From Planctomycetota bacterium (GTDB lineage Bacteria > Planctomycetota > SZUA-567 > H5-PLA8): 64,000 nucleotides of DNA. Location of the stretch: contig DATGGK010000269.1 in NCBI GenBank assembly GCA_035308565.1, forward strand, positions 23,656 through 87,655, in the 5' to 3' direction. Shown here in pieces: positions 1 to 64,000 of the stretch (positions within the stretch are counted from its first letter, which is position 1; every line of letters starts with the position of its first letter). The position numbers and the translations under genes were made by a program. A model generated the notes under the pieces. That model did not search any database and was not told where the DNA came from. It saw only the letters and a program-made list of their open reading frames with translations.

Positions 1-832
1 CAAGCAAGACGACGGCAAGAAACGCTTCGTGCAGGTGGTCAGCGATCTTTCGCGCGCCTTTGCGCTTTGCGCCGCAAGTGACGAAGCGACGGCGATTCGC
101 GATGACGTGTCATTCTTCCAGACACTGCAATCCGCGCTGAACAAACAGCGTATCGGCAGCACGAAGACGCCAGACCAACTCGACGCCGCGGTGCGGCAGC
201 TTGTGTCGAAAGCGATCACCACGGAAGGACAGGTGATCGACGTATTCACCGCAGCCGGATTGCCGAAGCCGGACATCGGGATTTTGGACGAGCGATTCCT
301 TGCCGAAGTGCGGGGCCTCAAGCACAAGAACGTCGCCGCCGAGCTTCTGGAGAAACTTTTGAAAGACGAATTGAAAGTGCGCTCGAAGCGCAATCTGGTG
401 CAATCGCAGCTATTTTCTGAGAAGCTGAAAAAGACACTCAACGCATACCACAATCGCGCCATTGCCACGCAGGAAATCATCGAAGAACTGATCAAACTGG
501 CGAAGGAAATGGACGCCGCCACAAAGCGCGGGCAGGATCTCGGCTTGAACGACGATGAAATCGCTTTCTACGACGCGCTCGCCGCCAACGAAAGCGCCGT
601 CAAAGCGATGGGCAGCGCTGAATTGAAAGTGATCGCCGCCGAGTTGGTCACGCAAGTCCGCCAGAGTGTAACCATCGACTGGACACTGCGCGAAAGCGCG
701 CGCGCGAAGATCAAAGTGATGGTGAAGCGTATCCTCAAAAAGCACGGCTACCCGCCGGACTTGGCGGAGGAGGCGACGAAGACCGTGCTCGCGCAGGCGG
801 AATTGCTGTGCGCGGATTGGACGAGCAAGTAG
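1..832 (+). CDS. hsdR: Type I restriction enzyme R subunit, C-terminal domain only. The N-terminus lies upstream of the window.
   Basis: The reading frame is open from position 2. The C-terminal sequence ...LNDDEIAFYDALAANESAVKAMG...KIKVMVKRILKKHGYPPDLAEEATKTVLAQAELLCADW matches the conserved HsdR C-terminal (DUF3387-like) region from memory. Confidence 0.55.
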   Translation, partial: KQDDGKKRFVQVVSDLSRAFALCAASDEATAIRDDVSFFQTLQSALNKQRIGSTKTPDQLDAAVRQLVSKAITTEGQVIDVFTAAGLPKPDIGILDERFLAEVRGLKHKNVAAELLEKLLKDELKVRSKRNLVQSQLFSEKLKKTLNAYHNRAIATQEIIEELIKLAKEMDAATKRGQDLGLNDDEIAFYDALAANESAVKAMGSAELKVIAAELVTQVRQSVTIDWTLRESARAKIKVMVKRILKKHGYPPDLAEEATKTVLAQAELLCADWTSK

Positions 833-1086
833 AGGCAGCTAAACATTGTGTTCATTGACCGATTTAATGCCTGGCGGCAATCTGATCACGGAGCCTGACA
901 ACTTATTGAAATTAAATCCGAAGGCATGCAGTTTGTTCGCCTCTGGACTGCGCATCGCGAAGTCGTCGGTGGTAGCGTTCTCTTTCGAAAGAGATTCTCA
1001 GAACGAATTCCATTGCTAAGATGAGAACAGATTGTCGCCGTCGAATCGGTGTACGAATAGAAGTCCCCGATATAGGATTAAACGCT

Positions 1087-3753
1087 ATGAAACAACTCAT
1101 GTTGCTTTTCGTTTTCGCATCTTCGGTCGTGTTCGGCGGCGACGCTGCGGTTGGCACGCCGCAAACGGAACTCTGGCGCGACGCCGGCCAGCCTATCGAC
1201 CGCCGCGTGGACGATCTCGTTGGGCGCATGACGCTGCAAGAGAAGATTGCGCAGACGATGATGGATGCGCCGGTGATCGAGCGACTGGGGATTCCCGCGT
1301 ATCATTGGTGGAACGAGGCGCTGCACGGCGTAGCTCGTGCCGGCCACGCAACCGTCTTTCCGCAAGCCATCGGCCTGGCGGCCACGTGGAACACCGATCT
1401 GCACGGACAGATCGCCGATGTGATCAGCACCGAAGCCCGCGCGAAACACAACGAATACGCGCGGCAAAACTCGCGCACGATCTATCACGGGCTGACGCTC
1501 TGGTCGCCGAACGTGAACATTTTCCGCGATCCGCGCTGGGGCCGCGGCCATGAGACATACGGCGAAGATCCTTATCTGACGGGGCGCTTCGGCGTGGCAT
1601 TCGTGCGCGGGATTCAAGGCAACGATCCGCAATTCTTAAAGGCCATCGCCACGCCCAAGCATTTTGCCGTGCACAGCGGGCCGGAGCCTCTGCGGCATGG
1701 CTTTGACCCGACGATTTCGCCGCGCGATTTGTGGGAGACCTATCTGCCCGCGTTCGAAGCCTGCATTCGCGAAGGCAAGGCGTATTCGACTATGGCAGCC
1801 TACAACGGATTCAATGGCGTTCCTTGCACGGGCAATCCGGTACTGTTGACCACGCTCCTGCGCCAGCAGTGGGGTTTCGAGGGCTGCGTGGTCTCGGACG
1901 TGGACAGCGTCGGCGATATTTGGAAGGGGCACAAACTCGCCAAGGACGCCGCCGAAGCTAGTGCGATGGCGATCAAGGCAGGCGACGATCTGTGCAGCGG
2001 CACTACATATAAAGGGCTTGACGAGGCGCTCAAGCGCGGCTTGATTCAGGAGGCGGACATCGACCGCGCGGTGAAGAATCTTTTCCGTGCGCGCTTCAAG
2101 CTGGGCTTCTTCGATACGCCCGAGCGCTGCGCGTACCAGCGCATTCCGTTCTCGGAGAATTGCAAGCCCGAGCACGACCGGCTGGCCTTGGAGGCGGCGC
2201 GACAATCGCTTGTGCTGCTCAAGAACGACGGCATTTTGCCGCTGCGCGAAGAGGGACTGAAAACGGTCGCCGTCCTGGGGCCGACGGCTGACAACACGCA
2301 GGCGGTGCTTGGAAACTATTTTGGCATCCCGGTTGAGCCCGTGACGATCCTCAACGGTTTGCGCAAGCGGCTCGAACCGCGCGGCGTGAAAGTGCTTCAT
2401 GAAGGGCTGGTGCCGCTGGTGGACGGATTCCGCGGCAACTTTTTGCCGCTTCCCACGGATGCGCTCTATAGCGACGAGTCGAAGAAGACTGCCGGACTCA
2501 CGTGCGAGTTCTTCGATAATCTCGAACTGAAGGGAACGCCGCATTCACTGCGGGTCAACGATGCAGATTTATTTTGGAACCGAGACAAACGATTGCCGGC
2601 CATGCCGATCGGCCAATGTTCAATGCGTCTGTCCGGCGCGGTCGTTCCGTCGAGTTCCGGCGAGTATGTGTTGCGCGCTACCGGCGATGGCGCGGTGCGG
2701 CTTTGGTTCGACGGCAAACAGGTTGTAGACAAATGGACCAAGGCCGGCACGAAAACCGAAAGCGTGGCGCTGACGCTGGAGGCTGGCCGCGCGTACCCGA
2801 TCCGCGTGGAGTATTTCCAGAGCGGGGACTCCGGCATGCTCCGGCTGGACTGGAAGACGCCGCACTCCGCAAATCCAATTCAGCGCGCCACCGATTTGGC
2901 GCAGCAGGCGGACCTCGTCATCCTGACGCTGGGCATCACGCCGGAGCTCGAAGGCGAGGAGATGAAGGTCGATGCCGAGGGTTTCAATGGCGGCGATCGC
3001 ACCACGCTTGCTTTGCCGATCAGCCAGCAGAAGTTGCTCGACGCCATCGCGGCGACAGGAAAGCCCACGGTGCTCGTACTCACCGGCGGCAGCGCGCTTG
3101 CGGTAGATGATAGCCGAGTGGGCGCGGTGTTGCTGGCCTGGTACTACGGGCAACGAGGCGGCGACGCGGTGGCCGAAGCGCTGTTCGGCCAGTACAACCC
3201 CGGCGGCCGGTTGCCCGTCACGTTCTACCGCTCGGTGGCCGACCTGCCGCCGTTCGCAGACTATGCGATGAACGGGCGCACCTACCGCTATTTCAAAGGT
3301 CCGGTGAAATACCCGTTTGGTTACGGCTTGAGCTACACTCGTTTTAACTACGAGAAACTGCGCATTACGCCGACGCAAGCGGATCAACCCGCGCCCGTGC
3401 GCGTCACTGTGGATGTGGTCAATGCGGGCCAGCGCGCGGGGGACGAGGTCGTGCAACTGTACGTGACGCCGCCGCCCGGCGCGCCCACGACGCTGATTCA
3501 CCATCTCGAAGCTTTTCGCCGCGTGAGGCTTCAACCCGGCGAAAAGCGCACCGTGACGTTCGAGCTTGCACCGCGCCAGTTGACTTATGTGAACGATAAA
3601 GGCGAGCGCGTGTGGGGCGGAGGGGCCGTCGGCATTTCCGTAGGGGGTGGCCAGCCGGGCCATACTGCCGGCGTGTTAAGCAGCAGCGTGTTGACCGGGT
3701 CGGCCCAGGTCGAAGCGCGGCCCGCCGCGTTCGGCGCGAAGCCCGCCCAGTAA
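1087..3753 (+). CDS. Glycoside hydrolase family 3 beta-glucosidase/beta-xylosidase with an inserted PA14 domain, secreted
   Basis: ATG at 1087 with signal peptide MKQLMLLFVFASSVVFGG. GH3 N- and C-terminal domain motifs are present (KHFAVHSGPE, GFEGCVVSDVD). A PA14-like beta-sandwich follows (GEYVLRATGDGAVRLWFDGKQVVDKW), then the fibronectin-like C-terminus. Confidence 0.85.
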   Translation: MKQLMLLFVFASSVVFGGDAAVGTPQTELWRDAGQPIDRRVDDLVGRMTLQEKIAQTMMDAPVIERLGIPAYHWWNEALHGVARAGHATVFPQAIGLAATWNTDLHGQIADVISTEARAKHNEYARQNSRTIYHGLTLWSPNVNIFRDPRWGRGHETYGEDPYLTGRFGVAFVRGIQGNDPQFLKAIATPKHFAVHSGPEPLRHGFDPTISPRDLWETYLPAFEACIREGKAYSTMAAYNGFNGVPCTGNPVLLTTLLRQQWGFEGCVVSDVDSVGDIWKGHKLAKDAAEASAMAIKAGDDLCSGTTYKGLDEALKRGLIQEADIDRAVKNLFRARFKLGFFDTPERCAYQRIPFSENCKPEHDRLALEAARQSLVLLKNDGILPLREEGLKTVAVLGPTADNTQAVLGNYFGIPVEPVTILNGLRKRLEPRGVKVLHEGLVPLVDGFRGNFLPLPTDALYSDESKKTAGLTCEFFDNLELKGTPHSLRVNDADLFWNRDKRLPAMPIGQCSMRLSGAVVPSSSGEYVLRATGDGAVRLWFDGKQVVDKWTKAGTKTESVALTLEAGRAYPIRVEYFQSGDSGMLRLDWKTPHSANPIQRATDLAQQADLVILTLGITPELEGEEMKVDAEGFNGGDRTTLALPISQQKLLDAIAATGKPTVLVLTGGSALAVDDSRVGAVLLAWYYGQRGGDAVAEALFGQYNPGGRLPVTFYRSVADLPPFADYAMNGRTYRYFKGPVKYPFGYGLSYTRFNYEKLRITPTQADQPAPVRVTVDVVNAGQRAGDEVVQLYVTPPPGAPTTLIHHLEAFRRVRLQPGEKRTVTFELAPRQLTYVNDKGERVWGGGAVGISVGGGQPGHTAGVLSSSVLTGSAQVEARPAAFGAKPAQ

Positions 3754-3842
3754 TGCGCGACGGATGCGCGTGGTATAAATCAAGTGCCCGCCTGGAATGC
3801 GAGTCCATCCAGCGAATGCGTTGTCAGCTTGATCGCGCTGGC

Positions 3843-3866
3843 GTGTCCGCAGGTTTGCGGACACGC
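3843..3866 (+). terminator. GC-rich hairpin (GTGTCCGCA-ggttt-TGCGGACAC) downstream of the GH3 gene
   Basis: Perfect 9-bp inverted repeat about 90 nt after the stop codon. There is no strong U-tract. Confidence 0.35.
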
Positions 3867-4008
3867 GTTCAACCGTTGGGTGGGCTAACTAAAACACCAT
3901 GCACAAATCCAGCAGGTCTTCTAACGGCGAGCGTTCAAATTCAGACGGCGTTCGAGTTCGGGAATCGGCTACACGGATACGCAAGGCCGGCACGTCGATT
4001 TTCGCGCC

Positions 4009-4160
4009 TTGCGGCACACGTTCTGCACGAATCTTGCCGCGTCCGGCATCCATCCGAAGGTTGCGCAAGACTTGGCGCGGCACCCGGATATCAATCTGAC
4101 AATGGGGTATTACACGCACAGTCTGCTTGAACAGCGCGGGGAAGCGGTTGCGAAGTTGCC
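4009..4160 (+). pseudogene. Relic of a tyrosine recombinase (phage integrase) catalytic C-terminus
   Basis: The translation HTFCTNLAASGIHPKVAQDLARHPDINLTMGYYTHS carries the R..H..R..Y-region consensus of tyrosine integrases. There is no N-terminal integrase sequence upstream; the upstream frames are noise. It lies about 150 nt 5' of tRNA-Thr. Confidence 0.5.
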
Positions 4161-4306
4161 GGCCGTGGATATAATGCAAGACGCGGCAATCAAGACGGGC
4201 ACGGACAACGCGCCAGTGTCTTACCGTTCTGCTTACCGTAATGACGCGGATTTCAAAGCGGGCGCGGCGGACTCTGACGGACGCTCGCCCTATGAAACCG
4301 ACGTGC

Positions 4307-4378
4307 GCCAACTTAGCTCAGTGGTAGAGCAATGCTTTCGTAAAGCATAGGTCCTGGGTTCAAGTCCCAGAGTTGGCT
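4307..4378 (+). tRNA. tRNA-Thr (anticodon CGU)
   Basis: Manual cloverleaf: acceptor GCCAACT/AGTTGGC, D-arm GCTC-AGTGGTA-GAGC, anticodon arm ATGCT-TTCGTAA-AGCAT (U33, anticodon CGT, A37), variable loop AGGTC, T-arm CTGGG-TTCAAGT-CCCAG, discriminator T. No encoded CCA. 72 nt. Confidence 0.9.
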
Positions 4379-4398
4379 TCAGATTTCCCCTATAGAAA

Positions 4399-4436
4399 AG
4401 CCCTCGAAAACGGATTCGGGGGCTTTTTTGTTTTTC
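4399..4436 (+). terminator. Rho-independent terminator after tRNA-Thr
   Basis: AGCCCTCGAAAACGGATTCGGGGGCT forms an 8-bp stem (one G-U pair) with a 6-nt loop, followed by TTTTTTGTTTTT. Confidence 0.65.
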
Positions 4437-5464
4437 CTGATTGTATAGATTTTTGTATAGATTTTCTTTCCTATGAGGATGGCCACTGGGCATCGCATGG
4501 CTCCGCTTCGTGTGATCAAGCCTTTTTCCGCAATGATCCCGTCTGCCGTCTCCTGTCGTCTTGCGGCGTTTGAACGCATCGCCGAACATAGTAACCTGAT
4601 GCGGATTCCGTCACACGCCGGCCGATATTTGGAGACATGATAAACGACCGTTGGGGTCGTGCTGTTTCGCTATCCCATCTGAAGGATCGCCCGCCAGTTC
4701 GACGAACAATCCAGCATGACGCTTCACCATTCCGACGCATCCGCCCGCCTCCATTTTAACGCCGACTAGCTTGACGCCGCCTTCGAGGCGCTCCGCGCAC
4801 GCCTGTCCGCCCATTGCGACGCAGGAACCCACACCGCAATCCGTCGCCCTGTTGCGCTTCCTATTTGCGGCGTTCGAGCGTTACGACGAGGCGACGGGGC
4901 TGGCCGTTACGTCAGGCCAACTTCATGCCCCGGCGCCGAGACATTTGGTTAGTAGAGCCTTTCGGGAATCCAATCCATCGTCTTTCCGTGGGTTCCCATT
5001 TTGAAACTCATCACTGCCCCCAGTACCCCCGCCCATCCAGCGACATCGTCCGGACCGGAACGGCTGCAACCAATCTATTCCGCGTTCATGCGGACGATGG
5101 ATGGCACCGCCCTTTTCAAATTATCCGACATCTTCCACGCATAGAAGCATTGGCCTTTGTCGCTGTACGTGATGCCGTTGGGCGTAAGCTGCTGGACGGC
5201 AAGAACCGCCAACTCGCCTGCAAACTGAAGTGTTGTCATCACTCTTCAGCGGAGTTTTCGTCCAACTGAACCCAGCGTACATCGCTGATGCTGTAAACGA
5301 TACCGGCGTCCTTTGGATTGCAGCCGATCTTGATGGATTTGATGTGCGCGGGATCCAAATGTCCTGAGTCGTCGGGCTTGGACCAACCCGCGCCAAAGAC
5401 GGCATCGGAGAACGGATGAAAATGCACGTGCCGCGGCGTAGACAGTAGCGAAAGGGAATATCCA

Positions 5465-6019
5465 ATGCGCATCGACGACGAACGTCAATCCTCCGGTTCC
5501 ACGGATGACCGAGCATCAGGTCGCGCCGCGGTGACCAATTCAAAACCGAAACGCTGGCCGGTCGTGCTTTCTGTCATCATCTTCCTCTTCCTCGGGGCAG
5601 CAAGTCTTGGATTGGCGCTTTTCGGCGGTGCGAGCTATACGGATTCGTACAGCCACGAGGCTGACCGTTTGTGGGCCATTTTGGCGATGATCGATGCCGG
5701 AATTATCTTTTCGGCAAGCATCGCAGCATTCTTATTTCTTTTTCGCCGAAGCGAGACGATCTGGAAGGCGACGATCCTCCTGCTTGTTCTCTCGCTGGCG
5801 GGCGATGGCGTCTTGATCTGGGCTGGCTTTGGGATGCTCGCCGACGCGAAACGGCGCGGCGGCGATTGGGCCGGGCTGAGCGTCGCGGGAAGCCTCATCT
5901 TGGGAATCGTATGTCCGGCGCTGATTGGCGTGGCCGCATTCGCTGGCGGCGCCTGCCTAAGCGCGGCGCGTTCTTCGCGCCGAATGGCAATCGCAGAGAA
6001 TGAGAAGGGCGATTCATAA
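5465..6019 (+). CDS. Hypothetical integral membrane protein with four predicted TM segments
   Basis: ATG start. Hydrophobic segments and GxxxG-like stretches. No family recognised. Confidence 0.5.
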   Translation: MRIDDERQSSGSTDDRASGRAAVTNSKPKRWPVVLSVIIFLFLGAASLGLALFGGASYTDSYSHEADRLWAILAMIDAGIIFSASIAAFLFLFRRSETIWKATILLLVLSLAGDGVLIWAGFGMLADAKRRGGDWAGLSVAGSLILGIVCPALIGVAAFAGGACLSAARSSRRMAIAENEKGDS

Positions 6020-6096
6020 GGCGTGGTGTGCTTCAAGTTGAACTGGTCGTCCCGGCATTGGCCGATATCGGTTAAAAAGGAACAAAGGGCGTTTTC

Positions 6097-6870
6097 ATGG
6101 ATCTGCATTTAGCCAACAAGATTGGGATCGTCACTGGAGCCAGCCGCGGGATCGGCCTGGCGATCGCAGAGGCCCTTTCGGCCGAGGGAATGTCCCTCAC
6201 TCTGGCGGCTCGTTCCAGAGAATCGTTGGAACAATTGGCGGCCTCCCTTCCGACTCCGAGCTTGGTCCAAGTGGTCGATCTGCGTGAACCCCGGGCCCCG
6301 CAGGCGTTGGTCGAGGCGACGATCAATCGGTTTGGCAGGCTCGATCTTCTCGTCAACAACGCTGGAGCGACGGTTCGCGGAGACTTTCTCACGCTTGCCG
6401 AAAAGGATTGGCAGGACGGATTCGACCTCAAGTTCTTTGGCGCCATGCGCTGCTGCCGGGCGGCGTGGAACCATCTGCGGGCGGCTCACGGATCCATCGT
6501 CAACATCGTCGGAATCGGAGGACGGACTGGCTCGGCCGAATTCGCGATCGGGGGCGCGGTGAATGCCGCCCTGCTCAACCTCACCAAGGTTCTCGCCGAC
6601 CGAGGCGTGACTGATGGGGTTCGCGTCAACGCGGTCAATCCGGGAAGCATCGTGACGGACCGTTTGCGAGGGCGCATTGAAAAGTTTGCGTCGGAACACT
6701 CCCTTGATTCGGAGGCCGCCGCGGTGGAGTTGGCTCGAAGCATGAAGGTCGCTCGCTTCGGAGACGCTGCGGAAATCGCCAACGCCGTGGCGTTTCTCGC
6801 ATCGGATGCGTCAGGATATTGTCAGGGGACGATTCTGGATGTCGATGGCGGGCAGACCCGCACCCTTTAG
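6097..6870 (+). CDS. Short-chain dehydrogenase/reductase (SDR) family oxidoreductase
   Basis: N-terminal TGASRGIGLAIA Rossmann motif, NNAG motif, typical length 257 aa. Confidence 0.85.
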   Translation: MDLHLANKIGIVTGASRGIGLAIAEALSAEGMSLTLAARSRESLEQLAASLPTPSLVQVVDLREPRAPQALVEATINRFGRLDLLVNNAGATVRGDFLTLAEKDWQDGFDLKFFGAMRCCRAAWNHLRAAHGSIVNIVGIGGRTGSAEFAIGGAVNAALLNLTKVLADRGVTDGVRVNAVNPGSIVTDRLRGRIEKFASEHSLDSEAAAVELARSMKVARFGDAAEIANAVAFLASDASGYCQGTILDVDGGQTRTL

Positions 6871-6996
6871 TGCATGCTCGGTTTGCACCCATGCAACTGG
6901 ACAGGAGCAAGAAGAAGTGGCGCTCCAAAGACCGGACGAAGCTGGACACCGCAAATGAATGCTGCTATTCTCGTCGCTCCAAATTCAATCATGGAA

Positions 6997-7386
6997 CGGG
7001 GAAAGCAGATGAAGCGTATTCGTTACGAACCGAAGGTCAAGGCATCCATCATCGCAGCCGTGCAAGAAGCCCGAAAAAGCGGGAAGTCTTGGGCGGAGGC
7101 GTTGGTGGCCGCCCATCAAGCCGGTTACAAGGGTACGGTCGATAGCCTGACCCAGTTTGTCGCCGCAAACAACTCGGCAAAGAAGACAGCCGCCGTCAAG
7201 AAAGCGATGGCAAAGGCCACGCCAGCAGTCGCTAAGCCGGCCGTCAAGGCACCAACTGTCAAAACGCCGGCTGTCAAACCGCCTCAAGGCGCGCTTGACA
7301 TCAACGCATTGGTTCACAAAGCGGTGACGGATGCGGTCGTGAATGCCTTGGAAGCCTTGGTGGCGAGGATCAAGGGAGGTAAATAG
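6997..7386 (+). CDS. Hypothetical protein with an N-terminal HTH-like region, an Ala/Lys/Pro-rich histone-H1-like linker and a C-terminal helix
   Basis: The ORF track frame runs 6874-7386; the likely ATG is at 6997 (MERGKQMKRIRYEP). The composition is strongly biased (AAVKKAMAKATPAVAKPAVKAPTVKTPAVKPP). Confidence 0.4.
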   Translation, partial: RGKQMKRIRYEPKVKASIIAAVQEARKSGKSWAEALVAAHQAGYKGTVDSLTQFVAANNSAKKTAAVKKAMAKATPAVAKPAVKAPTVKTPAVKPPQGALDINALVHKAVTDAVVNALEALVARIKGGK

Positions 7387-7733
7387 CAAATAGAGGAAAC
7401 TGCATCCTTGGGCCGTCGTGTGCGATGTCGGAGCCTCGTGCTATGGCAAACGGCGTCTCCGTGAACAAGGGCATCATCCAAGATGCCGGCGCTTGCCTTC
7501 GGCTCGGCTTTCTTCGTATTCGTGAGCGACAAAGCGAATCGCGGGAAGCGCTTTACGCCTCCGAGGAAATCCGCATCCTTTGCGCACACTGAAAATGCGC
7601 GACGGACAAAGCTTCGCCTACTCAGTTTTACCGCCAAAGAATCCCGATTTCTTCGAAAGGATTAGCCGCGCCAGCGTCTTTAGAAGGGAATATCCAAATC
7701 AAACTTTTCGATCCGAAATTGAGGGAACGTACT

Positions 7734-9026
7734 ATGCCGCTATTTTCAACGACCAAATTCTGGCGCCAATTGGCGAATGCGTTCCTTTTGGGCCTGATGT
7801 TTCTTCAAAAAGCCAGATCGGAAGAAGCTGCGGCCACCAAACAGCATTCGATTGAACTGCCGCCGATGCCCGCGGCGAAGGATGTCGTTCCCACGCCGCT
7901 GCTTGAAAGCGAGAATTACAAAATCGCGGAGGACGTTTCGATTTCGAATTATTACTACCGCTTCCACGTCGAATCGACGAGCTATGGAACGTACGACGTC
8001 GATTCGCTGGACCTCCTTCAGGTTCGCCTGTTCGAGATCGGCGTCCTGTCGAAGGCCAACGCTGTCAACGGCGGAGCAGATTTCACAAAAGGCGCGAAAT
8101 CCGACTTGAGCGACACGGCAAAGGCTGCGGCAAAGAGCGTGGTCACCCCGGTTAAATCGGCGAAAGCCCTGGGCGCGGTCATCGAGGATAGCGGACGCGC
8201 CGCCTATGATTTCGTTCGATTAAAGAATCGCAACCAGCCGAAGGATTCGCTGTTGACGGGCGAAGAAAAGCGCAAGGATGCGCACAACCTCGGTCTGGAC
8301 GTCTATTCGACCAATCCGGCCGTGCAGGCTTATCTCGATCAACTCGCCAAATCGCGGGCGACCGGCAGCCGCTTGGTCGATGTGGGCGTCAGCGTGGGCA
8401 CGTTCGTCATGCCCTTCGGAACGCCGGTCAGCGCGGCGATCGCGGCTGGGAAATACCGGGAGAAGCTCGCCGACAAGCTCGACACGATGTCGCCGATGGA
8501 ATTGTATCGTTACAACGACAAAATCCTGAAGAAAATGGACGTCCAGTCGCACGACCGCGAGAACTTCCTGGAATATGCGGATCTCACGCCGAAACAGAAA
8601 ACCGAGATCGTGGCGGATTTGAAGACGCTTGACAACATGCCCGATAAAACTCCCTTTCTTCATGCGTGTGTCGAGCAGCATCCGGCCGAGGGCATCTGGC
8701 AGATACAATGCGCTGATATTCTGGCCAAATACAACAAGACCGTGGATACGATTCAATGGACAAGCAGCGCCGGCATGGCGCTCAATGCGATCTCGACGAA
8801 TGGAAAGCAGTTGATGATCTTTCCAGCGGACATTGTGTGTTGGACTGAAGAACTTCAGAAGACGATCGAAAAAAGCAATTCGATTACCGGAGTGACGCAG
8901 CGCGAATTCGTGACGCCAGCCCATTTGACAGAACGCGCAAAGAAAGAAATCGAAACTCACGGATTTGCGGTGCGAGAGAGCTTTTTGATCGAAGTTCAGC
9001 CTGATGGCGTGAAGGCCACGAAATAG
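7734..9026 (+). CDS. Hypothetical secreted protein
   Basis: ATG at 7734 preceded by GAGGGA. Signal-like N-terminus (FLLGLMFLQKA). 431 aa; no family recognised. Confidence 0.55.
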   Translation: MPLFSTTKFWRQLANAFLLGLMFLQKARSEEAAATKQHSIELPPMPAAKDVVPTPLLESENYKIAEDVSISNYYYRFHVESTSYGTYDVDSLDLLQVRLFEIGVLSKANAVNGGADFTKGAKSDLSDTAKAAAKSVVTPVKSAKALGAVIEDSGRAAYDFVRLKNRNQPKDSLLTGEEKRKDAHNLGLDVYSTNPAVQAYLDQLAKSRATGSRLVDVGVSVGTFVMPFGTPVSAAIAAGKYREKLADKLDTMSPMELYRYNDKILKKMDVQSHDRENFLEYADLTPKQKTEIVADLKTLDNMPDKTPFLHACVEQHPAEGIWQIQCADILAKYNKTVDTIQWTSSAGMALNAISTNGKQLMIFPADIVCWTEELQKTIEKSNSITGVTQREFVTPAHLTERAKKEIETHGFAVRESFLIEVQPDGVKATK

Positions 9027-9493
9027 TCCTTTCGCTTCTTGTGCCTTTTTTCGCCGGTGGCGATGTTTAATTGCTGACAATCAAGGTTGCTGGCTCGCCA
9101 GTGATCTTCAATCCTGGTATCGTCATGAGCCCGCCGGCGTCGGCCTAACCCTCGCCTTGCGCGATCCCAAAAGTCCATTTGAATGTGCCGCCGGGCTTGA
9201 TCCGCCATTGCGCAGGCCGATTCCAAGCGTACCGCTTGCGCCCATGGAATTTCCGCAAAGATAGACGCGGTTCTCGCCGCCGTTCAGCGGGGATGCAGTC
9301 TTGTATCTCAGGGCGATCGAGCGGCCCGGTCCGCAGCCAGCACCGCCGCCCAACTCACCGGCACAGAGCAAGTAAAGTTAAATGGCCTCGCTTTCCTAGG
9401 GAGCTGAAGGAACCGCGGGCAATTCCGCCGGAAGCGTTGTGCAGCACGCCTCAGGGGCCTTACAAAGGCGTGATCGAATTTCGCTTGGAGAGA

Positions 9494-9718
9494 ATGGGCT
9501 TGGATCCCAAGTCCACGTTCGTGCTCTACGAAGTCGAGGGCATTGATGGCAAGGCCTTCGAAGACGTGATCTCCGGCAACAAGACGTTCTCATTGAAACC
9601 GCTCAAAAGCGATTCGAAAGACGGCGTGATTCGTGCAGCCGTGGAGATTGACAAGCGAGCGCAGTATCTCATCGCACCGGCAGGTCAGGGGGAGACGGTT
9701 TTCTTTGGCAAACCCTAG
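9494..9718 (+). CDS. Small hypothetical protein (74 aa)
   Basis: ATG at 9494 preceded by GGAGAG. Protein-like sequence MGLDPKSTFVLYEVEGIDGKAFEDV.... The upstream part of the track ORF is Arg-rich noise. Confidence 0.3.
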   Translation: MGLDPKSTFVLYEVEGIDGKAFEDVISGNKTFSLKPLKSDSKDGVIRAAVEIDKRAQYLIAPAGQGETVFFGKP

Positions 9719-9759
9719 CACGCAGTCCTTTTACCCTTCAGCCCGGGCCGTAGTTATCA

Positions 9760-12700
9760 TCACCACCCGAAAAAACGGTAGGGATCATCCCACTCTTCAG
9801 GCGGCTCCAAGTAGAACCCATGCAACCAGCGGCATTCGGGCGACTGGCCATTCCTCAGCTTGACCTGTGCCGTGAAACGTTCCAAGAGCGGGGTCTGCGC
9901 CTGAACGCCCAGATTTCCCAACACGCGCGTAAGGAGGCAACTGGTGCGGCGAAAGGTGCGCTTGGTGTTCTGCTGCTTTGGATTGAATTGCCACGGCGCA
10001 AGCTGGCAGAATACGACGCGGCCTTCGTCGGCGCTGGCCAGCACGCCGTCGCCGACAGCCTGCGCGCCGCCGGTGACCAGCGGGAGATTCCGTGGATCGC
10101 GGTTGTGGACGTCCGCGGGGCCGACTCCGACCAACGGCGAAGTCGCGGCTTGGGGCTCGAAAAAGGTGCCGATGTGCTCGGCCGTTTTCGTTTCCACTTT
10201 TACCGGCAGAAACGCGCCGGCTTCCGCAGCATCCATCCCCAACGCCAGCACGCGCCCGTCCTGCTTGAGCCACGCCGCGATGGCATCTTTGTCCGCGGCC
10301 AAGGCGGCTCCCCCGCCTGCGGAGACCACCAGGACTCGGCCGGCTTTGAGCGCCCCGGCCGCATAAGGCTCGACCGCGAAACCCGCCTGTTGCAGGTGCT
10401 TCTGCCCGGCCGGATCGCCAGCGTAAAGGATGGTCCGATGTGGCGCAGGCTTCCAGTTGCCTGCATAGGTCAAGAGGTTTCTCGCGAGCCGTTCGGCGGC
10501 CGGATCGCCCTCCGTGCGGGCGGTGACATCCATCTGGCAGAACAGCACCATGCCCTGCCCTTCGCGGTACTCCATGAGAGCGCTGTATTGGAGGCTGTAA
10601 CCGCCGTCCACCAGCGCCAGGAAATCGCCGCACGCGGGCTTCTCGATCAGTACGCTGGCTACGTTGCTGCGGTTGCCGCAGCGCCACGCGCGCGAGACTT
10701 GCAAGCCGGCGTTGACAACAGTGGGGCCTTGGATTGGATAGGGCAGCGTCATGTAGGTCAGGCGCGGCGCCATGTTCGTCGCTTCGCCGCGCCAATCCCG
10801 CAAGTTCTCGTCGTCCAATCCCGCCAGCACAGGATGGTCGGGAACGCGCCTGAAGGTTTCGCGCAAACCGTATTCCTGCACGCGAAAACCAAAGCGCTGC
10901 TCCAGCACGTCGGCGTGCTGTTCGAAGACCAGCACGCGCAGGCCCTCGGGAACACGGCGGAGATTCGGGCCCGGGCCTTCCGGCGTCAGGGCGTCCTTGC
11001 CGACAACCAGCACGTCGTACTTGGACAGATCGGCATCGGCCTGAACGGCCTCGCCTCGCACGCCCAACGCGGCGAACAGTTTGGTGGTTTCGCCCGGTGG
11101 ATCGAAGATCGCCATCTTGTTGGCGCCGGCCTGCTGCGCGGGGTCGTGCGCCAGCACGTTAATCGTGAAGGAGTCTTCCTGCGATTCGCCGGGAGTGAAC
11201 TTGACCGAGAGAACCAGCGTGTACGCGCCCGGCTTCAGTTCCGCGGGCAACGTGAACTTAAACGCCTGCATGTGGATGTCGCCTGTCGGCGCGGTGAAGG
11301 AGGCCGCGCCGGTTAACGGCGTCGGCAAATTCAGCGACCATTTGCAGTCGCAGGATACTGTGCCGCGGCTGTTGTTGATGGCGACGACCTGCTTTTCAAC
11401 GCTTTCGCCCGCGCGGAAATTGTGGCCCTTTTCGGTGAATGCTCCCGGTTTGCCGCCGATGTACGCCAGCAGCGGTCCGTTATTGCGCACCAGCACCTTC
11501 CCGGCGACTGTGGGAATCCAATCGGCGCGTTCAAACGCGTAGGCCATGTCTTCGGAGGATTGATCGGTGAAATCCACGCTGTAGCCGGGGCGCTGGAGTT
11601 TCTCCCAATCCACTTTGAAGTCCTTGCGGCCCTTGTGAACTTCCCCGAGTTTCCAGAGCCAGGCGTAGGTCCAGGGACTGATGCCGGAGACACCCCACGT
11701 GCGGAAGGCCCGCCAATTGTCAGCGGTGTAGCGGGCTATGACCTCCTGTTGCTGATCGAAATGCGGGTCGTAAATATAGGGCTTGTAATCCCAGTGGTGC
11801 CACGTCTTCCCGGCGTTGAACTGTTTGGCCTCCCAGCGCAAGTCGGCCTTCTCCATCTCGCCCAGCTTGAAGGCGGAGTCGCCGAGCCACTGCGAATCCC
11901 ATTCGGCCAAACAGAACTCGTAAGGCACCGTCCCACCGCCCTGCCAAGGCAGCTTGCCCTTGTAGAAGCCGCGGTACATGGTCCAGGTAAGAAAATACGG
12001 CATCCCGTATTCAACGATGACCGCCGGTTTCTCGCCCTTCGTCGCCCAATGTTCGAACCAGTCGGAGCGTTCTTGAATGGGTACGAAATTTAAGTAGAAG
12101 TTGTATGTCCACATCGCGCCCAAGTTGCCGGAAGAATGGTGATACACGATGCGGCTGGGGTCGAGCTTGCGGATAACCGCCTCGGCCATAAGCGCGTGAG
12201 CGCGGTTGCCGCCATCCTTGGGCTGATACACGCCGTCAATCAGGTCGGGATTCATCCCTTCGAAGTAGCCCGTTTGATTATGGCTGGTGGAGTACGCGAC
12301 GACGGAAGGGTGGTTCTCCGCTACGTGCACGTAGAAGGCGGCGTGCTGCGCATACCCGTTCTTCTGCGCGGCGTCCGCCGCCTTCCAGTCATAATCGCTG
12401 AAATGCGGCTGCGAGAAGGACACCAGCATCCCGGTGTCATCCGCCGCCCGCAGCATTTCCTCAAAGCTGACATGCGAACCCGGTTTGCAGTCGTAATTGT
12501 GCGTGTACACCATGTTGATGCCGATGCTCTGCAAGCGCTCCATCGTTTCCCGCGCCGCCGCGTAGCTGGCGGTCCCCGCGCCCTGCGTGGTGCTGTCTAT
12601 TGGCACGACCGAACAGAAAAGCCGCGTGCCGTTGAACTTGAAGTCGCGCCCTTCGATCCACATTTCGCGGAAGCCGAAGCGCACGGGCAGGCACACGTCC

Positions 12701-13674
12701 ACTGCCTTGCCGGCGGCGTCGAGCAGCGAGAGCTCCAAATCGTATTGATTTTGCGGCGTGTTCAGATCCCAGAGCTTCTCAGGCTTCCACGCTTCAGTGA
12801 AGCTAAAGCGACCGTCCTTCAAGTCAGCCTCCTTGAACACGGGACTCGTCAGCGTCTTAACCGTCTGGCCCTTGTCCAGGATTTTGGCCTGTAGTTTATA
12901 TTCCGCTCCCGGCGTTAAACCCGCCATGTCGGCGTGAGTGGCGAGCGTCCATTGGCGCACGGATGTTTCCACCTTTATATGGGTGACGCGCGCCTGCGCC
13001 GGTGTGCCGAGCAGGTAAACGTCTCCGCAGAGGCCCTTAAAGCGGACTTCGCCTTTTACTTCGTTGCCACCGTGCGTATCCGTGAAAGCGAGCATCGTGG
13101 CCTTAAGCGGCAGCGCCTCTGTCATCACGGAGAGCACGTGCTTGCCGGCGGGTTGCACAGCGGCGGTCAGGTCCAATTCGGCGGCGGGAAAGCGCATATT
13201 GCCGATCTTCTTGCCGTCCACGTAGACCGTCGCCACCGAATTCAGGTACTCCACCGACAACACAACTCGCCTTCCCGCCCAATCCGCGGGTACGGTGAAT
13301 TCGCGCTGATACCACGCCTTGGTAATACTGTTAAGGTTTTGGTTCTTCCAACCGGGATGAGCGTAAGCCTTCTGTGATTCCTTCCGGTCGTAGCTGTCGT
13401 TGCCGGCGGGCCAGGGGCCGGGCACCTTGAAGAAGCCCCAGTTATCCGATGGCACGCCGGCGTCGGCTGCGGCCGGCTGCCAGCGCCACAAGCCATTCAA
13501 GCAAAGGCATGCGCGCGTGGGCGATTTCTCACACGACGCTTGATCCAATTCCCAGACGGCCTTGACGCCATCAGGCAGAGGCGCGTCGGTCTGCGCGGAA
13601 CATGCGCCGACAAAACACAGCGCCAGCAGTACGAGAACTTGGATGCAATGCACCACTTGGGACTTAGCCATCGC
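9760..13674 (-). CDS. Large secreted multidomain glycoside hydrolase. It has a GH2-type N-terminal sugar-binding jelly-roll, a TIM-barrel region, and C-terminal class-I glutamine-amidotransferase-like domains like those of beta-galactosidase trimerisation/ThuA proteins.
   Basis: Probable ATG at 13674 (MAKSQVVHCIQVLVLLALCFVGACSAQ signal peptide). WYQREFTVPADWAGRRVVLSVEYLNSVATVYVDGKKIG resembles the GH2 N-terminal domain. The C-terminal repeats are GATase1-like. About 1304 aa. Confidence 0.7.
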   Translation of the reverse strand, partial: AMAKSQVVHCIQVLVLLALCFVGACSAQTDAPLPDGVKAVWELDQASCEKSPTRACLCLNGLWRWQPAAADAGVPSDNWGFFKVPGPWPAGNDSYDRKESQKAYAHPGWKNQNLNSITKAWYQREFTVPADWAGRRVVLSVEYLNSVATVYVDGKKIGNMRFPAAELDLTAAVQPAGKHVLSVMTEALPLKATMLAFTDTHGGNEVKGEVRFKGLCGDVYLLGTPAQARVTHIKVETSVRQWTLATHADMAGLTPGAEYKLQAKILDKGQTVKTLTSPVFKEADLKDGRFSFTEAWKPEKLWDLNTPQNQYDLELSLLDAAGKAVDVCLPVRFGFREMWIEGRDFKFNGTRLFCSVVPIDSTTQGAGTASYAAARETMERLQSIGINMVYTHNYDCKPGSHVSFEEMLRAADDTGMLVSFSQPHFSDYDWKAADAAQKNGYAQHAAFYVHVAENHPSVVAYSTSHNQTGYFEGMNPDLIDGVYQPKDGGNRAHALMAEAVIRKLDPSRIVYHHSSGNLGAMWTYNFYLNFVPIQERSDWFEHWATKGEKPAVIVEYGMPYFLTWTMYRGFYKGKLPWQGGGTVPYEFCLAEWDSQWLGDSAFKLGEMEKADLRWEAKQFNAGKTWHHWDYKPYIYDPHFDQQQEVIARYTADNWRAFRTWGVSGISPWTYAWLWKLGEVHKGRKDFKVDWEKLQRPGYSVDFTDQSSEDMAYAFERADWIPTVAGKVLVRNNGPLLAYIGGKPGAFTEKGHNFRAGESVEKQVVAINNSRGTVSCDCKWSLNLPTPLTGAASFTAPTGDIHMQAFKFTLPAELKPGAYTLVLSVKFTPGESQEDSFTINVLAHDPAQQAGANKMAIFDPPGETTKLFAALGVRGEAVQADADLSKYDVLVVGKDALTPEGPGPNLRRVPEGLRVLVFEQHADVLEQRFGFRVQEYGLRETFRRVPDHPVLAGLDDENLRDWRGEATNMAPRLTYMTLPYPIQGPTVVNAGLQVSRAWRCGNRSNVASVLIEKPACGDFLALVDGGYSLQYSALMEYREGQGMVLFCQMDVTARTEGDPAAERLARNLLTYAGNWKPAPHRTILYAGDPAGQKHLQQAGFAVEPYAAGALKAGRVLVVSAGGGAALAADKDAIAAWLKQDGRVLALGMDAAEAGAFLPVKVETKTAEHIGTFFEPQAATSPLVGVGPADVHNRDPRNLPLVTGGAQAVGDGVLASADEGRVVFCQLAPWQFNPKQQNTKRTFRRTSCLLTRVLGNLGVQAQTPLLERFTAQVKLRNGQSPECRWLHGFYLEPPEEWDDPYRFFGW

Positions 13675-14028
13675 GCCCTCCGTATACTGTAGCTTTAGAT
13701 ATTGGAGTTGAGGCTTTCGCCCAAAGCCCGCACAAGTCTCGCTTTCTTTTATGCCCACTGAAGTTTTTACACCGGCACGGATCGGCTTGTGACACCAATC
13801 CGTTGCCGCTGTTGGGCATCATGGATTTGAAGGCCAAAGAAATCATGGGCTGCGGCGCCATGATTTTCTGCTTCGCGTGCCCGTTGCTGGGCGCGATTCT
13901 CTTGCTCTTTTCGTGATCTTTCGCGATTGCCGCGCTTTTCGCCCGGTTGTAAAATTGCTGCGCGCAAGAAGCGTTGCGTTCAGCGGTGTGCTGCAAAAAG
14001 AAAGGGTCAATACCGGAGGATCGGGATC

Positions 14029-14712
14029 ATGAAATCGAATCAGCGGATGGCGAGATGGGTGTGCCAGGTTGTGACAGTCTTTGCCGCGTGTTCCGTTTCG
14101 GCGGCGCAGCGCCCTCAAAAGTCTGTTGAGGAAACGCTCAAGGAACAGTTGGATCTCATGGTTAAGGAGTGCAAATTAAACGACGAGCAGCAGAAGACGC
14201 TCAACGAAAAGTTTAAAGCCAAACAGGACGCGCTGGAAGCGTGGGACAAAACCAACGCTGAAAAAATGAAGAACGCGCAGGACGCCGCCGCCACCGCGCG
14301 AAAGGGCACCGACGCGGACGCCAAGAAGAAAGCCAACGGCGATCTGCGCGCGCTTCAGACGGAACGCGAGCAGTCTGCCGCCGACGCCGACAAGGCCATT
14401 CTCGCCGCGCTGACCGACGATCAGAAAAGCATGTGGGCCGGCGCTCAGTTGACCGAGGCCACGCTGGCCAAATACAAAAAATCCAATCTGACCGACGATC
14501 AAACCGCGAAAATCAAATCGGCCTGTCAGGTTGCCGCGAAGGAACTCGGCGCCTTCACCGGCGACGACCGCAAAGACAAACAGGGCCGCGCGGAAGTTCA
14601 GAAGTGTTTAAAATGGGCGATCGACAACGTGATCCTGGCGACGGAACTGCCCAAACCCGCCGCACCCGCGACGCCTGCGCCGGAAAGCAAGACTCCTTCC
14701 GAAACCAAATGA
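14029..14712 (+). CDS. Periplasmic LTXXQ-motif protein (Spy/CpxP/ZraP-like stress chaperone family)
   Basis: GGAGGA lies 8 nt before the ATG at 14029. Signal peptide VVTVFAACSVSAAQ. Three LxxxQ motifs (LNDEQ, LTDDQ, LTDDQ) in a charged helical protein. Confidence 0.6.
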   Translation: MKSNQRMARWVCQVVTVFAACSVSAAQRPQKSVEETLKEQLDLMVKECKLNDEQQKTLNEKFKAKQDALEAWDKTNAEKMKNAQDAAATARKGTDADAKKKANGDLRALQTEREQSAADADKAILAALTDDQKSMWAGAQLTEATLAKYKKSNLTDDQTAKIKSACQVAAKELGAFTGDDRKDKQGRAEVQKCLKWAIDNVILATELPKPAAPATPAPESKTPSETK

Positions 14713-15454
14713 AGCAGCGTCCGCCAAACCCACCCGGATGGAAAAACTCGATCGGCGGTAAAAAACGGATCCGTGGCGCACCAGAAGCACGCGGTGCCCA
14801 TGCACCAGAATATGTTCGTCCACCAGTTGCTGCAGCGTCAGCTCCACTGGAACAAATGCGCTGTGCTCGCTCATCGCCTGCGCCACTTTGTATCCGGCCA
14901 GAAGACCGCGGAATTCCGCTGCCCGCACTTCCGCCGTCGCCGCGCTTCCCAGAAACCAGCCGATGAACGCAATCCACAATCCGTTGCCCAGATTGTCGGA
15001 GAAGACATTCAGCGCCCCCAGAAAAATGAAACCAAAGCCGAAGAACCGACTCTTCTCAAAATAGCCAATTTGACCCGGCGCACGACATTCTCCGTGCATT
15101 TCGACATCATCCAGTTGACCACAGATTGTATGGTAAGAACCACAAGTTGACGACCAGCAGTCCACCGATGGCGAAGAATAGGTAGCTGCGCGCGTCGGCG
15201 TGCCAATTGCGTTCGAGGATCGTCGGCACCAGGGTCACAAGCACCGAAAACGCGGCTTGTGCCGCCAATCCAATGAACGCGCCGATAAGGATGCCGAGAT
15301 CCGGTCTGAGGCAGCGCCAAAAATACAGCACCAGTTTTAGACTTAGTTTGGGCGGCGGCGCCTCTGGCTGATTGTTGTCGTGCACGAGAATTACGCCTCT
15401 TAGAGGAGTCGATGGGAATTGAATGCGACGAGCCGTAGAGAGAGCGTATTTCAC
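14608..15454 (-). pseudogene. Remnant of an ABC exporter transmembrane domain, split over two frames
   Basis: 15107-15454: LVLYFWRCLRPDLGILIGAFIGLAAQAAFSVLVTLVPTILERNWHADARSYLFFAIGGLLVVNLWF looks like the TM1-TM2 region of ABC exporters. The frame changes near 15150 and the ORF ends at 14608 with no ATPase domain. It overlaps the start region of the LTXXQ gene. Confidence 0.3.
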
Positions 15455-15468
15455 GCCCAGCTATTCGC

Positions 15469-15514
15469 CATAGGGTTAAACCCTATAGTGTCCCCACAGT
15501 TGCCCGGATATTCT
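15469..15514 (+). promoter_or_regulatory. Promoter-like motif, instance 1: palindrome CATAGGGTTAAACCCTATAGTG plus a -10-like GATATTCT 16 nt downstream, upstream of pgm
   Basis: Member of a five-copy family, all in the same orientation upstream of plus-strand genes; see findings. Confidence 0.45.
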
Positions 15515-15553
15515 TCGAATTCTTAACGCGCGAATACCCGGACGGAGGAAATT

Positions 15554-17212
15554 ATGAACATAAGCCCCCTTGCAGGCAAGCCTGCAACGCCAGCAATGCT
15601 GGTCGATGTGCCCCGGCTGATCACCGCGTATTACACGAAGACTCCCGATCCCTCGGAGCCTTCGCAACGGGTGGCGTTTGGCACCTCCGGGCATCGTGGT
15701 TCGGCGTTCGAGCGATCTTTCAATGAAAATCACATCCTCGCTATTACACAGGCGATCTGTTTTTATCGAAAGCAGCAGGGCCTCAATGGACCGCTGTTTC
15801 TTGGGGCCGACACTCATGCACTATCGACACCAGCTTGCGCAACCGCGCTTGAGGTGCTCGCGGCAAATGAAGTCGAGGTGATGATCTCTGACGGCGACGA
15901 ATACACGCCAACCCCGGCTATTTCTCATGCAATCCTAAGTTACAATCGCGGCAGAAAGACCGGACTCGCCGACGGTATCGTCATCACGCCCTCGCACAAT
16001 CCGCCGCAGGATGGCGGCTTTAAATATAACTCGAGCAACGGCGGTCCCGCCGACACGGTGGTCACGGGCTGGATCGAAAAGAAGGCCAATGAGCTTCTTC
16101 GAGCCGGCCTTGCCGATGTGAAGCGCATTTCACTGGAGAGTGCGATCCACGCTGGCACGACGTATAGGCACAACTACCTGAGCGCTTACGTTGCCGATCT
16201 CGGCAACGTGGTTGACATGGACATCATCCGCGGCGCGAAGCTCAGCATGGGTGTCGATCCGCTTGGCGGCGCGGGCGTCCATTATTGGGGACGCATCACT
16301 GAGCGCTATGGTTTGAATCTTAACGTCGTCAACGACGCGGTCGATCCTACGTTTCGATTTATGACCGTCGATTGGGATGGCCAGATACGGATGGATCCTT
16401 CTTCGCCGTATGCGATGCAGCGCTTGATTGAAATGAAGGATCGCTTTGATCTTTCCTTCGCTTGCGATACGGACCATGACCGGCACGGCATCGTAACCAT
16501 AAGCTCAGGTTTGCTGCCGCCCAACCATTACCTTTCCGTCGCGATCCATTATCTTTTCCAGAATCGGCCGAAATGGCACAAGGAGATGGCCGTCGGCAAA
16601 ACGGTGGTGAGCAGCCAGATGATCGATCGCGTCGCCGCGAAACTTGGCCGGAAGCTCTTCGAGGTGCCGGTTGGTTTCAAGTGGTTCGTTGATGGCTTGC
16701 TCGACGGTTCGCTTGGTTTTGGCGGCGAAGAGAGCGCGGGCGCCGCGTTCGCTCGTCTGGATGGCAGTGTCTGGACGACGGACAAGGACGGCATTATCCC
16801 CTGCTTGCTGGCGGCGGAGATCACCGCGCGGCTGGGCCGCGATCCCGGTGAAATTTACCGCGAACTCACGCGCGAATTTGGCGAACCGGTCTACGATCGC
16901 GTTGAAGCGCCAGCTACGCCGAAGCAGAAGGAATTGTTGGCTAAACTCTCACCGCAGCAAGTTAAATCCACCGACCTGGCGGGCGAAAAAATCCGAAGTG
17001 TCCTTATCCAAGCGCCGGGCAATGGCGCGTCCATCGGCGGATTGAAAGTGGCGGCTGAGAGCGGATGGTTTGCGGCGCGTCCGTCAGGGACCGAGGAAAT
17101 ATACAAGATCTATGCGGAGAGCTTCCGCGGCGCGGATCATCTGCGCCACATTCTGGAGGAAGCCCAGACCATCGTCAGCGATGCTTTGGCCGGCAGCGCC
17201 CGAGCACGATAG
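15554..17212 (+). CDS. pgm: Phosphoglucomutase, alpha-D-glucose phosphate-specific
   Basis: GTSGHRGSAFERSFNENHILAITQAIC, the active-site loop TPSHNPPQDGGFKYN, and GGEESAGAAF. 552 aa, typical of E. coli Pgm-type enzymes. Confidence 0.9.
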   Translation: MNISPLAGKPATPAMLVDVPRLITAYYTKTPDPSEPSQRVAFGTSGHRGSAFERSFNENHILAITQAICFYRKQQGLNGPLFLGADTHALSTPACATALEVLAANEVEVMISDGDEYTPTPAISHAILSYNRGRKTGLADGIVITPSHNPPQDGGFKYNSSNGGPADTVVTGWIEKKANELLRAGLADVKRISLESAIHAGTTYRHNYLSAYVADLGNVVDMDIIRGAKLSMGVDPLGGAGVHYWGRITERYGLNLNVVNDAVDPTFRFMTVDWDGQIRMDPSSPYAMQRLIEMKDRFDLSFACDTDHDRHGIVTISSGLLPPNHYLSVAIHYLFQNRPKWHKEMAVGKTVVSSQMIDRVAAKLGRKLFEVPVGFKWFVDGLLDGSLGFGGEESAGAAFARLDGSVWTTDKDGIIPCLLAAEITARLGRDPGEIYRELTREFGEPVYDRVEAPATPKQKELLAKLSPQQVKSTDLAGEKIRSVLIQAPGNGASIGGLKVAAESGWFAARPSGTEEIYKIYAESFRGADHLRHILEEAQTIVSDALAGSARAR

Positions 17213-17428
17213 AGATCGCGCGTCGAAGCCTTGATCCCTTGAGCACTGATTAGTCATACCGCTGTGTAACGATGGAATGAACTCCACCGCCGTTGGTGCC
17301 GCCAATGCCGCGACCGCCGAACGCATCCACGATCGATCCATGTGAACGCAAATTCCCAGGGTCAAAACCGAAGTACTGTCGCGCATGAAACTCAAACTAC
17401 CGGTCGATGCCCGCGGCTTGAGTAGACG

Positions 17429-18520
17429 CTATTTGATCTGTGTGATGACCAGATGCGCGGACACAGGTCGTGTGCCGCCGGCGATGGGTGTGATCGTCAG
17501 CGCCGTCGAATTCCCCGCGGGATTTCGAATCGTCAGAACCGAATTGACGACGGTAGTGCTGGCCAGGCACGTGCCGACAATCTGACAGGTGCCGGTGGCT
17601 CGTCCAACCACTGTATAAGCCAGTTCGGTCGCGCCCGTGCTGCCGTCGAGCCCCACGACAAGCTGGCCCGGCTCGGTCACGCTGACCTGGAAGTTCACCT
17701 GATACGTCCCGATCGCCGGCAACACAAATTGAGTGGCACTGGAGCGGGAGATGTTGCTGATGGGTCCAGTCTGGGGGAACGCAACCGCGGTGCCGACTCC
17801 CACGGTTGTTGAATTGTCGCCCGGCATGAGCGCGTAAAAGTCGGCAAATGTGCTGAGGACACCGGGTATGTTGCCGCTGCCGTCGCGCTTGACGATGGTG
17901 TTGGGCGTATTGTTGGTCGTGGCCGCATTGGCCAGATTCGCGCCGCTGGCGATGTTCTCTGCCGTCACGCCGCCCACAGTCGAGACAACTGTCGCCGCTT
18001 GCGTGCCGGTAATATCTCCCGCGAGCGAACCGGTGAAACTCGTTGCCGAACCGCTGACGTTGCCCGTCAAATTTCCCGTGATGGTTCCGGTGAAAGTCTT
18101 GTTGCCGGCGATATTGCTTTGATTGGTGGTGAGATCGACGAAATTCTGCGTCGAGGAGCCAGTGCCGCCATTGCCGATGCCAAGGATCAGATTCCAAACC
18201 GCGCCGCCGTTGCCGTCGGATTGCAGCACCGCGCCGCTGGAACTCGGGACGCTGCTTAGCGCCGTCCCCAGCACGCTTGCCCATGCGGACTTGCCCGCAC
18301 CGTCTGCGATCAGCGCCTGGCCCGCCTTGGCCACCACCGGAGGCGTCTTCAAGACAACGCTGTTAATTTTCGCGTCAGACGGTGCAGGAAGCGGTTTAAC
18401 CTTGCGCGCACCGACATCCGCATCTTGCGCGGGATTTGAAGTTGATTCTTCAGCACCCCTGGACACACCCATGCCAATACTGAAAACGAAAACGAGCAGA
18501 GCAGAAAAACGCACTGCCAC
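17429..18520 (-). CDS. Secreted Gly/Thr/Asn-rich repeat protein with a C-terminal C1q/TNF-like (BclA C-terminal domain-like) beta-sandwich; resembles a tail-fibre or collagen-like surface protein
   Basis: Probable GTG start at 18520 with a signal peptide. Central repeats GNKTFTGTITGNLTGNVSGSATSFTGSLAGDITG. C-terminal YQVNFQVSV...TGTCQIVGTC... resembles the BclA/C1q globular-domain pattern. Confidence 0.55.
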   Translation of the reverse strand: MAVRFSALLVFVFSIGMGVSRGAEESTSNPAQDADVGARKVKPLPAPSDAKINSVVLKTPPVVAKAGQALIADGAGKSAWASVLGTALSSVPSSSGAVLQSDGNGGAVWNLILGIGNGGTGSSTQNFVDLTTNQSNIAGNKTFTGTITGNLTGNVSGSATSFTGSLAGDITGTQAATVVSTVGGVTAENIASGANLANAATTNNTPNTIVKRDGSGNIPGVLSTFADFYALMPGDNSTTVGVGTAVAFPQTGPISNISRSSATQFVLPAIGTYQVNFQVSVTEPGQLVVGLDGSTGATELAYTVVGRATGTCQIVGTCLASTTVVNSVLTIRNPAGNSTALTITPIAGGTRPVSAHLVITQIK

Positions 18521-18641
18521 CTCCCGATCTAATTGGTTTCAAAAAAACGCGATTTGCGTCAACGCTAACGGCGAGCGCAGGTGTTGCACAGCTATTTTTG
18601 CAAAAAAGATTGCTTGATCATTCGGCGCGTGTTTCACAAAG

Positions 18642-18685
18642 GAGGGTTTCGCCCTATAGAGATGCGTCCGGTTGTGTCGTACAGT
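18642..18685 (+). promoter_or_regulatory. Promoter-like motif, instance 2: GAGGGTTTCGCCCTATAGAGATG plus CGTACAGT 16 nt downstream
   Basis: Same family as instance 1; upstream of the 18727 small ORF. Confidence 0.45.
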
Positions 18686-18726
18686 TTAGTCGGAAGCCGA
18701 TGCCTGGCTTCTGAAAGGCGCAAAAA

Positions 18727-18924
18727 ATGAACTGGTTACCGGCAAAAGTTGCAGTCCTCGAAAAGCTGGAAAAGTGCCTTCAGGGAGACTTGCGCGAGCA
18801 AATGCTGCGCGAAGAACTCTATAGATCGCTCTGTGCCTGGATACGAACTGAACCGCTCTTGGCGGTTTCTAATCGAGGCCTAGCTCTCATCGCTCCAGTG
18901 GCCAGTGCCAAATTCTCGGCCTAG
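18727..18924 (+). CDS. Small hypothetical protein (65 aa) downstream of the promoter-like motif
   Basis: ATG start with 30-nt spacing from the putative -10 box. No recognisable family. Confidence 0.35.
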   Translation: MNWLPAKVAVLEKLEKCLQGDLREQMLREELYRSLCAWIRTEPLLAVSNRGLALIAPVASAKFSA

Positions 18925-18959
18925 AAGTGTACCGGCAGTGCCAGCTATGGCACCGCAGT

Positions 18960-19511
18960 TCAATCCGAGACCCATCCCTCTGAAAGATGGCTCGACGGAA
19001 AAAATGAGCCGTTGAATGCGAATAGGGTTTCGACGGCTTGGCCTTCCCTCAAAATCCGCTGGCCTTCCGAAAGCCGGTTGTGCGTGCCGTCTTTCAGCAC
19101 AATCGAACCATCCGCCGAAATCCGCGATCCATTGTCCAAGGTGACGTCCACGGTCACCAAGGTAGGCGTGCGATCGCGCATCACGTACACTTTGCCGTCT
19201 TCGAGGCAATAACCGTCGAAGTCATCCGTTCCGGCATCGGCGACAATGTACTCGCCGTCCATGTCGATCCAGCGATTCTCCTGGAACCGTTCCCGCTTGC
19301 CGTCCTTGAGGATGACAAATCCATCCGTGGTCAGCCGCGAACCGTTGCGCAGCGTCACTTCCGCCGTCACGGGACTTTCCTTGCCATCCTTCACCATCAC
19401 GACTTTTCCGCCCTTAAACGAATAGCCGTCCTTTTGCGTACCTTCCGCCGCGTACATCGTCAACGACAGCAGTGCAAAATTCAACGCCAACAAACCGACA
19501 TTGTTACGCAT
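18960..19511 (-). CDS. Secreted protein with an internal tandem duplication (two copies of a roughly 50-aa beta-rich module)
   Basis: Signal peptide LLALNFALLSLTMYAAEG. The repeats VMVKDGKESPVTAEVTLRNGSRLTTDGFVILKDGKRERF and VMRDRTPTLVTVDVTLDNGSRISADGSIVLKDGTHNRL. Confidence 0.5.
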   Translation of the reverse strand: MRNNVGLLALNFALLSLTMYAAEGTQKDGYSFKGGKVVMVKDGKESPVTAEVTLRNGSRLTTDGFVILKDGKRERFQENRWIDMDGEYIVADAGTDDFDGYCLEDGKVYVMRDRTPTLVTVDVTLDNGSRISADGSIVLKDGTHNRLSEGQRILREGQAVETLFAFNGSFFPSSHLSEGWVSD

Positions 19512-19679
19512 GATTCAACTCCTCCAAATGTGACAAATAACAAACCTGGTAAAATTGCGGACACACCGCGCTTGAAAATCACTGAAGGTCATATACCGCG
19601 ACGGGCGCTTGTTTATACTCTGATATGAGGTAATGCTTGCACTAAGCCAATTGCAAAAAATGGAATGCAAAATTAACGA

Positions 19680-19723
19680 GGGTTTCACCCCATAGATATG
19701 AGACCGCTCCTCGGGTATATTGT
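19680..19723 (+). promoter_or_regulatory. Promoter-like motif, instance 3: GAGGGTTTCACCCCATAGATATG plus GGTATATT 16 nt downstream
   Basis: Same family; upstream of the acidic small protein gene. Confidence 0.45.
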
Positions 19724-19846
19724 GTTAAAGATCGACAGTCGAAAAACAATTGCACGATAGTATGCGCGAACAAGAGATCGCTTTTGAATCAAAAGCTTCA
19801 ACATCGTCTGGAAGACTGCCAACCGTTGGATAAATGGGGGAACACG

Positions 19847-20173
19847 ATGCATAAGACTAAAGAAAACCTGGCAAAGCCTTCGAAGAGTCACGATCAGAAT
19901 ATTCGGGACGCCTACGAAACGGCGAATGAGGAGGATTACGAGGCCATCGGCGGCGAAACATCCACCGAAGGCGTCGGGCGTGGTTACGATGCCGAAGGAC
20001 CGGACGCCAGCCCCACCGAAAAGGCAGAAAGCACCGCCGACGGCCCAATAAGCGGCGAACTTGCCGATTCGCCTTCAGAATTGCCGGCCAAAAGGAACCG
20101 CGCGCAAAAGGGAGTTCAACGCGCGGACACCAAAAGCAATCACGCAGCGGTGAACAATACAAAATCGATTTAG
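19847..20173 (+). CDS. Small acidic hydrophilic protein, probably intrinsically disordered (stress-protein-like)
   Basis: ATG at 19847 preceded by GGGGGAA; the track ORF frame begins at a TTG at 19784. Asp/Glu/Gly/Ala-rich sequence. Confidence 0.4.
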   Translation: MHKTKENLAKPSKSHDQNIRDAYETANEEDYEAIGGETSTEGVGRGYDAEGPDASPTEKAESTADGPISGELADSPSELPAKRNRAQKGVQRADTKSNHAAVNNTKSI

Positions 20174-20258
20174 CACGTCGAAGGATCCTCTCTCATTTTG
20201 AGAGTGGCTGCGGAGTAATGGGGGCATTTTCATTGGATTGGGGCGAGTGGTACTCCGC

Positions 20259-20951
20259 TCACCGTGGTTGTCCCTCATTCTTTGCGCCCTCATTTTTTCT
20301 TTTTCCACGACACAATACTATGGGTGGTTTTCGATTCTTAGTTGGTAAGGTTTTCTTAATGGGAGGCAGACGACGGCAACGGTTGCCCGGCGGCTTGGAT
20401 GGAATGCTCTGCGGCGCCTCGATTGGATATGTGATTTTGGCGCCTCGGACTTTGGCGAAGGGAGTAAGCATATGAACTTTGAATTGGGTTGCACTCATGA
20501 TGTCCCCGCTGTGGATTCCGCGGACCAGCAGGGCATCGGCGATGAGCGAACGGTGGCAGTGCCACGGCACCGCCTCAGCACACATCAAAACGATTCGCTC
20601 CCGCTTCGCCAACTGGATCAACGCATTGAGACTCTGCTCAAATTCCGGCGTTTGCATGTAATCCGCATATCGTCGAAACGAAGCATTGCGCCATCCCAAG
20701 TTGAGTGACTCGGGCCTCGCATGACGAAGTCCGCCCAGTCCCGGCATGTGAATGTAACGTATGCCGGCCTTCTTCAATGAATGTGGCAGCGAATCTTTGT
20801 TGAATTGCGGGTTATGCCGGGAGCGCGGCACGGTCCGCACATCCACCACGCAAGTTGCACCGCGTGCCTGGATCAGTTGGATAAATTCCTGAAGCGTGCG
20901 CGTAGAGTGGCCAATCGTCAGCACGGCGTGCGACGGTTTTTCATTGAGCAT
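20259..20951 (-). CDS. DUF488-family protein with an unusual basic, Pro-rich C-terminal extension
   Basis: TIGHSTRTLQEFIQLIQARGATCVVDVRTVPRSR...IRYIHMPGLGG...LMCAEAVPWHCHRSLIADALL matches the DUF488 pattern recalled from Pfam (conserved CxE...CHR). It is 230 aa; family members are typically 120-190 aa. Confidence 0.65.
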   Translation of the reverse strand: MLNEKPSHAVLTIGHSTRTLQEFIQLIQARGATCVVDVRTVPRSRHNPQFNKDSLPHSLKKAGIRYIHMPGLGGLRHARPESLNLGWRNASFRRYADYMQTPEFEQSLNALIQLAKRERIVLMCAEAVPWHCHRSLIADALLVRGIHSGDIMSATQFKVHMLTPFAKVRGAKITYPIEAPQSIPSKPPGNRCRRLPPIKKTLPTKNRKPPIVLCRGKRKNEGAKNEGQPR

Positions 20952-21025
20952 TGTTGTCCTCTCATGCGGTTCCGCATGAACTCAAACTACACCGACTGTC
21001 GTTCCGTATTCAAAACTGCCCGTGT

Positions 21026-21069
21026 GCGGGTTTTACCCCATAGCCGCCGCCGGAATTTCCGTTACACCA
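21026..21069 (+). promoter_or_regulatory. Promoter-like motif, instance 4: GCGGGTTTTACCCCATAGCC plus TTACACCA 16 nt downstream, upstream of the glucan synthase
   Basis: The most divergent copy. It lies in the divergent region between the DUF488 gene and the glucan synthase. Confidence 0.35.
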
Positions 21070-21094
21070 AAGATGCGTTAAACGGCAACGTTGA

Positions 21095-24000
21095 ATGCAA
21101 ATCCAGTTTTCGATTTTGAAAACGTATAACGCGCATCGCAGGGAGTCCACGGCCATTCTTAACCACTTGCCCAATTTCGTCAAAAACGTTCGCCTTCGAT
21201 GGAATGGCCGGCTTCCCGAAGGTGGTGCGGCGCATGGTAGCGCGGAAGCCGAACCGCCTTTCCGCGCAGAATTGTTCAGCCCCGAACAACTGCAGAGCCA
21301 TGCGGAGGCGCTCGCAGCCATGCATCGCATCTCCACGGCGAGGCATTCGGAACGATTGCTGCCGCGGCTGAAAGAAAACGAGCGCATCATCGACCGGACG
21401 TACAACGTTGTCACGGAAATGGTTCACGACGGCGTACACGTGCCGCCGGCCGGCGAATGGCTGCTTGATAATTATTACATTATTAAAGAACATATTTCAC
21501 TCGCGCGCGAGCATCTGCCGAAGCGCTTCAGTAAGGAATTGCCGCTGCTGGACAAAGGCCCGGCGGAGGGCTTTCCGCGCATCTATCACCTCGCGACGGA
21601 ATTAATTACCCACGTCGATGGGCGCGTGGATTTGGACAATCTCAGCAGTTTCATTGCCAGCTACCAGCGTAAAGCGGAGCTGACCATCGGCGAGCTTTGG
21701 GCGATTCCCATCGTGCTGCGCCTGACACTGATTGAAAACCTGCGCCGCGTCGCGCAGCGCCTGTCCGCCGCCCGCAACGACTGTGCACTCGCTGAAAAAT
21801 GGGCGAAGCAACTTGTCCAAATGGCTGAGAAGGATCCGCAAAACTTGGTGCTCGTTCTGGCCGACATGGTCAATGCCAAACTGCCGTCGTCCAGCGCGTT
21901 TGTGGCCGAGTTGTGCCGTCGCTTGCAGGGGCAAAGTCCCACGTTGGCCCTGGCGCTCAGTTGGTTCGAGCAGCGGCTTGCGGAGCAGGGAATTTCGTCG
22001 GAGCAGTTGATTCTTTCGGAAGGGCCGGTGCAGGCGCTGGATCAGGTTTCGATCGGCAATACGATCTCCAGCCTGCGCCTGCTGAGCGCGATCGATTGGC
22101 GTGAATTTGTGGAACGCCACAGCGTGATGGAGGCGATTCTGCGCGCGGAGCCGGCCGGGATCTATCCACGCATGGATTTCGAAACGCGCGACGCGTACCG
22201 CCATACGGTCGAACGCATCGCGAAGAAATTCCGCCGGAGCGAAAGCGACGTCGCCCGCCGAATCGTTGAAATCGCCCGTGACGCTGGAGCCCATGTTGCA
22301 GATGTCCCGCCTGCAAGTTCAGAGTCGCGCAGGCGGGACGCCTGCGCCACGGCGTCAAAGCAGGCGCATATTGGCTATTACCTGGTTGACAAAGGTTTGA
22401 AAAAGGTCGCGAAGATATTCGGAGGGAGCATTTCCTCCACGCATCCGGCTGCGTGCACACGGATGGGTCTGCGCCTGTGCGGCTATCTGCTGGGACTGCT
22501 CGCGTTCACAGCGCTCCTGACCGCGCCATTCGTGCTGGCGTTGTTGTACTCCGGGATATCGGTGGTTTTGACCTGCGTGCTTTCGGTTTTGTTTGCGGTC
22601 TGCGCGTCACAAGCGGCGCTGCACATCCTCAACAGCTTGGTTGTCCGCATCGTTTCGCCGCAGCGCTTGCCGCAGATGGATTTCTCGGCGGGAATTCCGG
22701 ACGGTTGCCGCACCATGGTCGTCATACCCACGATGTTGACAGGCAGCAAAGTCGTTGACAACCTGATCGAAGGCATTGAAATTCGTTATCTTGCCAATCG
22801 AGACGACAACATCTTCTTCGCGCTGTTGACCGATTTCTCGGACGCCGCTCAGGAAACCGAACCCGGAGATGCGGCGCTTGTCACGAATCTGCAGGACAAG
22901 ATCACGGCTCTGAATATAAAATACGCCTCCGATCGTCCCACCATTTTTTTTCTCTATCACCGCCCGCGCCGTTGGAACGAGCGCGAAGGCGTCTGGATGG
23001 GAACGGAACGCAAACGCGGCAAGCTATGCGAGTTCAACCGGGCCTTGCGCAGTTGCACGCCGAGTGAATTCGGCTGCGTTTCCCAAGGGGTGGTGACCGT
23101 CGGCGATCAAACGCTGCTGCCGACCTTCAAGTATGTCATCACGCTGGATACCGACACGCAGCTTCCTCGAAACGCCGCCCGGCGCATGGCGGCGGCGATG
23201 GCGCATCCGCTGAACCGTCCCGTGTACGATGCGGCGCGAGGCCGCATCGTGGAGGGATACGGGCTGCTGCAGCCGCGCGTCGCGCTGAACCTGAGCACGT
23301 CGAGACGCACTTTCTTCGCGCGCCTCAATGCGCCGGACGCGGGCGTCGATCCCTATACGCGTATCGCCTCCGACGTGTACCAGGATTTGTTCGGCGAAGG
23401 ATCTTTTGTCGGCAAGGGGATTTACGATATCGACGCGTTCGACTACGCGTGTGGCAAGCACTTCCCCGAAAACCGCATTCTCAGCCACGATTTGATCGAA
23501 GGCTGCTACGCGCGCTCTGGGCTGCTAACGGACGCCGAGCTATACGAAGATTTTCCGGCGCGAATCAACGCCGACATCCAGCGCCGGCATCGGTGGATGC
23601 GGGGAGATTGGCAGATCGCCGGCTGGCTGCTGCCCTGGCCGCCGCATTCGAAGGGAAACAGCGCGCGCAACGCGCTCTCCGCGCTTTCGCGCTGGAAGAT
23701 CCTGGACAACTTGCGCCGAAGCGTGGTGGCACCGTGCGCCGTGATTCTGTTGGCCGCAACCTGGCTCGCCTTCCCGAAGATCGCATGGCAGGTCTCAGTG
23801 GGCGTGGTGGCGCTGACACTGCTTCCGGCGTTGTTGATGTTCGCGCAGAGCGTATTAAGCAGGGGTCGCGGGGTGCCGCGGATCCTGCACCTTCATTCGG
23901 TGATTAGAGATTTGCTGCACAATCTATGTCTAGCGTTGATGTCGCTGGTGTTCCTTGCATCCGATGCGATCTTGAGCGCCGATGCGATCGTCCGCACCGG

Positions 24001-27000
24001 CTGGCGTTTGTTGATGTCGCGGCGCAAGTTGCTCGAATGGACCACCGCCAGCGACTCGGAACGAAAGGCCGCAACCACGCTGCTGGGTTATGTGCGCGAA
24101 ATGAGCGCGACTGTGCTGTTAACGCTTCTGCTGGCGTTCGCCGTGATTCAATTCTCATCCGCGGCCATTTCCGCGGCGGTGCCGCTGCTGGCGTTGTGGC
24201 TGTTGTCGCCGCTCGTGGCGTACGTCATCAGCATCCCGCGTTCAACGCATCCAGAAACTGTCGGCGCGGACGACCGGCTTTTCCTGCGCGAAATTGCGCG
24301 CCGAACGTGGCGCTTCTTCTCCGATTTCGTCACCCCCGAAGAGCACTGGCTGCCGCCCGACAATTTCCAACAAACGCCCAAGCCCTTGATTGCCTCCAGA
24401 ACGTCGCCAACCAACATGGGCGCCGCGCTGTTGTCCACGCTGGCGGCATTCGATTTTGGTTATCTTTCGGCAAAGACGCTGGTGTTCCGCTTGAACGCGA
24501 CCCTGCAGAGCATGGCTTCGCTCCCGCGCTACCAGGGACACTTCTTCAATTGGTACAATACGCGCACCTGCCAGCCGTTGATTCCCAATTACGTGTCGTC
24601 CGTGGACAGCGGCAATTTGCTGAGCTACCTGCTGGTGTTGCGCGGCGGATTGAGCGAGCTTCACAGCGCGCGTCTGCTGCCTGACGCGGCGCATGATCTG
24701 GCGGGACTTGCCGATACGGTCCGGTGCCTGCAAGGCGCCGTGCGGGACGCGCTCGCTGAGAACAAGCCGTCCGCTTCTGAAACAGGCCGGCGGGACGCCG
24801 GCGGTACAGCTCATGTCGGTGCCGCGCAGGCATTGCTGCTGCTTGCCGCGGAGACCGCGCCAACTCTTCGAGCCCGGGTTAAAATGCTCGCGCGCTTCAT
24901 CGACGCCGCGCGTCTTTTCCATTCGACAGTTTCCAACGCATACCCGGACACCGAGGTTGTCCACTGGGCGGACGCGGTTGTGGCGCACGCGGAAGACTTG
25001 CATGAGAACGTGTTGACATACGCGCCGTGGCTGGCGCGTGACGGCGTGCCCGCATCGCTTGGAGCGGATTTGCGTTTTCAACGCTTCGAAGCGGCTTGCA
25101 GCCTGAAGTCAGCAGCCGAACTCGATTCACAGTTGGCTCCCTTTTTTGAAGAACGGCTCACGCGCCAGGGCATTGTCCCGGCCGAGCAGACAGAACTCAC
25201 TCAGTGGCGCGAAGAAATCCACGCCGGCGCGGAGAACGCGCGGCAAACATTGGCCGATGTCGAGGCGCTGAGCGATCTCTGCACTCATCTTTCCGAGATG
25301 AATTTCGATTTCCTGTTCGACCGCACCCGCCTGCTGCTGGCGATCGGCTATAACGCGTCCGATCAGCGCCTGGATGGCAGTTTCTACGACCTGCTCGCGT
25401 CCGAAGCGCGCGTAGCAAGTTACGTAGGCATTGCCCTGGGCAAACTGCCTCCGAAGCACTGGTTCATGCTGGGACGCAAACTGACCGCCAGCGGCGGCGA
25501 CCCGGCGCTGCTGTCGTGGAGCGGCTCGATGTTCGAGTACCTGATGCCCGCGCTGATCATGCCCAGCTACGAAGGCAGCTTGCTCGACCAGACCAAGAAG
25601 GCCGTCGTCAAATGGCAGATCGACTACGCCGCAAAAAACGGCATCCCGTGGGGCATCTCGGAGTCCGGATTCAGCGCGCGCGACATCGAGCAGAATTACC
25701 AATACCGCGCGTTTGGCGTGCCCGGGCTCGGCTTTAAACGCGGCCTCTCCGAGGACCTGGTGATCGCACCCTATGCGAGCGTCATGGCGCTCATGGTTGC
25801 GCCCCGGCAGGCGTGCGCCAACCTGCGCGAACTGGCGGGCCTTCAGGCGCTGAATGCGTACGGTTTTTTCGAAGCGATCGACTACACGGCTTCGCGGCTT
25901 CGAAAAGGGCAGAAGCTCTCGATCGTTCGTTCGTTCATGGCCCACCATCAGGGCATGAGCATGCTGGCGCTGACGCACTTCCTGTTGGACAAGCCCATGC
26001 AGCGGCGCTTTTCCTTGGACCCGCGCCTGAGAGCGACGGACTTGCTGTTGCAGGAGCGCGTGCCCCGCACCGCTGTGCCGATCTACCCGCATTCGGCCGA
26101 GGAAGAGCATCTCGAAACGAAAGCCGAACCCAAAGGCGCCCGAATTCGCGAGTTCAAAACGCCCGACACGGCGTCGCCGGAAGTTCAACTTTTATCCAAC
26201 GGCCGCTATCACGTCATGCTGACCAGTGCCGGCGGTGGATATAGCCGCTGCAAGGACTTGGCCTTGACGCGCTGGAGTGAGGACGGCACCTGCGATCCCT
26301 GGGGGCAATTCTGTTACATCCGCGATGTGGAATCCGGACGGGTTTGGTCGGCAACCCATCAACCTACTTTGGATGGTGCCGGAACCGGCGGCGATTTCCT
26401 GGTTCATTTCGGGCATTCCAGCGCCGAATTCCGGCGGCAGGAAATGGGCATCACCACGCACTTGGATGTCTGCGTGTCTCCGGAAGACGACGTGGAATTA
26501 CGCCTGCTGAAAGTGGCTAATGCCTCGCGCGTCAAGCGCCGTATTGAAGTCGTCACCTATGCCGAAGTCGTGCTGAATACTTCGGGCGCGGACCAGTCGC
26601 ATCCCGCATTCAGCAACCTCTTCGTACAAACGGAAATCGTCAAAGAGAAAAGCGCGATTCTGTGCACGCGCCGTCCGCGCGGAGAGCATGAGACGCCCGT
26701 CTGGCTCTTCCATCAAGTCACGTTCAAGGGAAATGTGCCCGGCGATGTGTCCTTTGAGACGGACCGCGCGAAATTCATTGGACGCGGCGGGTCTTTGAAG
26801 AATCCGCTGGCGTTGCGGGAAACCCAAGCGCATTCCGGCACGTGCGGATCGGTGCTGGACCCGATTGTCTCGGTTCGGCGCACGATCGAACTTCAGCCCA
26901 TGGAAAGCGTTGAATTGCAGTTGGTCACGGGCGTCGCCGACAGCCGCGCGGCGGCATTGGGACTGGTCGACAAATTTCAGGACTACCGGCTGTGCGAACG

Positions 27001-30000
27001 CGCATTCGAGGTGTCGTGGACGAACAGCAAAGTGGTCTTGAGCCAGTTGAACGCCGACGAATCCGACGCGCAGGTCTTCTGCGAACTGGCCGCGCCGATT
27101 CTCTTCGCGTCGCCGTTCCATCGCGCCGCGCCGGGCGTGCTGGCCCGTAATAAACGCAACCAATCGGGCCTGTGGGGCCAGGGGATTTCCGGCGACTATC
27201 CGATCGTTCTCCTGCGGATCAGCGACGTCGCCAACATCGAACTGGCGCGCGAGGCGTTGAAGGCTCATGCCTTCCTGCGCATGAAGGGCCTGGCCTTCGA
27301 TCTGGTCATCTGGAACGAAGATTCGTCGATGTATCGCCAGTCGCTCCATGATGAGTTGATGGGCGTCGTGATGACGGGTACGGAGGCCGGCATGCTCGAC
27401 AAGCCGGGCGGCATCTTCATTCGCCGCGGCGATCAGATCGCGGAAGAAGACCGCGTGCTGCTGCAAACGCTCGCTCGCGTGACGCTTCAGGAAGGCCGCG
27501 GACGATTGGAGGATCAAATCCAACGCCGTGCGATCGCCGAGTTCAGGCCGCCGAAATTTGTGCCCACGCGCATGGGACTGCTCCATCAGGCTCCGGCGCG
27601 GCCGAACGCCACACCGCGGCCTTTTGCGATCGAAGCCTTGAAATTCTTCAACGGAACCGGCGGCGCCGCAGTGGTGCAGACGTCCCGCTCGCACGATTCT
27701 GGAATTGCAGGCGAGACGCCTGCGCTACGGGACACGTCCGGCGGCGGTTTTTCGAGGGACGGCCGCGAATACATCCTTTTATTGAAGCACGGATACAGCA
27801 CACCGGCTCCGTGGTGTAACGTGATCGCTAATTCATTTTTTGGCACCGTCATCTCCGAAAGCGGCAGCGCGTATTCGTGGGCGGAGAACGCACACGAATA
27901 TCGTTTGACGCCCTGGCACAACGACGCGGTGCTCGACGGGAGCGGTGAATGTTTCTATTTACGCGATGAAGAAACCGGTTACTTCTGGTCGCCCACGCCC
28001 AAGCCGGTGCGCGGCGAAAGCGATTACCGCGTGCGGCACGGCTTCGGCTACAGCATCTTCGAGACGGTCCACAATGGCATTCGATCCGAAATGACCGTGT
28101 TCGTCGTGCCGGACGCGCCGGTGAAGATCGTGCTGCTGAAACTGCGCAACGAATCCGCCGAGCGGCGTGTGATGACGGCCACTGCGTATTGGGAATGGGT
28201 GCTCGGGGAAGGCCGGCCGAAAAACGCGCAGCATGTAGTTACGGAGCCCGACCGCACGGGCGCAATCTACGCGCGAAATGCATACAATACCGATTTTCAA
28301 AGCCGGGTTAGTTTCTGCACCGTCAGCGACCGGAACCGTTCGGTCACCTGCGACCGGGCGGAATTCATCGGCCGAAACGGGAGGCTTGAAAATCCGGCTG
28401 CCATGCGCAGTACGCGCTTGTCCGGACGCGTCGGGGCAGGTTTGGATCCGTGTACCGTCTTTCAAGTAAAAGTTGACTTCCATCCGGGCGAGGAACGCTG
28501 GGTTGCCTTTGCGCTGGGTGCCGGAAAGAATGCCTCCGAAGCGCAAGCTCTCGCCCAACGCTACCAATCCGTGGACACGGCCCAGCGCGCGTTGGAACGA
28601 GTGCGCCAGAACTGGCGGCGCACTCTAGGCGCGATTCAGATCGAGACGCCCGATCCGGCATTCGATACGCTCGCCAACGGATGGCTGATCTACCAAGTTT
28701 TGTCGTGCCGCGTTTGCGCGCGCAGCGGATTTTATCAGTCGGGCGGAGCCTACGGCTTCCGCGATCAATTGCAGGACGTGATGGCGTTGACTTTTGCCGC
28801 GCCCGAATTGACCCGCGAGCACGTGCTGCGTTGCGCCGCGCGCCAATTCGAAGACGGCGACGTCCAGCATTGGTGGCATCCGCCTGTCGGACGCGGCGTT
28901 CGCACCAAGTTCTCCGACGATTATCTCTGGCTGCCTTACGCCGTCAGCCGGTACGTGCTGACCACGGGGGACACCGGCGTGCTCAGCGAGAGCGCGTTCT
29001 TTTCCGTAGGCCGCGCGTTGAAGCCCGAAGAGGAAGCCTACTACGACGTGCCTCATCCATCGGATAAATCCTCGACTCTTTACGAGCACTGCAAGCGTGC
29101 GCTGACCCATGCGCTGCAACGCATGGGCCAGCACGGCCTGCCGCTGATGGGTTGCGGCGACTGGAACGACGGCATGAATCTGGTTGGAATCAAAGGCCAA
29201 GGCGAAAGCGTGTGGCTGGCCTTTTTCCTCCACGACGTCCTGACTCAATTCGGAGCCGTGGCGCAACGCGTGAGTGACGCATCGATGCAGCAGATGTGCG
29301 AAGAAGGCGTAAAACAGTTGCGTACAGCTATCGGCTTGCACGCGTGGGACGGCAACTGGTATCTGCGGGCATTCTTCGACAATGGCCAGCCCCTGGGTTC
29401 CGCGTCCAACCCGGAATGCCAGATCGACTCCCTGCCGCAAAGCTGGGCGGTGCTCTCCAAGGCCGGCGATCCCGATCGCTGCCGGCACGCCATGAATGCC
29501 GTCTTTGAGCGGCTGGTTCACAAAGACCAGCGCTTGATTCAGCTCTTCACTCCTCCGTTCGACAAGTCGGATTTGAACCCGGGCTATATCAAAGCGTATG
29601 TGCCCGGCGTCCGCGAAAACGGAGGACAATACACGCACGCCGCGATTTGGGCCGTGATGGCCTTTGCGGAGCTTGGTGACGTCGAACGCGCGTGGGATCT
29701 GTTGCGAATGCTTAATCCCATTAATCATGGGTCAACGGCTGAGGATATCGACATCTACAAGGTTGAGCCTTACGTCATGGCGGCGGACGTGTATGCTTTG
29801 CCGCCGCATACGGGGCGCGGAGGCTGGACATGGTACACCGGTTCCGCCGGCTGGATGTATCGTTTGATGATCGAGACGCTGTTGGGCATTCGACGCGAAG
29901 TCAACGTGCTGAAGGTTCAGCCGCGCGTGCCCAAAAGCTGGAAGACTTTCTCGATTCAATATCGCTTCCGCGAAACGTTGTATCGCATCAAAGTCGAGCG

Positions 30001-30175
30001 AACTTTGGATACTCCGGGCGTCGTTGTCGATGGCGTAGGACAGAAAGAGCGCGATGGGTTTACGTTACAAAACGACGGTCGCGAGCATAACGTGGTCGTT
30101 AAGTTTTCGGATGAGAAACCTGTGGTTGTGGAAGCGGTTGCTCAGGATGCGCAGTTGCAAATGGCGCACGCATAA
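21095..30175 (+). CDS. ndvB: Cyclic beta-1,2-glucan synthase (NdvB/ChvB/Cgs family): GT84 glycosyltransferase core with TM segments plus a C-terminal GH94 glucan-phosphorylase-like domain
   Basis: 3026-aa single ORF. The N-terminal region (RAELFSPEQLQSHAEALAAMH), the multi-TM GT domain, and the long C-terminal (alpha/alpha)6 GH94-like region with the conserved GCGDWNDGMN motif all match what is remembered of Brucella/Sinorhizobium Cgs/NdvB. Confidence 0.88.
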   Translation: MQIQFSILKTYNAHRRESTAILNHLPNFVKNVRLRWNGRLPEGGAAHGSAEAEPPFRAELFSPEQLQSHAEALAAMHRISTARHSERLLPRLKENERIIDRTYNVVTEMVHDGVHVPPAGEWLLDNYYIIKEHISLAREHLPKRFSKELPLLDKGPAEGFPRIYHLATELITHVDGRVDLDNLSSFIASYQRKAELTIGELWAIPIVLRLTLIENLRRVAQRLSAARNDCALAEKWAKQLVQMAEKDPQNLVLVLADMVNAKLPSSSAFVAELCRRLQGQSPTLALALSWFEQRLAEQGISSEQLILSEGPVQALDQVSIGNTISSLRLLSAIDWREFVERHSVMEAILRAEPAGIYPRMDFETRDAYRHTVERIAKKFRRSESDVARRIVEIARDAGAHVADVPPASSESRRRDACATASKQAHIGYYLVDKGLKKVAKIFGGSISSTHPAACTRMGLRLCGYLLGLLAFTALLTAPFVLALLYSGISVVLTCVLSVLFAVCASQAALHILNSLVVRIVSPQRLPQMDFSAGIPDGCRTMVVIPTMLTGSKVVDNLIEGIEIRYLANRDDNIFFALLTDFSDAAQETEPGDAALVTNLQDKITALNIKYASDRPTIFFLYHRPRRWNEREGVWMGTERKRGKLCEFNRALRSCTPSEFGCVSQGVVTVGDQTLLPTFKYVITLDTDTQLPRNAARRMAAAMAHPLNRPVYDAARGRIVEGYGLLQPRVALNLSTSRRTFFARLNAPDAGVDPYTRIASDVYQDLFGEGSFVGKGIYDIDAFDYACGKHFPENRILSHDLIEGCYARSGLLTDAELYEDFPARINADIQRRHRWMRGDWQIAGWLLPWPPHSKGNSARNALSALSRWKILDNLRRSVVAPCAVILLAATWLAFPKIAWQVSVGVVALTLLPALLMFAQSVLSRGRGVPRILHLHSVIRDLLHNLCLALMSLVFLASDAILSADAIVRTGWRLLMSRRKLLEWTTASDSERKAATTLLGYVREMSATVLLTLLLAFAVIQFSSAAISAAVPLLALWLLSPLVAYVISIPRSTHPETVGADDRLFLREIARRTWRFFSDFVTPEEHWLPPDNFQQTPKPLIASRTSPTNMGAALLSTLAAFDFGYLSAKTLVFRLNATLQSMASLPRYQGHFFNWYNTRTCQPLIPNYVSSVDSGNLLSYLLVLRGGLSELHSARLLPDAAHDLAGLADTVRCLQGAVRDALAENKPSASETGRRDAGGTAHVGAAQALLLLAAETAPTLRARVKMLARFIDAARLFHSTVSNAYPDTEVVHWADAVVAHAEDLHENVLTYAPWLARDGVPASLGADLRFQRFEAACSLKSAAELDSQLAPFFEERLTRQGIVPAEQTELTQWREEIHAGAENARQTLADVEALSDLCTHLSEMNFDFLFDRTRLLLAIGYNASDQRLDGSFYDLLASEARVASYVGIALGKLPPKHWFMLGRKLTASGGDPALLSWSGSMFEYLMPALIMPSYEGSLLDQTKKAVVKWQIDYAAKNGIPWGISESGFSARDIEQNYQYRAFGVPGLGFKRGLSEDLVIAPYASVMALMVAPRQACANLRELAGLQALNAYGFFEAIDYTASRLRKGQKLSIVRSFMAHHQGMSMLALTHFLLDKPMQRRFSLDPRLRATDLLLQERVPRTAVPIYPHSAEEEHLETKAEPKGARIREFKTPDTASPEVQLLSNGRYHVMLTSAGGGYSRCKDLALTRWSEDGTCDPWGQFCYIRDVESGRVWSATHQPTLDGAGTGGDFLVHFGHSSAEFRRQEMGITTHLDVCVSPEDDVELRLLKVANASRVKRRIEVVTYAEVVLNTSGADQSHPAFSNLFVQTEIVKEKSAILCTRRPRGEHETPVWLFHQVTFKGNVPGDVSFETDRAKFIGRGGSLKNPLALRETQAHSGTCGSVLDPIVSVRRTIELQPMESVELQLVTGVADSRAAALGLVDKFQDYRLCERAFEVSWTNSKVVLSQLNADESDAQVFCELAAPILFASPFHRAAPGVLARNKRNQSGLWGQGISGDYPIVLLRISDVANIELAREALKAHAFLRMKGLAFDLVIWNEDSSMYRQSLHDELMGVVMTGTEAGMLDKPGGIFIRRGDQIAEEDRVLLQTLARVTLQEGRGRLEDQIQRRAIAEFRPPKFVPTRMGLLHQAPARPNATPRPFAIEALKFFNGTGGAAVVQTSRSHDSGIAGETPALRDTSGGGFSRDGREYILLLKHGYSTPAPWCNVIANSFFGTVISESGSAYSWAENAHEYRLTPWHNDAVLDGSGECFYLRDEETGYFWSPTPKPVRGESDYRVRHGFGYSIFETVHNGIRSEMTVFVVPDAPVKIVLLKLRNESAERRVMTATAYWEWVLGEGRPKNAQHVVTEPDRTGAIYARNAYNTDFQSRVSFCTVSDRNRSVTCDRAEFIGRNGRLENPAAMRSTRLSGRVGAGLDPCTVFQVKVDFHPGEERWVAFALGAGKNASEAQALAQRYQSVDTAQRALERVRQNWRRTLGAIQIETPDPAFDTLANGWLIYQVLSCRVCARSGFYQSGGAYGFRDQLQDVMALTFAAPELTREHVLRCAARQFEDGDVQHWWHPPVGRGVRTKFSDDYLWLPYAVSRYVLTTGDTGVLSESAFFSVGRALKPEEEAYYDVPHPSDKSSTLYEHCKRALTHALQRMGQHGLPLMGCGDWNDGMNLVGIKGQGESVWLAFFLHDVLTQFGAVAQRVSDASMQQMCEEGVKQLRTAIGLHAWDGNWYLRAFFDNGQPLGSASNPECQIDSLPQSWAVLSKAGDPDRCRHAMNAVFERLVHKDQRLIQLFTPPFDKSDLNPGYIKAYVPGVRENGGQYTHAAIWAVMAFAELGDVERAWDLLRMLNPINHGSTAEDIDIYKVEPYVMAADVYALPPHTGRGGWTWYTGSAGWMYRLMIETLLGIRREVNVLKVQPRVPKSWKTFSIQYRFRETLYRIKVERTLDTPGVVVDGVGQKERDGFTLQNDGREHNVVVKFSDEKPVVVEAVAQDAQLQMAHA

Positions 30176-30187
30176 AGAGCGATATCA

Positions 30188-30233
30188 TATAGGGTTTCAC
30201 CCCATAGATATGCCTCTGGAAACATCGTACAGT
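30188..30233 (+). promoter_or_regulatory. Promoter-like motif, instance 5: ATAGGGTTTCACCCCATAGATATG plus CGTACAGT 16 nt downstream
   Basis: Begins 13 nt after the glucan synthase stop; upstream of the small-protein/DUF3309 gene pair. Confidence 0.45.
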
Positions 30234-30458
30234 GCCTATGTCAGAAGCATTTGATGAAAATAAGATTTAGTTTAACGCGGGAACGGAATCTCGATGGAGG
30301 CTGTCCCTCTGAAGTAAAATTCGAAGTCACATCAATCATCCCCGAAAGTTCTCTGCCCTCTTCCGCAATTAACAACCCCTGTTGAGGCTCCATTTCCCGC
30401 ATTTTTGATTTCTGTTTGCAAAGCGCATCTCAAACTCATTTGAACAAAGGAAACGCTC

Positions 30459-30626
30459 ATGATGAAGAACATTCCCCTTAAGCGTAATCTACCCATGCTG
30501 AAGGAAGCGGAGCGAAAAGAGCGCGAGGATAACGCGGCGAAAAGACTCTCTTCGAACCTCAACGAGGCCGTGGAAAAGAGCATCGCAAAGAAGTCCAAGG
30601 ACGAAGTACAGTCCAAGCCCAGTTAA
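30459..30626 (+). CDS. Small hydrophilic protein (55 aa); below the 60-aa ORF-track cutoff
   Basis: ATG at 30459 with AAGGA upstream. MMKNIPLKRNLPMLKEAERKEREDNAAKRLSSNLNEAVEKSIAKKSKDEVQSKPS. Confidence 0.35.
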   Translation: MMKNIPLKRNLPMLKEAERKEREDNAAKRLSSNLNEAVEKSIAKKSKDEVQSKPS

Positions 30627-30698
30627 CAACATCCACGCGGTTATCGCAATGGATTCAGATGCCAGGAAGAATCGCAACACCAACCGGAGGTAATAGTC

Positions 30699-30854
30699 AT
30701 GCTAGGTACAATTTTGATTGTCGTGCTCATTCTCGCGCTGCTCGGCGCCATTCCCACATGGGGACACAGCAGAGAATGGGGTTATGGTCCCAGCGGCGGG
30801 CTGGGTCTCGTTCTGCTGATCGTCGTAATACTGATGTTCATGGGCAGAATTTAG
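30699..30854 (+). CDS. DUF3309-family small membrane protein (51 aa); below the ORF-track cutoff
   Basis: GGAGG lies 8 nt before the ATG. MLGTILIVVLILALLGAIPTWGHSREWGYGPSGGLGLVLLIVVILMFMGRI matches the DUF3309 consensus (PTWxxSRxWGYxPSGGLG). Confidence 0.7.
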   Translation: MLGTILIVVLILALLGAIPTWGHSREWGYGPSGGLGLVLLIVVILMFMGRI

Positions 30855-30967
30855 CCGTCCAGCGGGGAGCCATTTAGACGCACAGGAGTCTGGCGAAACC
30901 ACCAGCCCAGCAGGTGCGTCGCATTACTGGTTTTCCAACTCAGTTAGAATCTGCGGGGAGCAAATCG

Positions 30968-31471
30968 ATGGCTGAAATCAATCCCGATCCTTATAAAGCT
31001 GGAGATCCACTTGGACCCATTGGCCGCGTTACAGCGATTTTCAGTTCACTGGCAGATTTAAAGTCCGCTTTGCCCGCGATAAAGAATGCGGGAATCAAGG
31101 GCGACGACACGGCAGTCTTCATTGGAGCCGAAGGTGCGGTGCAACTCGACGCAAGCGGCGAAATTCGCGACATTGCAGGCTTGAAAATGTTTCAAAACGC
31201 CGTGTGCGACGAGGCGCAGTTATTCGAAGAATTCGAACAGGCGTTGGCCGTCGCGGTTCCGCTGAACAGGACCGTGTCGCTCGCGGGGTCATTCGTGGGC
31301 GTGCCGTTGGGCGACCAGTTCAGCGGATCTTCAAAATCCAGGCTGTTCGCGCCGGTCCATGTGTACTGCTGCGCAAAAACGGAAAGAAAAGAAGCGAACG
31401 AAATCAACACCAAGACCGACAGACCCGCAAACTTCATGCGTCCCATGCACATGACGGAGCCCCTCTCTTGA
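30968..31471 (+). CDS. Hypothetical protein (167 aa); its strand is uncertain versus the overlapping minus-strand fragment
   Basis: ATG at 30968. Protein-like, but the first 30 codons have low GC3 and no family was recognised. It overlaps the next feature in antisense. Confidence 0.25.
   Translation: MAEINPDPYKAGDPLGPIGRVTAIFSSLADLKSALPAIKNAGIKGDDTAVFIGAEGAVQLDASGEIRDIAGLKMFQNAVCDEAQLFEEFEQALAVAVPLNRTVSLAGSFVGVPLGDQFSGSSKSRLFAPVHVYCCAKTERKEANEINTKTDRPANFMRPMHMTEPLS
31192..31437 (-). pseudogene. Truncated N-terminus of an 'autotransporter-associated beta-strand repeat' type secreted protein (PVC-typical)
   Basis: MKFAGLSVLVLISFASFLSVFAQQYTWTGANSLDFEDPLNWSPNGTPTNDPASDTVLFSGTA is the stereotyped start of these proteins. 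GC3 is high. It stops after about 80 aa and does not continue in any frame. Confidence 0.35.
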
Positions 31472-31608
31472 GTTGTGATCAATGCCGCAAGAGTAATGAG
31501 ATGGCACTTTGAGTGGCAACATCAATCTGCGCTTTAGCGCAAATAAAATAACGTTTTGAGCAGGGGACAAACCACGATTCAAGCGATTGGCGTTGACGAT
31601 TGAGTGGA

Positions 31609-32172
31609 TTAGAGGCCGAGGCGTTGGAATTCGGCGCAGGCGGATTGAAGGGAAGGTGGCGGATTGCCCTCGAGTTTTCCACGGCGGCACATGGCGGCAA
31701 GTTTTTCGACTTGTGGCTGGCATCGGCTTTCTTCTTTTTTATATTTCGGATATTTATCTTGATCGTCAGCAGCAAGTTCTACAACCTCCTCGCCACGGAG
31801 ATACGCCAGCCAAGTTTCAATATTTCGCTTTGGAATAATGAATGCAAATTTTTCGGTCGGAGTTCGAAATTGTATAGGCTCGTCGCGGCATATTTTCTCA
31901 AACCAATCCAGCCGATCCTGAACAGTCAGCTTGTCAGCGTCCGCAATAACAATCAGACAAGTTGCCGCGCGACTGCTTCGCGCGCGGAACCATTTCAACT
32001 CCTTAATGAATTGCTCGCGAACAAATTGCTCCGCGGATCCCTTGCCAGGCTTAATGGCAACTTCACGTAATTTTCGAGTGTCGAATTTCCGTTCTTTCAG
32101 GAATCGGCTCGCGAAGCTCCGATGTTGAACATCTTCATAAAGAAGTGTGATAAAGACAGCATCTTTGCTCAT
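31609..32172 (-). CDS. Small Toprim-like (RloB/DUF4276-like) partner protein of the upstream ATPase
   Basis: 187 aa. The N-terminal VFITLLYEDVQ provides the conserved Glu and IVIADADK provides a DxD motif, in the spacing expected for Toprim. Start overlaps the ATPase stop (ATGA). Confidence 0.55.
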   Translation of the reverse strand: MSKDAVFITLLYEDVQHRSFASRFLKERKFDTRKLREVAIKPGKGSAEQFVREQFIKELKWFRARSSRAATCLIVIADADKLTVQDRLDWFEKICRDEPIQFRTPTEKFAFIIPKRNIETWLAYLRGEEVVELAADDQDKYPKYKKEESRCQPQVEKLAAMCRRGKLEGNPPPSLQSACAEFQRLGL

Positions 32173-33314
32173 GCAATCCAGCCTCTGGCAACACCCTCAG
32201 AAGCTTTCATCCCTTCGATAGTTTCCTTCGGCGATTCACTGACGCGCACCGGCCCGTTACTTTCACGATCGAACCAGCGGCCCGAATTCATCGCCAAATA
32301 GTCGATTATCTCCGGGTGGTGCGAAATAAGTACCACTTGCTCAATTCCATTATCGCATGCATCCGATAATTCTCTAAGCCACGGTTGGATTTCCCGCAAC
32401 GCAACATAGTTGTCTGGTTCGTCAAGAAAAAGACAATATCCTTGGCCTTTTAGCCCAAATAGTAATGAATATAACGCCACAAGAACGCGCTGCCCGTCCG
32501 ACAGTTCACCGAAATCAAATGATATTGATCTTCCGGATCCATGATTTAGATCGAACAGAACTTTTAATATTCGCGTTTTCTCGCCTTCAGCTTTGATATT
32601 GAAGCTGTTAAATCCGGGCAGCACTTTCTTGAGTTCTTGAAAAATAAGGAAGGCTTGACCTTGATGCTCCTGTGATAAGAACCGATACCAAGCGGCAAAG
32701 TTAGCCATATTACGTGACAGTGCTCGATCCTCAGATTTGCTCTCAGAACTCATCATCGTCGGACAGACCGTTGCAATAATGAGCTTTTCCAATTCAATGC
32801 AAAAAATGTTTAGGCGGTTCATGTGAGGACTGCCCTTAAACGTTCCCACTCCCGACCTGTTCAAATCATATTTGCATTCCACATGATTGTTTGTCCGTTC
32901 ATCGAGGACTGTCGCGTTGCCGGAATTACACAAAAAAAGATTGCCAACCGACACGACTGCCCCTGTAGGGGTTGATTTACTGTTTGTACACATTAGACTC
33001 TCGTGCTTCACACAAGTCTGCTTTCTATCCTTGCTGTGCTCTATCAATAATCTATATTTGAAAACATCTTCTCCCTTCTCGAGCTCAACTTCAAGAACTT
33101 GAGTATCAAGCGTTTCCCATCGCGTTAAATCTTCGGCTGGAAAAATCTCTCGAACTTTCGATTCGCCAACCACGAGCTGCTGCAATTTCCAAAGCACTTC
33201 AAATACCGTCGTCTTCCCCGACCCATTCTCCCCCAACAGCAGATTCATCCGGTCGAACTTGATCTCAAAGTTCACCAGACATCGAAAATTGTCCACATAA
33301 AGCCGCTTCAACAT
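32169..33314 (-). CDS. ABC-type AAA_21-like ATPase (OLD/AbiLi/PtuA-class)
   Basis: N-terminal Walker A LLGENGSGKTT; C-terminal signature-like LSDGQRVL, Walker B CLFLDEPDNYV, and H-loop ISHHP, separated by a roughly 200-aa insert. The coding sequence is visibly AT-richer than its neighbours. Confidence 0.8.
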   Translation of the reverse strand: MLKRLYVDNFRCLVNFEIKFDRMNLLLGENGSGKTTVFEVLWKLQQLVVGESKVREIFPAEDLTRWETLDTQVLEVELEKGEDVFKYRLLIEHSKDRKQTCVKHESLMCTNSKSTPTGAVVSVGNLFLCNSGNATVLDERTNNHVECKYDLNRSGVGTFKGSPHMNRLNIFCIELEKLIIATVCPTMMSSESKSEDRALSRNMANFAAWYRFLSQEHQGQAFLIFQELKKVLPGFNSFNIKAEGEKTRILKVLFDLNHGSGRSISFDFGELSDGQRVLVALYSLLFGLKGQGYCLFLDEPDNYVALREIQPWLRELSDACDNGIEQVVLISHHPEIIDYLAMNSGRWFDRESNGPVRVSESPKETIEGMKASEGVARGWIA

Positions 33315-33431
33315 GGCGCCCTCTTTTCTGCCGAATCATTCTACAATACTATCTCGTCATTCTCCAAACGAAACCGGCGGGAAAAGCTCCTCGCCCTCCC
33401 GCCGGTCTCCAGTCTCTCGTCTCCAGTCTAT

Positions 33432-37754
<4,323 letters not shown>

Positions 37755-37799
37755 TGTGCGTTCTCCCAATCTGCCGTTACATCAAAAATCGTTTCGAGT

Positions 37800-38225
37800 C
37801 TCTTGCAAAAGTGCACTTCGTGTCGTTACTTTTCCGAAAGTTCTCTTGTCTAAGTGCGCCGCGCCGCTATACCGTGTGCGGTTGAATTCTGGGGTTTTCG
37901 TACCGCCGGCTTCCAGCCGGCAAGTTTCTCAATCGGGCCGGCTGGAAGCCGGCGATACAAAAGCCAAGTTTTCGACCGCGCGGAGTATAATTCAATTGCT
38001 GCAAGAATTGCACCTCGTTCGTTCGTAGTCCCGCCTTTAGGCGGAAGCGCACTCGATCCGAATTATGTGCAATAGTTGCACATGTGCGCACGGATCCCAG
38101 TCAGTTACTTTGTGCCTTCGCGCCTTTGCGTGAAAATTCGTTGCAAAAGTTGCACACCGTGCACGCAACTCACTTTTCCTCCGCGTCTCTACGCGATAAC
38201 TCCGTTGCAAAAGTTGCACCACGTG
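37800..38225. repeat. Five dispersed copies of a roughly 20-nt motif (TTGCAAAAGTTGCACnnCGTG-like) in the rpoB-rpoC spacer
   Basis: Copies start near 37802, 37992, 38063, 38137 and 38199. Confidence 0.5.
37905..37953. promoter_or_regulatory. Perfect 17-bp inverted repeat (GCCGGCTTCCAGCCGGC, 15-nt loop) inside the rpoB-rpoC spacer
   Basis: Read directly from the sequence. Candidate processing or attenuation stem-loop. Confidence 0.45.
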
Positions 38226-38227
38226 TC

Positions 38228-41200
38228 CTATTGCGGTCGTTGCTTCTTCTCCAACTTAATATTCAAGCCCAACCCCTTGATCTCGTTGCACAGCACGTCG
38301 AAGCTCACCGGCGTGCCCGGCTCCAGGATGTTCTCGCCCTTCACCATGCTCTCATAAATCTTCGTGCGCCCTTCCACGTCGTCGGACTTCACTGTCAGCA
38401 ATTCCTGAAGGATGTTCGCCGCGCCATACGCTTGCAGCGCCCACACTTCCATTTCGCCAAAACGCTGCCCGCCCGACCGCGCCTTGCCGCCCAACGGCTG
38501 CTGCGTGATCAGCGAGTACGGCCCCGTCGCGCGCGCGTGAATCTTGTCGGCGACCAAATGATGCAGCTTGAGCATGTACATGATGCCCACGCCCGTCTTC
38601 TGATCGAACGCGTCGCCCGTGCGGCCGTCGTAAAGCTGGCTCTTCATGTCCTGATTCATGCCCGCTTCTTTGACCGCTTCGACAATCTCCTTCTCCGCCG
38701 CGCCGTCGAACACCGGCGTCACTGCGCGGAAGCCGCTCTTCTGAGCCGCGTAGCCCAGATGTAATTCCAGAATCTGCCCGAAATTCATGCGCGACGGCAC
38801 GCCCAGCGGATTCAAAATCATCTGAATCGGCGTCCCGTCCGCGAGGAACGGCATGTCCTCTTCAGGCAGGATGCGGCTGACGACTCCTTTATTACCGTGC
38901 CGTCCGGCCATCTTGTCACCGACGGACAACCTGCGCTTCACCGCGACGTACACCTTCACCAATTCCAGCACGCCCGGCTGCAACTCGTCGCCGCGCTTGA
39001 GCTTCCCGACTTTGCGGTCCAGATCGACTTCCAGCACGCGCTTGCGTTTGTCGTACGCGTACGCCGTCATGCGCGCCTTGCGTCGCGTCGCCGGATGCAT
39101 CTCCACTTTGTTCAAATCCATCGCCTGGTCGATCGCAATCGCATCTTCGTCGGTGGATGTCTTCGCCAATTCATACTTCTGGCCCGTCTCGGCGTTGACC
39201 AGCTTCCCGTCCACGATTTCCTTCAGCGCTTCGAGCTTCTGACGGATCACTTCGGCGATGCGCTGCTTGTATTCGGCTTCGATGCGCTTGATCTGCTTGC
39301 GGTTCTCACCGCGTTCCTCTTCGCCGCTCGGTGAGGCGCGCGTGAAGCGCTCCACGTTGATCACGTACCCTTCGCAGCCCGGCTTGACTTCCAGCGAATC
39401 GTTCTTCACGTCTTCGCCGGCGCGTCCGAAGATCGCGTGCAGCAGCTTCTCTTCGCTCGACAATTCGCTCTTGCTCTTCGGCGCGATCTTGCCGACGAGA
39501 ATATCGCCGGGCTTGACGCGCGTTCCGATGCGCACCAGCCCCTTGTCGTCGAGATTCCGCAGCGCCTGTTCCGACACGTTCGGAATGTCGCGCGTGATTT
39601 CTTCGCGGCCCAGTTTCGTTTCGCGGATTTCCACCGAGAATTCCTCGATGTGAATCGACGTGAACACATCTTCGCGCACCGCCCGCTCGTTGACCAGAAT
39701 CGCGTCTTCGAAGTTGTAGCCTTCCCAGCTCATGAACGCGACCAGCACGTTATTTCCCAGCGCCAGATCGCCCCAGCGCGTCGCCGCGCCCTCGGTGAGC
39801 ACCTGGCTCTTTTCAACTTTGTCGCCGGCCTTGATGATCGGCGTTTGATTCAAGCACGTGCGTTCGTTCAGCCCGAAATACTTGCGCAGCGGATACTCCA
39901 CCGTCTTCGCGCTCGCGCCGCCGCCGTATTTCACGACAATCTTCGCGCCGTCCGCGTACTCAATCACGCCGTCGTCCTCGGCCACCACCATCATGCCTGA
40001 ATTTCTGGCCACGTACGGCTCCATGCCCGTCCCCACCAGCGGCGGATGCGGCCGCACCAGCGGCACGGCCTGGCGCTGCATGTTCGATCCCATCAGCGCG
40101 CGATTCGCGTCGTCGTGTTCAAGGAACGGAATCAGCGCCGCGGCCACGCCCACCAACTGCTTGGGCGAAATGTCCATCAACGTGATCTCTTCCGTCGGCA
40201 CGTTCACGAATTCCGAACGCCGCCGCGCGATCAGCCGATCCACCAGAATCTTGTTCGTCTTCTTGTCCATCGGCACTTCGGCGTTGGCGATGGTGTGCTC
40301 GTGTTCTTCGTCCGCGCGCAGATACACGACCTCGTCGGTCACCGTCCCCTTCTTCACCACCACGAACGGCGTGACGAGGAATCCGTAATCGTTGATGCTG
40401 CCGTAAATCGCCAGCGACACGATCAATCCGATGTTCGTGCCTTCCGGCGTCTCGATCGGACAGATGCGCCCGTAATGCGACGGATGCACGTCGCGGACTT
40501 CGAATCCCGCGCGCTTTCGATTCAATCCGCCCGGCCCCAGCGCGCTCAAACGCCGTTCGTGCGTGAGCTGCGACAGCGGGTTGCTCTGATCGACCACCTG
40601 TGACAATTCGCCGCGCGCAAAGAAATATTCGATGCTCGACGCCACCGTCTGGCTATTAATAAGGGTGCGCGGCGTCATTTCCCCCGCGTCCTTCAAACTC
40701 ATCCGTTCGCGCACGCTGCGCCGCAGCTTGATCATGCCCTTGCGGAACTCGTCCATGACGAGGTCCTTGATCGTGCGCACGCGCCGGTTTTCCAAATGAT
40801 CGATGTCGTCCGGGTTGCCTCGGCCCGTGCGCAGGTTCATGATGTACTTTAGCACGTTGAAGTAATCTTCAGCCGTCAGCGTCAGCATCTCCTCCGGCAC
40901 CGTCTGCCCGAATTTGCGGTTCAAGCGGAAGCGTCCGATGCGCCCGAAATTGTAACGCTTGTCGTCGAAGAACAATTCGTTGAACAACTCGATCGCCTTC
41001 TCCTTCTGAGGCGGGTTGCCCGGGCGCATGCGCTGATAAATCCGCAGCATCGCCTCTTCGTGGCTGTCCACGTCGTCTTCCCGAATCGAATTGAGAATCA
41101 ACTCGTCCTTGACTTCCGTGATCACATCGACTTCCTTGACCTTCAATCCGCGGATCGTGTCGATGATCTCTTCCGTCAGCTTGGTCAGCGCCGGCACCAC

Positions 41201-41956
41201 CACTTCGCCCGAACTCGGATCGGCGATGTCGTGCGTCAGCACAGTCCCTTTAAGCTTCTCGGTCTTCGACGAGAGCGAAATCGATTCGACCGGGTAGAAC
41301 GCTTTCAAAATATCGCGCGTAGAACCAAAGCGTTCGTCCAGCGCTCGCAAGAACGTCGTGCCAATGATTTTCCCCGAGCGGTCGATGCGCAGATAAAGCA
41401 GGTCTTTCGCCGTGACTTCGACCTGAATCCAGCTCCCGCGTTCCGGAATGATGCGGCACGAATGCAGCCGTTTTCCGGACGGATGCACTTCTTCCGAAAA
41501 ATCCGCGCCCGGCGAGCGCTGAATCTGCGTGACGATCACGCGCTCGGCGCCGTTGATGATGAATTCGCCGCCGCCAATCATCAGCGGCACCGCGCCAAGA
41601 TAAACTTCCTCGTCCACAATCGCTTCTTCGCGCTTGAGCCGGCATTTGATCTTCAGCGGCGCGCCATAAGTCAGCCCCAGCGAGCGGCATTCGTCCGGCG
41701 TGTGCCGCGGTTCGCCCAGATCGTATTCGATGAAATCCAGCGAAATCGTCTCGTCGTAAGACAAGACGGGGAAGACCTCTTGAAAGATGGCCTGCAACCC
41801 GTCGCGCTTGCGCTCGTTGGGCAGCACTTCGGCCTGCAGGAACTCGGCGTAAAATCTCCGCTGAGTCTCGCAAAGGTCGGGGATGTCGATGAGGTGGCGG
41901 GCGCGTCCAAAATAGCGAATGGGCAGCATTGATTTTCCCTTAAAGTCGTCTTTCAC
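38228..41956 (-). CDS. rpoB: DNA-directed RNA polymerase subunit beta
   Basis: 1242 aa with all RpoB hallmark blocks (rifampicin cluster region, the [15 protein letters not shown] motif, and the C-terminal [10 protein letters not shown]). The real start may be the second in-frame Met (MLPIRYF...). Confidence 0.95.
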
Positions 41957-42019
41957 TCAGCGAAAGAACGTTACGTGTCTGTTTACAAATCGATGATCTC
42001 ATGCGTCTTCATGCCGGGT

Positions 42020-42090
42020 TGCCGTTCCCCTCTCCCTCCGGGAGAGGGCCGACGGGCGTACCCGCCCGCGGGGTGAGGGGAAATTGCGCT
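42020..42090. other. GC-rich multi-hairpin element about 65-130 nt upstream of rpoB
   Basis: Outer stem TTCCCCTC/GAGGGGAA encloses the hairpins CCCTCTCC..GGAGAGGG and CGGGCG-TACC-CGCCCG. Confidence 0.3.
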
Positions 42091-42511
42091 CCAGCATGAC
42101 ACAAACCCTTGGTGGATGAGCACCAAATTTCCACAGCCTTTTCGTGCGACATCTTCAGCAATCCGTTTCAAACGACAAAAAAGGACAACACAAGACCACG
42201 CCTCGACGTAGTCCTGAGGTCCTTTCAAAATTCGACTTCGTTACCTAAGTGCGACCATCTTAATGGGTGGCCGTGCTTTCTTTTTTACGGGCTTCCGTCC
42301 TGTTGCAAACGAGAAGCGATGCAGCAGCAAAGCCCGAACAGCGAAGCTTCCCAGAGGACAAGGCTTGCGGCGCACAGCGGGAAGCCGAGAACGGCGCGCC
42401 AATCAGCCTGATAATTTCGAAACTGTATTAAACCCGATAAATCAGCGCCTGTCAAATGGATTTGGCATGATTTTTGAAATATTTTAAAGCATTGCCATGC
42501 CTACGATAACG

Positions 42512-43231
42512 TCAAAACATTGTGGGTCCGAAGTAAAAAGTAGTCGGCCATTTCTCTGAAATTCGCTCTAGCACGGTGCGCTTTGAAATTGAAATTCGAA
42601 AATCCGCAAAAAGCTCCAACGGGTCTGGGATGCCATCATCACTGTTTGTCTTTACCTCGTAATCCAAATCCAACGCCTTAAACTGAATCGATCTCTCCTC
42701 GGATGATCCAAACGCGGGGGTCTCCACGAAATATTCGATTGGATCGCTGGACTCCTCCGTCAATTCGCTTCTATAATCAAAAGTGACGACCACGGGTCGT
42801 GCACGATGACACTTGACTACAAGCACCCGCCACACCTTATATCGATGCTCATTCCGATCAGAACTTTGAGCCGTTGCTCCGATGTGAATGTGCAGTCCTA
42901 CGCCTTCCTGCCAGTACATCGAATCGTAAATCTCAAATCCACGAAGAGACGCTGCCTTCTTGGAAAGTATGAACTCGTTTTCAGCAAGCGGCTTCGACCA
43001 ATCAATGGCTTCGTTTTCCGACACATCGCCTTGGAAGAAAATTGGATCCCCGCCAATTTGAATTTGCTGGTCACCGTGCATTCTGATCGGCACGTGAAGC
43101 TGCGCGATCTGGCGTCGATGCGCGTCGTTGTCAATTGCGCCCAAGTCCATTAAGCCACCTCGACCCAACTCTTGGCCCACGCAAACGAGCGCGTGAAGTG
43201 TCACGAGCACGAAAACTAATCGAGTTAACAT
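42512..43231 (-). CDS. Hypothetical secreted protein, lower GC; last gene of the minus-strand operon
   Basis: ATG at 43231 with signal peptide MLTRLVFVLVTLHALVCVG. The track start at 43270 is a TTG. Confidence 0.45.
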   Translation of the reverse strand: MLTRLVFVLVTLHALVCVGQELGRGGLMDLGAIDNDAHRRQIAQLHVPIRMHGDQQIQIGGDPIFFQGDVSENEAIDWSKPLAENEFILSKKAASLRGFEIYDSMYWQEGVGLHIHIGATAQSSDRNEHRYKVWRVLVVKCHRARPVVVTFDYRSELTEESSDPIEYFVETPAFGSSEERSIQFKALDLDYEVKTNSDDGIPDPLELFADFRISISKRTVLERISEKWPTTFYFGPTMF

Positions 43232-43266
43232 GTTATTTCTCCAATTCCAAGCATCGCGTACGTCGC

Positions 43267-43773
43267 TCAAAATCGAGGCAGCCCGACGCCCATGTTCTCG
43301 AGATTAAATTTCTCGCGTCTCAAACCGTTTGCGTCACCGAGATGGATCTTCGACTCTGAGTCTTCGAGTTTCCTCTCCAGAATCTTCGATTTCTTTGTTG
43401 GCGGATTCCACTTCCACCCCTTAATCAAGCTATCCGCATCCAACTCGTCCTTCCGGCCTCGTGGCGGCGAGATCCTCCAAATCTCGAACATCGACGGTCC
43501 GAAAAGACGTGCCTCGCGTTGCGGCGCAGGTTGGCGTGAACTCTCCGCGTTTATCATCGCGCGCAGTTGCGCAACCTCGCGCGCCAAGTCCGCCGAAAGC
43601 TGCGTTTGATTGTTGCCTGTCGCCACTTGCGGCACGTTTCCGCTGCAAGCGGCCTGTGCCGGCGGTGCCGCACGCGGACACGGCTCACAACATTCATCGC
43701 GGTCGTGGCAGGAACAGAGCAGCAGCGAAAGCGCAAGAGATGCGGCGGAAACAAGCAGGGACCGTTGACTCAT
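43267..43773 (-). CDS. Cys-motif lipoprotein, paralog 1
   Basis: Lipobox LLLCSC, then CHDRDECCEPCPR. The first 110 nt are about 85% identical to the next gene. Confidence 0.5.
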   Translation of the reverse strand: MSQRSLLVSAASLALSLLLCSCHDRDECCEPCPRAAPPAQAACSGNVPQVATGNNQTQLSADLAREVAQLRAMINAESSRQPAPQREARLFGPSMFEIWRISPPRGRKDELDADSLIKGWKWNPPTKKSKILERKLEDSESKIHLGDANGLRREKFNLENMGVGLPRF

Positions 43774-44264
43774 GGCGTCACTCCTATTTTTTTAAAGAAT
43801 TCCACTGCCGTCGGTATCTCCACCGTAATCTGCCATGGGCTCACGGACCTCGCATCCGAACGACCCCACCAGGGATTAGCCAATATCTCCGAATCATATC
43901 CGCTGCTCTTCCTTTGGAAAAAAGTAGGCTCCTTCCTTGTGGGGCTGAAGTTGGTCTTCAAAAAATCCAGCAACGATGGAAACCATCCGCGCTGCGGCGG
44001 CGGCTGAGATGAGCGTAGCTGTAGCGCCAGCGCTTTCATATCCTCGCGCATTTGTGCAAACTCGCGCGCGGCTGCTGCTGCCCGGTCATTCTTTGCAACC
44101 GAATTCGCAATCGCGTTCTGCGCCGGAGCGCCGATGCCAGCCGCCGGCGGCGGTGGCGCCGAACGCGGACACGGCTCGCAACATTCATCGCGGTCATTAC
44201 ACGAACAGAGCAGCAACGAAAGCGCAAAAGACGCAGCGGAAACAAGCAGGAACCGTTGGCTCAT
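43770..44264 (-). CDS. Cys-motif lipoprotein, paralog 2 (tandem duplicate)
   Basis: MSQRFLLVSAASFALSLLLCSCNDRDECCEPCPR...; homologous over its whole length to paralog 1 but diverged C-terminally. ATGA overlap with paralog 1. Confidence 0.5.
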   Translation of the reverse strand: MSQRFLLVSAASFALSLLLCSCNDRDECCEPCPRSAPPPPAAGIGAPAQNAIANSVAKNDRAAAAAREFAQMREDMKALALQLRSSQPPPQRGWFPSLLDFLKTNFSPTRKEPTFFQRKSSGYDSEILANPWWGRSDARSVSPWQITVEIPTAVEFFKKIGVTP

Positions 44265-44337
44265 GGAGTCGCTCCAATCTGCGCAAGGGCCGGGGAAAAC
44301 GATTTACTTTTTAGTCGGTGCGATAATCAGACGCTCG

Positions 44338-44637
44338 TCAATTCGACTTCTTCGCGCGTTTCTGATTTTTGGGGGTTTTGTACATCGCGTCGACTTCCGC
44401 CCAGAATCGATCTTCTGGAATCCCCTGACCCGCGTCAATCTGCGCGTTTGCTTCGTCCAATATGGCTCTCAATTTCGGCGAGTACGCCATCGCAAGGCGC
44501 TCAATGTCGTCCTGATTCCCCCCCACTAGAATCGCAACTCGTTTGCCCTTTCGAGTGAATACGACGGGGGCGTCTTCACTAGCTTTCAAATATTGGTCAA
44601 AATGTGTTCCGACCTCCTCGACCGTTGCACTTTTCAT
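44338..44637 (-). CDS. Type II antitoxin, Phd/YefM family
   Basis: The N-terminal KSATVEEVGTHFDQYLKASEDAPVVFTRKGKRVAILV fits the Phd/YefM fold consensus. 99 aa. Confidence 0.65.
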   Translation of the reverse strand: MKSATVEEVGTHFDQYLKASEDAPVVFTRKGKRVAILVGGNQDDIERLAMAYSPKLRAILDEANAQIDAGQGIPEDRFWAEVDAMYKTPKNQKRAKKSN

Positions 44638-44951
44638 AATTCAATCTCCTCATCACCGACCACTAATTGGTCGCGATCCTTTTTTCCAATCGCGAGAACA
44701 CGCACCACACGCGCATCGTCCTCAATCTTGTAAAGTGCACGAAAGCCGCCGAACCGAATCTCCCACTCCGCTCCAAACGCCGCAGGCTGTCGCAAAGGCT
44801 TGCGATTCCGATTTTCGGCGCCCGGTTCAAACTTCAACCGCTCATGAATTGTCCTTTGTATGAACGCGTGGTACTTCCGCTCAATTCGCCGCAGATGTTC
44901 CTTTGTGATCGGCGCAAAAATCAAAGTATAGCCCGGTCCCCCCATATACAA
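44634..44951 (-). CDS. Type II toxin, RelE/ParE family; encoded upstream of its antitoxin (reverse order)
   Basis: C-terminal EWEIRFGGFRALYKIEDDARVVRVLAIGKKD is the RelE/ParE signature. 4-nt overlap with the antitoxin gene. Confidence 0.65.
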   Translation of the reverse strand: MYMGGPGYTLIFAPITKEHLRRIERKYHAFIQRTIHERLKFEPGAENRNRKPLRQPAAFGAEWEIRFGGFRALYKIEDDARVVRVLAIGKKDRDQLVVGDEEIEL

Positions 44952-45001
44952 GAATTCTCTTCACTTTACGGCCCATGTCAACATGCGACGTAGCTCACAG
45001 C

Positions 45002-46348
45002 TCACTGCCCATTCCCCGTCGCCTTCTTAGCCGCCGCTTTCCCCGCAGTCTGCGTGCTGTTCGCAGTGCTTCCGGCGCTCGTCGTCGCCGAACCCAGCAT
45101 CGCCGTTGACAAAAACGAATGGCTCGCCCCAAACGAAAGCGCCACCGTCACCGTCGCATTCGCGGCCGTGTACGGCCCGTTGTCGCCGTGGCTGCACACG
45201 ATCGTGCAAGGCTGTATGAATTGACCCGGCGACAGCAGCGACGTCAGCTTCGATGGAATCTTGCGCGCCGCTTTCACTGTCAGCAGCTTCTTCTTGAGGT
45301 CCCACTTCAGGCTCACACTTCCAAACGGCACGTTCTCGAACTTCGGCGGTTTCGAAAAATTGTTTGACGTGACGTCGATCGACGTTCGTTCCAGAAACGT
45401 GGCGCTGCCGTGTTTCAAATCCAGTTTGCCGCCCAAACTCGCCGCCGCGCCCAGCGGCGACGAAAAGTTATAGTGTCCGGCGACGATGCTGAAGACCGTG
45501 TTCTCATCGATCGGCGTCGAATCCGAAAGCGCCTCCAGCGACAGCGTGGCGCTGATTGAGACGCTCGCACTGGTCAGATCGACCACAGTCGTGGTATCGC
45601 CTTTAAGCGCTGTGTCGCTGTACGATTCGCTCATCGTCGCCGTCACGCTCCCGTTGCCCGGCGTCGTATTGGCCGGCGGAGCGCTGATGGTGAGCCGCAT
45701 CGACTGCGAATTGCCCGCGAAAGAACTCGACGAAAGGAAACTCACATTGCAGCCCACGACATAATAGCCTGCCGAGGTAGGTGTGCCGGAGATGATCCCA
45801 TTATTAATGGAGAGCCCATTCGGCAGCCCTTCAGCGCTGAACACATTCGTCGGCACCCCCGTCGCAGACAGTCCGTAAAGAAAAGGACTGCCCACGCTGC
45901 CCGTCACGTCCCACGGCGCACCGGGAAGAGAAATATCCAGCCCCTTGACGAACAGATTATGCAATGGATTCTGAGTGGCATCGCCAAGGTCGATCAGAAA
46001 CGTCACGATAAACATCCCGGTGACATTTTGCGCGCTGGTCGCCGAGAGCAGGACATTGAACGTTCCGCTGCTCGTGGGCGTGCCGCTGATGACTCCCGTG
46101 CCTTTGTTAAGCGCCAGCCCGGGCGGCAAACCCCCGGGAAGGCCGGCGAAAGTATCGTTAAAACTAACCGGATTGTTCGTAGCCGTGATCGTGTAGCTGA
46201 AAGCCCCAGGTCCGGCGTTCACGGAAGCAGCGCTCGTTAGCACCGGAACAGTCGGATCGACCACCCGCTCTTGCGCGGCGCTTGCGAAGGCCCACGCAAT
46301 CAGATTGAAACAGAGAAAAAGGGAGCGGAAATAGGACGCGGTTGACAT
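45002..46348 (-). CDS. Secreted protein with two putative Ig (He_PIG/dystroglycan-type cadherin-like) domains
   Basis: Signal peptide at the ATG at 46348. Repeats of the pattern GAFSYTITATNNPVSFNDTFAGLPGGLPPGLALNKGTGVISGTPTSSGTFNVLLSATS. Confidence 0.6.
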   Translation of the reverse strand: MSTASYFRSLFLCFNLIAWAFASAAQERVVDPTVPVLTSAASVNAGPGAFSYTITATNNPVSFNDTFAGLPGGLPPGLALNKGTGVISGTPTSSGTFNVLLSATSAQNVTGMFIVTFLIDLGDATQNPLHNLFVKGLDISLPGAPWDVTGSVGSPFLYGLSATGVPTNVFSAEGLPNGLSINNGIISGTPTSAGYYVVGCNVSFLSSSSFAGNSQSMRLTISAPPANTTPGNGSVTATMSESYSDTALKGDTTTVVDLTSASVSISATLSLEALSDSTPIDENTVFSIVAGHYNFSSPLGAAASLGGKLDLKHGSATFLERTSIDVTSNNFSKPPKFENVPFGSVSLKWDLKKKLLTVKAARKIPSKLTSLLSPGQFIQPCTIVCSHGDNGPYTAANATVTVALSFGASHSFLSTAMLGSATTSAGSTANSTQTAGKAAAKKATGNGQ

Positions 46349-46542
46349 AGTCTTTGCTCCTCGCTGTAAAACCGAATCGTCTTTGCGAAGGGGTTGTGCA
46401 GTGTATGCGCGTCGTGACGTATTGCAAGAGGTCGAAAATACGACTGTGTTAGAAAGTCTGGCGACCCGTCGAAGTGGATTTCTCCTATCTATTATCTCGT
46501 ACCTCCCAACTCCCAAATCCCCACTCCCAACCCCTACCCCCT

Positions 46543-47565
46543 TCACGTCGCCTCATCCACATCCGCATCATCATCCGCCCGCGCCCGCACCCGCTCCGGC
46601 GCCTCGTACGCCGCGCGTTCGTACGCGTCCCCGCTGCGTGTCGCCGGCGCGTCCGTCTTGCGCACGCGCGCCGGCCGTTCTTCGCGCGCCGAATAAGCGA
46701 AGCGGAAAAGCTGCCGCACCAGAAACCAATTTCCCAGCGCCAACGCCACGCCGGCGGCGGCGAATTGCGTGATCGGCGCGAACATCACGTCGGCAATATG
46801 CGGCGGCGAAAATTCGCCGACGACCATCGTGATCGCCATCAACATGCGGTAGCTTACCAGCGCCGCGAACATGCCCAGCAGCGCGGCCGATAGCCCCGTG
46901 ATCATCGCATCGAGATGCCCGAAGAATGTTTTCTCGGCCGGCAGCGCCGCCGTGCAAAGCGAATGCGCCAGCGGACACGCCGCAACCAGCGCCAGCGCCA
47001 ATTGCCCGCCGCCTGAATCCAACGCCGTCATTACAGCATTGTCGAGCACTTTGTTGACGACCACCAAAAACACAATCGACACGCCGATGCCGACGATGAA
47101 GACGAAGATCGTCATCACGCCGCCCAACGCCACGCCGCGCGCGATCAGATACAAAATCAAAAACACAACGTAGACCACCGACGCGCCCGGAATCAAAAAC
47201 AAGCACACGCTGAAAATCCCCGTCGCCGCGCAATACTGCGCGAAGCGGCCGTGGCGATGCTCGAACCCGATCGCCAGCGAGAGAATCATCCCGTTGCCGC
47301 CGGCGAGTAGCCCGTAAAAAATCGTGCCGCTGAACCAATTTGGAAAGTCAGCGCGAATCAGCAGCGAGCTGCCGAAAGCGGCAAAGAGCGCCCCGACCGG
47401 CAGCAGCAGCGTCAAAAACCCCCAGCGCAGTTTAAACACCGGTTGAATCGGCGTGCGCGGTTTGGCGCGCTTCGCCGCGTCGCTCTCGCCAGTCTGCTCA
47501 GCGGCTTCGCGATCGCGCTTTTCGTTCAGCGCGCGCTGCCAGGATTCGGGAAGGTCGGAGTTCAC
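46543..47565 (-). CDS. Hypothetical polytopic membrane protein with an acidic C-terminal tail
   Basis: 340 aa with about 8 hydrophobic segments. First gene of the apparent minus-strand operon. Confidence 0.5.
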   Translation of the reverse strand: MNSDLPESWQRALNEKRDREAAEQTGESDAAKRAKPRTPIQPVFKLRWGFLTLLLPVGALFAAFGSSLLIRADFPNWFSGTIFYGLLAGGNGMILSLAIGFEHRHGRFAQYCAATGIFSVCLFLIPGASVVYVVFLILYLIARGVALGGVMTIFVFIVGIGVSIVFLVVVNKVLDNAVMTALDSGGGQLALALVAACPLAHSLCTAALPAEKTFFGHLDAMITGLSAALLGMFAALVSYRMLMAITMVVGEFSPPHIADVMFAPITQFAAAGVALALGNWFLVRQLFRFAYSAREERPARVRKTDAPATRSGDAYERAAYEAPERVRARADDDADVDEAT

Positions 47566-47751
47566 AAGATCGTTCTCTATAAGTCCTATAGGCCCTATTA
47601 GGCCTATTGTGCGCCCCTATACAATTCGGGCGCGCGCTTGCCATTTTACGCGCAGTAACTCCCCTCTCGCCGAAATATTCCATTTTTCAGCAACTTTTTG
47701 ACTGTTTCCCCGTCATCAATAGCAGTAACGTATTTCGCGAGCGCGAATTGG

Positions 47752-47805
47752 AGCGGCGGCACTCTTGCCGCCGTGGAACTCAAGGGCGGCAAGAGTGCCG
47801 CCGCT
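47752..47805 (+). promoter_or_regulatory. Perfect 21-bp inverted repeat (AGCGGCGGCACTCTTGCCGCC, 12-nt loop) in the 5' leader of the DUF4126 gene
   Basis: Read directly. It lies 19 nt upstream of the GGAGGG ribosome-binding site of the 47824 ATG. Confidence 0.5.
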
Positions 47806-47823
47806 CCTGCGGAGGGTTTCGAC

Positions 47824-48513
47824 ATGGACATCGTCTACCAGATCATGATGGGCGTGAGTCTGGCGGCGTGCGCGGGCTTCCGCGCGTGGCTGCCCCTGTT
47901 CGTCGCCGGCATCATGGCCAAAACCGGCCACATCCACCTCAACGAATCCATGCTCTTCCTCCAAAGCACGCCTGTGCTGGCGATTTTCGGCATCGCGTCA
48001 GTGCTTGAATTCTGCGGCGATAAAATCATCGTGATCGATCACTTCCTCGACGCCGTCGGCACCGTCGCGCGGCCAGTCGCCGGAACGCTGCTGGTTTCGT
48101 CGATGATCACAAAAATGGACGGCTCGACCGCGATGATTCTGGGGCTGATCGCCGGCGGCGGCACGGCTTTCACGATGCACTCAGGGAAAGCCGTGATGCG
48201 CGCAAAAGCCACTGTGCTTTCCCCGCTGCACGGCGGAATCGGCAACGCGGTGCTTTCGATCGGCGAAGATATCCTTTCCGGATTCGGCAGCGTGGTCGCG
48301 GTTTTTTGGCCGGTGCTCGCCTTCGCCTTCACAATCTTTGCGCTGATCGTAGCGGGAATGCTGATCTACGTCGGCTGGCACGCGGGCAAGAAACTCGTCA
48401 ACGCAATCTCCTCGCCGCGCGTGGACGCCCTGCCGCAGCCGGCGTACGCGATGGATGCGCCGCAAACGTACGCAGTAAACGCGCCAGAACAAACGTCAAT
48501 GGAAGGCACATGA
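47824..48513 (+). CDS. DUF4126-family membrane protein
   Basis: MDIVYQIMMGVSLAACAGFRAWLPLFVAGIMAKTG...; hydrophobic, GxxxG-rich. Recalled as DUF4126 at moderate confidence. Confidence 0.55.
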   Translation: MDIVYQIMMGVSLAACAGFRAWLPLFVAGIMAKTGHIHLNESMLFLQSTPVLAIFGIASVLEFCGDKIIVIDHFLDAVGTVARPVAGTLLVSSMITKMDGSTAMILGLIAGGGTAFTMHSGKAVMRAKATVLSPLHGGIGNAVLSIGEDILSGFGSVVAVFWPVLAFAFTIFALIVAGMLIYVGWHAGKKLVNAISSPRVDALPQPAYAMDAPQTYAVNAPEQTSMEGT

Positions 48514-48539
48514 CCTGTACCTCCGGCGTCCGTTGATCT

Positions 48540-48680
48540 CGTATCGCAGGCGTCTCGCCTGCCCATGTTTCGCGAAGCGAAACGCCGCCGTTCAGCCCCG
48601 CAGGGGCGCAACATCTTAGCCCAGGGCGTAAGCCCTGGGTTCCGACCGCCGAAACTGGTCCAAGCCCTGAAAGGGCGGCA
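48540..48680. repeat. Cluster of five consecutive perfect short hairpins in the intergenic region
   Basis: GCAGGCG-tct-CGCCTGC; GTTTCGC-gaa-GCGAAAC; GCCCC-gca-GGGGC; CCCAGGGC-gtaa-GCCCTGGG; GCCC-tgaaa-GGGC. Confidence 0.5.
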
Positions 48681-48718
48681 CAAGAATCTGCGCTCATCGC
48701 GTTCGGACATTTGAAGCC

Positions 48719-49447
48719 ATGCGAAAACAATCCTTCCTTACGAGCGTGCTTCTCCTTCTGTCGGTGTCGCTTTGCGCCTCCGAAGACGACACAACCTCGC
48801 TAGTTATCGGCGTGCGCCGCGACATATCGGCGCAAAAGACCGCAACCACGCCGGCCAAACACGTCTGGTTCAAAGAAAAAACCTCCGACGCGGCGTTTCA
48901 CAACGAAGCCGTCGCTGCGGCGTACGCACTGGGCGCAGGCAAGGTTCAGTCGGGCGAATTGGATGAGTTGAAGGAATCCATCGCCGCTCAGAAAGACCGC
49001 TGCGTTCCCGAATTCGTGTGGATGCTTAATTGGAAAAACTGCGACAACGCCCTCACGCGGCGCGGTGCAATTGCGGGCCTGGGCATCTGCAATCCCGACA
49101 CGAAAGTCGCCGGCAAACCCCTCGCGATTTCAGCGATCTTCGAACCCGACGAAGCCGCGCGCAAAGCGTCGGTCGAACTGATCAAAGCACGCAAAGACAC
49201 CGAAGCCGCGAAGACGCTGGTCACCACCTGGAAAGCGTCCTTCGACGAAGGCGGCGTGCTCGCCGACAACGAAACGCAGCGCAAAGCCACGGTCGCCGCG
49301 ATGCACGACATCGGCGACAAGCGTGTCTTCGAGGTGCTGCTCTGGTACGATGATGGAAGTGCGCGCCGGTTCGGCCTCGCTCGACCGCGTCGATACCGTC
49401 TCGATCCACAACAACAACGCCGCTCAACCGATCAACCTGCCCATTGA
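48719..49447 (+). CDS. Secreted hypothetical protein, probably frameshifted near 49330-49350; the C-terminus continues in another frame to 49583
   Basis: Signal peptide LLLLSVSLCASE. The second frame (track ORF 49323-49583) ends with a protein-like ...DFGRNFTKWREWINGLP. No stop-to-start gap separates the two frames. Confidence 0.4.
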   Translation: MRKQSFLTSVLLLLSVSLCASEDDTTSLVIGVRRDISAQKTATTPAKHVWFKEKTSDAAFHNEAVAAAYALGAGKVQSGELDELKESIAAQKDRCVPEFVWMLNWKNCDNALTRRGAIAGLGICNPDTKVAGKPLAISAIFEPDEAARKASVELIKARKDTEAAKTLVTTWKASFDEGGVLADNETQRKATVAAMHDIGDKRVFEVLLWYDDGSARRFGLARPRRYRLDPQQQRRSTDQPAH

Positions 49448-49583
49448 CCTGCCGGTGCTCGAACTCCGCAGCGTTTCGGCAACGATCATCATCCCCGCGC
49501 ACATCAGCCTGAAGCAGGCCACCGGCCAGGACTTCGGCCGCAATTTCACCAAGTGGCGCGAGTGGATCAACGGGCTGCCGTAG

Positions 49584-49650
49584 AATTCAAAATTCAAAAT
49601 TCAAAATTCAAAATTGAAGGCGACGAATCTTGAATCTTGAGTCTTGAATT
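49584..49650. terminator. Bidirectional inverted-repeat terminator built from 9-nt direct repeats, between convergent genes
   Basis: (AATTCAAAA)x4 then a GAAGGCGACG loop region followed by AATCTTGAATCTTGAGTCTTGAATTT, which is an imperfect reverse complement of the first arm. Confidence 0.5.
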
Positions 49651-50399
49651 TACTTAATCGCCGGCAACGTGATTTCCTGGCCGACCTTTAATTTCCCGGG
49701 ATTCAATCCGTGATTGGCGGCGACGATCAGTTGAATCGTCTTCGGCCCGCTGATGCCGTAATGCTTCTTCGCAATTTGATCCAGCGTATCGCCGTTCTCG
49801 ATTTTGTACGTCGTCGCTGTCTTCCCGCCGGGCGTGTTCTCCTTGGTTTGCAAGAGAACTTGATGCGTCGAGCCAGTCTCGTGCTTTTCATGATACGGTT
49901 GCAGCGCAATCAGCGGCTTCGTCTCAACCGCCGGAATCTTGAGCACCGTGCCCGCTTTCAGCTTTGAAGACTTGAGGCCGTTCGCGTCCATAATCTTCTG
50001 CGTGTACTTGCCGTCGCCGTAAATCTTGAAGGCAATGCTCCACGGGCTGTCGTTGCTCGTGACGATGTACGAATAATACTCCATCGGCGGAGGCGGTGGA
50101 TTCGTTTCGCGCCCGCCTTCGATGATTGGACAATTGATAACGCCATCTCCTGGCAGACTCCCCGGCGGAACGGGCGTATTGGGCGGCGTCGCCGTTTGAT
50201 CCGGATCCGTCACCCCATTCGGATCGCGCGGCGCGGAAATATTCATTGGGTTGCGCGCGCCAGTGTCGTTGTCCGCCACCTCGCCTTCCAAATCGTTCGC
50301 GTTTCCACCATGCTTGTAGATCGCCTTGCCGACCAACAAGGTCACGCCCAAGCCCAACACCAGCACCACCGCCAACCCAATTCGCGCGTCCCGTTTCAT
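49650..50399 (-). CDS. LysM domain-containing protein with two LysM domains and a Pro-rich linker
   Basis: YIVTSNDSPWSIAFKIYGDGKYTQKIMDANGL and YKIENGDTLDQIAKKHYG...LIVAANHGL are LysM motifs. N-terminal signal/TM segment. Confidence 0.8.
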   Translation of the reverse strand: MKRDARIGLAVVLVLGLGVTLLVGKAIYKHGGNANDLEGEVADNDTGARNPMNISAPRDPNGVTDPDQTATPPNTPVPPGSLPGDGVINCPIIEGGRETNPPPPPMEYYSYIVTSNDSPWSIAFKIYGDGKYTQKIMDANGLKSSKLKAGTVLKIPAVETKPLIALQPYHEKHETGSTHQVLLQTKENTPGGKTATTYKIENGDTLDQIAKKHYGISGPKTIQLIVAANHGLNPGKLKVGQEITLPAIK

Positions 50400-50649
50400 T
50401 CGCCCCCCCTTTTTCCGCGGATGCTTCGCTGAAGCCTCGCGCGGTTTTAATTTGTCCTATAGGCCCTATGGCCCGCATTCTGTATCGGCACAATGCTCCA
50501 CAAGAGTTTAAAAGAATAAGCGTGGACTATGGCCGCCCGGTGCGATATAAATACCGGCGCCCTCGGACACGCTTGTTGGAGGGAGGGTGAACTATTTTAG
50601 CTTCGGGAACGTGATTTTGTTTTCAATTCGTAGCGAAGAGACGAGTCGA

Positions 50650-51435
50650 ATGCTTTCATTTTCCGAATCGGGCCGTCATCGCGCAGAACCGCTGATTCAG
50701 CTCGACGGCGTCTGCAAAGACTACTCTTCCGGCCCGAACACCGTCAAAGCCCTGCGCCCCGCGACGCTCACGCTCGACCGCGGCGAATTCGTCCTGCTTG
50801 AAGGCCCTTCCGGCTCCGGTAAAACTACGCTGCTTTCGATCATGGGCCTGCTGATGAAGCCCACCGGCGGCAGCATCCGCATCCTCGGCGACGACGTCAC
50901 GCGCTTGGGCGAAGACAAATTGCCCGCGATCCGCCTCAAGCACATCGGTTTTATTTTCCAAACGTTCAATCTTTTCCCTGCGCTCAGCGCGCTCGACAAC
51001 GTTAAACTGATTTTGAAGCTCAAAGGCTACTCGTGGACCGAGCGCCGCAAGGAAGCGCCGCACCTTCTCGAGCGCGTGGGCCTCGGCGAGTGCATGAACC
51101 GCAAGCCCGCCGATTTGTCCGGCGGCCAGCGCCAGCGCATCTGCATCGCGCGCGCGCTGGCCGGCGAATCCGACATCATCCTCGCCGACGAGCCCACCGC
51201 CGCGCTCGACACCGTCACCGGCACCGCCATCATCGAACTGCTCCGCGACGAAGCCCGCACCGGCCGCAAAGCCGTGCTGGTCGTCACTCACGATTTGCGC
51301 CTGGAAAAATACGCCACGCGCGTCGATCGCATCACCGACGGCGAACTGAACTGCGGCACGCCGCTCCGCCGCGCCGTCCGCGAAAGCGGCGTCCTGCGCG
51401 AAGCGCCCGCGGAACTCGTGAACGCGGCGATGTGA
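50650..51435 (+). CDS. ABC transporter ATP-binding protein (LolD/MacB/FtsE-like); no permease gene is adjacent
   Basis: Walker A GPSGSGKTT, signature LSGGQRQR, Walker B IILADEPT. ATG at 50650; the track begins upstream at 50587. Confidence 0.85.
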   Translation: MLSFSESGRHRAEPLIQLDGVCKDYSSGPNTVKALRPATLTLDRGEFVLLEGPSGSGKTTLLSIMGLLMKPTGGSIRILGDDVTRLGEDKLPAIRLKHIGFIFQTFNLFPALSALDNVKLILKLKGYSWTERRKEAPHLLERVGLGECMNRKPADLSGGQRQRICIARALAGESDIILADEPTAALDTVTGTAIIELLRDEARTGRKAVLVVTHDLRLEKYATRVDRITDGELNCGTPLRRAVRESGVLREAPAELVNAAM

Positions 51436-51441
51436 AAAAAA

Positions 51442-51508
51442 GGAGATAGGCGATAGGAGTTAGGAGATAGTAATTGTCGGAGCCTCCTATCTCCTAACTC
51501 CTATCTCC
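51442..51508. terminator. Inverted-repeat terminator made of GGAGATAG/TAGGAG direct repeats, between convergent genes
   Basis: GGAGATAGGCGATAGGAGTTAGGAGATAG, a 15-nt spacer, then CCTATCTCCTAACTCCTATCTCC. Confidence 0.5.
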
Positions 51509-51523
51509 TGACTCCTGCCGTTA

Positions 51524-52648
51524 TCACTTCGCTTTAATCCAAATCACCGTCTGCTGCTCCCCCATCTCGTCATTGAACGTCTGCGTCAACTGCCGCCCTT
51601 TTTGAATGAAAGTCGTGCTAAAGTGATCGAGTTCCCTTGACGCCGTGCTGTCCGACGCGCCCGCGAAAAAATCGATGTCGCAGTCGAACTCCGCGCGCGC
51701 GTCGGTGGCGAATGTGGCCGTGCCGGACGCGAACGCTTTGCGCCGCGTGTTGTCGGCGTTTTGAAATTCGATGCTCATTTTCCCGTCCGCGCATAAGACC
51801 AGCCGCATCGTGTCGTCTTCGCTTTCGTATTCGCCGGTCAAGCCCAGCGGCACCGGCACCATTTTGCGCTGCGCGCTGGCCAGACCGCGCATGAGCGGTT
51901 CCAGCAACGCTGCCAGCGCCAGCTTCGGCGCGGGGTCGATGCGCTTTAGTTTGAATGGCAGGCAAAATTCCTTCACGTCCACCGGCGTTTTCACGTACAC
52001 GTTTCCGTCTTTCACAAAACCGCGCAGATATTGCTTCGCGTTCGTTTCGCGGTCGGGCAGCACCGCGGTGAATTTTCCGTTGTCCGAATTGAATGACCAC
52101 GCCGCCGCATCGCTCGACTCCGGATCGTTGCCTTCAATCTTCAGCGTTCCATCCGCGCGGAAAGTCCAGCGCAACTTTCCCAGCGCCTCCATGTCGATCA
52201 TGAAATTATTTTTCACCGCCTCCGTGTCTTTGATCTCCTCGTTGTTCTCCACCTGCCATTGAAACGCCCAGTCCAGGTCGAGTTGATAGCGCCCCAACAG
52301 CGCCGCTTGCAGCCGCACGCGCCGCGGCAGCGCGTCCAGCACCGCGGGTCTGTTCGCCCACTGCACGCGCTGCCCTTCCAGCCACAATTCCCACAGCACC
52401 GCTTTGGCCGGATCGGCAGTCATCAGTTCGTTGAGCTTTTTCGATTCGTCCATGCGCGCGGCCAGATCGCTCACGGCGATTTTTTCAAGCGCGCTTTGCG
52501 CCGCGCGCAATTCCGCGGCCGTGATCGTCAGCGCATCGCCCGCCGCGGGCGGAAGCGGCGGCGACTCGCCAAACGCGGCACGCGCGAAAAAAACAAGCGC
52601 GCACACCATGATCGCGCGGGTTCGGAGCATGGCATGACTGTAGAACAC
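51524..52648 (-). CDS. Hypothetical secreted protein
   Basis: Signal peptide IMVCALVFFARAAFG. 374 aa; no family recognised. Confidence 0.5.
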   Translation of the reverse strand: MFYSHAMLRTRAIMVCALVFFARAAFGESPPLPPAAGDALTITAAELRAAQSALEKIAVSDLAARMDESKKLNELMTADPAKAVLWELWLEGQRVQWANRPAVLDALPRRVRLQAALLGRYQLDLDWAFQWQVENNEEIKDTEAVKNNFMIDMEALGKLRWTFRADGTLKIEGNDPESSDAAAWSFNSDNGKFTAVLPDRETNAKQYLRGFVKDGNVYVKTPVDVKEFCLPFKLKRIDPAPKLALAALLEPLMRGLASAQRKMVPVPLGLTGEYESEDDTMRLVLCADGKMSIEFQNADNTRRKAFASGTATFATDARAEFDCDIDFFAGASDSTASRELDHFSTTFIQKGRQLTQTFNDEMGEQQTVIWIKAK

Positions 52649-53070
52649 CTTTCGAGCGCGTCAATCCCAAAGTGCCGATTGCCGGTTTCAGGTTGTCTCT
52701 TAAACCGTGTTCTCGCTGCTCTGTTCGAGCCGTTCGGCATTGAGGCGGGCCATGTGAAAATATTTCGCCGTATCGGCGGCGAGAAATGCGGCGAGCGCAA
52801 CCCAGAGCGACGCATGCGCCGGCCGGCCTTGTAAAACGCCTCTAATCGCCAGAGCGGATGGCGGCAACAAGGGCGCACAAACCGACGAATCAAAGTGCCT
52901 TGCTATGAGGAATACGCATGACCGCATTGGCCCAGTGGTCCTATAGGCCCTATAAGCCCTATAAGCCCTATGAATTTGCCCATCGACGCGAACCCTTCCG
53001 CTTTCTTGACTTTCCTCCAGAGTAAACGACAATACGTCGCTCTGATTTTCAGATGGGAAAAAGGAATTAA

Positions 53071-54315
53071 ATGGAAATGGACTCCGCTCTTCGATCGTCA
53101 CTGCTCAAGGCCGCTGAAACGTTTGGCACACCCGTTTATGTCTATGACAAAGCGGTGATTCAAGCTCGCTGCAACGCCCTGCGCAATTGCATCCAGTATT
53201 CGAAAAAGAAACTGCTGTATGCCATGAAAGCCAATTCGAACCAGGCTGTCCTGCGCACGATTCTCGAAGCAGGCTTCGGCGTCGATTGCGTCAGTCTCGG
53301 CGAAGTGCAATTTGCAAAGAAGCTCGGCGCGAGCACCATTCTTTATACGAACAACAACGTAGCGGACGAAGAATTCAAGGCGGTCATCGAACTCTCCAAA
53401 TCCGGCGGCATCTCGATCAATTGCGACAGCTTGCAGCGCCTCGGCGATTTGCCCGAAGGCGGCGCCTGTTTTACGCGCATCAACGGCCCTGTCGGTGGCG
53501 GGCATCATCATCACGTGATCACCGGCGGTCCGGAGAGCAAATTCGGCATTCCGTGGGAACAAGTTCCGCAAATTCTGGAGATTGTGCGCGCGCGGAAACT
53601 GCGGCTGGTGGGCGTCCATCAGCACATCGGCTCAGGCATTCGCGAGGTGTCGAAATTCAAGGAAGCGATGGACGTGCTGCTGACGGTGCTGCGCAAATAC
53701 ACGCTGCCTGATTTGGAATACGTGAATTTTGGCGGCGGGATCGGCGTGCCGTATCGTCCCACCGAGCAGCCGATCAATTTGCAGGAATTCGGTGCGACGC
53801 TGTCCGCGACGTTCAGCTCTTTTTGCAAAGAAGCGGGGCGCGATTTGACACTGATGCTGGAACCGGGCCGCTTTCCGGTCGCGGAATGCGGCTACCTCGT
53901 CGCACGCGTGAACACCATCAAAGAGACACCCTACGAGCGAACATTCGCGGGCGTCGATACCGGATTCAATCATCTGGTGCGGCCAACGATGTACGGCAGC
54001 TATCATCGCATCTCGAATTTGAGCAATCCCGACGGCGCGAAGAAAGAATATTTTGTCGCGGGGAACATTTGCGAAAGCGGCGACATTTTCACGCGCGGCG
54101 ACGGCGACGAAAACATCGCCGCTCCACGCGAATTGCCCGAACTTCGCCGCGGAGATTTGATCGCGTTGCACAATGCCGGCGCGTACGGCTACGTGATGGC
54201 CAGCGAATACAACATGCGCCCGCGGCCGGCGGAAGTGATGCTGGAACATGGGGCGCTGACGTTGGCGAGACGGCGAAAAAGCTTCGAGGAAATCGTCGCT
54301 GAGGCTGCGGCATAA
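53071..54315 (+). CDS. lysA: PLP-dependent fold-III decarboxylase, diaminopimelate decarboxylase-like
   Basis: YAMKANSN (PLP-binding Lys), the HQHIGSG motif, NICESGD, and a 414-aa length match the LysA family. Carboxynorspermidine or ornithine specificity cannot be excluded by eye. Confidence 0.7.
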   Translation: MEMDSALRSSLLKAAETFGTPVYVYDKAVIQARCNALRNCIQYSKKKLLYAMKANSNQAVLRTILEAGFGVDCVSLGEVQFAKKLGASTILYTNNNVADEEFKAVIELSKSGGISINCDSLQRLGDLPEGGACFTRINGPVGGGHHHHVITGGPESKFGIPWEQVPQILEIVRARKLRLVGVHQHIGSGIREVSKFKEAMDVLLTVLRKYTLPDLEYVNFGGGIGVPYRPTEQPINLQEFGATLSATFSSFCKEAGRDLTLMLEPGRFPVAECGYLVARVNTIKETPYERTFAGVDTGFNHLVRPTMYGSYHRISNLSNPDGAKKEYFVAGNICESGDIFTRGDGDENIAAPRELPELRRGDLIALHNAGAYGYVMASEYNMRPRPAEVMLEHGALTLARRRKSFEEIVAEAAA

Positions 54316-54469
54316 TTCGGTTCACGAGGTGCGCTCGTAGGACCTCTCGGCGATTTAGTACGTGTACGTATCAAACTTTTCTTGGAATCCCGACAATAGA
54401 ATGTCGGCTTATCCGTCTACTTAATGTAAGGAGAGAAATGGAGGGGATGGCTCTACAAGGAGAAATCCC

Positions 54470-55087
54470 ATGAAATCGAAATTGTGCATTCTGGCGCTTG
54501 CCGCAATGGCGGCATTTGCAACCCCTGTATTCGCGGATGTGGTCGATGACGCTATTGTTCTGGCGCAAAGCGGTGTAAGTCCCGATGTAATCGTGGCTTG
54601 GTCGCAACACCAGCACATGGGGCCGCTCTCGGCGCAGGACATCCTGCGGCTGAAAAACGCGAAAGTGCCCGATCAGGCGATTGCAGCGATGATCCAAGCT
54701 TCGCAGGCAATGGCGCCCAGTGTCAATGCAGGATACGTTGATACAACGCCGTCCACAACGTATTACTACAACGACTACCCGACCTACTACACTGACGACT
54801 ATCCGTACTACTACAGTGACGGATACCCGTATTACTATGGCGGATATCCTTATTACGGCTACGGATGGGGCCCGTCATTCGGCCTAAACTTTGGTTTTGG
54901 CGGCGGCCATGACCACGGCTTCCGCAGCGGAAGCGGATTCCGAAGCGGAACTGGGTTCACGAGCGGCGGCCGGACATTTAGCGGCAGCGGCCGGAGCTTC
55001 AGTAGCGGCGGTACGCGGAGCTTCAGCGGCGGTACGCGAAGCGGCGGTTTCGCCCATGGCGGCGGCGGCGGCGGCCGGCATCGGTAA
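54470..55087 (+). CDS. Secreted low-complexity protein, Tyr/Pro/Gly-rich then Gly/Ser/Phe/Arg-rich
   Basis: Signal peptide, a small folded N-domain, then YYYNDYPTYYTDDYPYYYSDGYPYYYGGYPYYGYGWG and GFRSGSGFRSGTGFTSGGRTFSGSG repeats. Confidence 0.5.
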   Translation: MKSKLCILALAAMAAFATPVFADVVDDAIVLAQSGVSPDVIVAWSQHQHMGPLSAQDILRLKNAKVPDQAIAAMIQASQAMAPSVNAGYVDTTPSTTYYYNDYPTYYTDDYPYYYSDGYPYYYGGYPYYGYGWGPSFGLNFGFGGGHDHGFRSGSGFRSGTGFTSGGRTFSGSGRSFSSGGTRSFSGGTRSGGFAHGGGGGGRHR

Positions 55088-55121
55088 CGGTAACGGTCAG
55101 TAAAGTCGAGCCAAACGAATT

Positions 55122-55151
55122 GGCCACGTCCCTTGGACGTGGCCTTTTTTT
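55122..55151 (+). terminator. Rho-independent terminator (GGCCACGTCC-ctt-GGACGTGGCC then T7)
   Basis: Perfect 10-bp stem followed by TTTTTTT. Confidence 0.7.
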
Positions 55152-55188
55152 ATGCTCATGATAAGCTGAGTTCCGAAAAGGAAAGCCT

Positions 55189-55578
55189 ATGAGCCAAATC
55201 GATGCACAGCGGCCCGGCGGTCCGGTCGAAACATTTGCCAACCGCCATCCCGAACGCGACTACGAGATCAAGATCGTCGCGCCGGAGTTCACGGCCGTCT
55301 GCCCCAAGACGGGCCAGCCGGATTTTGCGACGCTGACGCTCACCTACATGCCGGACGAATTGTGTCTGGAATTGAAGAGCTACAAGCTGTACCTGCAGAG
55401 CTATCGCAACCGCGGTATTTATCACGAGCACGTGACCAACACGATCCTCAACGATCTGGTGAAAAGCTGCCGCCCGCGGCGCATGACGCTGGTCGGCGAA
55501 TTTAATGCGCGCGGCGGAATCGCGACCACCGTGACGGCGCACTATCCGGCGGCGAAGAGTGCGAACCCGGCGGCGTGA
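55189..55578 (+). CDS. queF: NADPH-dependent 7-cyano-7-deazaguanine reductase (preQ0 reductase), type I
   Basis: [49 protein letters not shown] contains the QueF Cys and E(S/L)KSxK motifs. 129 aa. Confidence 0.85.
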
Positions 55579-55583
55579 ATTTA

Positions 55584-56552
55584 TCACTCTGGGTCGGGTG
55601 CCGGAATGGCGACATTTCGGCCACTGCGATAATAGTTGCAGATTCTCAGAATCAAATATCGCCGCGCCTTGGGAAGATTCCAACTGCGATAATCGTACGC
55701 CTGCAGAAGATTTTCGGTTTCAGTCGCATTCAATACGCCCAGGAAATGCAGGGGCGTCCAAATGCTGCCCCATTTTTTCGCTTCGGCTCGGTGTTCCTCA
55801 GCCGTCGCGTCGTCTTTAAGCTCCTCTTTCGCATAAGCCATCATGTAGAGATGGTATTCTGGATTGAAGACGCTCCAGCGTGCCGCGCAAATCAATCCGC
55901 CAATTGCCAGCAACGACGCGACGAGTCCAAGTTGGCCGATGCGCTTGCGGCGGCGCCAGAGTTCGAAACAGGCGCCCAGAAGCACACCGGCGACGAGGCC
56001 GCCGAAGTGGCCCCAGTTATCCATGCGAAAAATGCCGAGGATACCGATGCCGAGTAGGATGAGGATGTTGTAAACCTCCGCCCGAACCTGCGAATTGCGC
56101 CAGGCATTTTTCGGAACAGGGCAATTGAGCGCGGAGACGGCCAGATGCGCGCCCATGATTCCACAGAGCGAACCCGACGCTCCGACGGCTGTGTTCCCGC
56201 CGAAGATCTGGCTCAGGCAGATGCCGGTCGCGCCGCTGAGAAGGTAGATGGTGCCGTAGTTGGCGGTGCCGAAATAAACTTCGGCCGCCGGACCGACACG
56301 CCAGAGAAAGAACATGTTCATACCGATGTGCCAGGCGCCGACGTGGAGGAACATCGGCGCGATCAGGCGCACCCATTCCCCTTCCCAAAGCAGTTCGCGC
56401 TGGCTGGCGCCCAACCCGGAGAGCACCGGCGAACTGATGTCCATGATGTTTTTCGAATAGACCGCGCAAACGGCATAGAGGGCCACGTTCGCGACGAGCA
56501 CGACGACCGTGAAAGGCGCGACGGAGCCGAGCGTTTCGTTCCCGCGCCTCAT
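55584..56552 (-). CDS. Rhomboid family intramembrane serine protease with a C-terminal soluble extension
   Basis: The GASGSLCGIMGA catalytic Ser motif and the NWGHFGGLVAG catalytic His in a 6-TM core. Confidence 0.8.
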   Translation of the reverse strand: MRRGNETLGSVAPFTVVVLVANVALYAVCAVYSKNIMDISSPVLSGLGASQRELLWEGEWVRLIAPMFLHVGAWHIGMNMFFLWRVGPAAEVYFGTANYGTIYLLSGATGICLSQIFGGNTAVGASGSLCGIMGAHLAVSALNCPVPKNAWRNSQVRAEVYNILILLGIGILGIFRMDNWGHFGGLVAGVLLGACFELWRRRKRIGQLGLVASLLAIGGLICAARWSVFNPEYHLYMMAYAKEELKDDATAEEHRAEAKKWGSIWTPLHFLGVLNATETENLLQAYDYRSWNLPKARRYLILRICNYYRSGRNVAIPAPDPE

Positions 56553-57445
56553 GGATTCTTGGACCTCGCTCGAATCCGCGATTGTGCGAACAGTTTCAGC
56601 GCGGTGAACCAGACGGGCGCGGAAAAAAGCAGGCCGATCATCGTAGTGACAATCATGACTGTATTGCGCGCGTCTTCTTCGGTGAAGTTTTTATAGAAGT
56701 CGCCCTGCTTGCGCAACAGCTCGAGGTCAACCGGAATGGGCAAGCCCAGTGCAATGGTCAACGGCATGCAGACGACGATCGCAAATGCGGCCGAGAGAAA
56801 AACATGGTACGGACCGCGCCGCATCTGGCGCATGAGCATAAAAAGTCCGAAGATGAGCGGAATGTCGAAGGCGAACACGGTCCACGGCGGCCGCGCCAGG
56901 CCAGGTTCAAGGGACTTGCTGAATGCGAGTTCCAGATTATTGACCGTCAGCGCCACCAGCCATCCGGCGGTGAGCATGGTCATGAAAATGCTGACCATGC
57001 GCCAGATGCCGTCGGACTTGCCTGCTGCGGCCAGAAGCACGGCGGCGTTGGCCTCGCGGCGCTTTTTTTCCTCTTCGCGGCGCAGCTCGTCATCCAGCAA
57101 TTCGCCGCAGTAGCGGCATTTTTTTGCGGCGGCAAGAATGCGTTCGGCGCAATACGGGCAGCGCTTGGTCGGTTCCGGTTGCGGAGAATCGGGCACTTTG
57201 GCGATGACGGCAGGAACTGGTTCGGGCGGCGCGGACTGAGGAGAATCGGGGACGACGCTGATTTTTTCCGGAGTGTTGGATGGTGACGGTTCCGCCGCGT
57301 CGCGCGTGGTTGATTCGCGCGACGCGGCCGGCGCCGGAATTAGCATCTTCAACTGGCAGCCAGGACAAGTGGTGCTCATCCCGGCGTATTGTTCCTGCGC
57401 GAATAGAGCCTTGCCGCAGGACGAACATTTAAATTCAATGGCCAT
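56549..57445 (-). CDS. Membrane protein with N- and C-terminal zinc-ribbon-like CxxC pairs
   Basis: CSSCGK...CPGCQ at the N-terminus, CPYCAE...CRYCGE near the C-terminus, and 3-4 TM helices. Confidence 0.5.
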   Translation of the reverse strand: MAIEFKCSSCGKALFAQEQYAGMSTTCPGCQLKMLIPAPAASRESTTRDAAEPSPSNTPEKISVVPDSPQSAPPEPVPAVIAKVPDSPQPEPTKRCPYCAERILAAAKKCRYCGELLDDELRREEEKKRREANAAVLLAAAGKSDGIWRMVSIFMTMLTAGWLVALTVNNLELAFSKSLEPGLARPPWTVFAFDIPLIFGLFMLMRQMRRGPYHVFLSAAFAIVVCMPLTIALGLPIPVDLELLRKQGDFYKNFTEEDARNTVMIVTTMIGLLFSAPVWFTALKLFAQSRIRARSKNP

Positions 57446-57454
57446 GCAGCGTCG

Positions 57455-57820
57455 TCAGTTCTTGCCCTTTTTCGCCGGTTTTTCTTCGTTGATCGACGTG
57501 ACCTTCACGCTGGTATTGTCCGTCGCCAGCAAACCGCTCACGCTGACCGTGGTGTGTTTGGCCAACAATGTCGCGATTGAGTTTTTAACGTCTTTGTCTT
57601 CGGCGTAAAGCACAAGTTGCTTCGGGCCGTCTTTGTTGTTTTTGTCCGGCTTGACATGCACGACGCCCAAGCCCGCGCCTTGCGACGCGCCGAGCGTGCC
57701 CATCCACGTGCCTTCCGTGCCCGCCGGAGGTTTCGCGTCGGCCGGCTTGACCTCCGTCGCACTTGCAGAACCGAGGAAAACTGCCAACATCAATGGAACC
57801 GCACACAACAATGCTTTCAT
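57455..57820 (-). CDS. Small secreted hypothetical protein
   Basis: ATG at 57820 with signal peptide MKALLCAVPLMLAVFLGSASA. Confidence 0.45.
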   Translation of the reverse strand: MKALLCAVPLMLAVFLGSASATEVKPADAKPPAGTEGTWMGTLGASQGAGLGVVHVKPDKNNKDGPKQLVLYAEDKDVKNSIATLLAKHTTVSVSGLLATDNTSVKVTSINEEKPAKKGKN

Positions 57821-58005
57821 TGCCACACTCCTTATATAATGAGAGCACGAATTGGAGCAAGCCAATGCGATGCGACAATCCGCGCAAAAATCTTCTTTCT
57901 AGTAAGTATACTTTTTTTGGGCGTTTATTGCAAAATTCTGCGAAAATCGCGAAGCGACACAGATGATGATTACAATAACGTCATTTTTAAGGAGACCTCC
58001 CTCTC

Positions 58006-58659
58006 ATGTTCACAGGCCTGATTCAACACGTTGGAACACTGATTTCAATCGCGCCCGACCACGCTGGCGGCGCGCAGCTTGCCATCGATCTTGGCCCGCT
58101 CGCTCGCGACGCCAAACCGGGCGATTCAATTGCGGTCGAAGGCTGCTGCCTGACCCTCGCGCGGCTTGGCGGAACACGTGCCGATTTCGATGCAGTCCCC
58201 GAGACGTTGAAGCGGACGACCCTCGGCGCGCTGAAATCGGGAGCGCCCGTAAATCTGGAATGTTCGCTGACGCCCAGCGCAAAACTCGGCGGCCATTTCG
58301 TGCAAGGCCACGTCGACGGCACCGCGCATGTCACTCGGATTGTCGAAGGCGGCCGCTGGGCCGAATGGCATTTCGAACTCGACGACAAAACGCTTTCCGA
58401 GCAGGTCGTCGAAAAAGGCAGCGTCGCCATCGATGGCATCAGTCTGACAGTCGCCGGATGCGACGCGCCTGCAGGCACGTTCTGGGTGGCGCTCATTCCC
58501 GAAACGCTGGCGCGCACGACCATCGCCTCAAAACGCGAAAGCGCGCGCGTCAACGTTGAGACGGATATTCTTGGAAAATATGTCCTCGCGGCGCTGAATG
58601 CGCGCCCGCCGCGCGCGAGCGGGATCACAGAGGAAAAGCTGCGGGAGATGGGGTATTAA
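58006..58659 (+). CDS. ribE: Riboflavin synthase (alpha chain)
   Basis: MFTGLIQHVGTLISI...GDSIAVEGCCLTL and the second lumazine-binding repeat GSVAIDGISLTV. 217 aa. Confidence 0.85.
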   Translation: MFTGLIQHVGTLISIAPDHAGGAQLAIDLGPLARDAKPGDSIAVEGCCLTLARLGGTRADFDAVPETLKRTTLGALKSGAPVNLECSLTPSAKLGGHFVQGHVDGTAHVTRIVEGGRWAEWHFELDDKTLSEQVVEKGSVAIDGISLTVAGCDAPAGTFWVALIPETLARTTIASKRESARVNVETDILGKYVLAALNARPPRASGITEEKLREMGY

Positions 58660-58854
58660 TCGCTCAGACTTCGGACCCATTGGACCTATAGGTCCTATTT
58701 ATTGCGCAACGCGCCACGATAATCGAAGAGAATCTCCAAAATCGCCCGCGCCGCATAACGCCTTCTTCATCCAGAATTCCATTGACGCCCACGCCCTTCG
58801 CATTAAACTTTGCGCAACAAAGTGAAACCGCGCACCTTCTCACGAGGAGACTCC

Positions 58855-59463
58855 GTGCTCATTCCCGGTCCGATGGCTCAATCTGAAGCATTGCGCGCGC
58901 TGGCCGACATCCGCGCCGTGATCGACCGCACCGCGCGCTACTCGACCTTCTCGGCGCTCTCTGGATTTCTCGCGGGCGGCGCGGCGCTGGCGGGCAGCGG
59001 CGGCTGCGGCTACTTCGCGCAATTTCCAGGCGCGCAGGATACGGACGGGAAGGCGTACTTTCTGGTGTGGTCGGGCGTGTTTGCGTTTGCGGCGCTGCAA
59101 TGGTTGATTTTGACTTGGCTGAAAGCGCGCAGCCGCGGCGAATCCATGTGGACGCCGATCGCGCGCACGGCCTTCAACGCAATGCTCGGTCCGGGACTCG
59201 CCGGAATTTTCGCCAGCATCGTCCTATTCGCTTCGAACGGTTACCAATACTTGGCGGGATTGTGGCTGCTCCTGTACGGCTGCGGGTTGTGGGCGGTGAG
59301 TTTTTTCGCGCCGGTGTTTTTGCGCTGGCTGGGCCTGGCATTCATTTGCCTGGGCTGCTGCGCCTGGGTGAAGACGACCGATCCGGGTTTTTGGCTCGGC
59401 ATCGGTTTCGGCGGATTGCATTTGATCTTCGGCATCGTTGTTCTGGCGAGGTACCAAAAATGA
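58855..59463 (+). CDS. Hypothetical membrane protein; first gene of a two-gene unit with the HTH regulator
   Basis: Probable GTG at 58855, 5 nt after GAGGAG; the track begins at a TTG at 58810. Four hydrophobic segments. The stop overlaps the next start (ATGA). Confidence 0.45.
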   Translation: MLIPGPMAQSEALRALADIRAVIDRTARYSTFSALSGFLAGGAALAGSGGCGYFAQFPGAQDTDGKAYFLVWSGVFAFAALQWLILTWLKARSRGESMWTPIARTAFNAMLGPGLAGIFASIVLFASNGYQYLAGLWLLLYGCGLWAVSFFAPVFLRWLGLAFICLGCCAWVKTTDPGFWLGIGFGGLHLIFGIVVLARYQK

Positions 59464-59849
59464 AAACACTGCAACTCGATTTTCCCGCCAAAGCGCACGC
59501 GCCGCGGCATCACGACAAGACTTCGGTGAAGGCCATGAAACATCTCGATCTGGTCGATCTCGACCCCGTGATCCACGAGCGCACTCGGCTCTCGATTCTC
59601 ACCGCGCTCTTCACCAGCCGCGAGCCCGGCTGCTCGTTCTCCGACCTGCGCAACATGCTCTCGCTCACCGACGGCAATCTGCTCGCACACCTGCGCACGC
59701 TTGAACAAGCCGCGTTCATCGAGCGCATCAAGGCCGGCGCGGGGCGCGGCAGCATGACCACCATTCAACTCAGCGCGCATGGGCGCAAAGCGTTTCGCAA
59801 ATACCTCGACCAGCTCGAATCGTTGGTGCGCTCGGCAAGAGGCGAATGA
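59460..59849 (+). CDS. Winged-helix transcriptional regulator (HTH_34-like)
   Basis: IHERTRLSILTALFTSREPGCSFSDLRNMLSLTDGNLLAHLRTLEQAAFIER fits the HTH_34 winged-helix consensus. 129 aa. Confidence 0.6.
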   Translation: MKTLQLDFPAKAHAPRHHDKTSVKAMKHLDLVDLDPVIHERTRLSILTALFTSREPGCSFSDLRNMLSLTDGNLLAHLRTLEQAAFIERIKAGAGRGSMTTIQLSAHGRKAFRKYLDQLESLVRSARGE

Positions 59850-59895
59850 ACGTAAATTCATAATTCGGCTCATACGGCCAAATCAGCGACCCGTG

Positions 59896-59916
59896 GTGCA
59901 GGCGTCTCGCCTGCAC
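59896..59916 (+). terminator. Hairpin GTGCAGGCG-tct-CGCCTGCAC after the regulator gene; same core as the first hairpin at 48548
   Basis: Perfect 9-bp stem, followed by the TTCAAG-repeat element. Confidence 0.4.
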
Positions 59917-59997
59917 GATTCAAGTTTCAAGACTCAAGATTTCAAAGTCACGATTTTCGATCCAAGGTTTCAAGCTTAAAGGCATGGCATTCGAATT

Positions 59998-60609
59998 ATG
60001 ATTACAACACTTGTTCAATCCGCTCCGCAAGAAAGTGTTTTGAAAGCGCCCGCGCGCGCCACAACTGGCGCAGCCCCGCGGCATCTCGCGATCGCGCTGG
60101 GCGCAGGCGCGGGTACGCAGTCCCCGTCGCTGCACACGGCCGCGGCGGCCCTGCACGCCGTCGCTGAAGGCTGCGCCGAACGCGGTGTCGCGGCGCTCAC
60201 GCTGCTGCGCCCCGCCGGGGAAACGGAGATCTTCGAAGCGGCCCTGGCCTCGTTTCCGCCAATGGGCGTGGCGCTCAATCTCGCGTCTGAACGCGACGGC
60301 CGCGCCGAATTGCTCAGCGCTGTGCGCGAGCTCGCGTTGCGCGCTCAACGCGGCGAGTTATCCGCCGGCGCTATTGACGCGCGCATGATCGAAAGCAAAC
60401 TCAGCACGCGCGGCCTGCCCGCCGTCGATTTGCTGATCGCCACCGGCGGCGGCGAAAAACTCTGCGGCGCGCTGCTGTGGCAATGCGCCTATGCGGAATT
60501 GCTTTTTCTGGACGTGCCGTGGTTCGATTTCACGCGCGCGCATTTCGACGCCGCGCTCGCGGATTATGCGCGGCGCTGCCGAAAATTCGGAGGATTGAGC
60601 GCACTCTAA
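59998..60609 (+). CDS. Degenerate isoprenyl transferase (UppS/cis-prenyltransferase) homologue lacking the catalytic motifs
   Basis: The C-terminus VDLLIATGGGEKLCGALLWQCAYAELLFLDVPWFDFTRAHFDAALADYARRCRKFGG aligns with UppS [57 protein letters not shown]. The N-terminal HLAIALGAGAGT replaces HVAIIMDGNGRWA. Confidence 0.55.
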   Translation: MITTLVQSAPQESVLKAPARATTGAAPRHLAIALGAGAGTQSPSLHTAAAALHAVAEGCAERGVAALTLLRPAGETEIFEAALASFPPMGVALNLASERDGRAELLSAVRELALRAQRGELSAGAIDARMIESKLSTRGLPAVDLLIATGGGEKLCGALLWQCAYAELLFLDVPWFDFTRAHFDAALADYARRCRKFGGLSAL

Positions 60610-60664
60610 ATGACTTCGCAATTGCTCCGAGCGCGAAGCGCTTGAACCGCCGTTTACTCAGGAC

Positions 60665-61207
60665 TCAGCACTCAGCACCGAGCACCCATTCCACTGCTTC
60701 GCTCAGCATCCGAAACATCGCGTCCGGCCGATGCTCCGGCCGCAGCTTCTCGCGCTCCGGCAATTTCTCGCGGCACAAAATCGTGCGGCATCCCGCCGCC
60801 GCGCCCATTTCGATGTCGCGCCCCGAATCGCCGATCATCACGCTCTGTCTGGGATCGAGACCGTGTTCGGAACACGCGCGCAGAATCATCTCCGGCGACG
60901 GCTTGCGGCACACGCAGCGCTCATCGGGATGGTGCGGACAAAAATAAATCGCGTCCAGCGCATCCACGCCAAGTTCGCGCTGCATGTTCGCGTGAATTTC
61001 GTGAAGTGCGTCGAGCGTCATCAACCCGCGCCCGACGCCGCTTTGGTTGGTCGCCAACGACAGAAAATAGCCGGCGTCGCGCAACCGCCGCAGATTTTCG
61101 CGGATGCCGGGGATGAATTGAAATTCGCTCCAGCTCAGCACGAAGCGGTCCGCGCCAGGGAATTGGTTTACGACGCCGTCGCGGTCGAGGAAAATAGCTT
61201 TCTTCAA
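60665..61207 (-). CDS. gmhB: D-glycero-beta-D-manno-heptose-1,7-bisphosphate 7-phosphatase (HAD IIIA)
   Basis: FLDRDGVVN, SLATNQSG, and the CxHxxxxxCxCRKP zinc motif (CPHHPDERCVCRKPS). 180 aa. Confidence 0.8.
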   Translation of the reverse strand: MKKAIFLDRDGVVNQFPGADRFVLSWSEFQFIPGIRENLRRLRDAGYFLSLATNQSGVGRGLMTLDALHEIHANMQRELGVDALDAIYFCPHHPDERCVCRKPSPEMILRACSEHGLDPRQSVMIGDSGRDIEMGAAAGCRTILCREKLPEREKLRPEHRPDAMFRMLSEAVEWVLGAEC

Positions 61208-61292
61208 AATCGTCTAAATCCTTAGTTGTGTCGATGGGTCCTATAGGCCATATAGGCCGCATAGGCCCTATAAACGGATTGCAACAACGCCG

Positions 61293-63266
61293 TTAGTTTG
61301 CCAGAAACAGCACGTGATTTCCATTCTCACAATGCTTGATGCTCAGCGAATAAGCATTGAAATAATTTTCGTCGGGCTGCCCATGCTGCTGCGGATCGCA
61401 ATTCATTCCCGTGCCGATCGTGTACACGCGCGGCGGCGACGAATCGTATTGAACGAAGCGCCCTTTCTTATTCGGATCCGGCGGAATCTCAGTCAGAAAA
61501 AGCGGAATGCAATCTTTGAGCGCGCTGGGCCACGCGCCGTAATGCCGCTGGTAGCGTTTGATGGCGATGGCGGCTTCGAGCAGGCGAAGGGATTCAAGAG
61601 CGTTAAGGTTTGCGGTCGCGGTGCCGACGCAAAGGTCGTTCCACGTTAGAGATCCCATCGGCCTGCGAGCGGACACACGGCGCGTGATATCCCTGACTTC
61701 ATCTTGGTCCATGTGTTGCCGCGTCATTAATTTAAGCGAGGCCATGAATGACTCCTCGTCGATCTGTCGGTGCCAGTCGATCAGCGCCAACTCCTTAAGC
61801 ATACGCGATACACTCGCTTTTCCAGGAAACTCATTTGCCAAACGCGCGCGGTCCATTCCCCCGTAATGCGACACAAATGTAAAATAAACAGCACGCCCGC
61901 AGTATTCACCGCGCGCATCCAAATGTTCCGCAAGTGCTTTCTGAAAATCGACCAAGGCGGTATCCGGAGGCTGCGCGCCCGGTTTGAATAGTGCCGCGGC
62001 CAGGACCTCCGTGGATCGGATTTCAACATCAAGCGCCATCCCGCTGCCGTCAACCATTGGGAGCGCACCAAGATGTCGCGCGTAGCGCAAACACGCACTG
62101 AAATTTTTCGTTGAGGTTTGCCAGTCCTCCTTGTCCGCCGCCTGACGCAGTTCAAGCAGGGCCAAACCGGATAGCTCGCCCATTGAGGTCATAAGCGCCA
62201 CGGGAACTTCAAGCTTTCTGGTGTCGGCGCTCCAATCGATGCCGTAGTCGATGCCCCTCACTGCCGCCGCCTGCCGCAGATACGACAGCGCGGTCAAATT
62301 ACGCGCGATTTCAGTACGCGCCTCTTGCGTATTCCAACTCGCGCGCGCCCAGTGCCAATTAATGGGCGCAAGACTCGCGCGCGAGAGCTTGTAGATCGTC
62401 TCCGCATTCTCCTTCGGCGCCAGCGCCGGTGGCTGCATCGCCGCAATCTCCGCCGCGCGCGCTTCGGCGTTGTGTTTCACCTGCGCGGCGAAGGCGTCGT
62501 CCTGCACGCGCGCCGCCATGAAAAAATAGGCGTAGAAACTCAGCGCTCCCGCAAGCGCAAAGCCGGCCGACGTCATGTACGCGCGCGCTTTCACGCGCCC
62601 TTCCGGGCTGCGCTGCCAATTGGTGTATTTGTTTTTCTCGAAAAGCACCAACCGCACCGCGAAGCGGCCCACCGCGATGGCAACACACAGAATCAAAGCG
62701 GCCATCGGCGCGGAGGCGCTATCGTTGAGGATAAAAATATCGACCGCCGATAAAATCCCCGCCCACCACGCCAGCGGCGACATCCAATACAACGCAAACA
62801 GCCAGAGGCGCGGCGTCGCGCCAAGCTTCTCCGAGCGCGCCGCCAACCAGCCCGGCATGCGCGATGCCGCATCCAGCAGCACCGCGCCGCGCACCAGCAT
62901 CACCACAATCAGCGCAAACGCCAGAAGCAGTGCGTTGATTCCAACGCTCGCGCCTTCCGCGCGCCCGCCCGGATGCAGCCAGTTAAAAATCTGCGTCGCC
63001 ATCGCCATCCCGACGGCGTGAATCCCGAACATCAGCAGCCACGCGTTCAGCCCGATGCGGTGCCGCCAAAATACGCGCGCGCTCAATATTGCCGCGCCAA
63101 AAACTCCCGCGATGAGCCCCGCCAAAATCAGCCATTGCGGCGTGGTGGACGCGCCGCTGGCGAGCAGATTTCCTGCAACGACCAGCACAAATCCGATCAG
63201 CACAAATGAACTGAAAAGCGCGTCGAGTTTTGTTTCGCGGACGACGTTCATAGGCGTAAATATCAT
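61293..63266 (-). CDS. Hypothetical large membrane protein: N-terminal polytopic domain plus a C-terminal soluble domain
   Basis: 657 aa with at least 8 TM segments in the first 250 aa. No family recognised. Confidence 0.5.
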   Translation of the reverse strand: MIFTPMNVVRETKLDALFSSFVLIGFVLVVAGNLLASGASTTPQWLILAGLIAGVFGAAILSARVFWRHRIGLNAWLLMFGIHAVGMAMATQIFNWLHPGGRAEGASVGINALLLAFALIVVMLVRGAVLLDAASRMPGWLAARSEKLGATPRLWLFALYWMSPLAWWAGILSAVDIFILNDSASAPMAALILCVAIAVGRFAVRLVLFEKNKYTNWQRSPEGRVKARAYMTSAGFALAGALSFYAYFFMAARVQDDAFAAQVKHNAEARAAEIAAMQPPALAPKENAETIYKLSRASLAPINWHWARASWNTQEARTEIARNLTALSYLRQAAAVRGIDYGIDWSADTRKLEVPVALMTSMGELSGLALLELRQAADKEDWQTSTKNFSACLRYARHLGALPMVDGSGMALDVEIRSTEVLAAALFKPGAQPPDTALVDFQKALAEHLDARGEYCGRAVYFTFVSHYGGMDRARLANEFPGKASVSRMLKELALIDWHRQIDEESFMASLKLMTRQHMDQDEVRDITRRVSARRPMGSLTWNDLCVGTATANLNALESLRLLEAAIAIKRYQRHYGAWPSALKDCIPLFLTEIPPDPNKKGRFVQYDSSPPRVYTIGTGMNCDPQQHGQPDENYFNAYSLSIKHCENGNHVLFLAN

Positions 63267-63338
63267 TTCAAATCACCGCAATCGCGAGTTTCTTTCGCAA
63301 ATAATCTCCTTTGTGAGACTGTGCTGAACTGTACGTTC

Positions 63339-63530
63339 CTACTTGCGATCTTTGCGCGCGCGCTCGTCCGCCTCGGGCGGCTTTGTCGCGCCTTTGCGTT
63401 TAAGCACCGCCTGTCGAAGCAGAAACTCGATCTGCCCATTGACACTGCGCAATTCGTCCTGCGCCCAAGCCTCCAAATCGGCCCACAGCGCCGGATCGAT
63501 GCGCAGCAAAAAACTCTTTCGCTCAGTCAT
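63339..63530 (-). CDS. Small ribbon-helix-helix (Arc/MetJ-like) DNA-binding protein
   Basis: 63 aa; KSFLLRIDPALWADLEAWAQDELRSVNGQIEFLLRQAV fits the RHH beta-alpha-alpha pattern. Confidence 0.45.
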   Translation of the reverse strand: MTERKSFLLRIDPALWADLEAWAQDELRSVNGQIEFLLRQAVLKRKGATKPPEADERARKDRK

Positions 63531-63535
63531 GGCAA

Positions 63536-64000
63536 TTAATTGTAAAGAGTTCCGGTGTTGATCACGGGATGAATTTCCGACTCGCCGCAGAGCACCACCA
63601 TCAGATTGCTGACCATCGCGGCTTTGCGTTCGTCGTCGAGCGCGACGACCTGTTTTTCGGCGAGTTCTTTGAGCGCCATGTCCACCATGCTCACCGCGCC
63701 GTGCACGATCTTCTGCCGCGCGGCGATCACCGCTTCGGCCTGCTGACGGCGCAGCATCGCCTGCGCGATTTCCGGCGCGTACGCCAGATGCGTCAAGCGC
63801 GCTTCGTCCACAACCACGCCCGATTTTTCGAGCCGCTGCTGCAGTTCCGCGCGCAGCGCCTGCGAGACTTCGTCGAAGCCGCTGCGCAGCGTGATCTCGT
63901 TCTCCTCGCCGTGGTCGTACGCATACGTGCTGGCCAGATGGCGCAGCGCCGATTCGCTCTGCGTGCGCACGTAGCTCTCATAATCGTCCACGTCGAAGAC
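63536..64000 (-). CDS. SPFH/band-7 (stomatin/HflC-like) protein, C-terminal part; the N-terminus lies beyond the window end
   Basis: The frame is open to position 64000. [35 protein letters not shown] is the SPFH C-terminal helical region. Confidence 0.55.

Follow-up and report, generated by a model that had tools for sequence, protein, structure and literature searches.

The DosR/DevR dormancy regulon of Mycobacterium tuberculosis combines a NarL-type regulator, HisKA_3-type kinases, and an autoregulated operon with a GC-rich palindrome of about 20 bp (DosR GGGAC..GTCCC type) and a set of stress and dormancy proteins. At DosR promoters, the palindrome lies just upstream of the -35 region and overlaps it. 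The promoter motif described here, which is present across the PVC superphylum (Planctomycetes, Verrucomicrobia, and relatives), resembles this arrangement, although the PVC half-site differs, the associated kinase carries an RsbU_N domain rather than the GAF domains of the DosR-system kinases, the regulon includes BON, OsmC, and cyclic glucan genes, and the PVC system is a prediction from sequence. NarL/NarP heptamer sites (7-2-7) and LuxR-type lux boxes (class II near -42.5) provide a second parallel, with a GerE-type helix-turn-helix dimer on an inverted repeat, ACCC-rich half-sites, and activation from a site abutting the -35 box. The NarL half-site is TACYYMT; relative to the 7-2-7 sites, however, the PVC half-sites face the opposite way across a spacer of 3-4 nt, and, unlike NarL sites and lux boxes, the right half is fused to a -35-like TAG at an invariant distance. 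By sequence, the PVC system is closest to VraSR/LiaSR of Firmicutes, with which it shares a HisKA_3 kinase, an envelope-stress flavour, and probably autoregulation. VraS and LiaS, however, are membrane kinases, whereas the PVC kinase has RsbU_N and no membrane segment, and the binding motifs differ.

In stressosome-linked two-component systems of Proteobacteria, such as that of Vibrio vulnificus (PMC9237108, as cited in PMC12143880), RsbU_N histidine kinases adjoin rsbRST; a feature shared with the PVC kinase, an RsbU-type N-terminal domain, could allow an RsbT-like partner to dock (PMC12143880). Genes for STAS, RsbR, or RsbS proteins do not recur in the neighbourhood of the PVC operons, however, and many of these operons contain in their place an additional short RsbU_N-HisKA_3 protein that lacks an ATPase domain. 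The regulon content also recalls those of sigma B, sigma S, and EcfG (OsmC, CsbD, BON/OsmY, SOD, PRC-barrel, small hydrophilic proteins, and osmoprotectant synthesis), but PVC control appears to rely on a two-component activator and a primary-type sigma factor rather than on an alternative sigma factor with partner switching. No earlier description of the motif was found. On the sequence evidence, a two-component response regulator most probably binds it, immediately ahead of otherwise ordinary promoters, and thereby activates PVC-conserved stress-protection genes.

Motif copies and promoters in the window

The window, the whole 64-kb stretch of DNA that was analysed, belongs to a Planctomycetota MAG. 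Within it, exact and relaxed searches together with direct reading identify five copies of the 16-nt core GGGTTnnnCCCyATAG, all on the plus strand and beginning at 15473, 18644, 19680, 21028, and 30192. Five copies in one orientation had been proposed in a sequence-only reading; its start coordinates lie 0-4 nt upstream of these cores, to which the copy coordinates below refer. The repeated motif is real. The consensus of the earlier reading gave 0.00 matches in shuffled windows, and the relaxed pattern gave 6 strand-hits, with copy 1 counted on both strands, compared to 0.18 in window shuffles. The copies and the genes associated with them are as follows.

15385-15107, minus strand: divergent 92-aa gene (gene call)
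15099-14608, minus strand: divergent 163-aa gene (gene call)
15470..15488, plus strand: copy 1, palindrome ATAGGGTTAAACCCTAT plus AG (core 15473-15488)
15509..15514, plus strand: copy 1 -10 box TATTCT, pgm promoter, 20 nt after ATAG
15554..17212, plus strand: phosphoglucomutase gene pgm, copy 1 (Pfam PGM_PMM I-III)
18644..18659, plus strand: copy 2, GGGTTTCGCCCTATAG
18680..18685, plus strand: copy 2 -10 box TACAGT
18727..18924, plus strand: 65-aa gene, copy 2 (gene call in JGI record)
19680..19695, plus strand: copy 3, GGGTTTCACCCCATAG (exact search, direct reading)
19716..19721, plus strand: copy 3 -10 box TATATT (direct reading, promoter scan)
19847..20173, plus strand: gene for a 108-aa acidic, hydrophilic protein, copy 3 (gene call)
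21028..21043, plus strand: copy 4, GGGTTTTACCCCATAG
21063..21068, plus strand: copy 4 weak -10 box TACACC, 19-nt spacing
21095..30175, plus strand: cyclic beta-1,2-glucan synthase-like gene, 3026 aa, copy 4
30192..30207, plus strand: copy 5, GGGTTTCACCCCATAG (exact search, direct reading)
30228..30233, plus strand: copy 5 -10 box TACAGT
30459-30626, plus strand: gene for a 55-aa lysine/glutamate-rich protein, copy 5
30699-30854, plus strand: DUF3309 membrane peptide gene, copy 5 (confirmed by family search)

Copy 1 is the perfect palindrome that had been claimed, ATAGGGTT-A-AACCCTAT at 15470-15486. On the minus strand it reads GGGTTTAACCCTATGG, with TACGCT following after 19 nt; copy 1 may be active in both directions, and its minus-strand reading may serve the divergent 92-aa and 163-aa genes. 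Two supposed motif fragments did not hold up: the sequence near 15448 reads ATTTCAC rather than GTTTCAC, and TTTCCCCTATAG after tRNA-Thr (4384) has neither the left half nor a -10 box and lies within the tRNA terminator region.

The placement of each copy upstream of a plus-strand gene stands, and independent annotation pipelines call the same genes. Between 15.5 and 30.9 kb of the window, every plus-strand gene has an upstream copy, and none of the interleaved minus-strand genes does. The identities first assigned to pgm, the glucan synthase, and DUF3309 are borne out by family searches. The pgm product carries the name phosphoglucomutase in a Planctomycetota MAG, and the 3026-aa protein has GH94 supersandwich, GH94 catalytic, and Glycoamylase domains. 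Motif copies also lie upstream of a cyclic glucan synthase homolog and of a DUF3309 gene in two other PVC loci (L023 and L060, respectively). Family searches gave no match for the 92-aa, 163-aa, 65-aa, or 108-aa protein.

A TAnnnT hexamer starts exactly 20 nt past the end of ATAG in copies 1, 2, 3, and 5, and at copy 1 this spacing agrees with the PVC-wide profile. The fixed gap to a -10 box that had been proposed is therefore present in four of the five copies; its value of 16 nt depends on the point chosen as the end of the motif, and copy 4 offers only TACACC at 19 nt. The promoter scan at copy 3 gives TAGATA-17-TATATT, and transcription starts are predicted near 15521 for copy 1 (pgm) and near 30240 for copy 5. 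Two details of the window sit less easily with the activator reading, namely the poor -10 box of copy 4 and the distance of about 220 nt from copy 5 to the first ORF.

The element across the PVC superphylum

Among 170 PVC sites (828 kb), 81% are intergenic compared to about 18% of the DNA (p 4e-69), and 56% have TAnnnT 19-21 nt downstream compared to 1.4% of random positions; the spacing is exactly 20 nt in 71 of 96 sites. In an alignment of 60 sites, conservation beyond the core used for searching is confined to an upstream gGTA and to T36/A37/T41, which correspond to TAnnnT beginning 20 nt after ATAG, although apparent conservation within the PVC site set is inflated because sites were chosen partly by exact core match. 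Many downstream ORFs start 0-6 nt from the predicted transcription start, which fits leaderless mRNAs and sets that start at about 7 nt past the -10 box. Judged by annotations, the genes downstream of PVC sites resemble those of a general or envelope stress response: BON/OsmY (seven), DUF5670 (four), OsmC (three), PRC, SOD, CsbD, DUF3309, and MlaA/E, together with transaldolase, phosphoketolase, and cyclic glucan synthase. Comparison with other PVC genomes thus strengthens both the promoter association at a fixed -10 distance and the likeness to a stress or osmotic regulon suggested from the window genes.

In sequence, the element takes the form of an inverted repeat (TRGGGT-N3/4-ACCCYA) with its centre near -43; GGGT and ACCC are fixed, and the three central nucleotides vary. 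It adjoins a weak -35-like TAG(A)CA, from which the -10 box is spaced by 17 bp. Tandem copies spaced 23 bp apart and divergent, back-to-back copies also occur, and perfect palindromes such as TATGGGGTGTTCACCCCATA and TATGGGGTATTTACCCCATA are found at the promoters of a linked kinase operon. This arrangement matches a class II activator site rather than a sigma -35 element.

A palindrome overlapping the -35 region might instead be an operator at which a NarL-type regulator or another dimeric factor represses by blocking access to the -35 box until stress occurs. NarL-family proteins are able to repress, and TAGACA, found at the kinase-operon promoters, is a fairly good -35 box. We consider repression unlikely, however, since the near-invariant -10 spacing is typical of activator-polymerase contact whereas the position of operators tends to be less constrained, the -35 is poor (consensus TAGCGA) at most regulon promoters, which would be weak without help, and the additional tandem copies upstream fit cooperative activation. 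Activation rather than repression is thus what the geometry and the weak -35 boxes suggest.

The linked kinase and response regulator

The activator reading gains a candidate protein from a motif-linked pair composed of a soluble histidine kinase (RsbU_N-type N-terminal, HisKA_3, and ATPase domains) and, after it, a NarL-type response regulator with 58-68% identity across phyla. Of about 55 PVC loci fetched solely for holding the motif, 12 encode the kinase. Conversely, 80 metagenome loci for which the regulator was the sole basis of retrieval contain 46 sites compared to about 0.5 expected by chance, part of which enrichment may be an effect of being in a PVC genome; a kinase adjoins the regulator in 56 of these loci. 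A same-strand site is located upstream of the operon in only 14 of 32 testable loci, with clusters near -1900 and -900 relative to the regulator start codon. The operon is probably autoregulated because it carries the best, often perfectly palindromic, site. The closest solved relatives of the regulator are VraR (E 1.8e-56), NarL, DesR, and DevR; it scores below the cut-off of the NCBIfam NarL equivalog, as the kinase does, by far, for NCBIfam LiaS. Neither the kinase nor the regulator has a homolog in the 64-kb window; we infer from the type of motif present that this genome contains the regulator.

The recognition helix and the palindrome change together. Regulators with helix ..KTVEKHR (70 loci) are accompanied by 142 GGGW..ACCCCAT hits and 0 variant hits, and those with VSFKTVDKHR (14 loci) by 1 GGGW..ACCCCAT hit and 8 variant strand-hits; the exception is a variant-helix locus (L136) with a standard-type site. 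Both halves of the variant palindrome, CGGGGAnnTCCCCG, are changed symmetrically at the same distance from the -10 box, and the E-to-D change aligns with Lys188 in the NarL recognition helix. These coupled changes point to the NarL-type regulator as the binder, although they are confined to one clade, represent one evolutionary event, and could reflect shared ancestry.

If a different transcription factor bound this activator site, the kinase-regulator operon would be merely a regulon member, and linkage and a single covariation event could both stem from shared ancestry and regulon membership. We regard this as distinctly unlikely: apart from the regulator, no DNA-binding protein is consistently encoded next to the motif (the neighbour census revealed no further DNA-binding family that recurred), its recognition helix is altered in the clade in which both half-sites are altered, and its conservation across phyla is very high, matching that of the site.

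General stress responses are run by sigma factors in many bacteria (sigma B, sigma S, EcfG), and the fixed orientation and distance to the downstream box, together with the stress-like genes, had suggested an extended -35 element read by an alternative (ECF or group 3) sigma factor. This proposal is not supported and is very unlikely because the element is an inverted repeat, sometimes perfect, whose halves covary; tandem copies without their own -10 box and divergent copies exist; a separate -35-like TAGACA with a 17-bp spacer stands alongside it; and the linked system is a NarL-type two-component pair. Moreover, the -10 box (TAnnnT) is of the primary-sigma (group-1) type rather than the ECF CGT type, and the conserved 16-20 bp far exceed the contact of sigma region 4. 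The census showed no sigma gene linked to the motif and no Sigma70_r2 gene among its neighbours, where r4_2 matches go with the GerE domains of regulators. The other option raised earlier, a class-II activator or palindromic operator overlapping -35, is the reading favoured by the inverted repeat, the -10 geometry, and the NarL-type linkage. Finally, a dispersed repeat or small RNA hairpin with no part in transcription initiation is scarcely credible, for although GGGT-N3-ACCC could form a 4-bp hairpin and five copies cluster in 15 kb, the statistics of placement (strong bias in intergenic location and in orientation, fixed link to the -10 box) largely refute this reading, the flanks vary so that copies have just 16-20 bp in common, the transcript would not include the site, which precedes the predicted start, variants GGGA..ACCC and GGGTTTCGCCC break the stem, and an Rfam search gave no match.

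Regulatory model

We therefore favour, with a probability of about 0.65, a NarL/FixJ-family dimer site mediating class II activation of a PVC stress regulon that includes an autoregulated kinase-regulator operon. Each copy would be the DNA site of a dimeric response regulator, with the centre of the repeat some 43 bp ahead of the transcription start and its edge touching a weak -35-like hexamer (TAG plus 3 nt), itself separated by 17 bp from a TAnnnT -10 box of ordinary type. On an inducing signal, presumably stress, the soluble kinase would phosphorylate the regulator, which would then bind the repeat and aid RNA polymerase carrying a primary-type sigma factor at promoters too weak alone, as at DosR or LuxR-type sites. 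In the window, such a regulon would couple the supply of glucose-1-phosphate (pgm) to cyclic beta-1,2-glucan synthesis and would also drive expression of DUF3309 and the small hydrophilic proteins.

Copies of the element in the window

Pattern searches combined with direct reading located all five of the same-orientation copies described in the sequence-only reading (copies 1-5, numbered 5' to 3'), every one of them on the + strand.

Copies of the 16-nt core GGGTTnnnCCCyATAG in the window and the genes served
Start 15473, + strand, copy 1
Start 18644, + strand, copy 2
Start 19680, + strand, copy 3
Start 21028, + strand, copy 4
Start 30192, + strand, copy 5
15.5-30.9 kb, + strand, genes served: pgm; a 65-aa protein; a 108-aa acidic protein; a 3026-aa GH94/Glycoamylase protein; a 55-aa protein, then DUF3309

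The consensus proposed in that reading has no matches in shuffled window sequences, and a relaxed pattern gives 6 strand-hits in the window, with copy 1 counted on both strands, versus 0.18 in the shuffles. Copy 1 is indeed a perfect palindrome (ATAGGGTTAAACCCTAT, 15470-15486). A TAnnnT hexamer begins exactly 20 nt past the end of ATAG in four of the five copies (TATTCT, TACAGT, TATATT and TACAGT); the fixed spacing to a -10 box that had been claimed throughout holds for copies 1, 2, 3 and 5 but not for copy 4, which offers TACACC alone, 1 nt closer. On the minus strand, copy 1 reads GGGTTTAACCCTATGG, followed after 19 nt by TACGCT with two small divergent genes beyond, and may be bidirectional, also serving the divergent side. 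Public-pipeline gene calls for the same contig place a copy ahead of each + strand gene in the interval 15.5-30.9 kb, and none was found upstream of the interleaved minus-strand genes there (361 aa, DUF6799 and DUF488). Copy 5 is separated by ~220 nt (30240-30458, + strand), counted from its predicted transcription start, from the first called ORF; an Rfam search of this long leader gave no match and no convincing small ORF was seen in it.

Additional occurrences in the window were rejected. The GTTTCAC fragment claimed near 15448 is actually ATTTCAC, and the fragment claimed in the tRNA-Thr flank at 4384 falls in a terminator region and has neither the left half of the motif nor a -10 box. 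A quasi-palindrome, CTATAGGCCCTATGG (50457-50471, + strand), has its halves fused with no spacer between them, is followed 20 nt further on by AATGCT, and lies upstream of an ABC-type ATPase gene (50551-51435); the regulator proposed below probably does not bind it. Elsewhere in the window, positions 48594-48639 (- strand) match the Acido-Lenti-1 RNA family (RF01687) with 59 bits versus a gathering score of 37. By exact protein look-up the window belongs to a Planctomycetota MAG, and Planctomycetota is neither of the two phyla after which the family is named. The stretch at 31609-33314 (- strand) has a lower GC content than the window (45% vs 58%). Its AAA ATPase (32169-33314, - strand) resembles candidate anti-phage ATPases (PADLOC HEC-01A, mad3, AbiL), and the 187-aa partner beside it has no family match; the two may form a defence gene pair.

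Distribution and promoter architecture in PVC genomes

We scanned one genome per species (596 Gb) with GGGTTTCRCCCYATAG and obtained at least 119 loci. Among the matches listed, about half belong to Verrucomicrobiota, Kiritimatiellia, Lentisphaerae, Planctomycetota and Omnitrophota, although these groups contribute few of the genomes scanned, and about 1100 matches to a 16-mer would be expected by chance in a collection of this size. Matches outside the PVC group (Planctomycetota, Verrucomicrobiota and relatives) look like chance occurrences, together with a few unrelated conserved blocks. One such block of ~100 nt is conserved among four Gemmatimonadales MAGs (loci L006, L017, L069 and L087) and is not the RNase P gene, which is elsewhere in L006; another is shared by three Woesearchaeota loci and one Methanosarcinales locus (L014, L042, L043 and L058), and in L014 it lies ~80 nt from a tRNA gene. 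Both blocks are unrelated to the PVC element.

In 60 PVC sites, information outside the searched core is found in gGTA immediately 5' of it, a weak CGA immediately 3' of it, and T36 (29/60), A37 (44/60) and T41 (45/60), which constitute TAnnnT starting 20 nt past ATAG. Variant copies in the same loci leave the central three bases free (TTC, TAC, TAT, TTT, AAC) and keep GGGT and ACCCCAT invariant. Placement was counted in PVC and regulator loci totalling 828 kb, which contain 170 sites matching the relaxed pattern. Intergenic positions account for 81% of these sites even though genes, as predicted by a simple gene caller, cover 82% of the DNA (p = 4e-69), and TAnnnT lies 19-21 nt away in 56% of them (71 at exactly 20 nt) versus 1.4% of positions drawn at random from these loci. 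The outcomes named beforehand as speaking against a regulatory role, namely sites equally frequent within genes, randomly oriented or lacking any link to transcription signals, were all looked for and not found.

Taking -12 to -7 as the coordinates of the -10 box, the core extends from about -48 to about -33, and the inverted repeat TRGGGT-N3/4-ACCCYA is centered near -43, counted from the predicted start. The right-edge TAG and the following 3 nt (positions 13-18) occupy the place of the -35 hexamer, 17 bp from the -10 box; this hexamer is TAGACA, TATACA or TGGACA in the promoters of the kinase operon discussed below, and a weak TAGCGA outside them. Given the weak -35 box and the abutting dimer-type site, the promoter is predicted to be an ordinary sigma-70-type promoter with the geometry of a class II activator. 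Downstream ORFs in many loci start 0-6 nt from the point 7 nt after the -10 box, which fits leaderless mRNAs and likely pins the transcription start.

The element itself is symmetric. Perfect 20-bp palindromes are present in loci L129 (TATGGGGTGTTCACCCCATA) and L158 (TATGGGGTATTTACCCCATA), locus L003 has tandem copies 23 bp apart, the upstream one being without its own -10 box, and divergent back-to-back copies occur in L079, L140, L154, L164 and L023. These arrangements are signs of a protein dimer rather than of sigma contact. As for a NarL/FixJ-type dimer site, the repeat is inverted, perfectly so in copy 1, L129 and L158, and its center is variable.

The kinase-regulator operon and candidate readers of the element

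Of the ~55 PVC loci that were fetched solely by the motif, 12 encode a histidine kinase that is soluble and combines RsbU_N, HisKA_3 and ATPase domains; its gene is often immediately downstream of a site. The receiver-GerE regulator that follows the kinase is 58-68% identical among Planctomycetota, Omnitrophota and Verrucomicrobiota (Pfam domains of the pair: Response_reg, GerE, HisKA_3, HATPase_c and RsbU_N). Reversing the selection, we fetched 80 loci (452 kb) from metagenomes with the regulator alone; these contain 46 near-exact sites versus ~0.5 expected by chance, and a kinase adjoins the regulator in 56 of them. Enough upstream DNA is available in 32 loci, and in 14 of these the operon is preceded by a site on its own strand. 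Such sites cluster near -1900 from the regulator start codon when a short RsbU_N-HisKA_3 protein and the full kinase precede the regulator, and near -900 when a kinase without RsbU_N does so.

The short protein (~260 aa), which has no ATPase domain and precedes the full kinase in many operons, may be a kinase partner or modulator.

Loci encoding the ~260-aa RsbU_N-HisKA_3 protein
L089, 4582-5391
L125, L129, L138, L139, L149, L152 and other regulator loci

A Pfam census near the operon in loci L128-L173 also recorded KaiB (3 proteins), KaiC (2) and several PAS-domain kinases. No homolog of kinase or regulator was found within the 64-kb window, and we infer the presence of the regulator in the window's own genome.

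Support for the regulator as the binder is strongest in the covariation of its recognition helix with the site. In 70 loci with the helix (I/V)(S/G)xKTVEKHR there are 142 matches to GGGW-N3/4-ACCCCAT and none to the variant site, whereas 14 loci with VSFKTVDKHR have 1 standard match and 8 strand-hits (5 sites) of the variant, CGGGGAnnTCCCCG. The palindrome thus changes from GGGGT..ACCCC to CGGGGA..TCCCCG alongside the change of helix from ..I.KTVEKHR to VSFKTVDKHR, both half-sites being altered together, and the variant sites keep their distance to the -10 box and again precede the kinase operon. The sole exception to this partition is L136, which has a regulator of the VSFKTVDKHR type and one standard-type site. 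Lys188 of NarL is a residue that we take to contact bases in NarL-DNA structures. Alignment with NarL (1a04) places the E-to-D change at the equivalent of this lysine and the I-to-F change four residues earlier, both in the recognition helix. Because the variant regulators form one clade, the covariation counts as a single evolutionary event rather than as independent repeats.

The best explanation of these observations is that a NarL-type response regulator would bind the palindrome and activate a stress regulon that PVC bacteria have conserved throughout the superphylum; the operon for the RsbU_N kinase and the regulator would be autoregulated through its own site. Regulator-site binding, activation over repression, the start sites and the inducing signal are what we infer here. 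The palindrome may instead be a repressor operator, a reading disfavored by its invariant phasing relative to the -10 box and by the weak -35 hexamers. There is a slim chance that a different, unseen factor binds the motif; no other recurrent DNA-binding family was seen among the 25 most frequent families in the neighborhoods.

The headline of the sequence-only reading, in which an alternative sigma factor (ECF or group 3) reads the motif as a long -35 element, is compatible with the gene content and with the spacing being fixed, but is not supported. The symmetry of the element, the symmetric change in both of its halves, the occurrence of copies in tandem, a -10 box of the primary type (TAnnnT) and the gene neighborhoods all stand against it. 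With such a factor one would expect a -35 element that is asymmetric and ~6-7 bp long, paired with a matching -10 (for ECF factors, AAC ... CGT), whereas the element found is palindromic and 16-20 bp long. Moreover, Sigma70_r2 is absent from the recurrent families (150 neighbor proteins and 212 downstream ORFs; 25 most frequent families), nor was a linked sigma/anti-sigma gene preceded by the motif found among these 25 families. What survives of that reading is promoter association, a stress-like regulon and its option of a class II activator. A dispersed repeat (REP/MITE type) or RNA element is excluded, given that flanks are not conserved, that the sites are mostly intergenic (81%) and linked to a -10 box, and that no Rfam covariance model matches at or near any copy.

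Other promoter types were also considered and rejected. For a sigma-32-like -10 box within the motif (CCCCATNT), no CTTGAA is conserved upstream and the true -10 box lies downstream; the palindrome and the conserved downstream TAnnnT speak against a phage-type single-subunit polymerase promoter (TATAG, T7/SP6-like); nothing is conserved at the spacing required for a sigma B/SigF-type GTTT..GGGTAT promoter; and no conserved box upstream of the motif accompanies an ECF TGAAAC on the opposite strand.

Its sequence places the PVC regulator in the NarL/FixJ family, and among proteins of solved structure it is closest to VraR, NarL, DesR and DevR. Neither kinase nor regulator reaches an equivalog cut-off in NCBIfam, and a homolog search at E <= 1e-60 returned at least 7978 clusters, all with generic names, as in a very large family. 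The systems most similar in their working are DosR/DevR and LuxR-type class II activators, in which palindromes overlap -35 and operons are autoregulated. RsbU_N kinases adjoin stressosome genes in Proteobacteria, according to a passage in PMC12143880 that cites work on Vibrio vulnificus (PMC9237108); no stressosome or STAS-type genes, however, were found among the recurrent neighbors of the PVC operons. Neither the sequence nor such a PVC system was found in any paper of the literature library, which is incomplete.

Downstream genes and implications for PVC biology

Pfam scans of ORFs past the PVC sites, together with reading of N-termini, identified BON/OsmY-like proteins (7/92), DUF5670 (4) and OsmC/Ohr (3). 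Further families are PRC-barrel, Fe/Mn superoxide dismutase, CsbD, DUF3309, DUF4142, MlaA/MlaE, FloA, fatty-acid desaturase, transaldolase, phosphoketolase, glycosyltransferases, polyketide synthases and signalling proteins. This looks like the kind of set found in general or envelope stress regulons, and the earlier view of the served genes as a stress regulon agrees with this typical content. The cyclic glucan synthase is a recurring member: its homolog in L023 (48% identity) has the upstream site TGGGGTGTTTACCCCATAG, and this site and the promoter of the kinase stand back to back. DUF3309 is likewise preceded by a site in L060. Pairing of pgm with the glucan synthase in the window makes biochemical sense because glucose-1-phosphate feeds UDP-glucose and then cyclic beta-1,2-glucan.

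We give slightly less than an even chance (about 0.45) to the full proposal that the PVC general stress response is run not by an alternative sigma factor but by one deeply conserved, autoregulated two-component system, comprising a soluble RsbU_N kinase and a NarL-type regulator, with a 20-bp palindrome at -43, often leaderless genes and a recognition code readable from helix/site covariation. Its scope would take in Planctomycetota, Verrucomicrobiota, Lentisphaerota and Kiritimatiellota, and probably Omnitrophota. Akkermansia, from the gut, is a PVC bacterium, as are abundant inhabitants of soil and water. To our knowledge, hardly any of the gene regulation in Planctomycetes, Verrucomicrobia and allied groups has been mapped, and we know of no general stress regulator for them. 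The element would serve as a sequence marker of a regulon in any PVC genome or metagenome bin, and it yields a named candidate regulator and kinase, for which the helix/site data predict which amino acids read which bases. In addition, it would give a functional handle on small unannotated proteins, such as DUF3309, DUF5670 and the hydrophilic peptides of the window, and would place both the synthesis of cyclic glucan and the supply of its precursor under one switch.

Follow-up and report, generated by a model that had tools for sequence, protein, structure and literature searches.

What are the two adjacent AT-rich genes that directly follow rpoC, on the same strand, in this stretch of planctomycetotal DNA (64,000 nucleotides; hereafter the window), and what could such a pair do? 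We addressed this question computationally, starting from a preliminary description that had taken the pair for an ATPase and a Toprim-like partner with a candidate anti-phage role. The answer that we consider fairly probable is that the pair is a self-contained, horizontally transferred two-gene operon that combines a compact ABC ATPase with a small Toprim-fold, metal-dependent nuclease and forms an unmodelled branch of the split "OLD-like" conflict systems, with PADLOC HEC-01, the mad3/mad4 genes of MADS, AriA/AriB of PARIS, and AbiL as its relatives. The features of the locus are collected in Table 1. Both ORFs lie where they had been reported, with the ATGA overlap (..GCATGAGC.. in the window) between them; the same 4-bp overlap is present in homologous loci, including that of a relative, L090, that is compared below, indicating that the ATPase and its partner are probably translationally coupled.

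Table 1. Features of the two-gene cassette and its upstream flank (window coordinates)
Feature	Position	Strand	Basis
ABC ATPase gene, 381 aa (AAA_21/AAA_15 type)	32169..33314	(-)	ORF, intact
Partner gene, 187 aa, predicted Toprim-fold putative metal-dependent nuclease	31609..32172	(-)	ORF, intact
ATGA stop/start overlap of ATPase and partner, 4 bp	32169..32172	(-)	read directly from sequence
Stable hairpin, likely rpoC terminator	33370..33409	(-)	13-nt inverted repeat; RNA fold
Sigma-70-like -35/-10 pair, TGGAGA / 17 nt spacer / TAGAAT	33338..33366	(-)	consensus scan, 9/12 matches
Shine-Dalgarno-like GAGGG, 4 nt upstream of ATPase ATG	33319..33323	(-)	sequence reading

The ATPase contains all of the ABC motifs. 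Walker A (GENGSGKT, residues 28-35, G28-T35), the signature LSDGQ (271-275), the Walker B/D-loop segment LFLDEPDN (295-302, Walker B being D298-E299) and the H-loop SHHP (331-334, with H332) are found as previously placed, and the Q-loop is represented by Q72. Walker A, the signature, the Walker B/D-loop and the H-loop are invariant or nearly so in 46 homologues, and a C-terminal tail, A-R-G-W, is also conserved. In Pfam the protein matches AAA_21/AAA_15. The top defence models are HEC-01A (the best, at 1.8e-22 and 78 bits), mad3 (7e-21, a full-length match) and PDC-M25A, and AriA and AbiLi are also matched; an hhalign comparison finds homology to bona fide HEC-01A over 307 columns (97%, E 8e-11). 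In the structure search, the ATPase model is a Rad50/SMC-type ABC head, and the ATPases of PtuA, AriA and OLD come close behind. A generic SMC, RecF or RecN repair ATPase, which had been named in advance as the finding that would speak against a defence-type pair, was checked by HMM and is rejected, and so is a Rad50-type one: the scores stay under the cut-offs (SMC_N, 33.9 bits with a cut-off of 40; RecF, 36.5 vs 172; RecN, 18.3 vs 408), the protein is small (381 aa), and its model contains neither a coiled coil nor a coiled-coil insert.

The partner carries the two motifs originally noted, LLYED (residues 10-14) and IADAD (76-80), although they are about 65 residues apart rather than about 70. 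Its key residues are E13-D14, D78-x-D80 and N117-I-E119-T-W. In 251 partner homologues, the Glu and the DxD are conserved at 99-100% (E13 99%, D78 100%, D80 99%), and D14 and E119 at 97% each. The AlphaFold model of the partner is confident. In agreement with the earlier Toprim reading, two independent methods both rank the Toprim domains of the OLD family as its nearest structures, the Toprim scores being moderate. In the secondary structure of the model, the conserved acids follow strands beta1 and beta3 and lie on the helix that succeeds beta4, and they appear to take the positions of the OLD two-metal site, which in Bp OLD comprises E400/E404, D455/D457 and T506/E508 (PMC6755086). On the basis of this model, the partner is predicted to be a Toprim-type nuclease. 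PH0156, the reported template for AriB/DUF4435 (PMC11381338), counts in favour of this reading as well.

At the sequence level, no Pfam, NCBIfam, PADLOC or PHROG model matches the partner, so that it is missed by current defence-annotation pipelines; this bears out the view that the pair is a divergent, uncharacterised subtype. A sequence-profile search of the PDB gives chance matches only, for example to neopullulanase at E 0.03. Among the partner relatives, weak colinear matches to HEC-01B cover the Toprim core in 31 of 46 (best 1.3e-6), and one relative covers the whole 110-position mad4 model at 1.1e-5; the window's own partner matches no defence model, with no HEC-01B match at E <= 1. Sub-threshold colinear matches to DUF4276 and DUF3226 occur in 8 and 21 of the 46 members, respectively. 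No member reaches the Pfam gathering score of DUF4276 (best relative, 18.3 vs 30.2 bits), and hhalign of the partner family against the DUF4276 alignment, which is itself narrow (>=64% identity), gives 0.07%; with so narrow an alignment, a distant relationship may still exist. Assignment of the partner to DUF4276, RloB or DUF4435 is rejected, as it falls under every threshold. Of the class originally suggested, the OLD-like ATPase/Toprim part stands; the best defence-model matches of the ATPase are to the ATPases of ATPase and Toprim pairs.

We regard it as clearly improbable that the partner is instead a Rossmann-like binder of nucleotides or 5'-phosphates (Argonaute-MID-like), or a regulatory adaptor, with the ATPase as the active component. 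Weak Pfam ArgoMid matches in 16 of the 46 members (best 1.1e-4) point in this direction, as do the moderate structural scores for Toprim, but these matches span residues ~77-126 only and lie under the family cut-off, and OLD Toprim domains rank top in both structure searches. In addition, the 5'-phosphate pocket of MID domains consists of Tyr, Lys and Gln, whereas the near-invariant residues of the partner are the acidic E/DxD/E set of the Toprim metal site.

ABC-ATPase/Toprim pairs are among the most diversified themes in prokaryotic immunity, including OLD, Gabija, PARIS, retron effectors, HEC-01 and MADS. Having the full set of ABC motifs (Q-loop and D-loop included), a partner model with a Toprim fold and conserved Glu and DxD, and obligate operonic linkage, the cassette falls within the established class of split ABC-ATPase/Toprim (OLD-like) systems, as a new and divergent form. 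It resembles the PADLOC candidate HEC-01 (Payne et al. 2024 preprint, 10.1101/2024.01.29.577857) in that the gene for a compact ABC ATPase precedes that for a small TOPRIM-like protein whose metal site is of the OLD type. However, genuine HEC-01 members reach 458 bits (A) and 255 bits (B) while the window ATPase scores 78 and the partner nothing, true HEC-01B is a DUF4276 protein at 174 bits, and the present partner has a distinct, Cys-bearing C-terminal region. Moreover, HEC-01 is defined as embedded in Hma systems, whereas the present cassette stands alone; with low model scores and no surrounding Hma/MADS-type system, it is not a member of HEC-01. Note that HEC-01, the nearest stand-alone relative tested, gave no protection from any phage used in the tests; if the present family were inactive like HEC-01 in E. 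coli, it would add to the puzzle of what such widespread pairs actually do.

In MADS, the methylation-associated defence system of P. aeruginosa, phage resistance is complete only when both mad3 and mad4 are present, and deletion of mad5, the methylase, is tolerated only when mad2 or mad3 is deleted too (bioRxiv 10.1101/2023.03.30.534895). The ATPase resembles the mad3 model and a partner relative the mad4 model, but against the NCBIfam mad3 equivalog NF047739 the ATPase reaches 43.4 bits where the cut-off is 420, over the N-terminal 86 residues only. In MADS, mad3 and mad4 are accessory genes in an eight-gene operon with a methylase and further components, and no such genes accompany the cassette. 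That mad3/mad4 act within an eight-gene system while the cassette is alone weighs against the explanation favoured here.

[quoted passage not shown] Its AriA (~53-55 kDa) and AriB (35 kDa) are larger than the cassette proteins, and PARIS is often borne by phages or satellites, whereas no member of the cassette family turned up on phages or, in a scan with a single peptide pattern, on viral contigs. The partner has no match to DUF4435/AriB, and the ATPase gives no more than local matches to the AriA models (55 and 51 bits); membership in PARIS is rejected. Similarly, AbiL is rejected with a weak AbiLi match (53.7 bits) and no AbiLii/RloB match for the partner, and Septu or retron PtuAB with a partner that has no HNH match and a Toprim-like fold.

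Class 1 and 2 OLD proteins (Ts OLD, 6P74; Bp OLD, 6NK8) and Gabija GajA provide the best structural matches of the partner, with the same layout of conserved acids as in the two-metal site, and their ATPase is of the same ABC type. In these proteins, however, a single chain carries both the ATPase and the Toprim domain, whereas the cassette is split, and the sequence identity is 9-13%. In OLD, a helical domain supplies a catalytic Lys. Class 2 OLD and Gabija have a UvrD-like helicase partner, and the cassette has none; having two separate ORFs and no recurrent helicase neighbour, it belongs neither to Class 1/2 OLD nor to GajA. Finally, the DUF4276, DUF3226 and RloB-AbiLii partners are similar in size, in operon position after an AAA_21 ATPase and in motif order (N-terminal Glu, mid-protein Asp, post-beta4 Glu), but DUF4276 has a single Asp (VDYY) at the position of the DxD of the present family.

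How the cassette is set into its surroundings can be read in part from the flanking signals. The upstream 1445-aa ORF is rpoC, as had been proposed, on the basis of the NADFDGDQM beta-prime motif and 570 RpoC relatives. Its stop codon (33432-33434) is directly followed by the hairpin (-31.7 kcal/mol, z = -3.9, with 0/200 shuffled sequences equally stable), which likely terminates rpoC and delimits the cassette on its upstream side. The sigma-70-like pair may be the cassette's own promoter, a call that is only suggestive because the count of such sites in the region is not above that in shuffles. Downstream of the cassette, the gene caller chooses a plus-strand ORF (30914-31471), which has no match in family-model searches. 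It is overlapped by a 96-aa minus-strand ORF (31192-31482) that starts with a signal-peptide-like sequence. A search around the cassette revealed neither flanking direct repeats nor a target-site duplication, two-copy repeats of 12-14 nt being at chance level. Association with a retron or another ncRNA is rejected: an Rfam search gives sub-threshold chance matches only, and the sole tRNA is 27 kb from the cassette.

The pair is foreign in composition. Its GC content is 0.43-0.48 against ~0.60 in the flanks, and GC3 is 0.45-0.48 (partner 0.452, ATPase 0.479) against 0.73-0.83 (3026-aa neighbour 0.727, rpoC 0.828), which confirms the AT-rich coding sequence and the loss of the host G/C preference reported earlier. 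On the downstream side, GC stays reduced (0.46-0.55) as far as position ~30000; the compositional island thus extends somewhat beyond the pair itself. In homologous loci, too, the GC of the cassette is below that of the flanks in nearly all hosts. Clustered at 50% identity, the family gives 1,700 groups or more, a sizeable added branch of this theme, and its hosts are scattered over ~10 phyla of uncultured bacteria; a single peptide pattern matched 114 of 185,579 species genomes, which is a lower bound. The cassette tree mixes phyla, in conflict with taxonomy. Composition and patchy cross-phylum distribution together support horizontal acquisition of the cassette. The further claim of a recent acquisition is not secured, given that the corresponding site in a relative is occupied by a divergent allele.

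This relative, L090, has an RpoC 88% identical to that of the window and carries a different cassette allele (45-51% identity) at the same rpoC-flanking site. The two are similar in nucleotide sequence precisely as far as the stop codon of rpoC; the hairpin that follows in L090 is a different one, and a HigBA pair adjoins its cassette. Both rpoC-linked copies are long branches in the tree. The cassette is absent from 79 other rpoC loci, which are distant and share neither flank; for an empty-site comparison, these loci are too distant and the sole close relative, L090, carries a cassette too. If the cassette is active, the two divergent alleles beside the 3' end of rpoC would illustrate how alleles can turn over while their place in the chromosome stays fixed.

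In two related genomes the pair comes right after rpoC and shares its strand, which might alternatively suggest a housekeeping pair for nucleic-acid processing or repair tied to the rpoBC operon, for example an ATPase resembling RecF or Rad50 together with a Toprim RNase resembling RNase M5. The proximity of the ATPase fold to Rad50/SMC heads would suit such a pair, and there is a precedent in RNase M5, a small Toprim RNase with the OLD active-site layout (PMC6755086). We nevertheless consider this very improbable. A strong hairpin separates rpoC from the cassette, the SMC_N score is under threshold and those of RecF and RecN far under their cut-offs, and the pattern search found the family in few species genomes (the lower bound given above). 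The composition is foreign and the cassette phylogeny conflicts with taxonomy. Lineage-wide synteny with host-like composition, against which the preliminary description had set its reading, is not what was found: the cassette is present at 0/79 other, distant rpoC loci and its GC3 is foreign.

We return to the two-gene conflict operon as the favoured reading. Pairing of the genes is obligate, the ATPase being immediately upstream of the partner in 79 of 80 genome loci, and no third gene recurs across homologous loci. In 51 loci, the genes right beside the cassette have for the most part housekeeping or metabolic functions. Among 145 neighbour ORFs there are two methylases, two transposases and two other ATPases; with defence or mobile neighbours this sporadic, guilt-by-association is weak, and no defence-island enrichment is seen for the family. 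In two loci the cassette adjoins other candidate ATPase-nuclease systems, one a true HEC-01 and one PDC-M07, and in one further locus MazE/Fic and phage-like genes. If active, such cassettes would show that systems of this type can live outside defence islands.

The same ATPase-controlled Toprim machine could also serve a selfish role, either in addiction or toxin-antitoxin-like stabilisation or in anti-plasmid or inter-element competition (compare the Toprim protein JetD of Wadjet), which we regard as unlikely, though it accounts for several observations. Cassettes occur alone in housekeeping surroundings rather than in defence islands and are AT-rich relative to nearly every host; divergent alleles occupy one rpoC-flanking site in two relatives, with HigBA beside that of L090 and MazE/Fic adjacent at another locus; and HEC-01 gave no phage protection. 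On the other hand, the family was found neither on any of 72,556 plasmids nor on phages, nor on viral contigs when these were scanned with one peptide pattern. An element that the cassette might stabilise is therefore not obvious, and the same result counts against the favoured reading, as it points to no vehicle of transfer. Moreover, integrases and transposases do not recur alongside the cassette in homologous loci, and the characterised relatives PARIS, OLD, Gabija and MADS are anti-phage. The cassette is probably a conflict or defence module, and an anti-phage role is plausible.

For the favoured operon, we infer a mechanism that runs from complex formation through a sensing step to nuclease activity on a substrate and a defence phenotype. 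Translational coupling would yield the ATPase and the partner in fixed proportion, forming a complex. The ATPase, dimerising head-to-head around ATP as ABC ATPases do, would act as sensor and gatekeeper and hold the nuclease inactive until an invader cue, possibly foreign nucleic acid or a protein encoded by a phage or mobile element, alters its nucleotide state. The partner would then cut nucleic acid via the two-metal site (E13/D14, D78, D80, E119/T120); the target could be DNA, as for OLD and Gabija, or tRNA, as for PARIS, and such cleavage would halt the invader or the cell that it has infected. The cassette is compact (381 + 187 aa) with no third component, and is therefore tractable for studying minimal control of a Toprim nuclease by an ABC ATPase.

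The helical C-terminal part of the partner bears conserved cysteines (Cys95/151/162/179). Tentatively, and with considerable doubt, these could form a Cys-rich metal- or redox-sensing helical module on the Toprim nuclease, in which case the family would be a distinct, unrecognised OLD-like class: an autonomous two-gene cassette of uncultured phyla that serves immunity or conflict away from defence islands, with divergent alleles exchanged at preferred sites such as the rpoC 3' flank.

Some features of the window's copy depart from the family. The ATPase has an insertion of ~13-16 residues (~109-124) that is missing in homologues and modelled with low confidence, and the partner is off consensus at positions 22 (S; R in 88%) and 137 (D; E in 98%). 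Together with the long branches of both rpoC-linked copies, these could mark a decaying, non-functional remnant of an old insertion, but such decay is hardly credible: both ORFs are full-length, and the conserved overlap, the Shine-Dalgarno sequence and every catalytic residue are intact.

There is strong computational evidence for a conserved unit of two coupled proteins, both catalytically intact. Both open reading frames proposed in the preliminary description are present, and the ATGA in which the ATPase stop codon overlaps the partner start can be read directly from the sequence. The 4-bp overlap is found again in homologous loci, and the ATPase gene lies directly 5' of the partner gene in 79 of the 80 reference-genome loci carrying the family, the lone exception being cut by a contig end. 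The spacer between the rpoC stop codon and the ATPase gene is 117 nt long.

Features of the cassette and its surroundings in the window
Feature	Position	Strand	Remarks
ATPase gene	32169..33314	minus	381-aa ORF
Partner gene	31609..32172	minus	187-aa ORF
rpoC	ends 33432		1445-aa ORF upstream of the cassette; NADFDGDQM and hundreds of RpoC relatives
Hairpin	33370-33409		within the rpoC-ATPase spacer; -31.7 kcal/mol, z = -3.9
-35/-10-like pair			within the rpoC-ATPase spacer; suggestive only, such sites being no commoner here than in shuffles
Shine-Dalgarno GAGGG	4 nt 5' of the ATPase ATG
DUF3309 membrane protein gene	30699-30854		51 aa; E 5e-24
96-aa ORF	31192-31482	minus	signal-peptide-like start MKFAGLSVLVLISFASFLSVFAQQ; overlaps a plus-strand 185-aa ORF

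In Pfam, the ATPase matches AAA_21 and AAA_15 above threshold; SMC_N stays under the Pfam cut-off, and scores against RecF, RecN and Rad50 in NCBIfam fall far short of the respective cut-offs. Its top matches among defence models are HEC-01A (1.8e-22, full length), the MADS gene mad3 (7e-21) and PDC-M25A (1e-20), followed by weaker or local matches to AriA, AbiLi and PtuA. Across 46 homologues there is little or no variation in Walker A, Q72 of the Q-loop, the signature S272-x-G-Q, Walker B D298-E299, the D-loop or the H-loop; that the pair is a decaying remnant is ranked lower. Also conserved in these homologues is an A-R-G-W tail at the C-terminus (residues 376-380, window 32172-32186; R377 invariant), which sits just before the overlapping partner start and may contact the partner. 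The window ATPase has about 13-16 extra residues at about 109-124 (window 32940-32990), TNSKSTPTGAVVSVGN, which the other aligned homologues lack and which are modelled at lower confidence (pLDDT about 63).

The window partner has no match in Pfam, NCBIfam, PADLOC or PHROGs, its family profile finds nothing significant among PDB sequences, and none of the 165 matches from a word-indexed search carries a Pfam domain. Despite matching no model, the partner is part of a large family: an exhaustive profile search returned 1,724 cluster representatives (50% identity), of which 1,385 reach E <= 1e-10. Its AlphaFold model is confident (pLDDT 89.5, pTM 0.87) and has the topology beta1-alpha1-beta2-alpha2-beta3-alpha3-beta4-alpha4, followed by two C-terminal helices. 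The best four Foldseek matches are C-terminal regions of OLD, an ABC-ATPase/Toprim nuclease, and are weak (E 4e-3 to 2e-2, TM about 0.4); the template obtained by others for AriB/DUF4435 is PH0156 (PMC11381338).

The two-metal site of Bp OLD comprises a Toprim Glu ending beta1 with a second acid one turn on, a DxD after beta3, a Lys, and a T/E on the first of the helices that follow beta4 (PMC6755086). The conserved residues of the partner family are E13-D14 (and Q16), D78-x-D80 and N117-I-E119-T120-W121. Scored in 251 homologues that are just 31-55% identical to the window protein, conservation is 100% for D78 and W121, 99% for E13 and D80, 97% for D14 and E119, and 95% for T120. Judged by position in the model, these residues appear to match those of the Bp OLD site; that the partner is a MID-like non-nuclease is ranked lower than a nuclease. 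In the helical part, four conserved cysteines (C151, C162 and C179 at 90-94%, C95 at 73% of the same homologues) hint at a Zn/Fe site or disulfides.

When all 46 aligned partner-family members are scanned singly against PADLOC and Pfam, recurrent colinear matches below threshold emerge. In PADLOC they are to HEC-01B in 31 members (best 1.3e-6) and to mad4 in five (1.1e-5), with further matches to PDC-M31B and PDC-M38B; in Pfam they are to DUF3226 in 21 members and DUF4276 in eight. The aligned spans pair partner residues about 45-121 with HEC-01B ~37-124, 1-116 with the whole mad4 model, and 12-122 with DUF4276 positions 5-107, covering the Toprim core and leaving out the C-terminal part. A genuine HEC-01 system 1.4 kb from the cassette in one genome (locus L083) serves as calibration: its ATPase scores 458 bits against HEC-01A and its partner 255 against HEC-01B and 174 against DUF4276, whereas the window ATPase scores 78 bits and the window partner gives no score. 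By hhalign, the ATPase family is similar to the L083 HEC-01A (97%, E 8e-11, 307 columns), and the partner family has no link (0.07%) to the DUF4276 alignment, which is narrow (members at least 64% identical). On these model scores and hhalign results, the pair is related to HEC-01 and mad3/mad4 as a distant sister and belongs to neither. The split ABC ATPase plus Toprim architecture is already known, with HEC-01, PDC-M31 and PDC-M38 as PADLOC candidate subtypes. Since the family falls outside every named system in the membership tests and none of four current libraries contains a model for the partner, the cassette is a variant within this known architecture.

The pair is best read as an OLD-like Toprim nuclease gated by its ATPase. 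By analogy with PARIS, an AriA ATPase with an AriB Toprim protein (PMC11464382), with OLD (PMC6755086) and with MADS, in which mad3/mad4 are genetically required (bioRxiv 10.1101/2023.03.30.534895), the two proteins would form a complex, sense a trigger and act on DNA or tRNA, with a corresponding phenotype. We place more confidence in this molecular identity than in the role; the ATPase-Toprim theme is familiar, and by the same analogy a conflict or defence role seems somewhat favoured. A simple anti-phage label meets three objections: HEC-01 gave no protection in E. coli, the family lies outside defence islands, and no transfer vehicle came to light, with no match to the family among 2.9 million viral contigs (searched with one peptide pattern), 72,556 plasmids and 50,697 phage genomes. 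Conflict or defence ranks above a role that is selfish or directed at plasmids, and above a housekeeping function.

Clustering of 397 neighbouring ORFs from 51 loci yields no gene family in more than four loci, and where a cluster spans three loci the genomes are close relatives. Most of the 145 nearest neighbours have housekeeping or metabolic roles (Met-tRNA synthetase, ALAD, aquaporin, dehydrogenases), with only two D12 methylases, two Mutator transposases and two more AAA_21 ATPases among them. Conflict-type neighbours occur at single loci, MazE/Fic with phage-like genes at one and PDDEXK_4 with SNF2/NOV_C at another. In two genomes the cassette adjoins a second candidate ATPase-nuclease system (L083:11936-13746, L087:10560-12314), namely the HEC-01 system used for calibration and a PDC-M07 ATPase plus PIN-like pair beginning 2 nt past the partner stop.

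The hosts belong to Planctomycetota, Verrucomicrobiota, Acidobacteriota, Gemmatimonadota, Actinomycetota, Bacteroidota (Rhodothermales), Alpha- and Gammaproteobacteria, Cyanobacteria, Latescibacterota, Binatia and Lentisphaerae. Every one of the 80 loci comes from a MAG and none from a cultured isolate; many of these MAGs are long-read environmental assemblies, including the sponge-associated Candidatus Poriferisodalis and Poriferihabitaceae. Phyla are mixed inside the clades of a neighbour-joining tree of concatenated ATPase and partner, and cassette GC is below flank GC in nearly all hosts. The family is sizeable, compact, unannotated and confined to uncultured lineages, and it includes an intriguing pair of rpoC-flank alleles.

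The second allele is on L090, a metagenomic contig from a close relative (RpoC C-terminus 88% identical, DNA 85.6% identical), whose nucleotide alignment with the window runs up to the rpoC stop codon and no further. Beyond it, L090 has a different hairpin and then a cassette of the same family (L090:3459-5213 vs window 31609-33431), which shares the ATGA overlap and MSKDAV start and stands out as a low-GC island with sharp edges (0.40-0.51 vs 0.60-0.65). Protein identity between the two cassettes is just 45% for the ATPase and 51% for the partner. Both copies fall in one subclade of the tree, each on a long branch, but they are not sisters, the window copy being nearer those of two Spartobacteria and Verrucomicrobiota MAGs (L010 and L011, 56%) than that of L090 (48%). 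The flanks 3' of the cassette are unrelated: as labelled from translations, L090:5221-8834 encodes a multi-pass membrane protein, a caspase-like protein (HGG...SACTSGG) and a HigB/HigA-like toxin-antitoxin pair, and a glycosidase-like gene also lies downstream; these genes were found neither in the window nor at the other 79 rpoC loci. In this lineage the rpoC 3' flank seems to be a variable region. The two cassettes may reflect replacement of one allele by another, or separate captures at a favoured site; alternatively, an old insertion may have diverged much faster than RpoC.

The AT-richness of the window pair, noted earlier by eye, is borne out by measurement: GC is 0.43-0.48 over the two genes vs ~0.60 around them, and GC3 is 0.452 and 0.479 vs 0.828 for rpoC and 0.727 for the 3026-aa neighbour. 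The sole departure is that a milder reduction extends beyond the pair to about position 30000. Of the recent horizontal acquisition that had been proposed, foreign origin is well supported and the acquisition may have been recent, with no empty rpoC-flank site found for comparison. The stretch 30175-31600, which separates the 3026-aa gene from the cassette, has a GC of 0.46-0.55 and also holds one 55-aa ORF; the 185-aa ORF there has no family match, and the 96-aa ORF is probably the 'truncated secreted-protein relic' of the preliminary description. Other low-GC, ORF-bearing stretches of the window, 42512-43303 (GC 0.495, GC3 0.52) and 7593-9026 (0.536, 0.66), may be further foreign segments.
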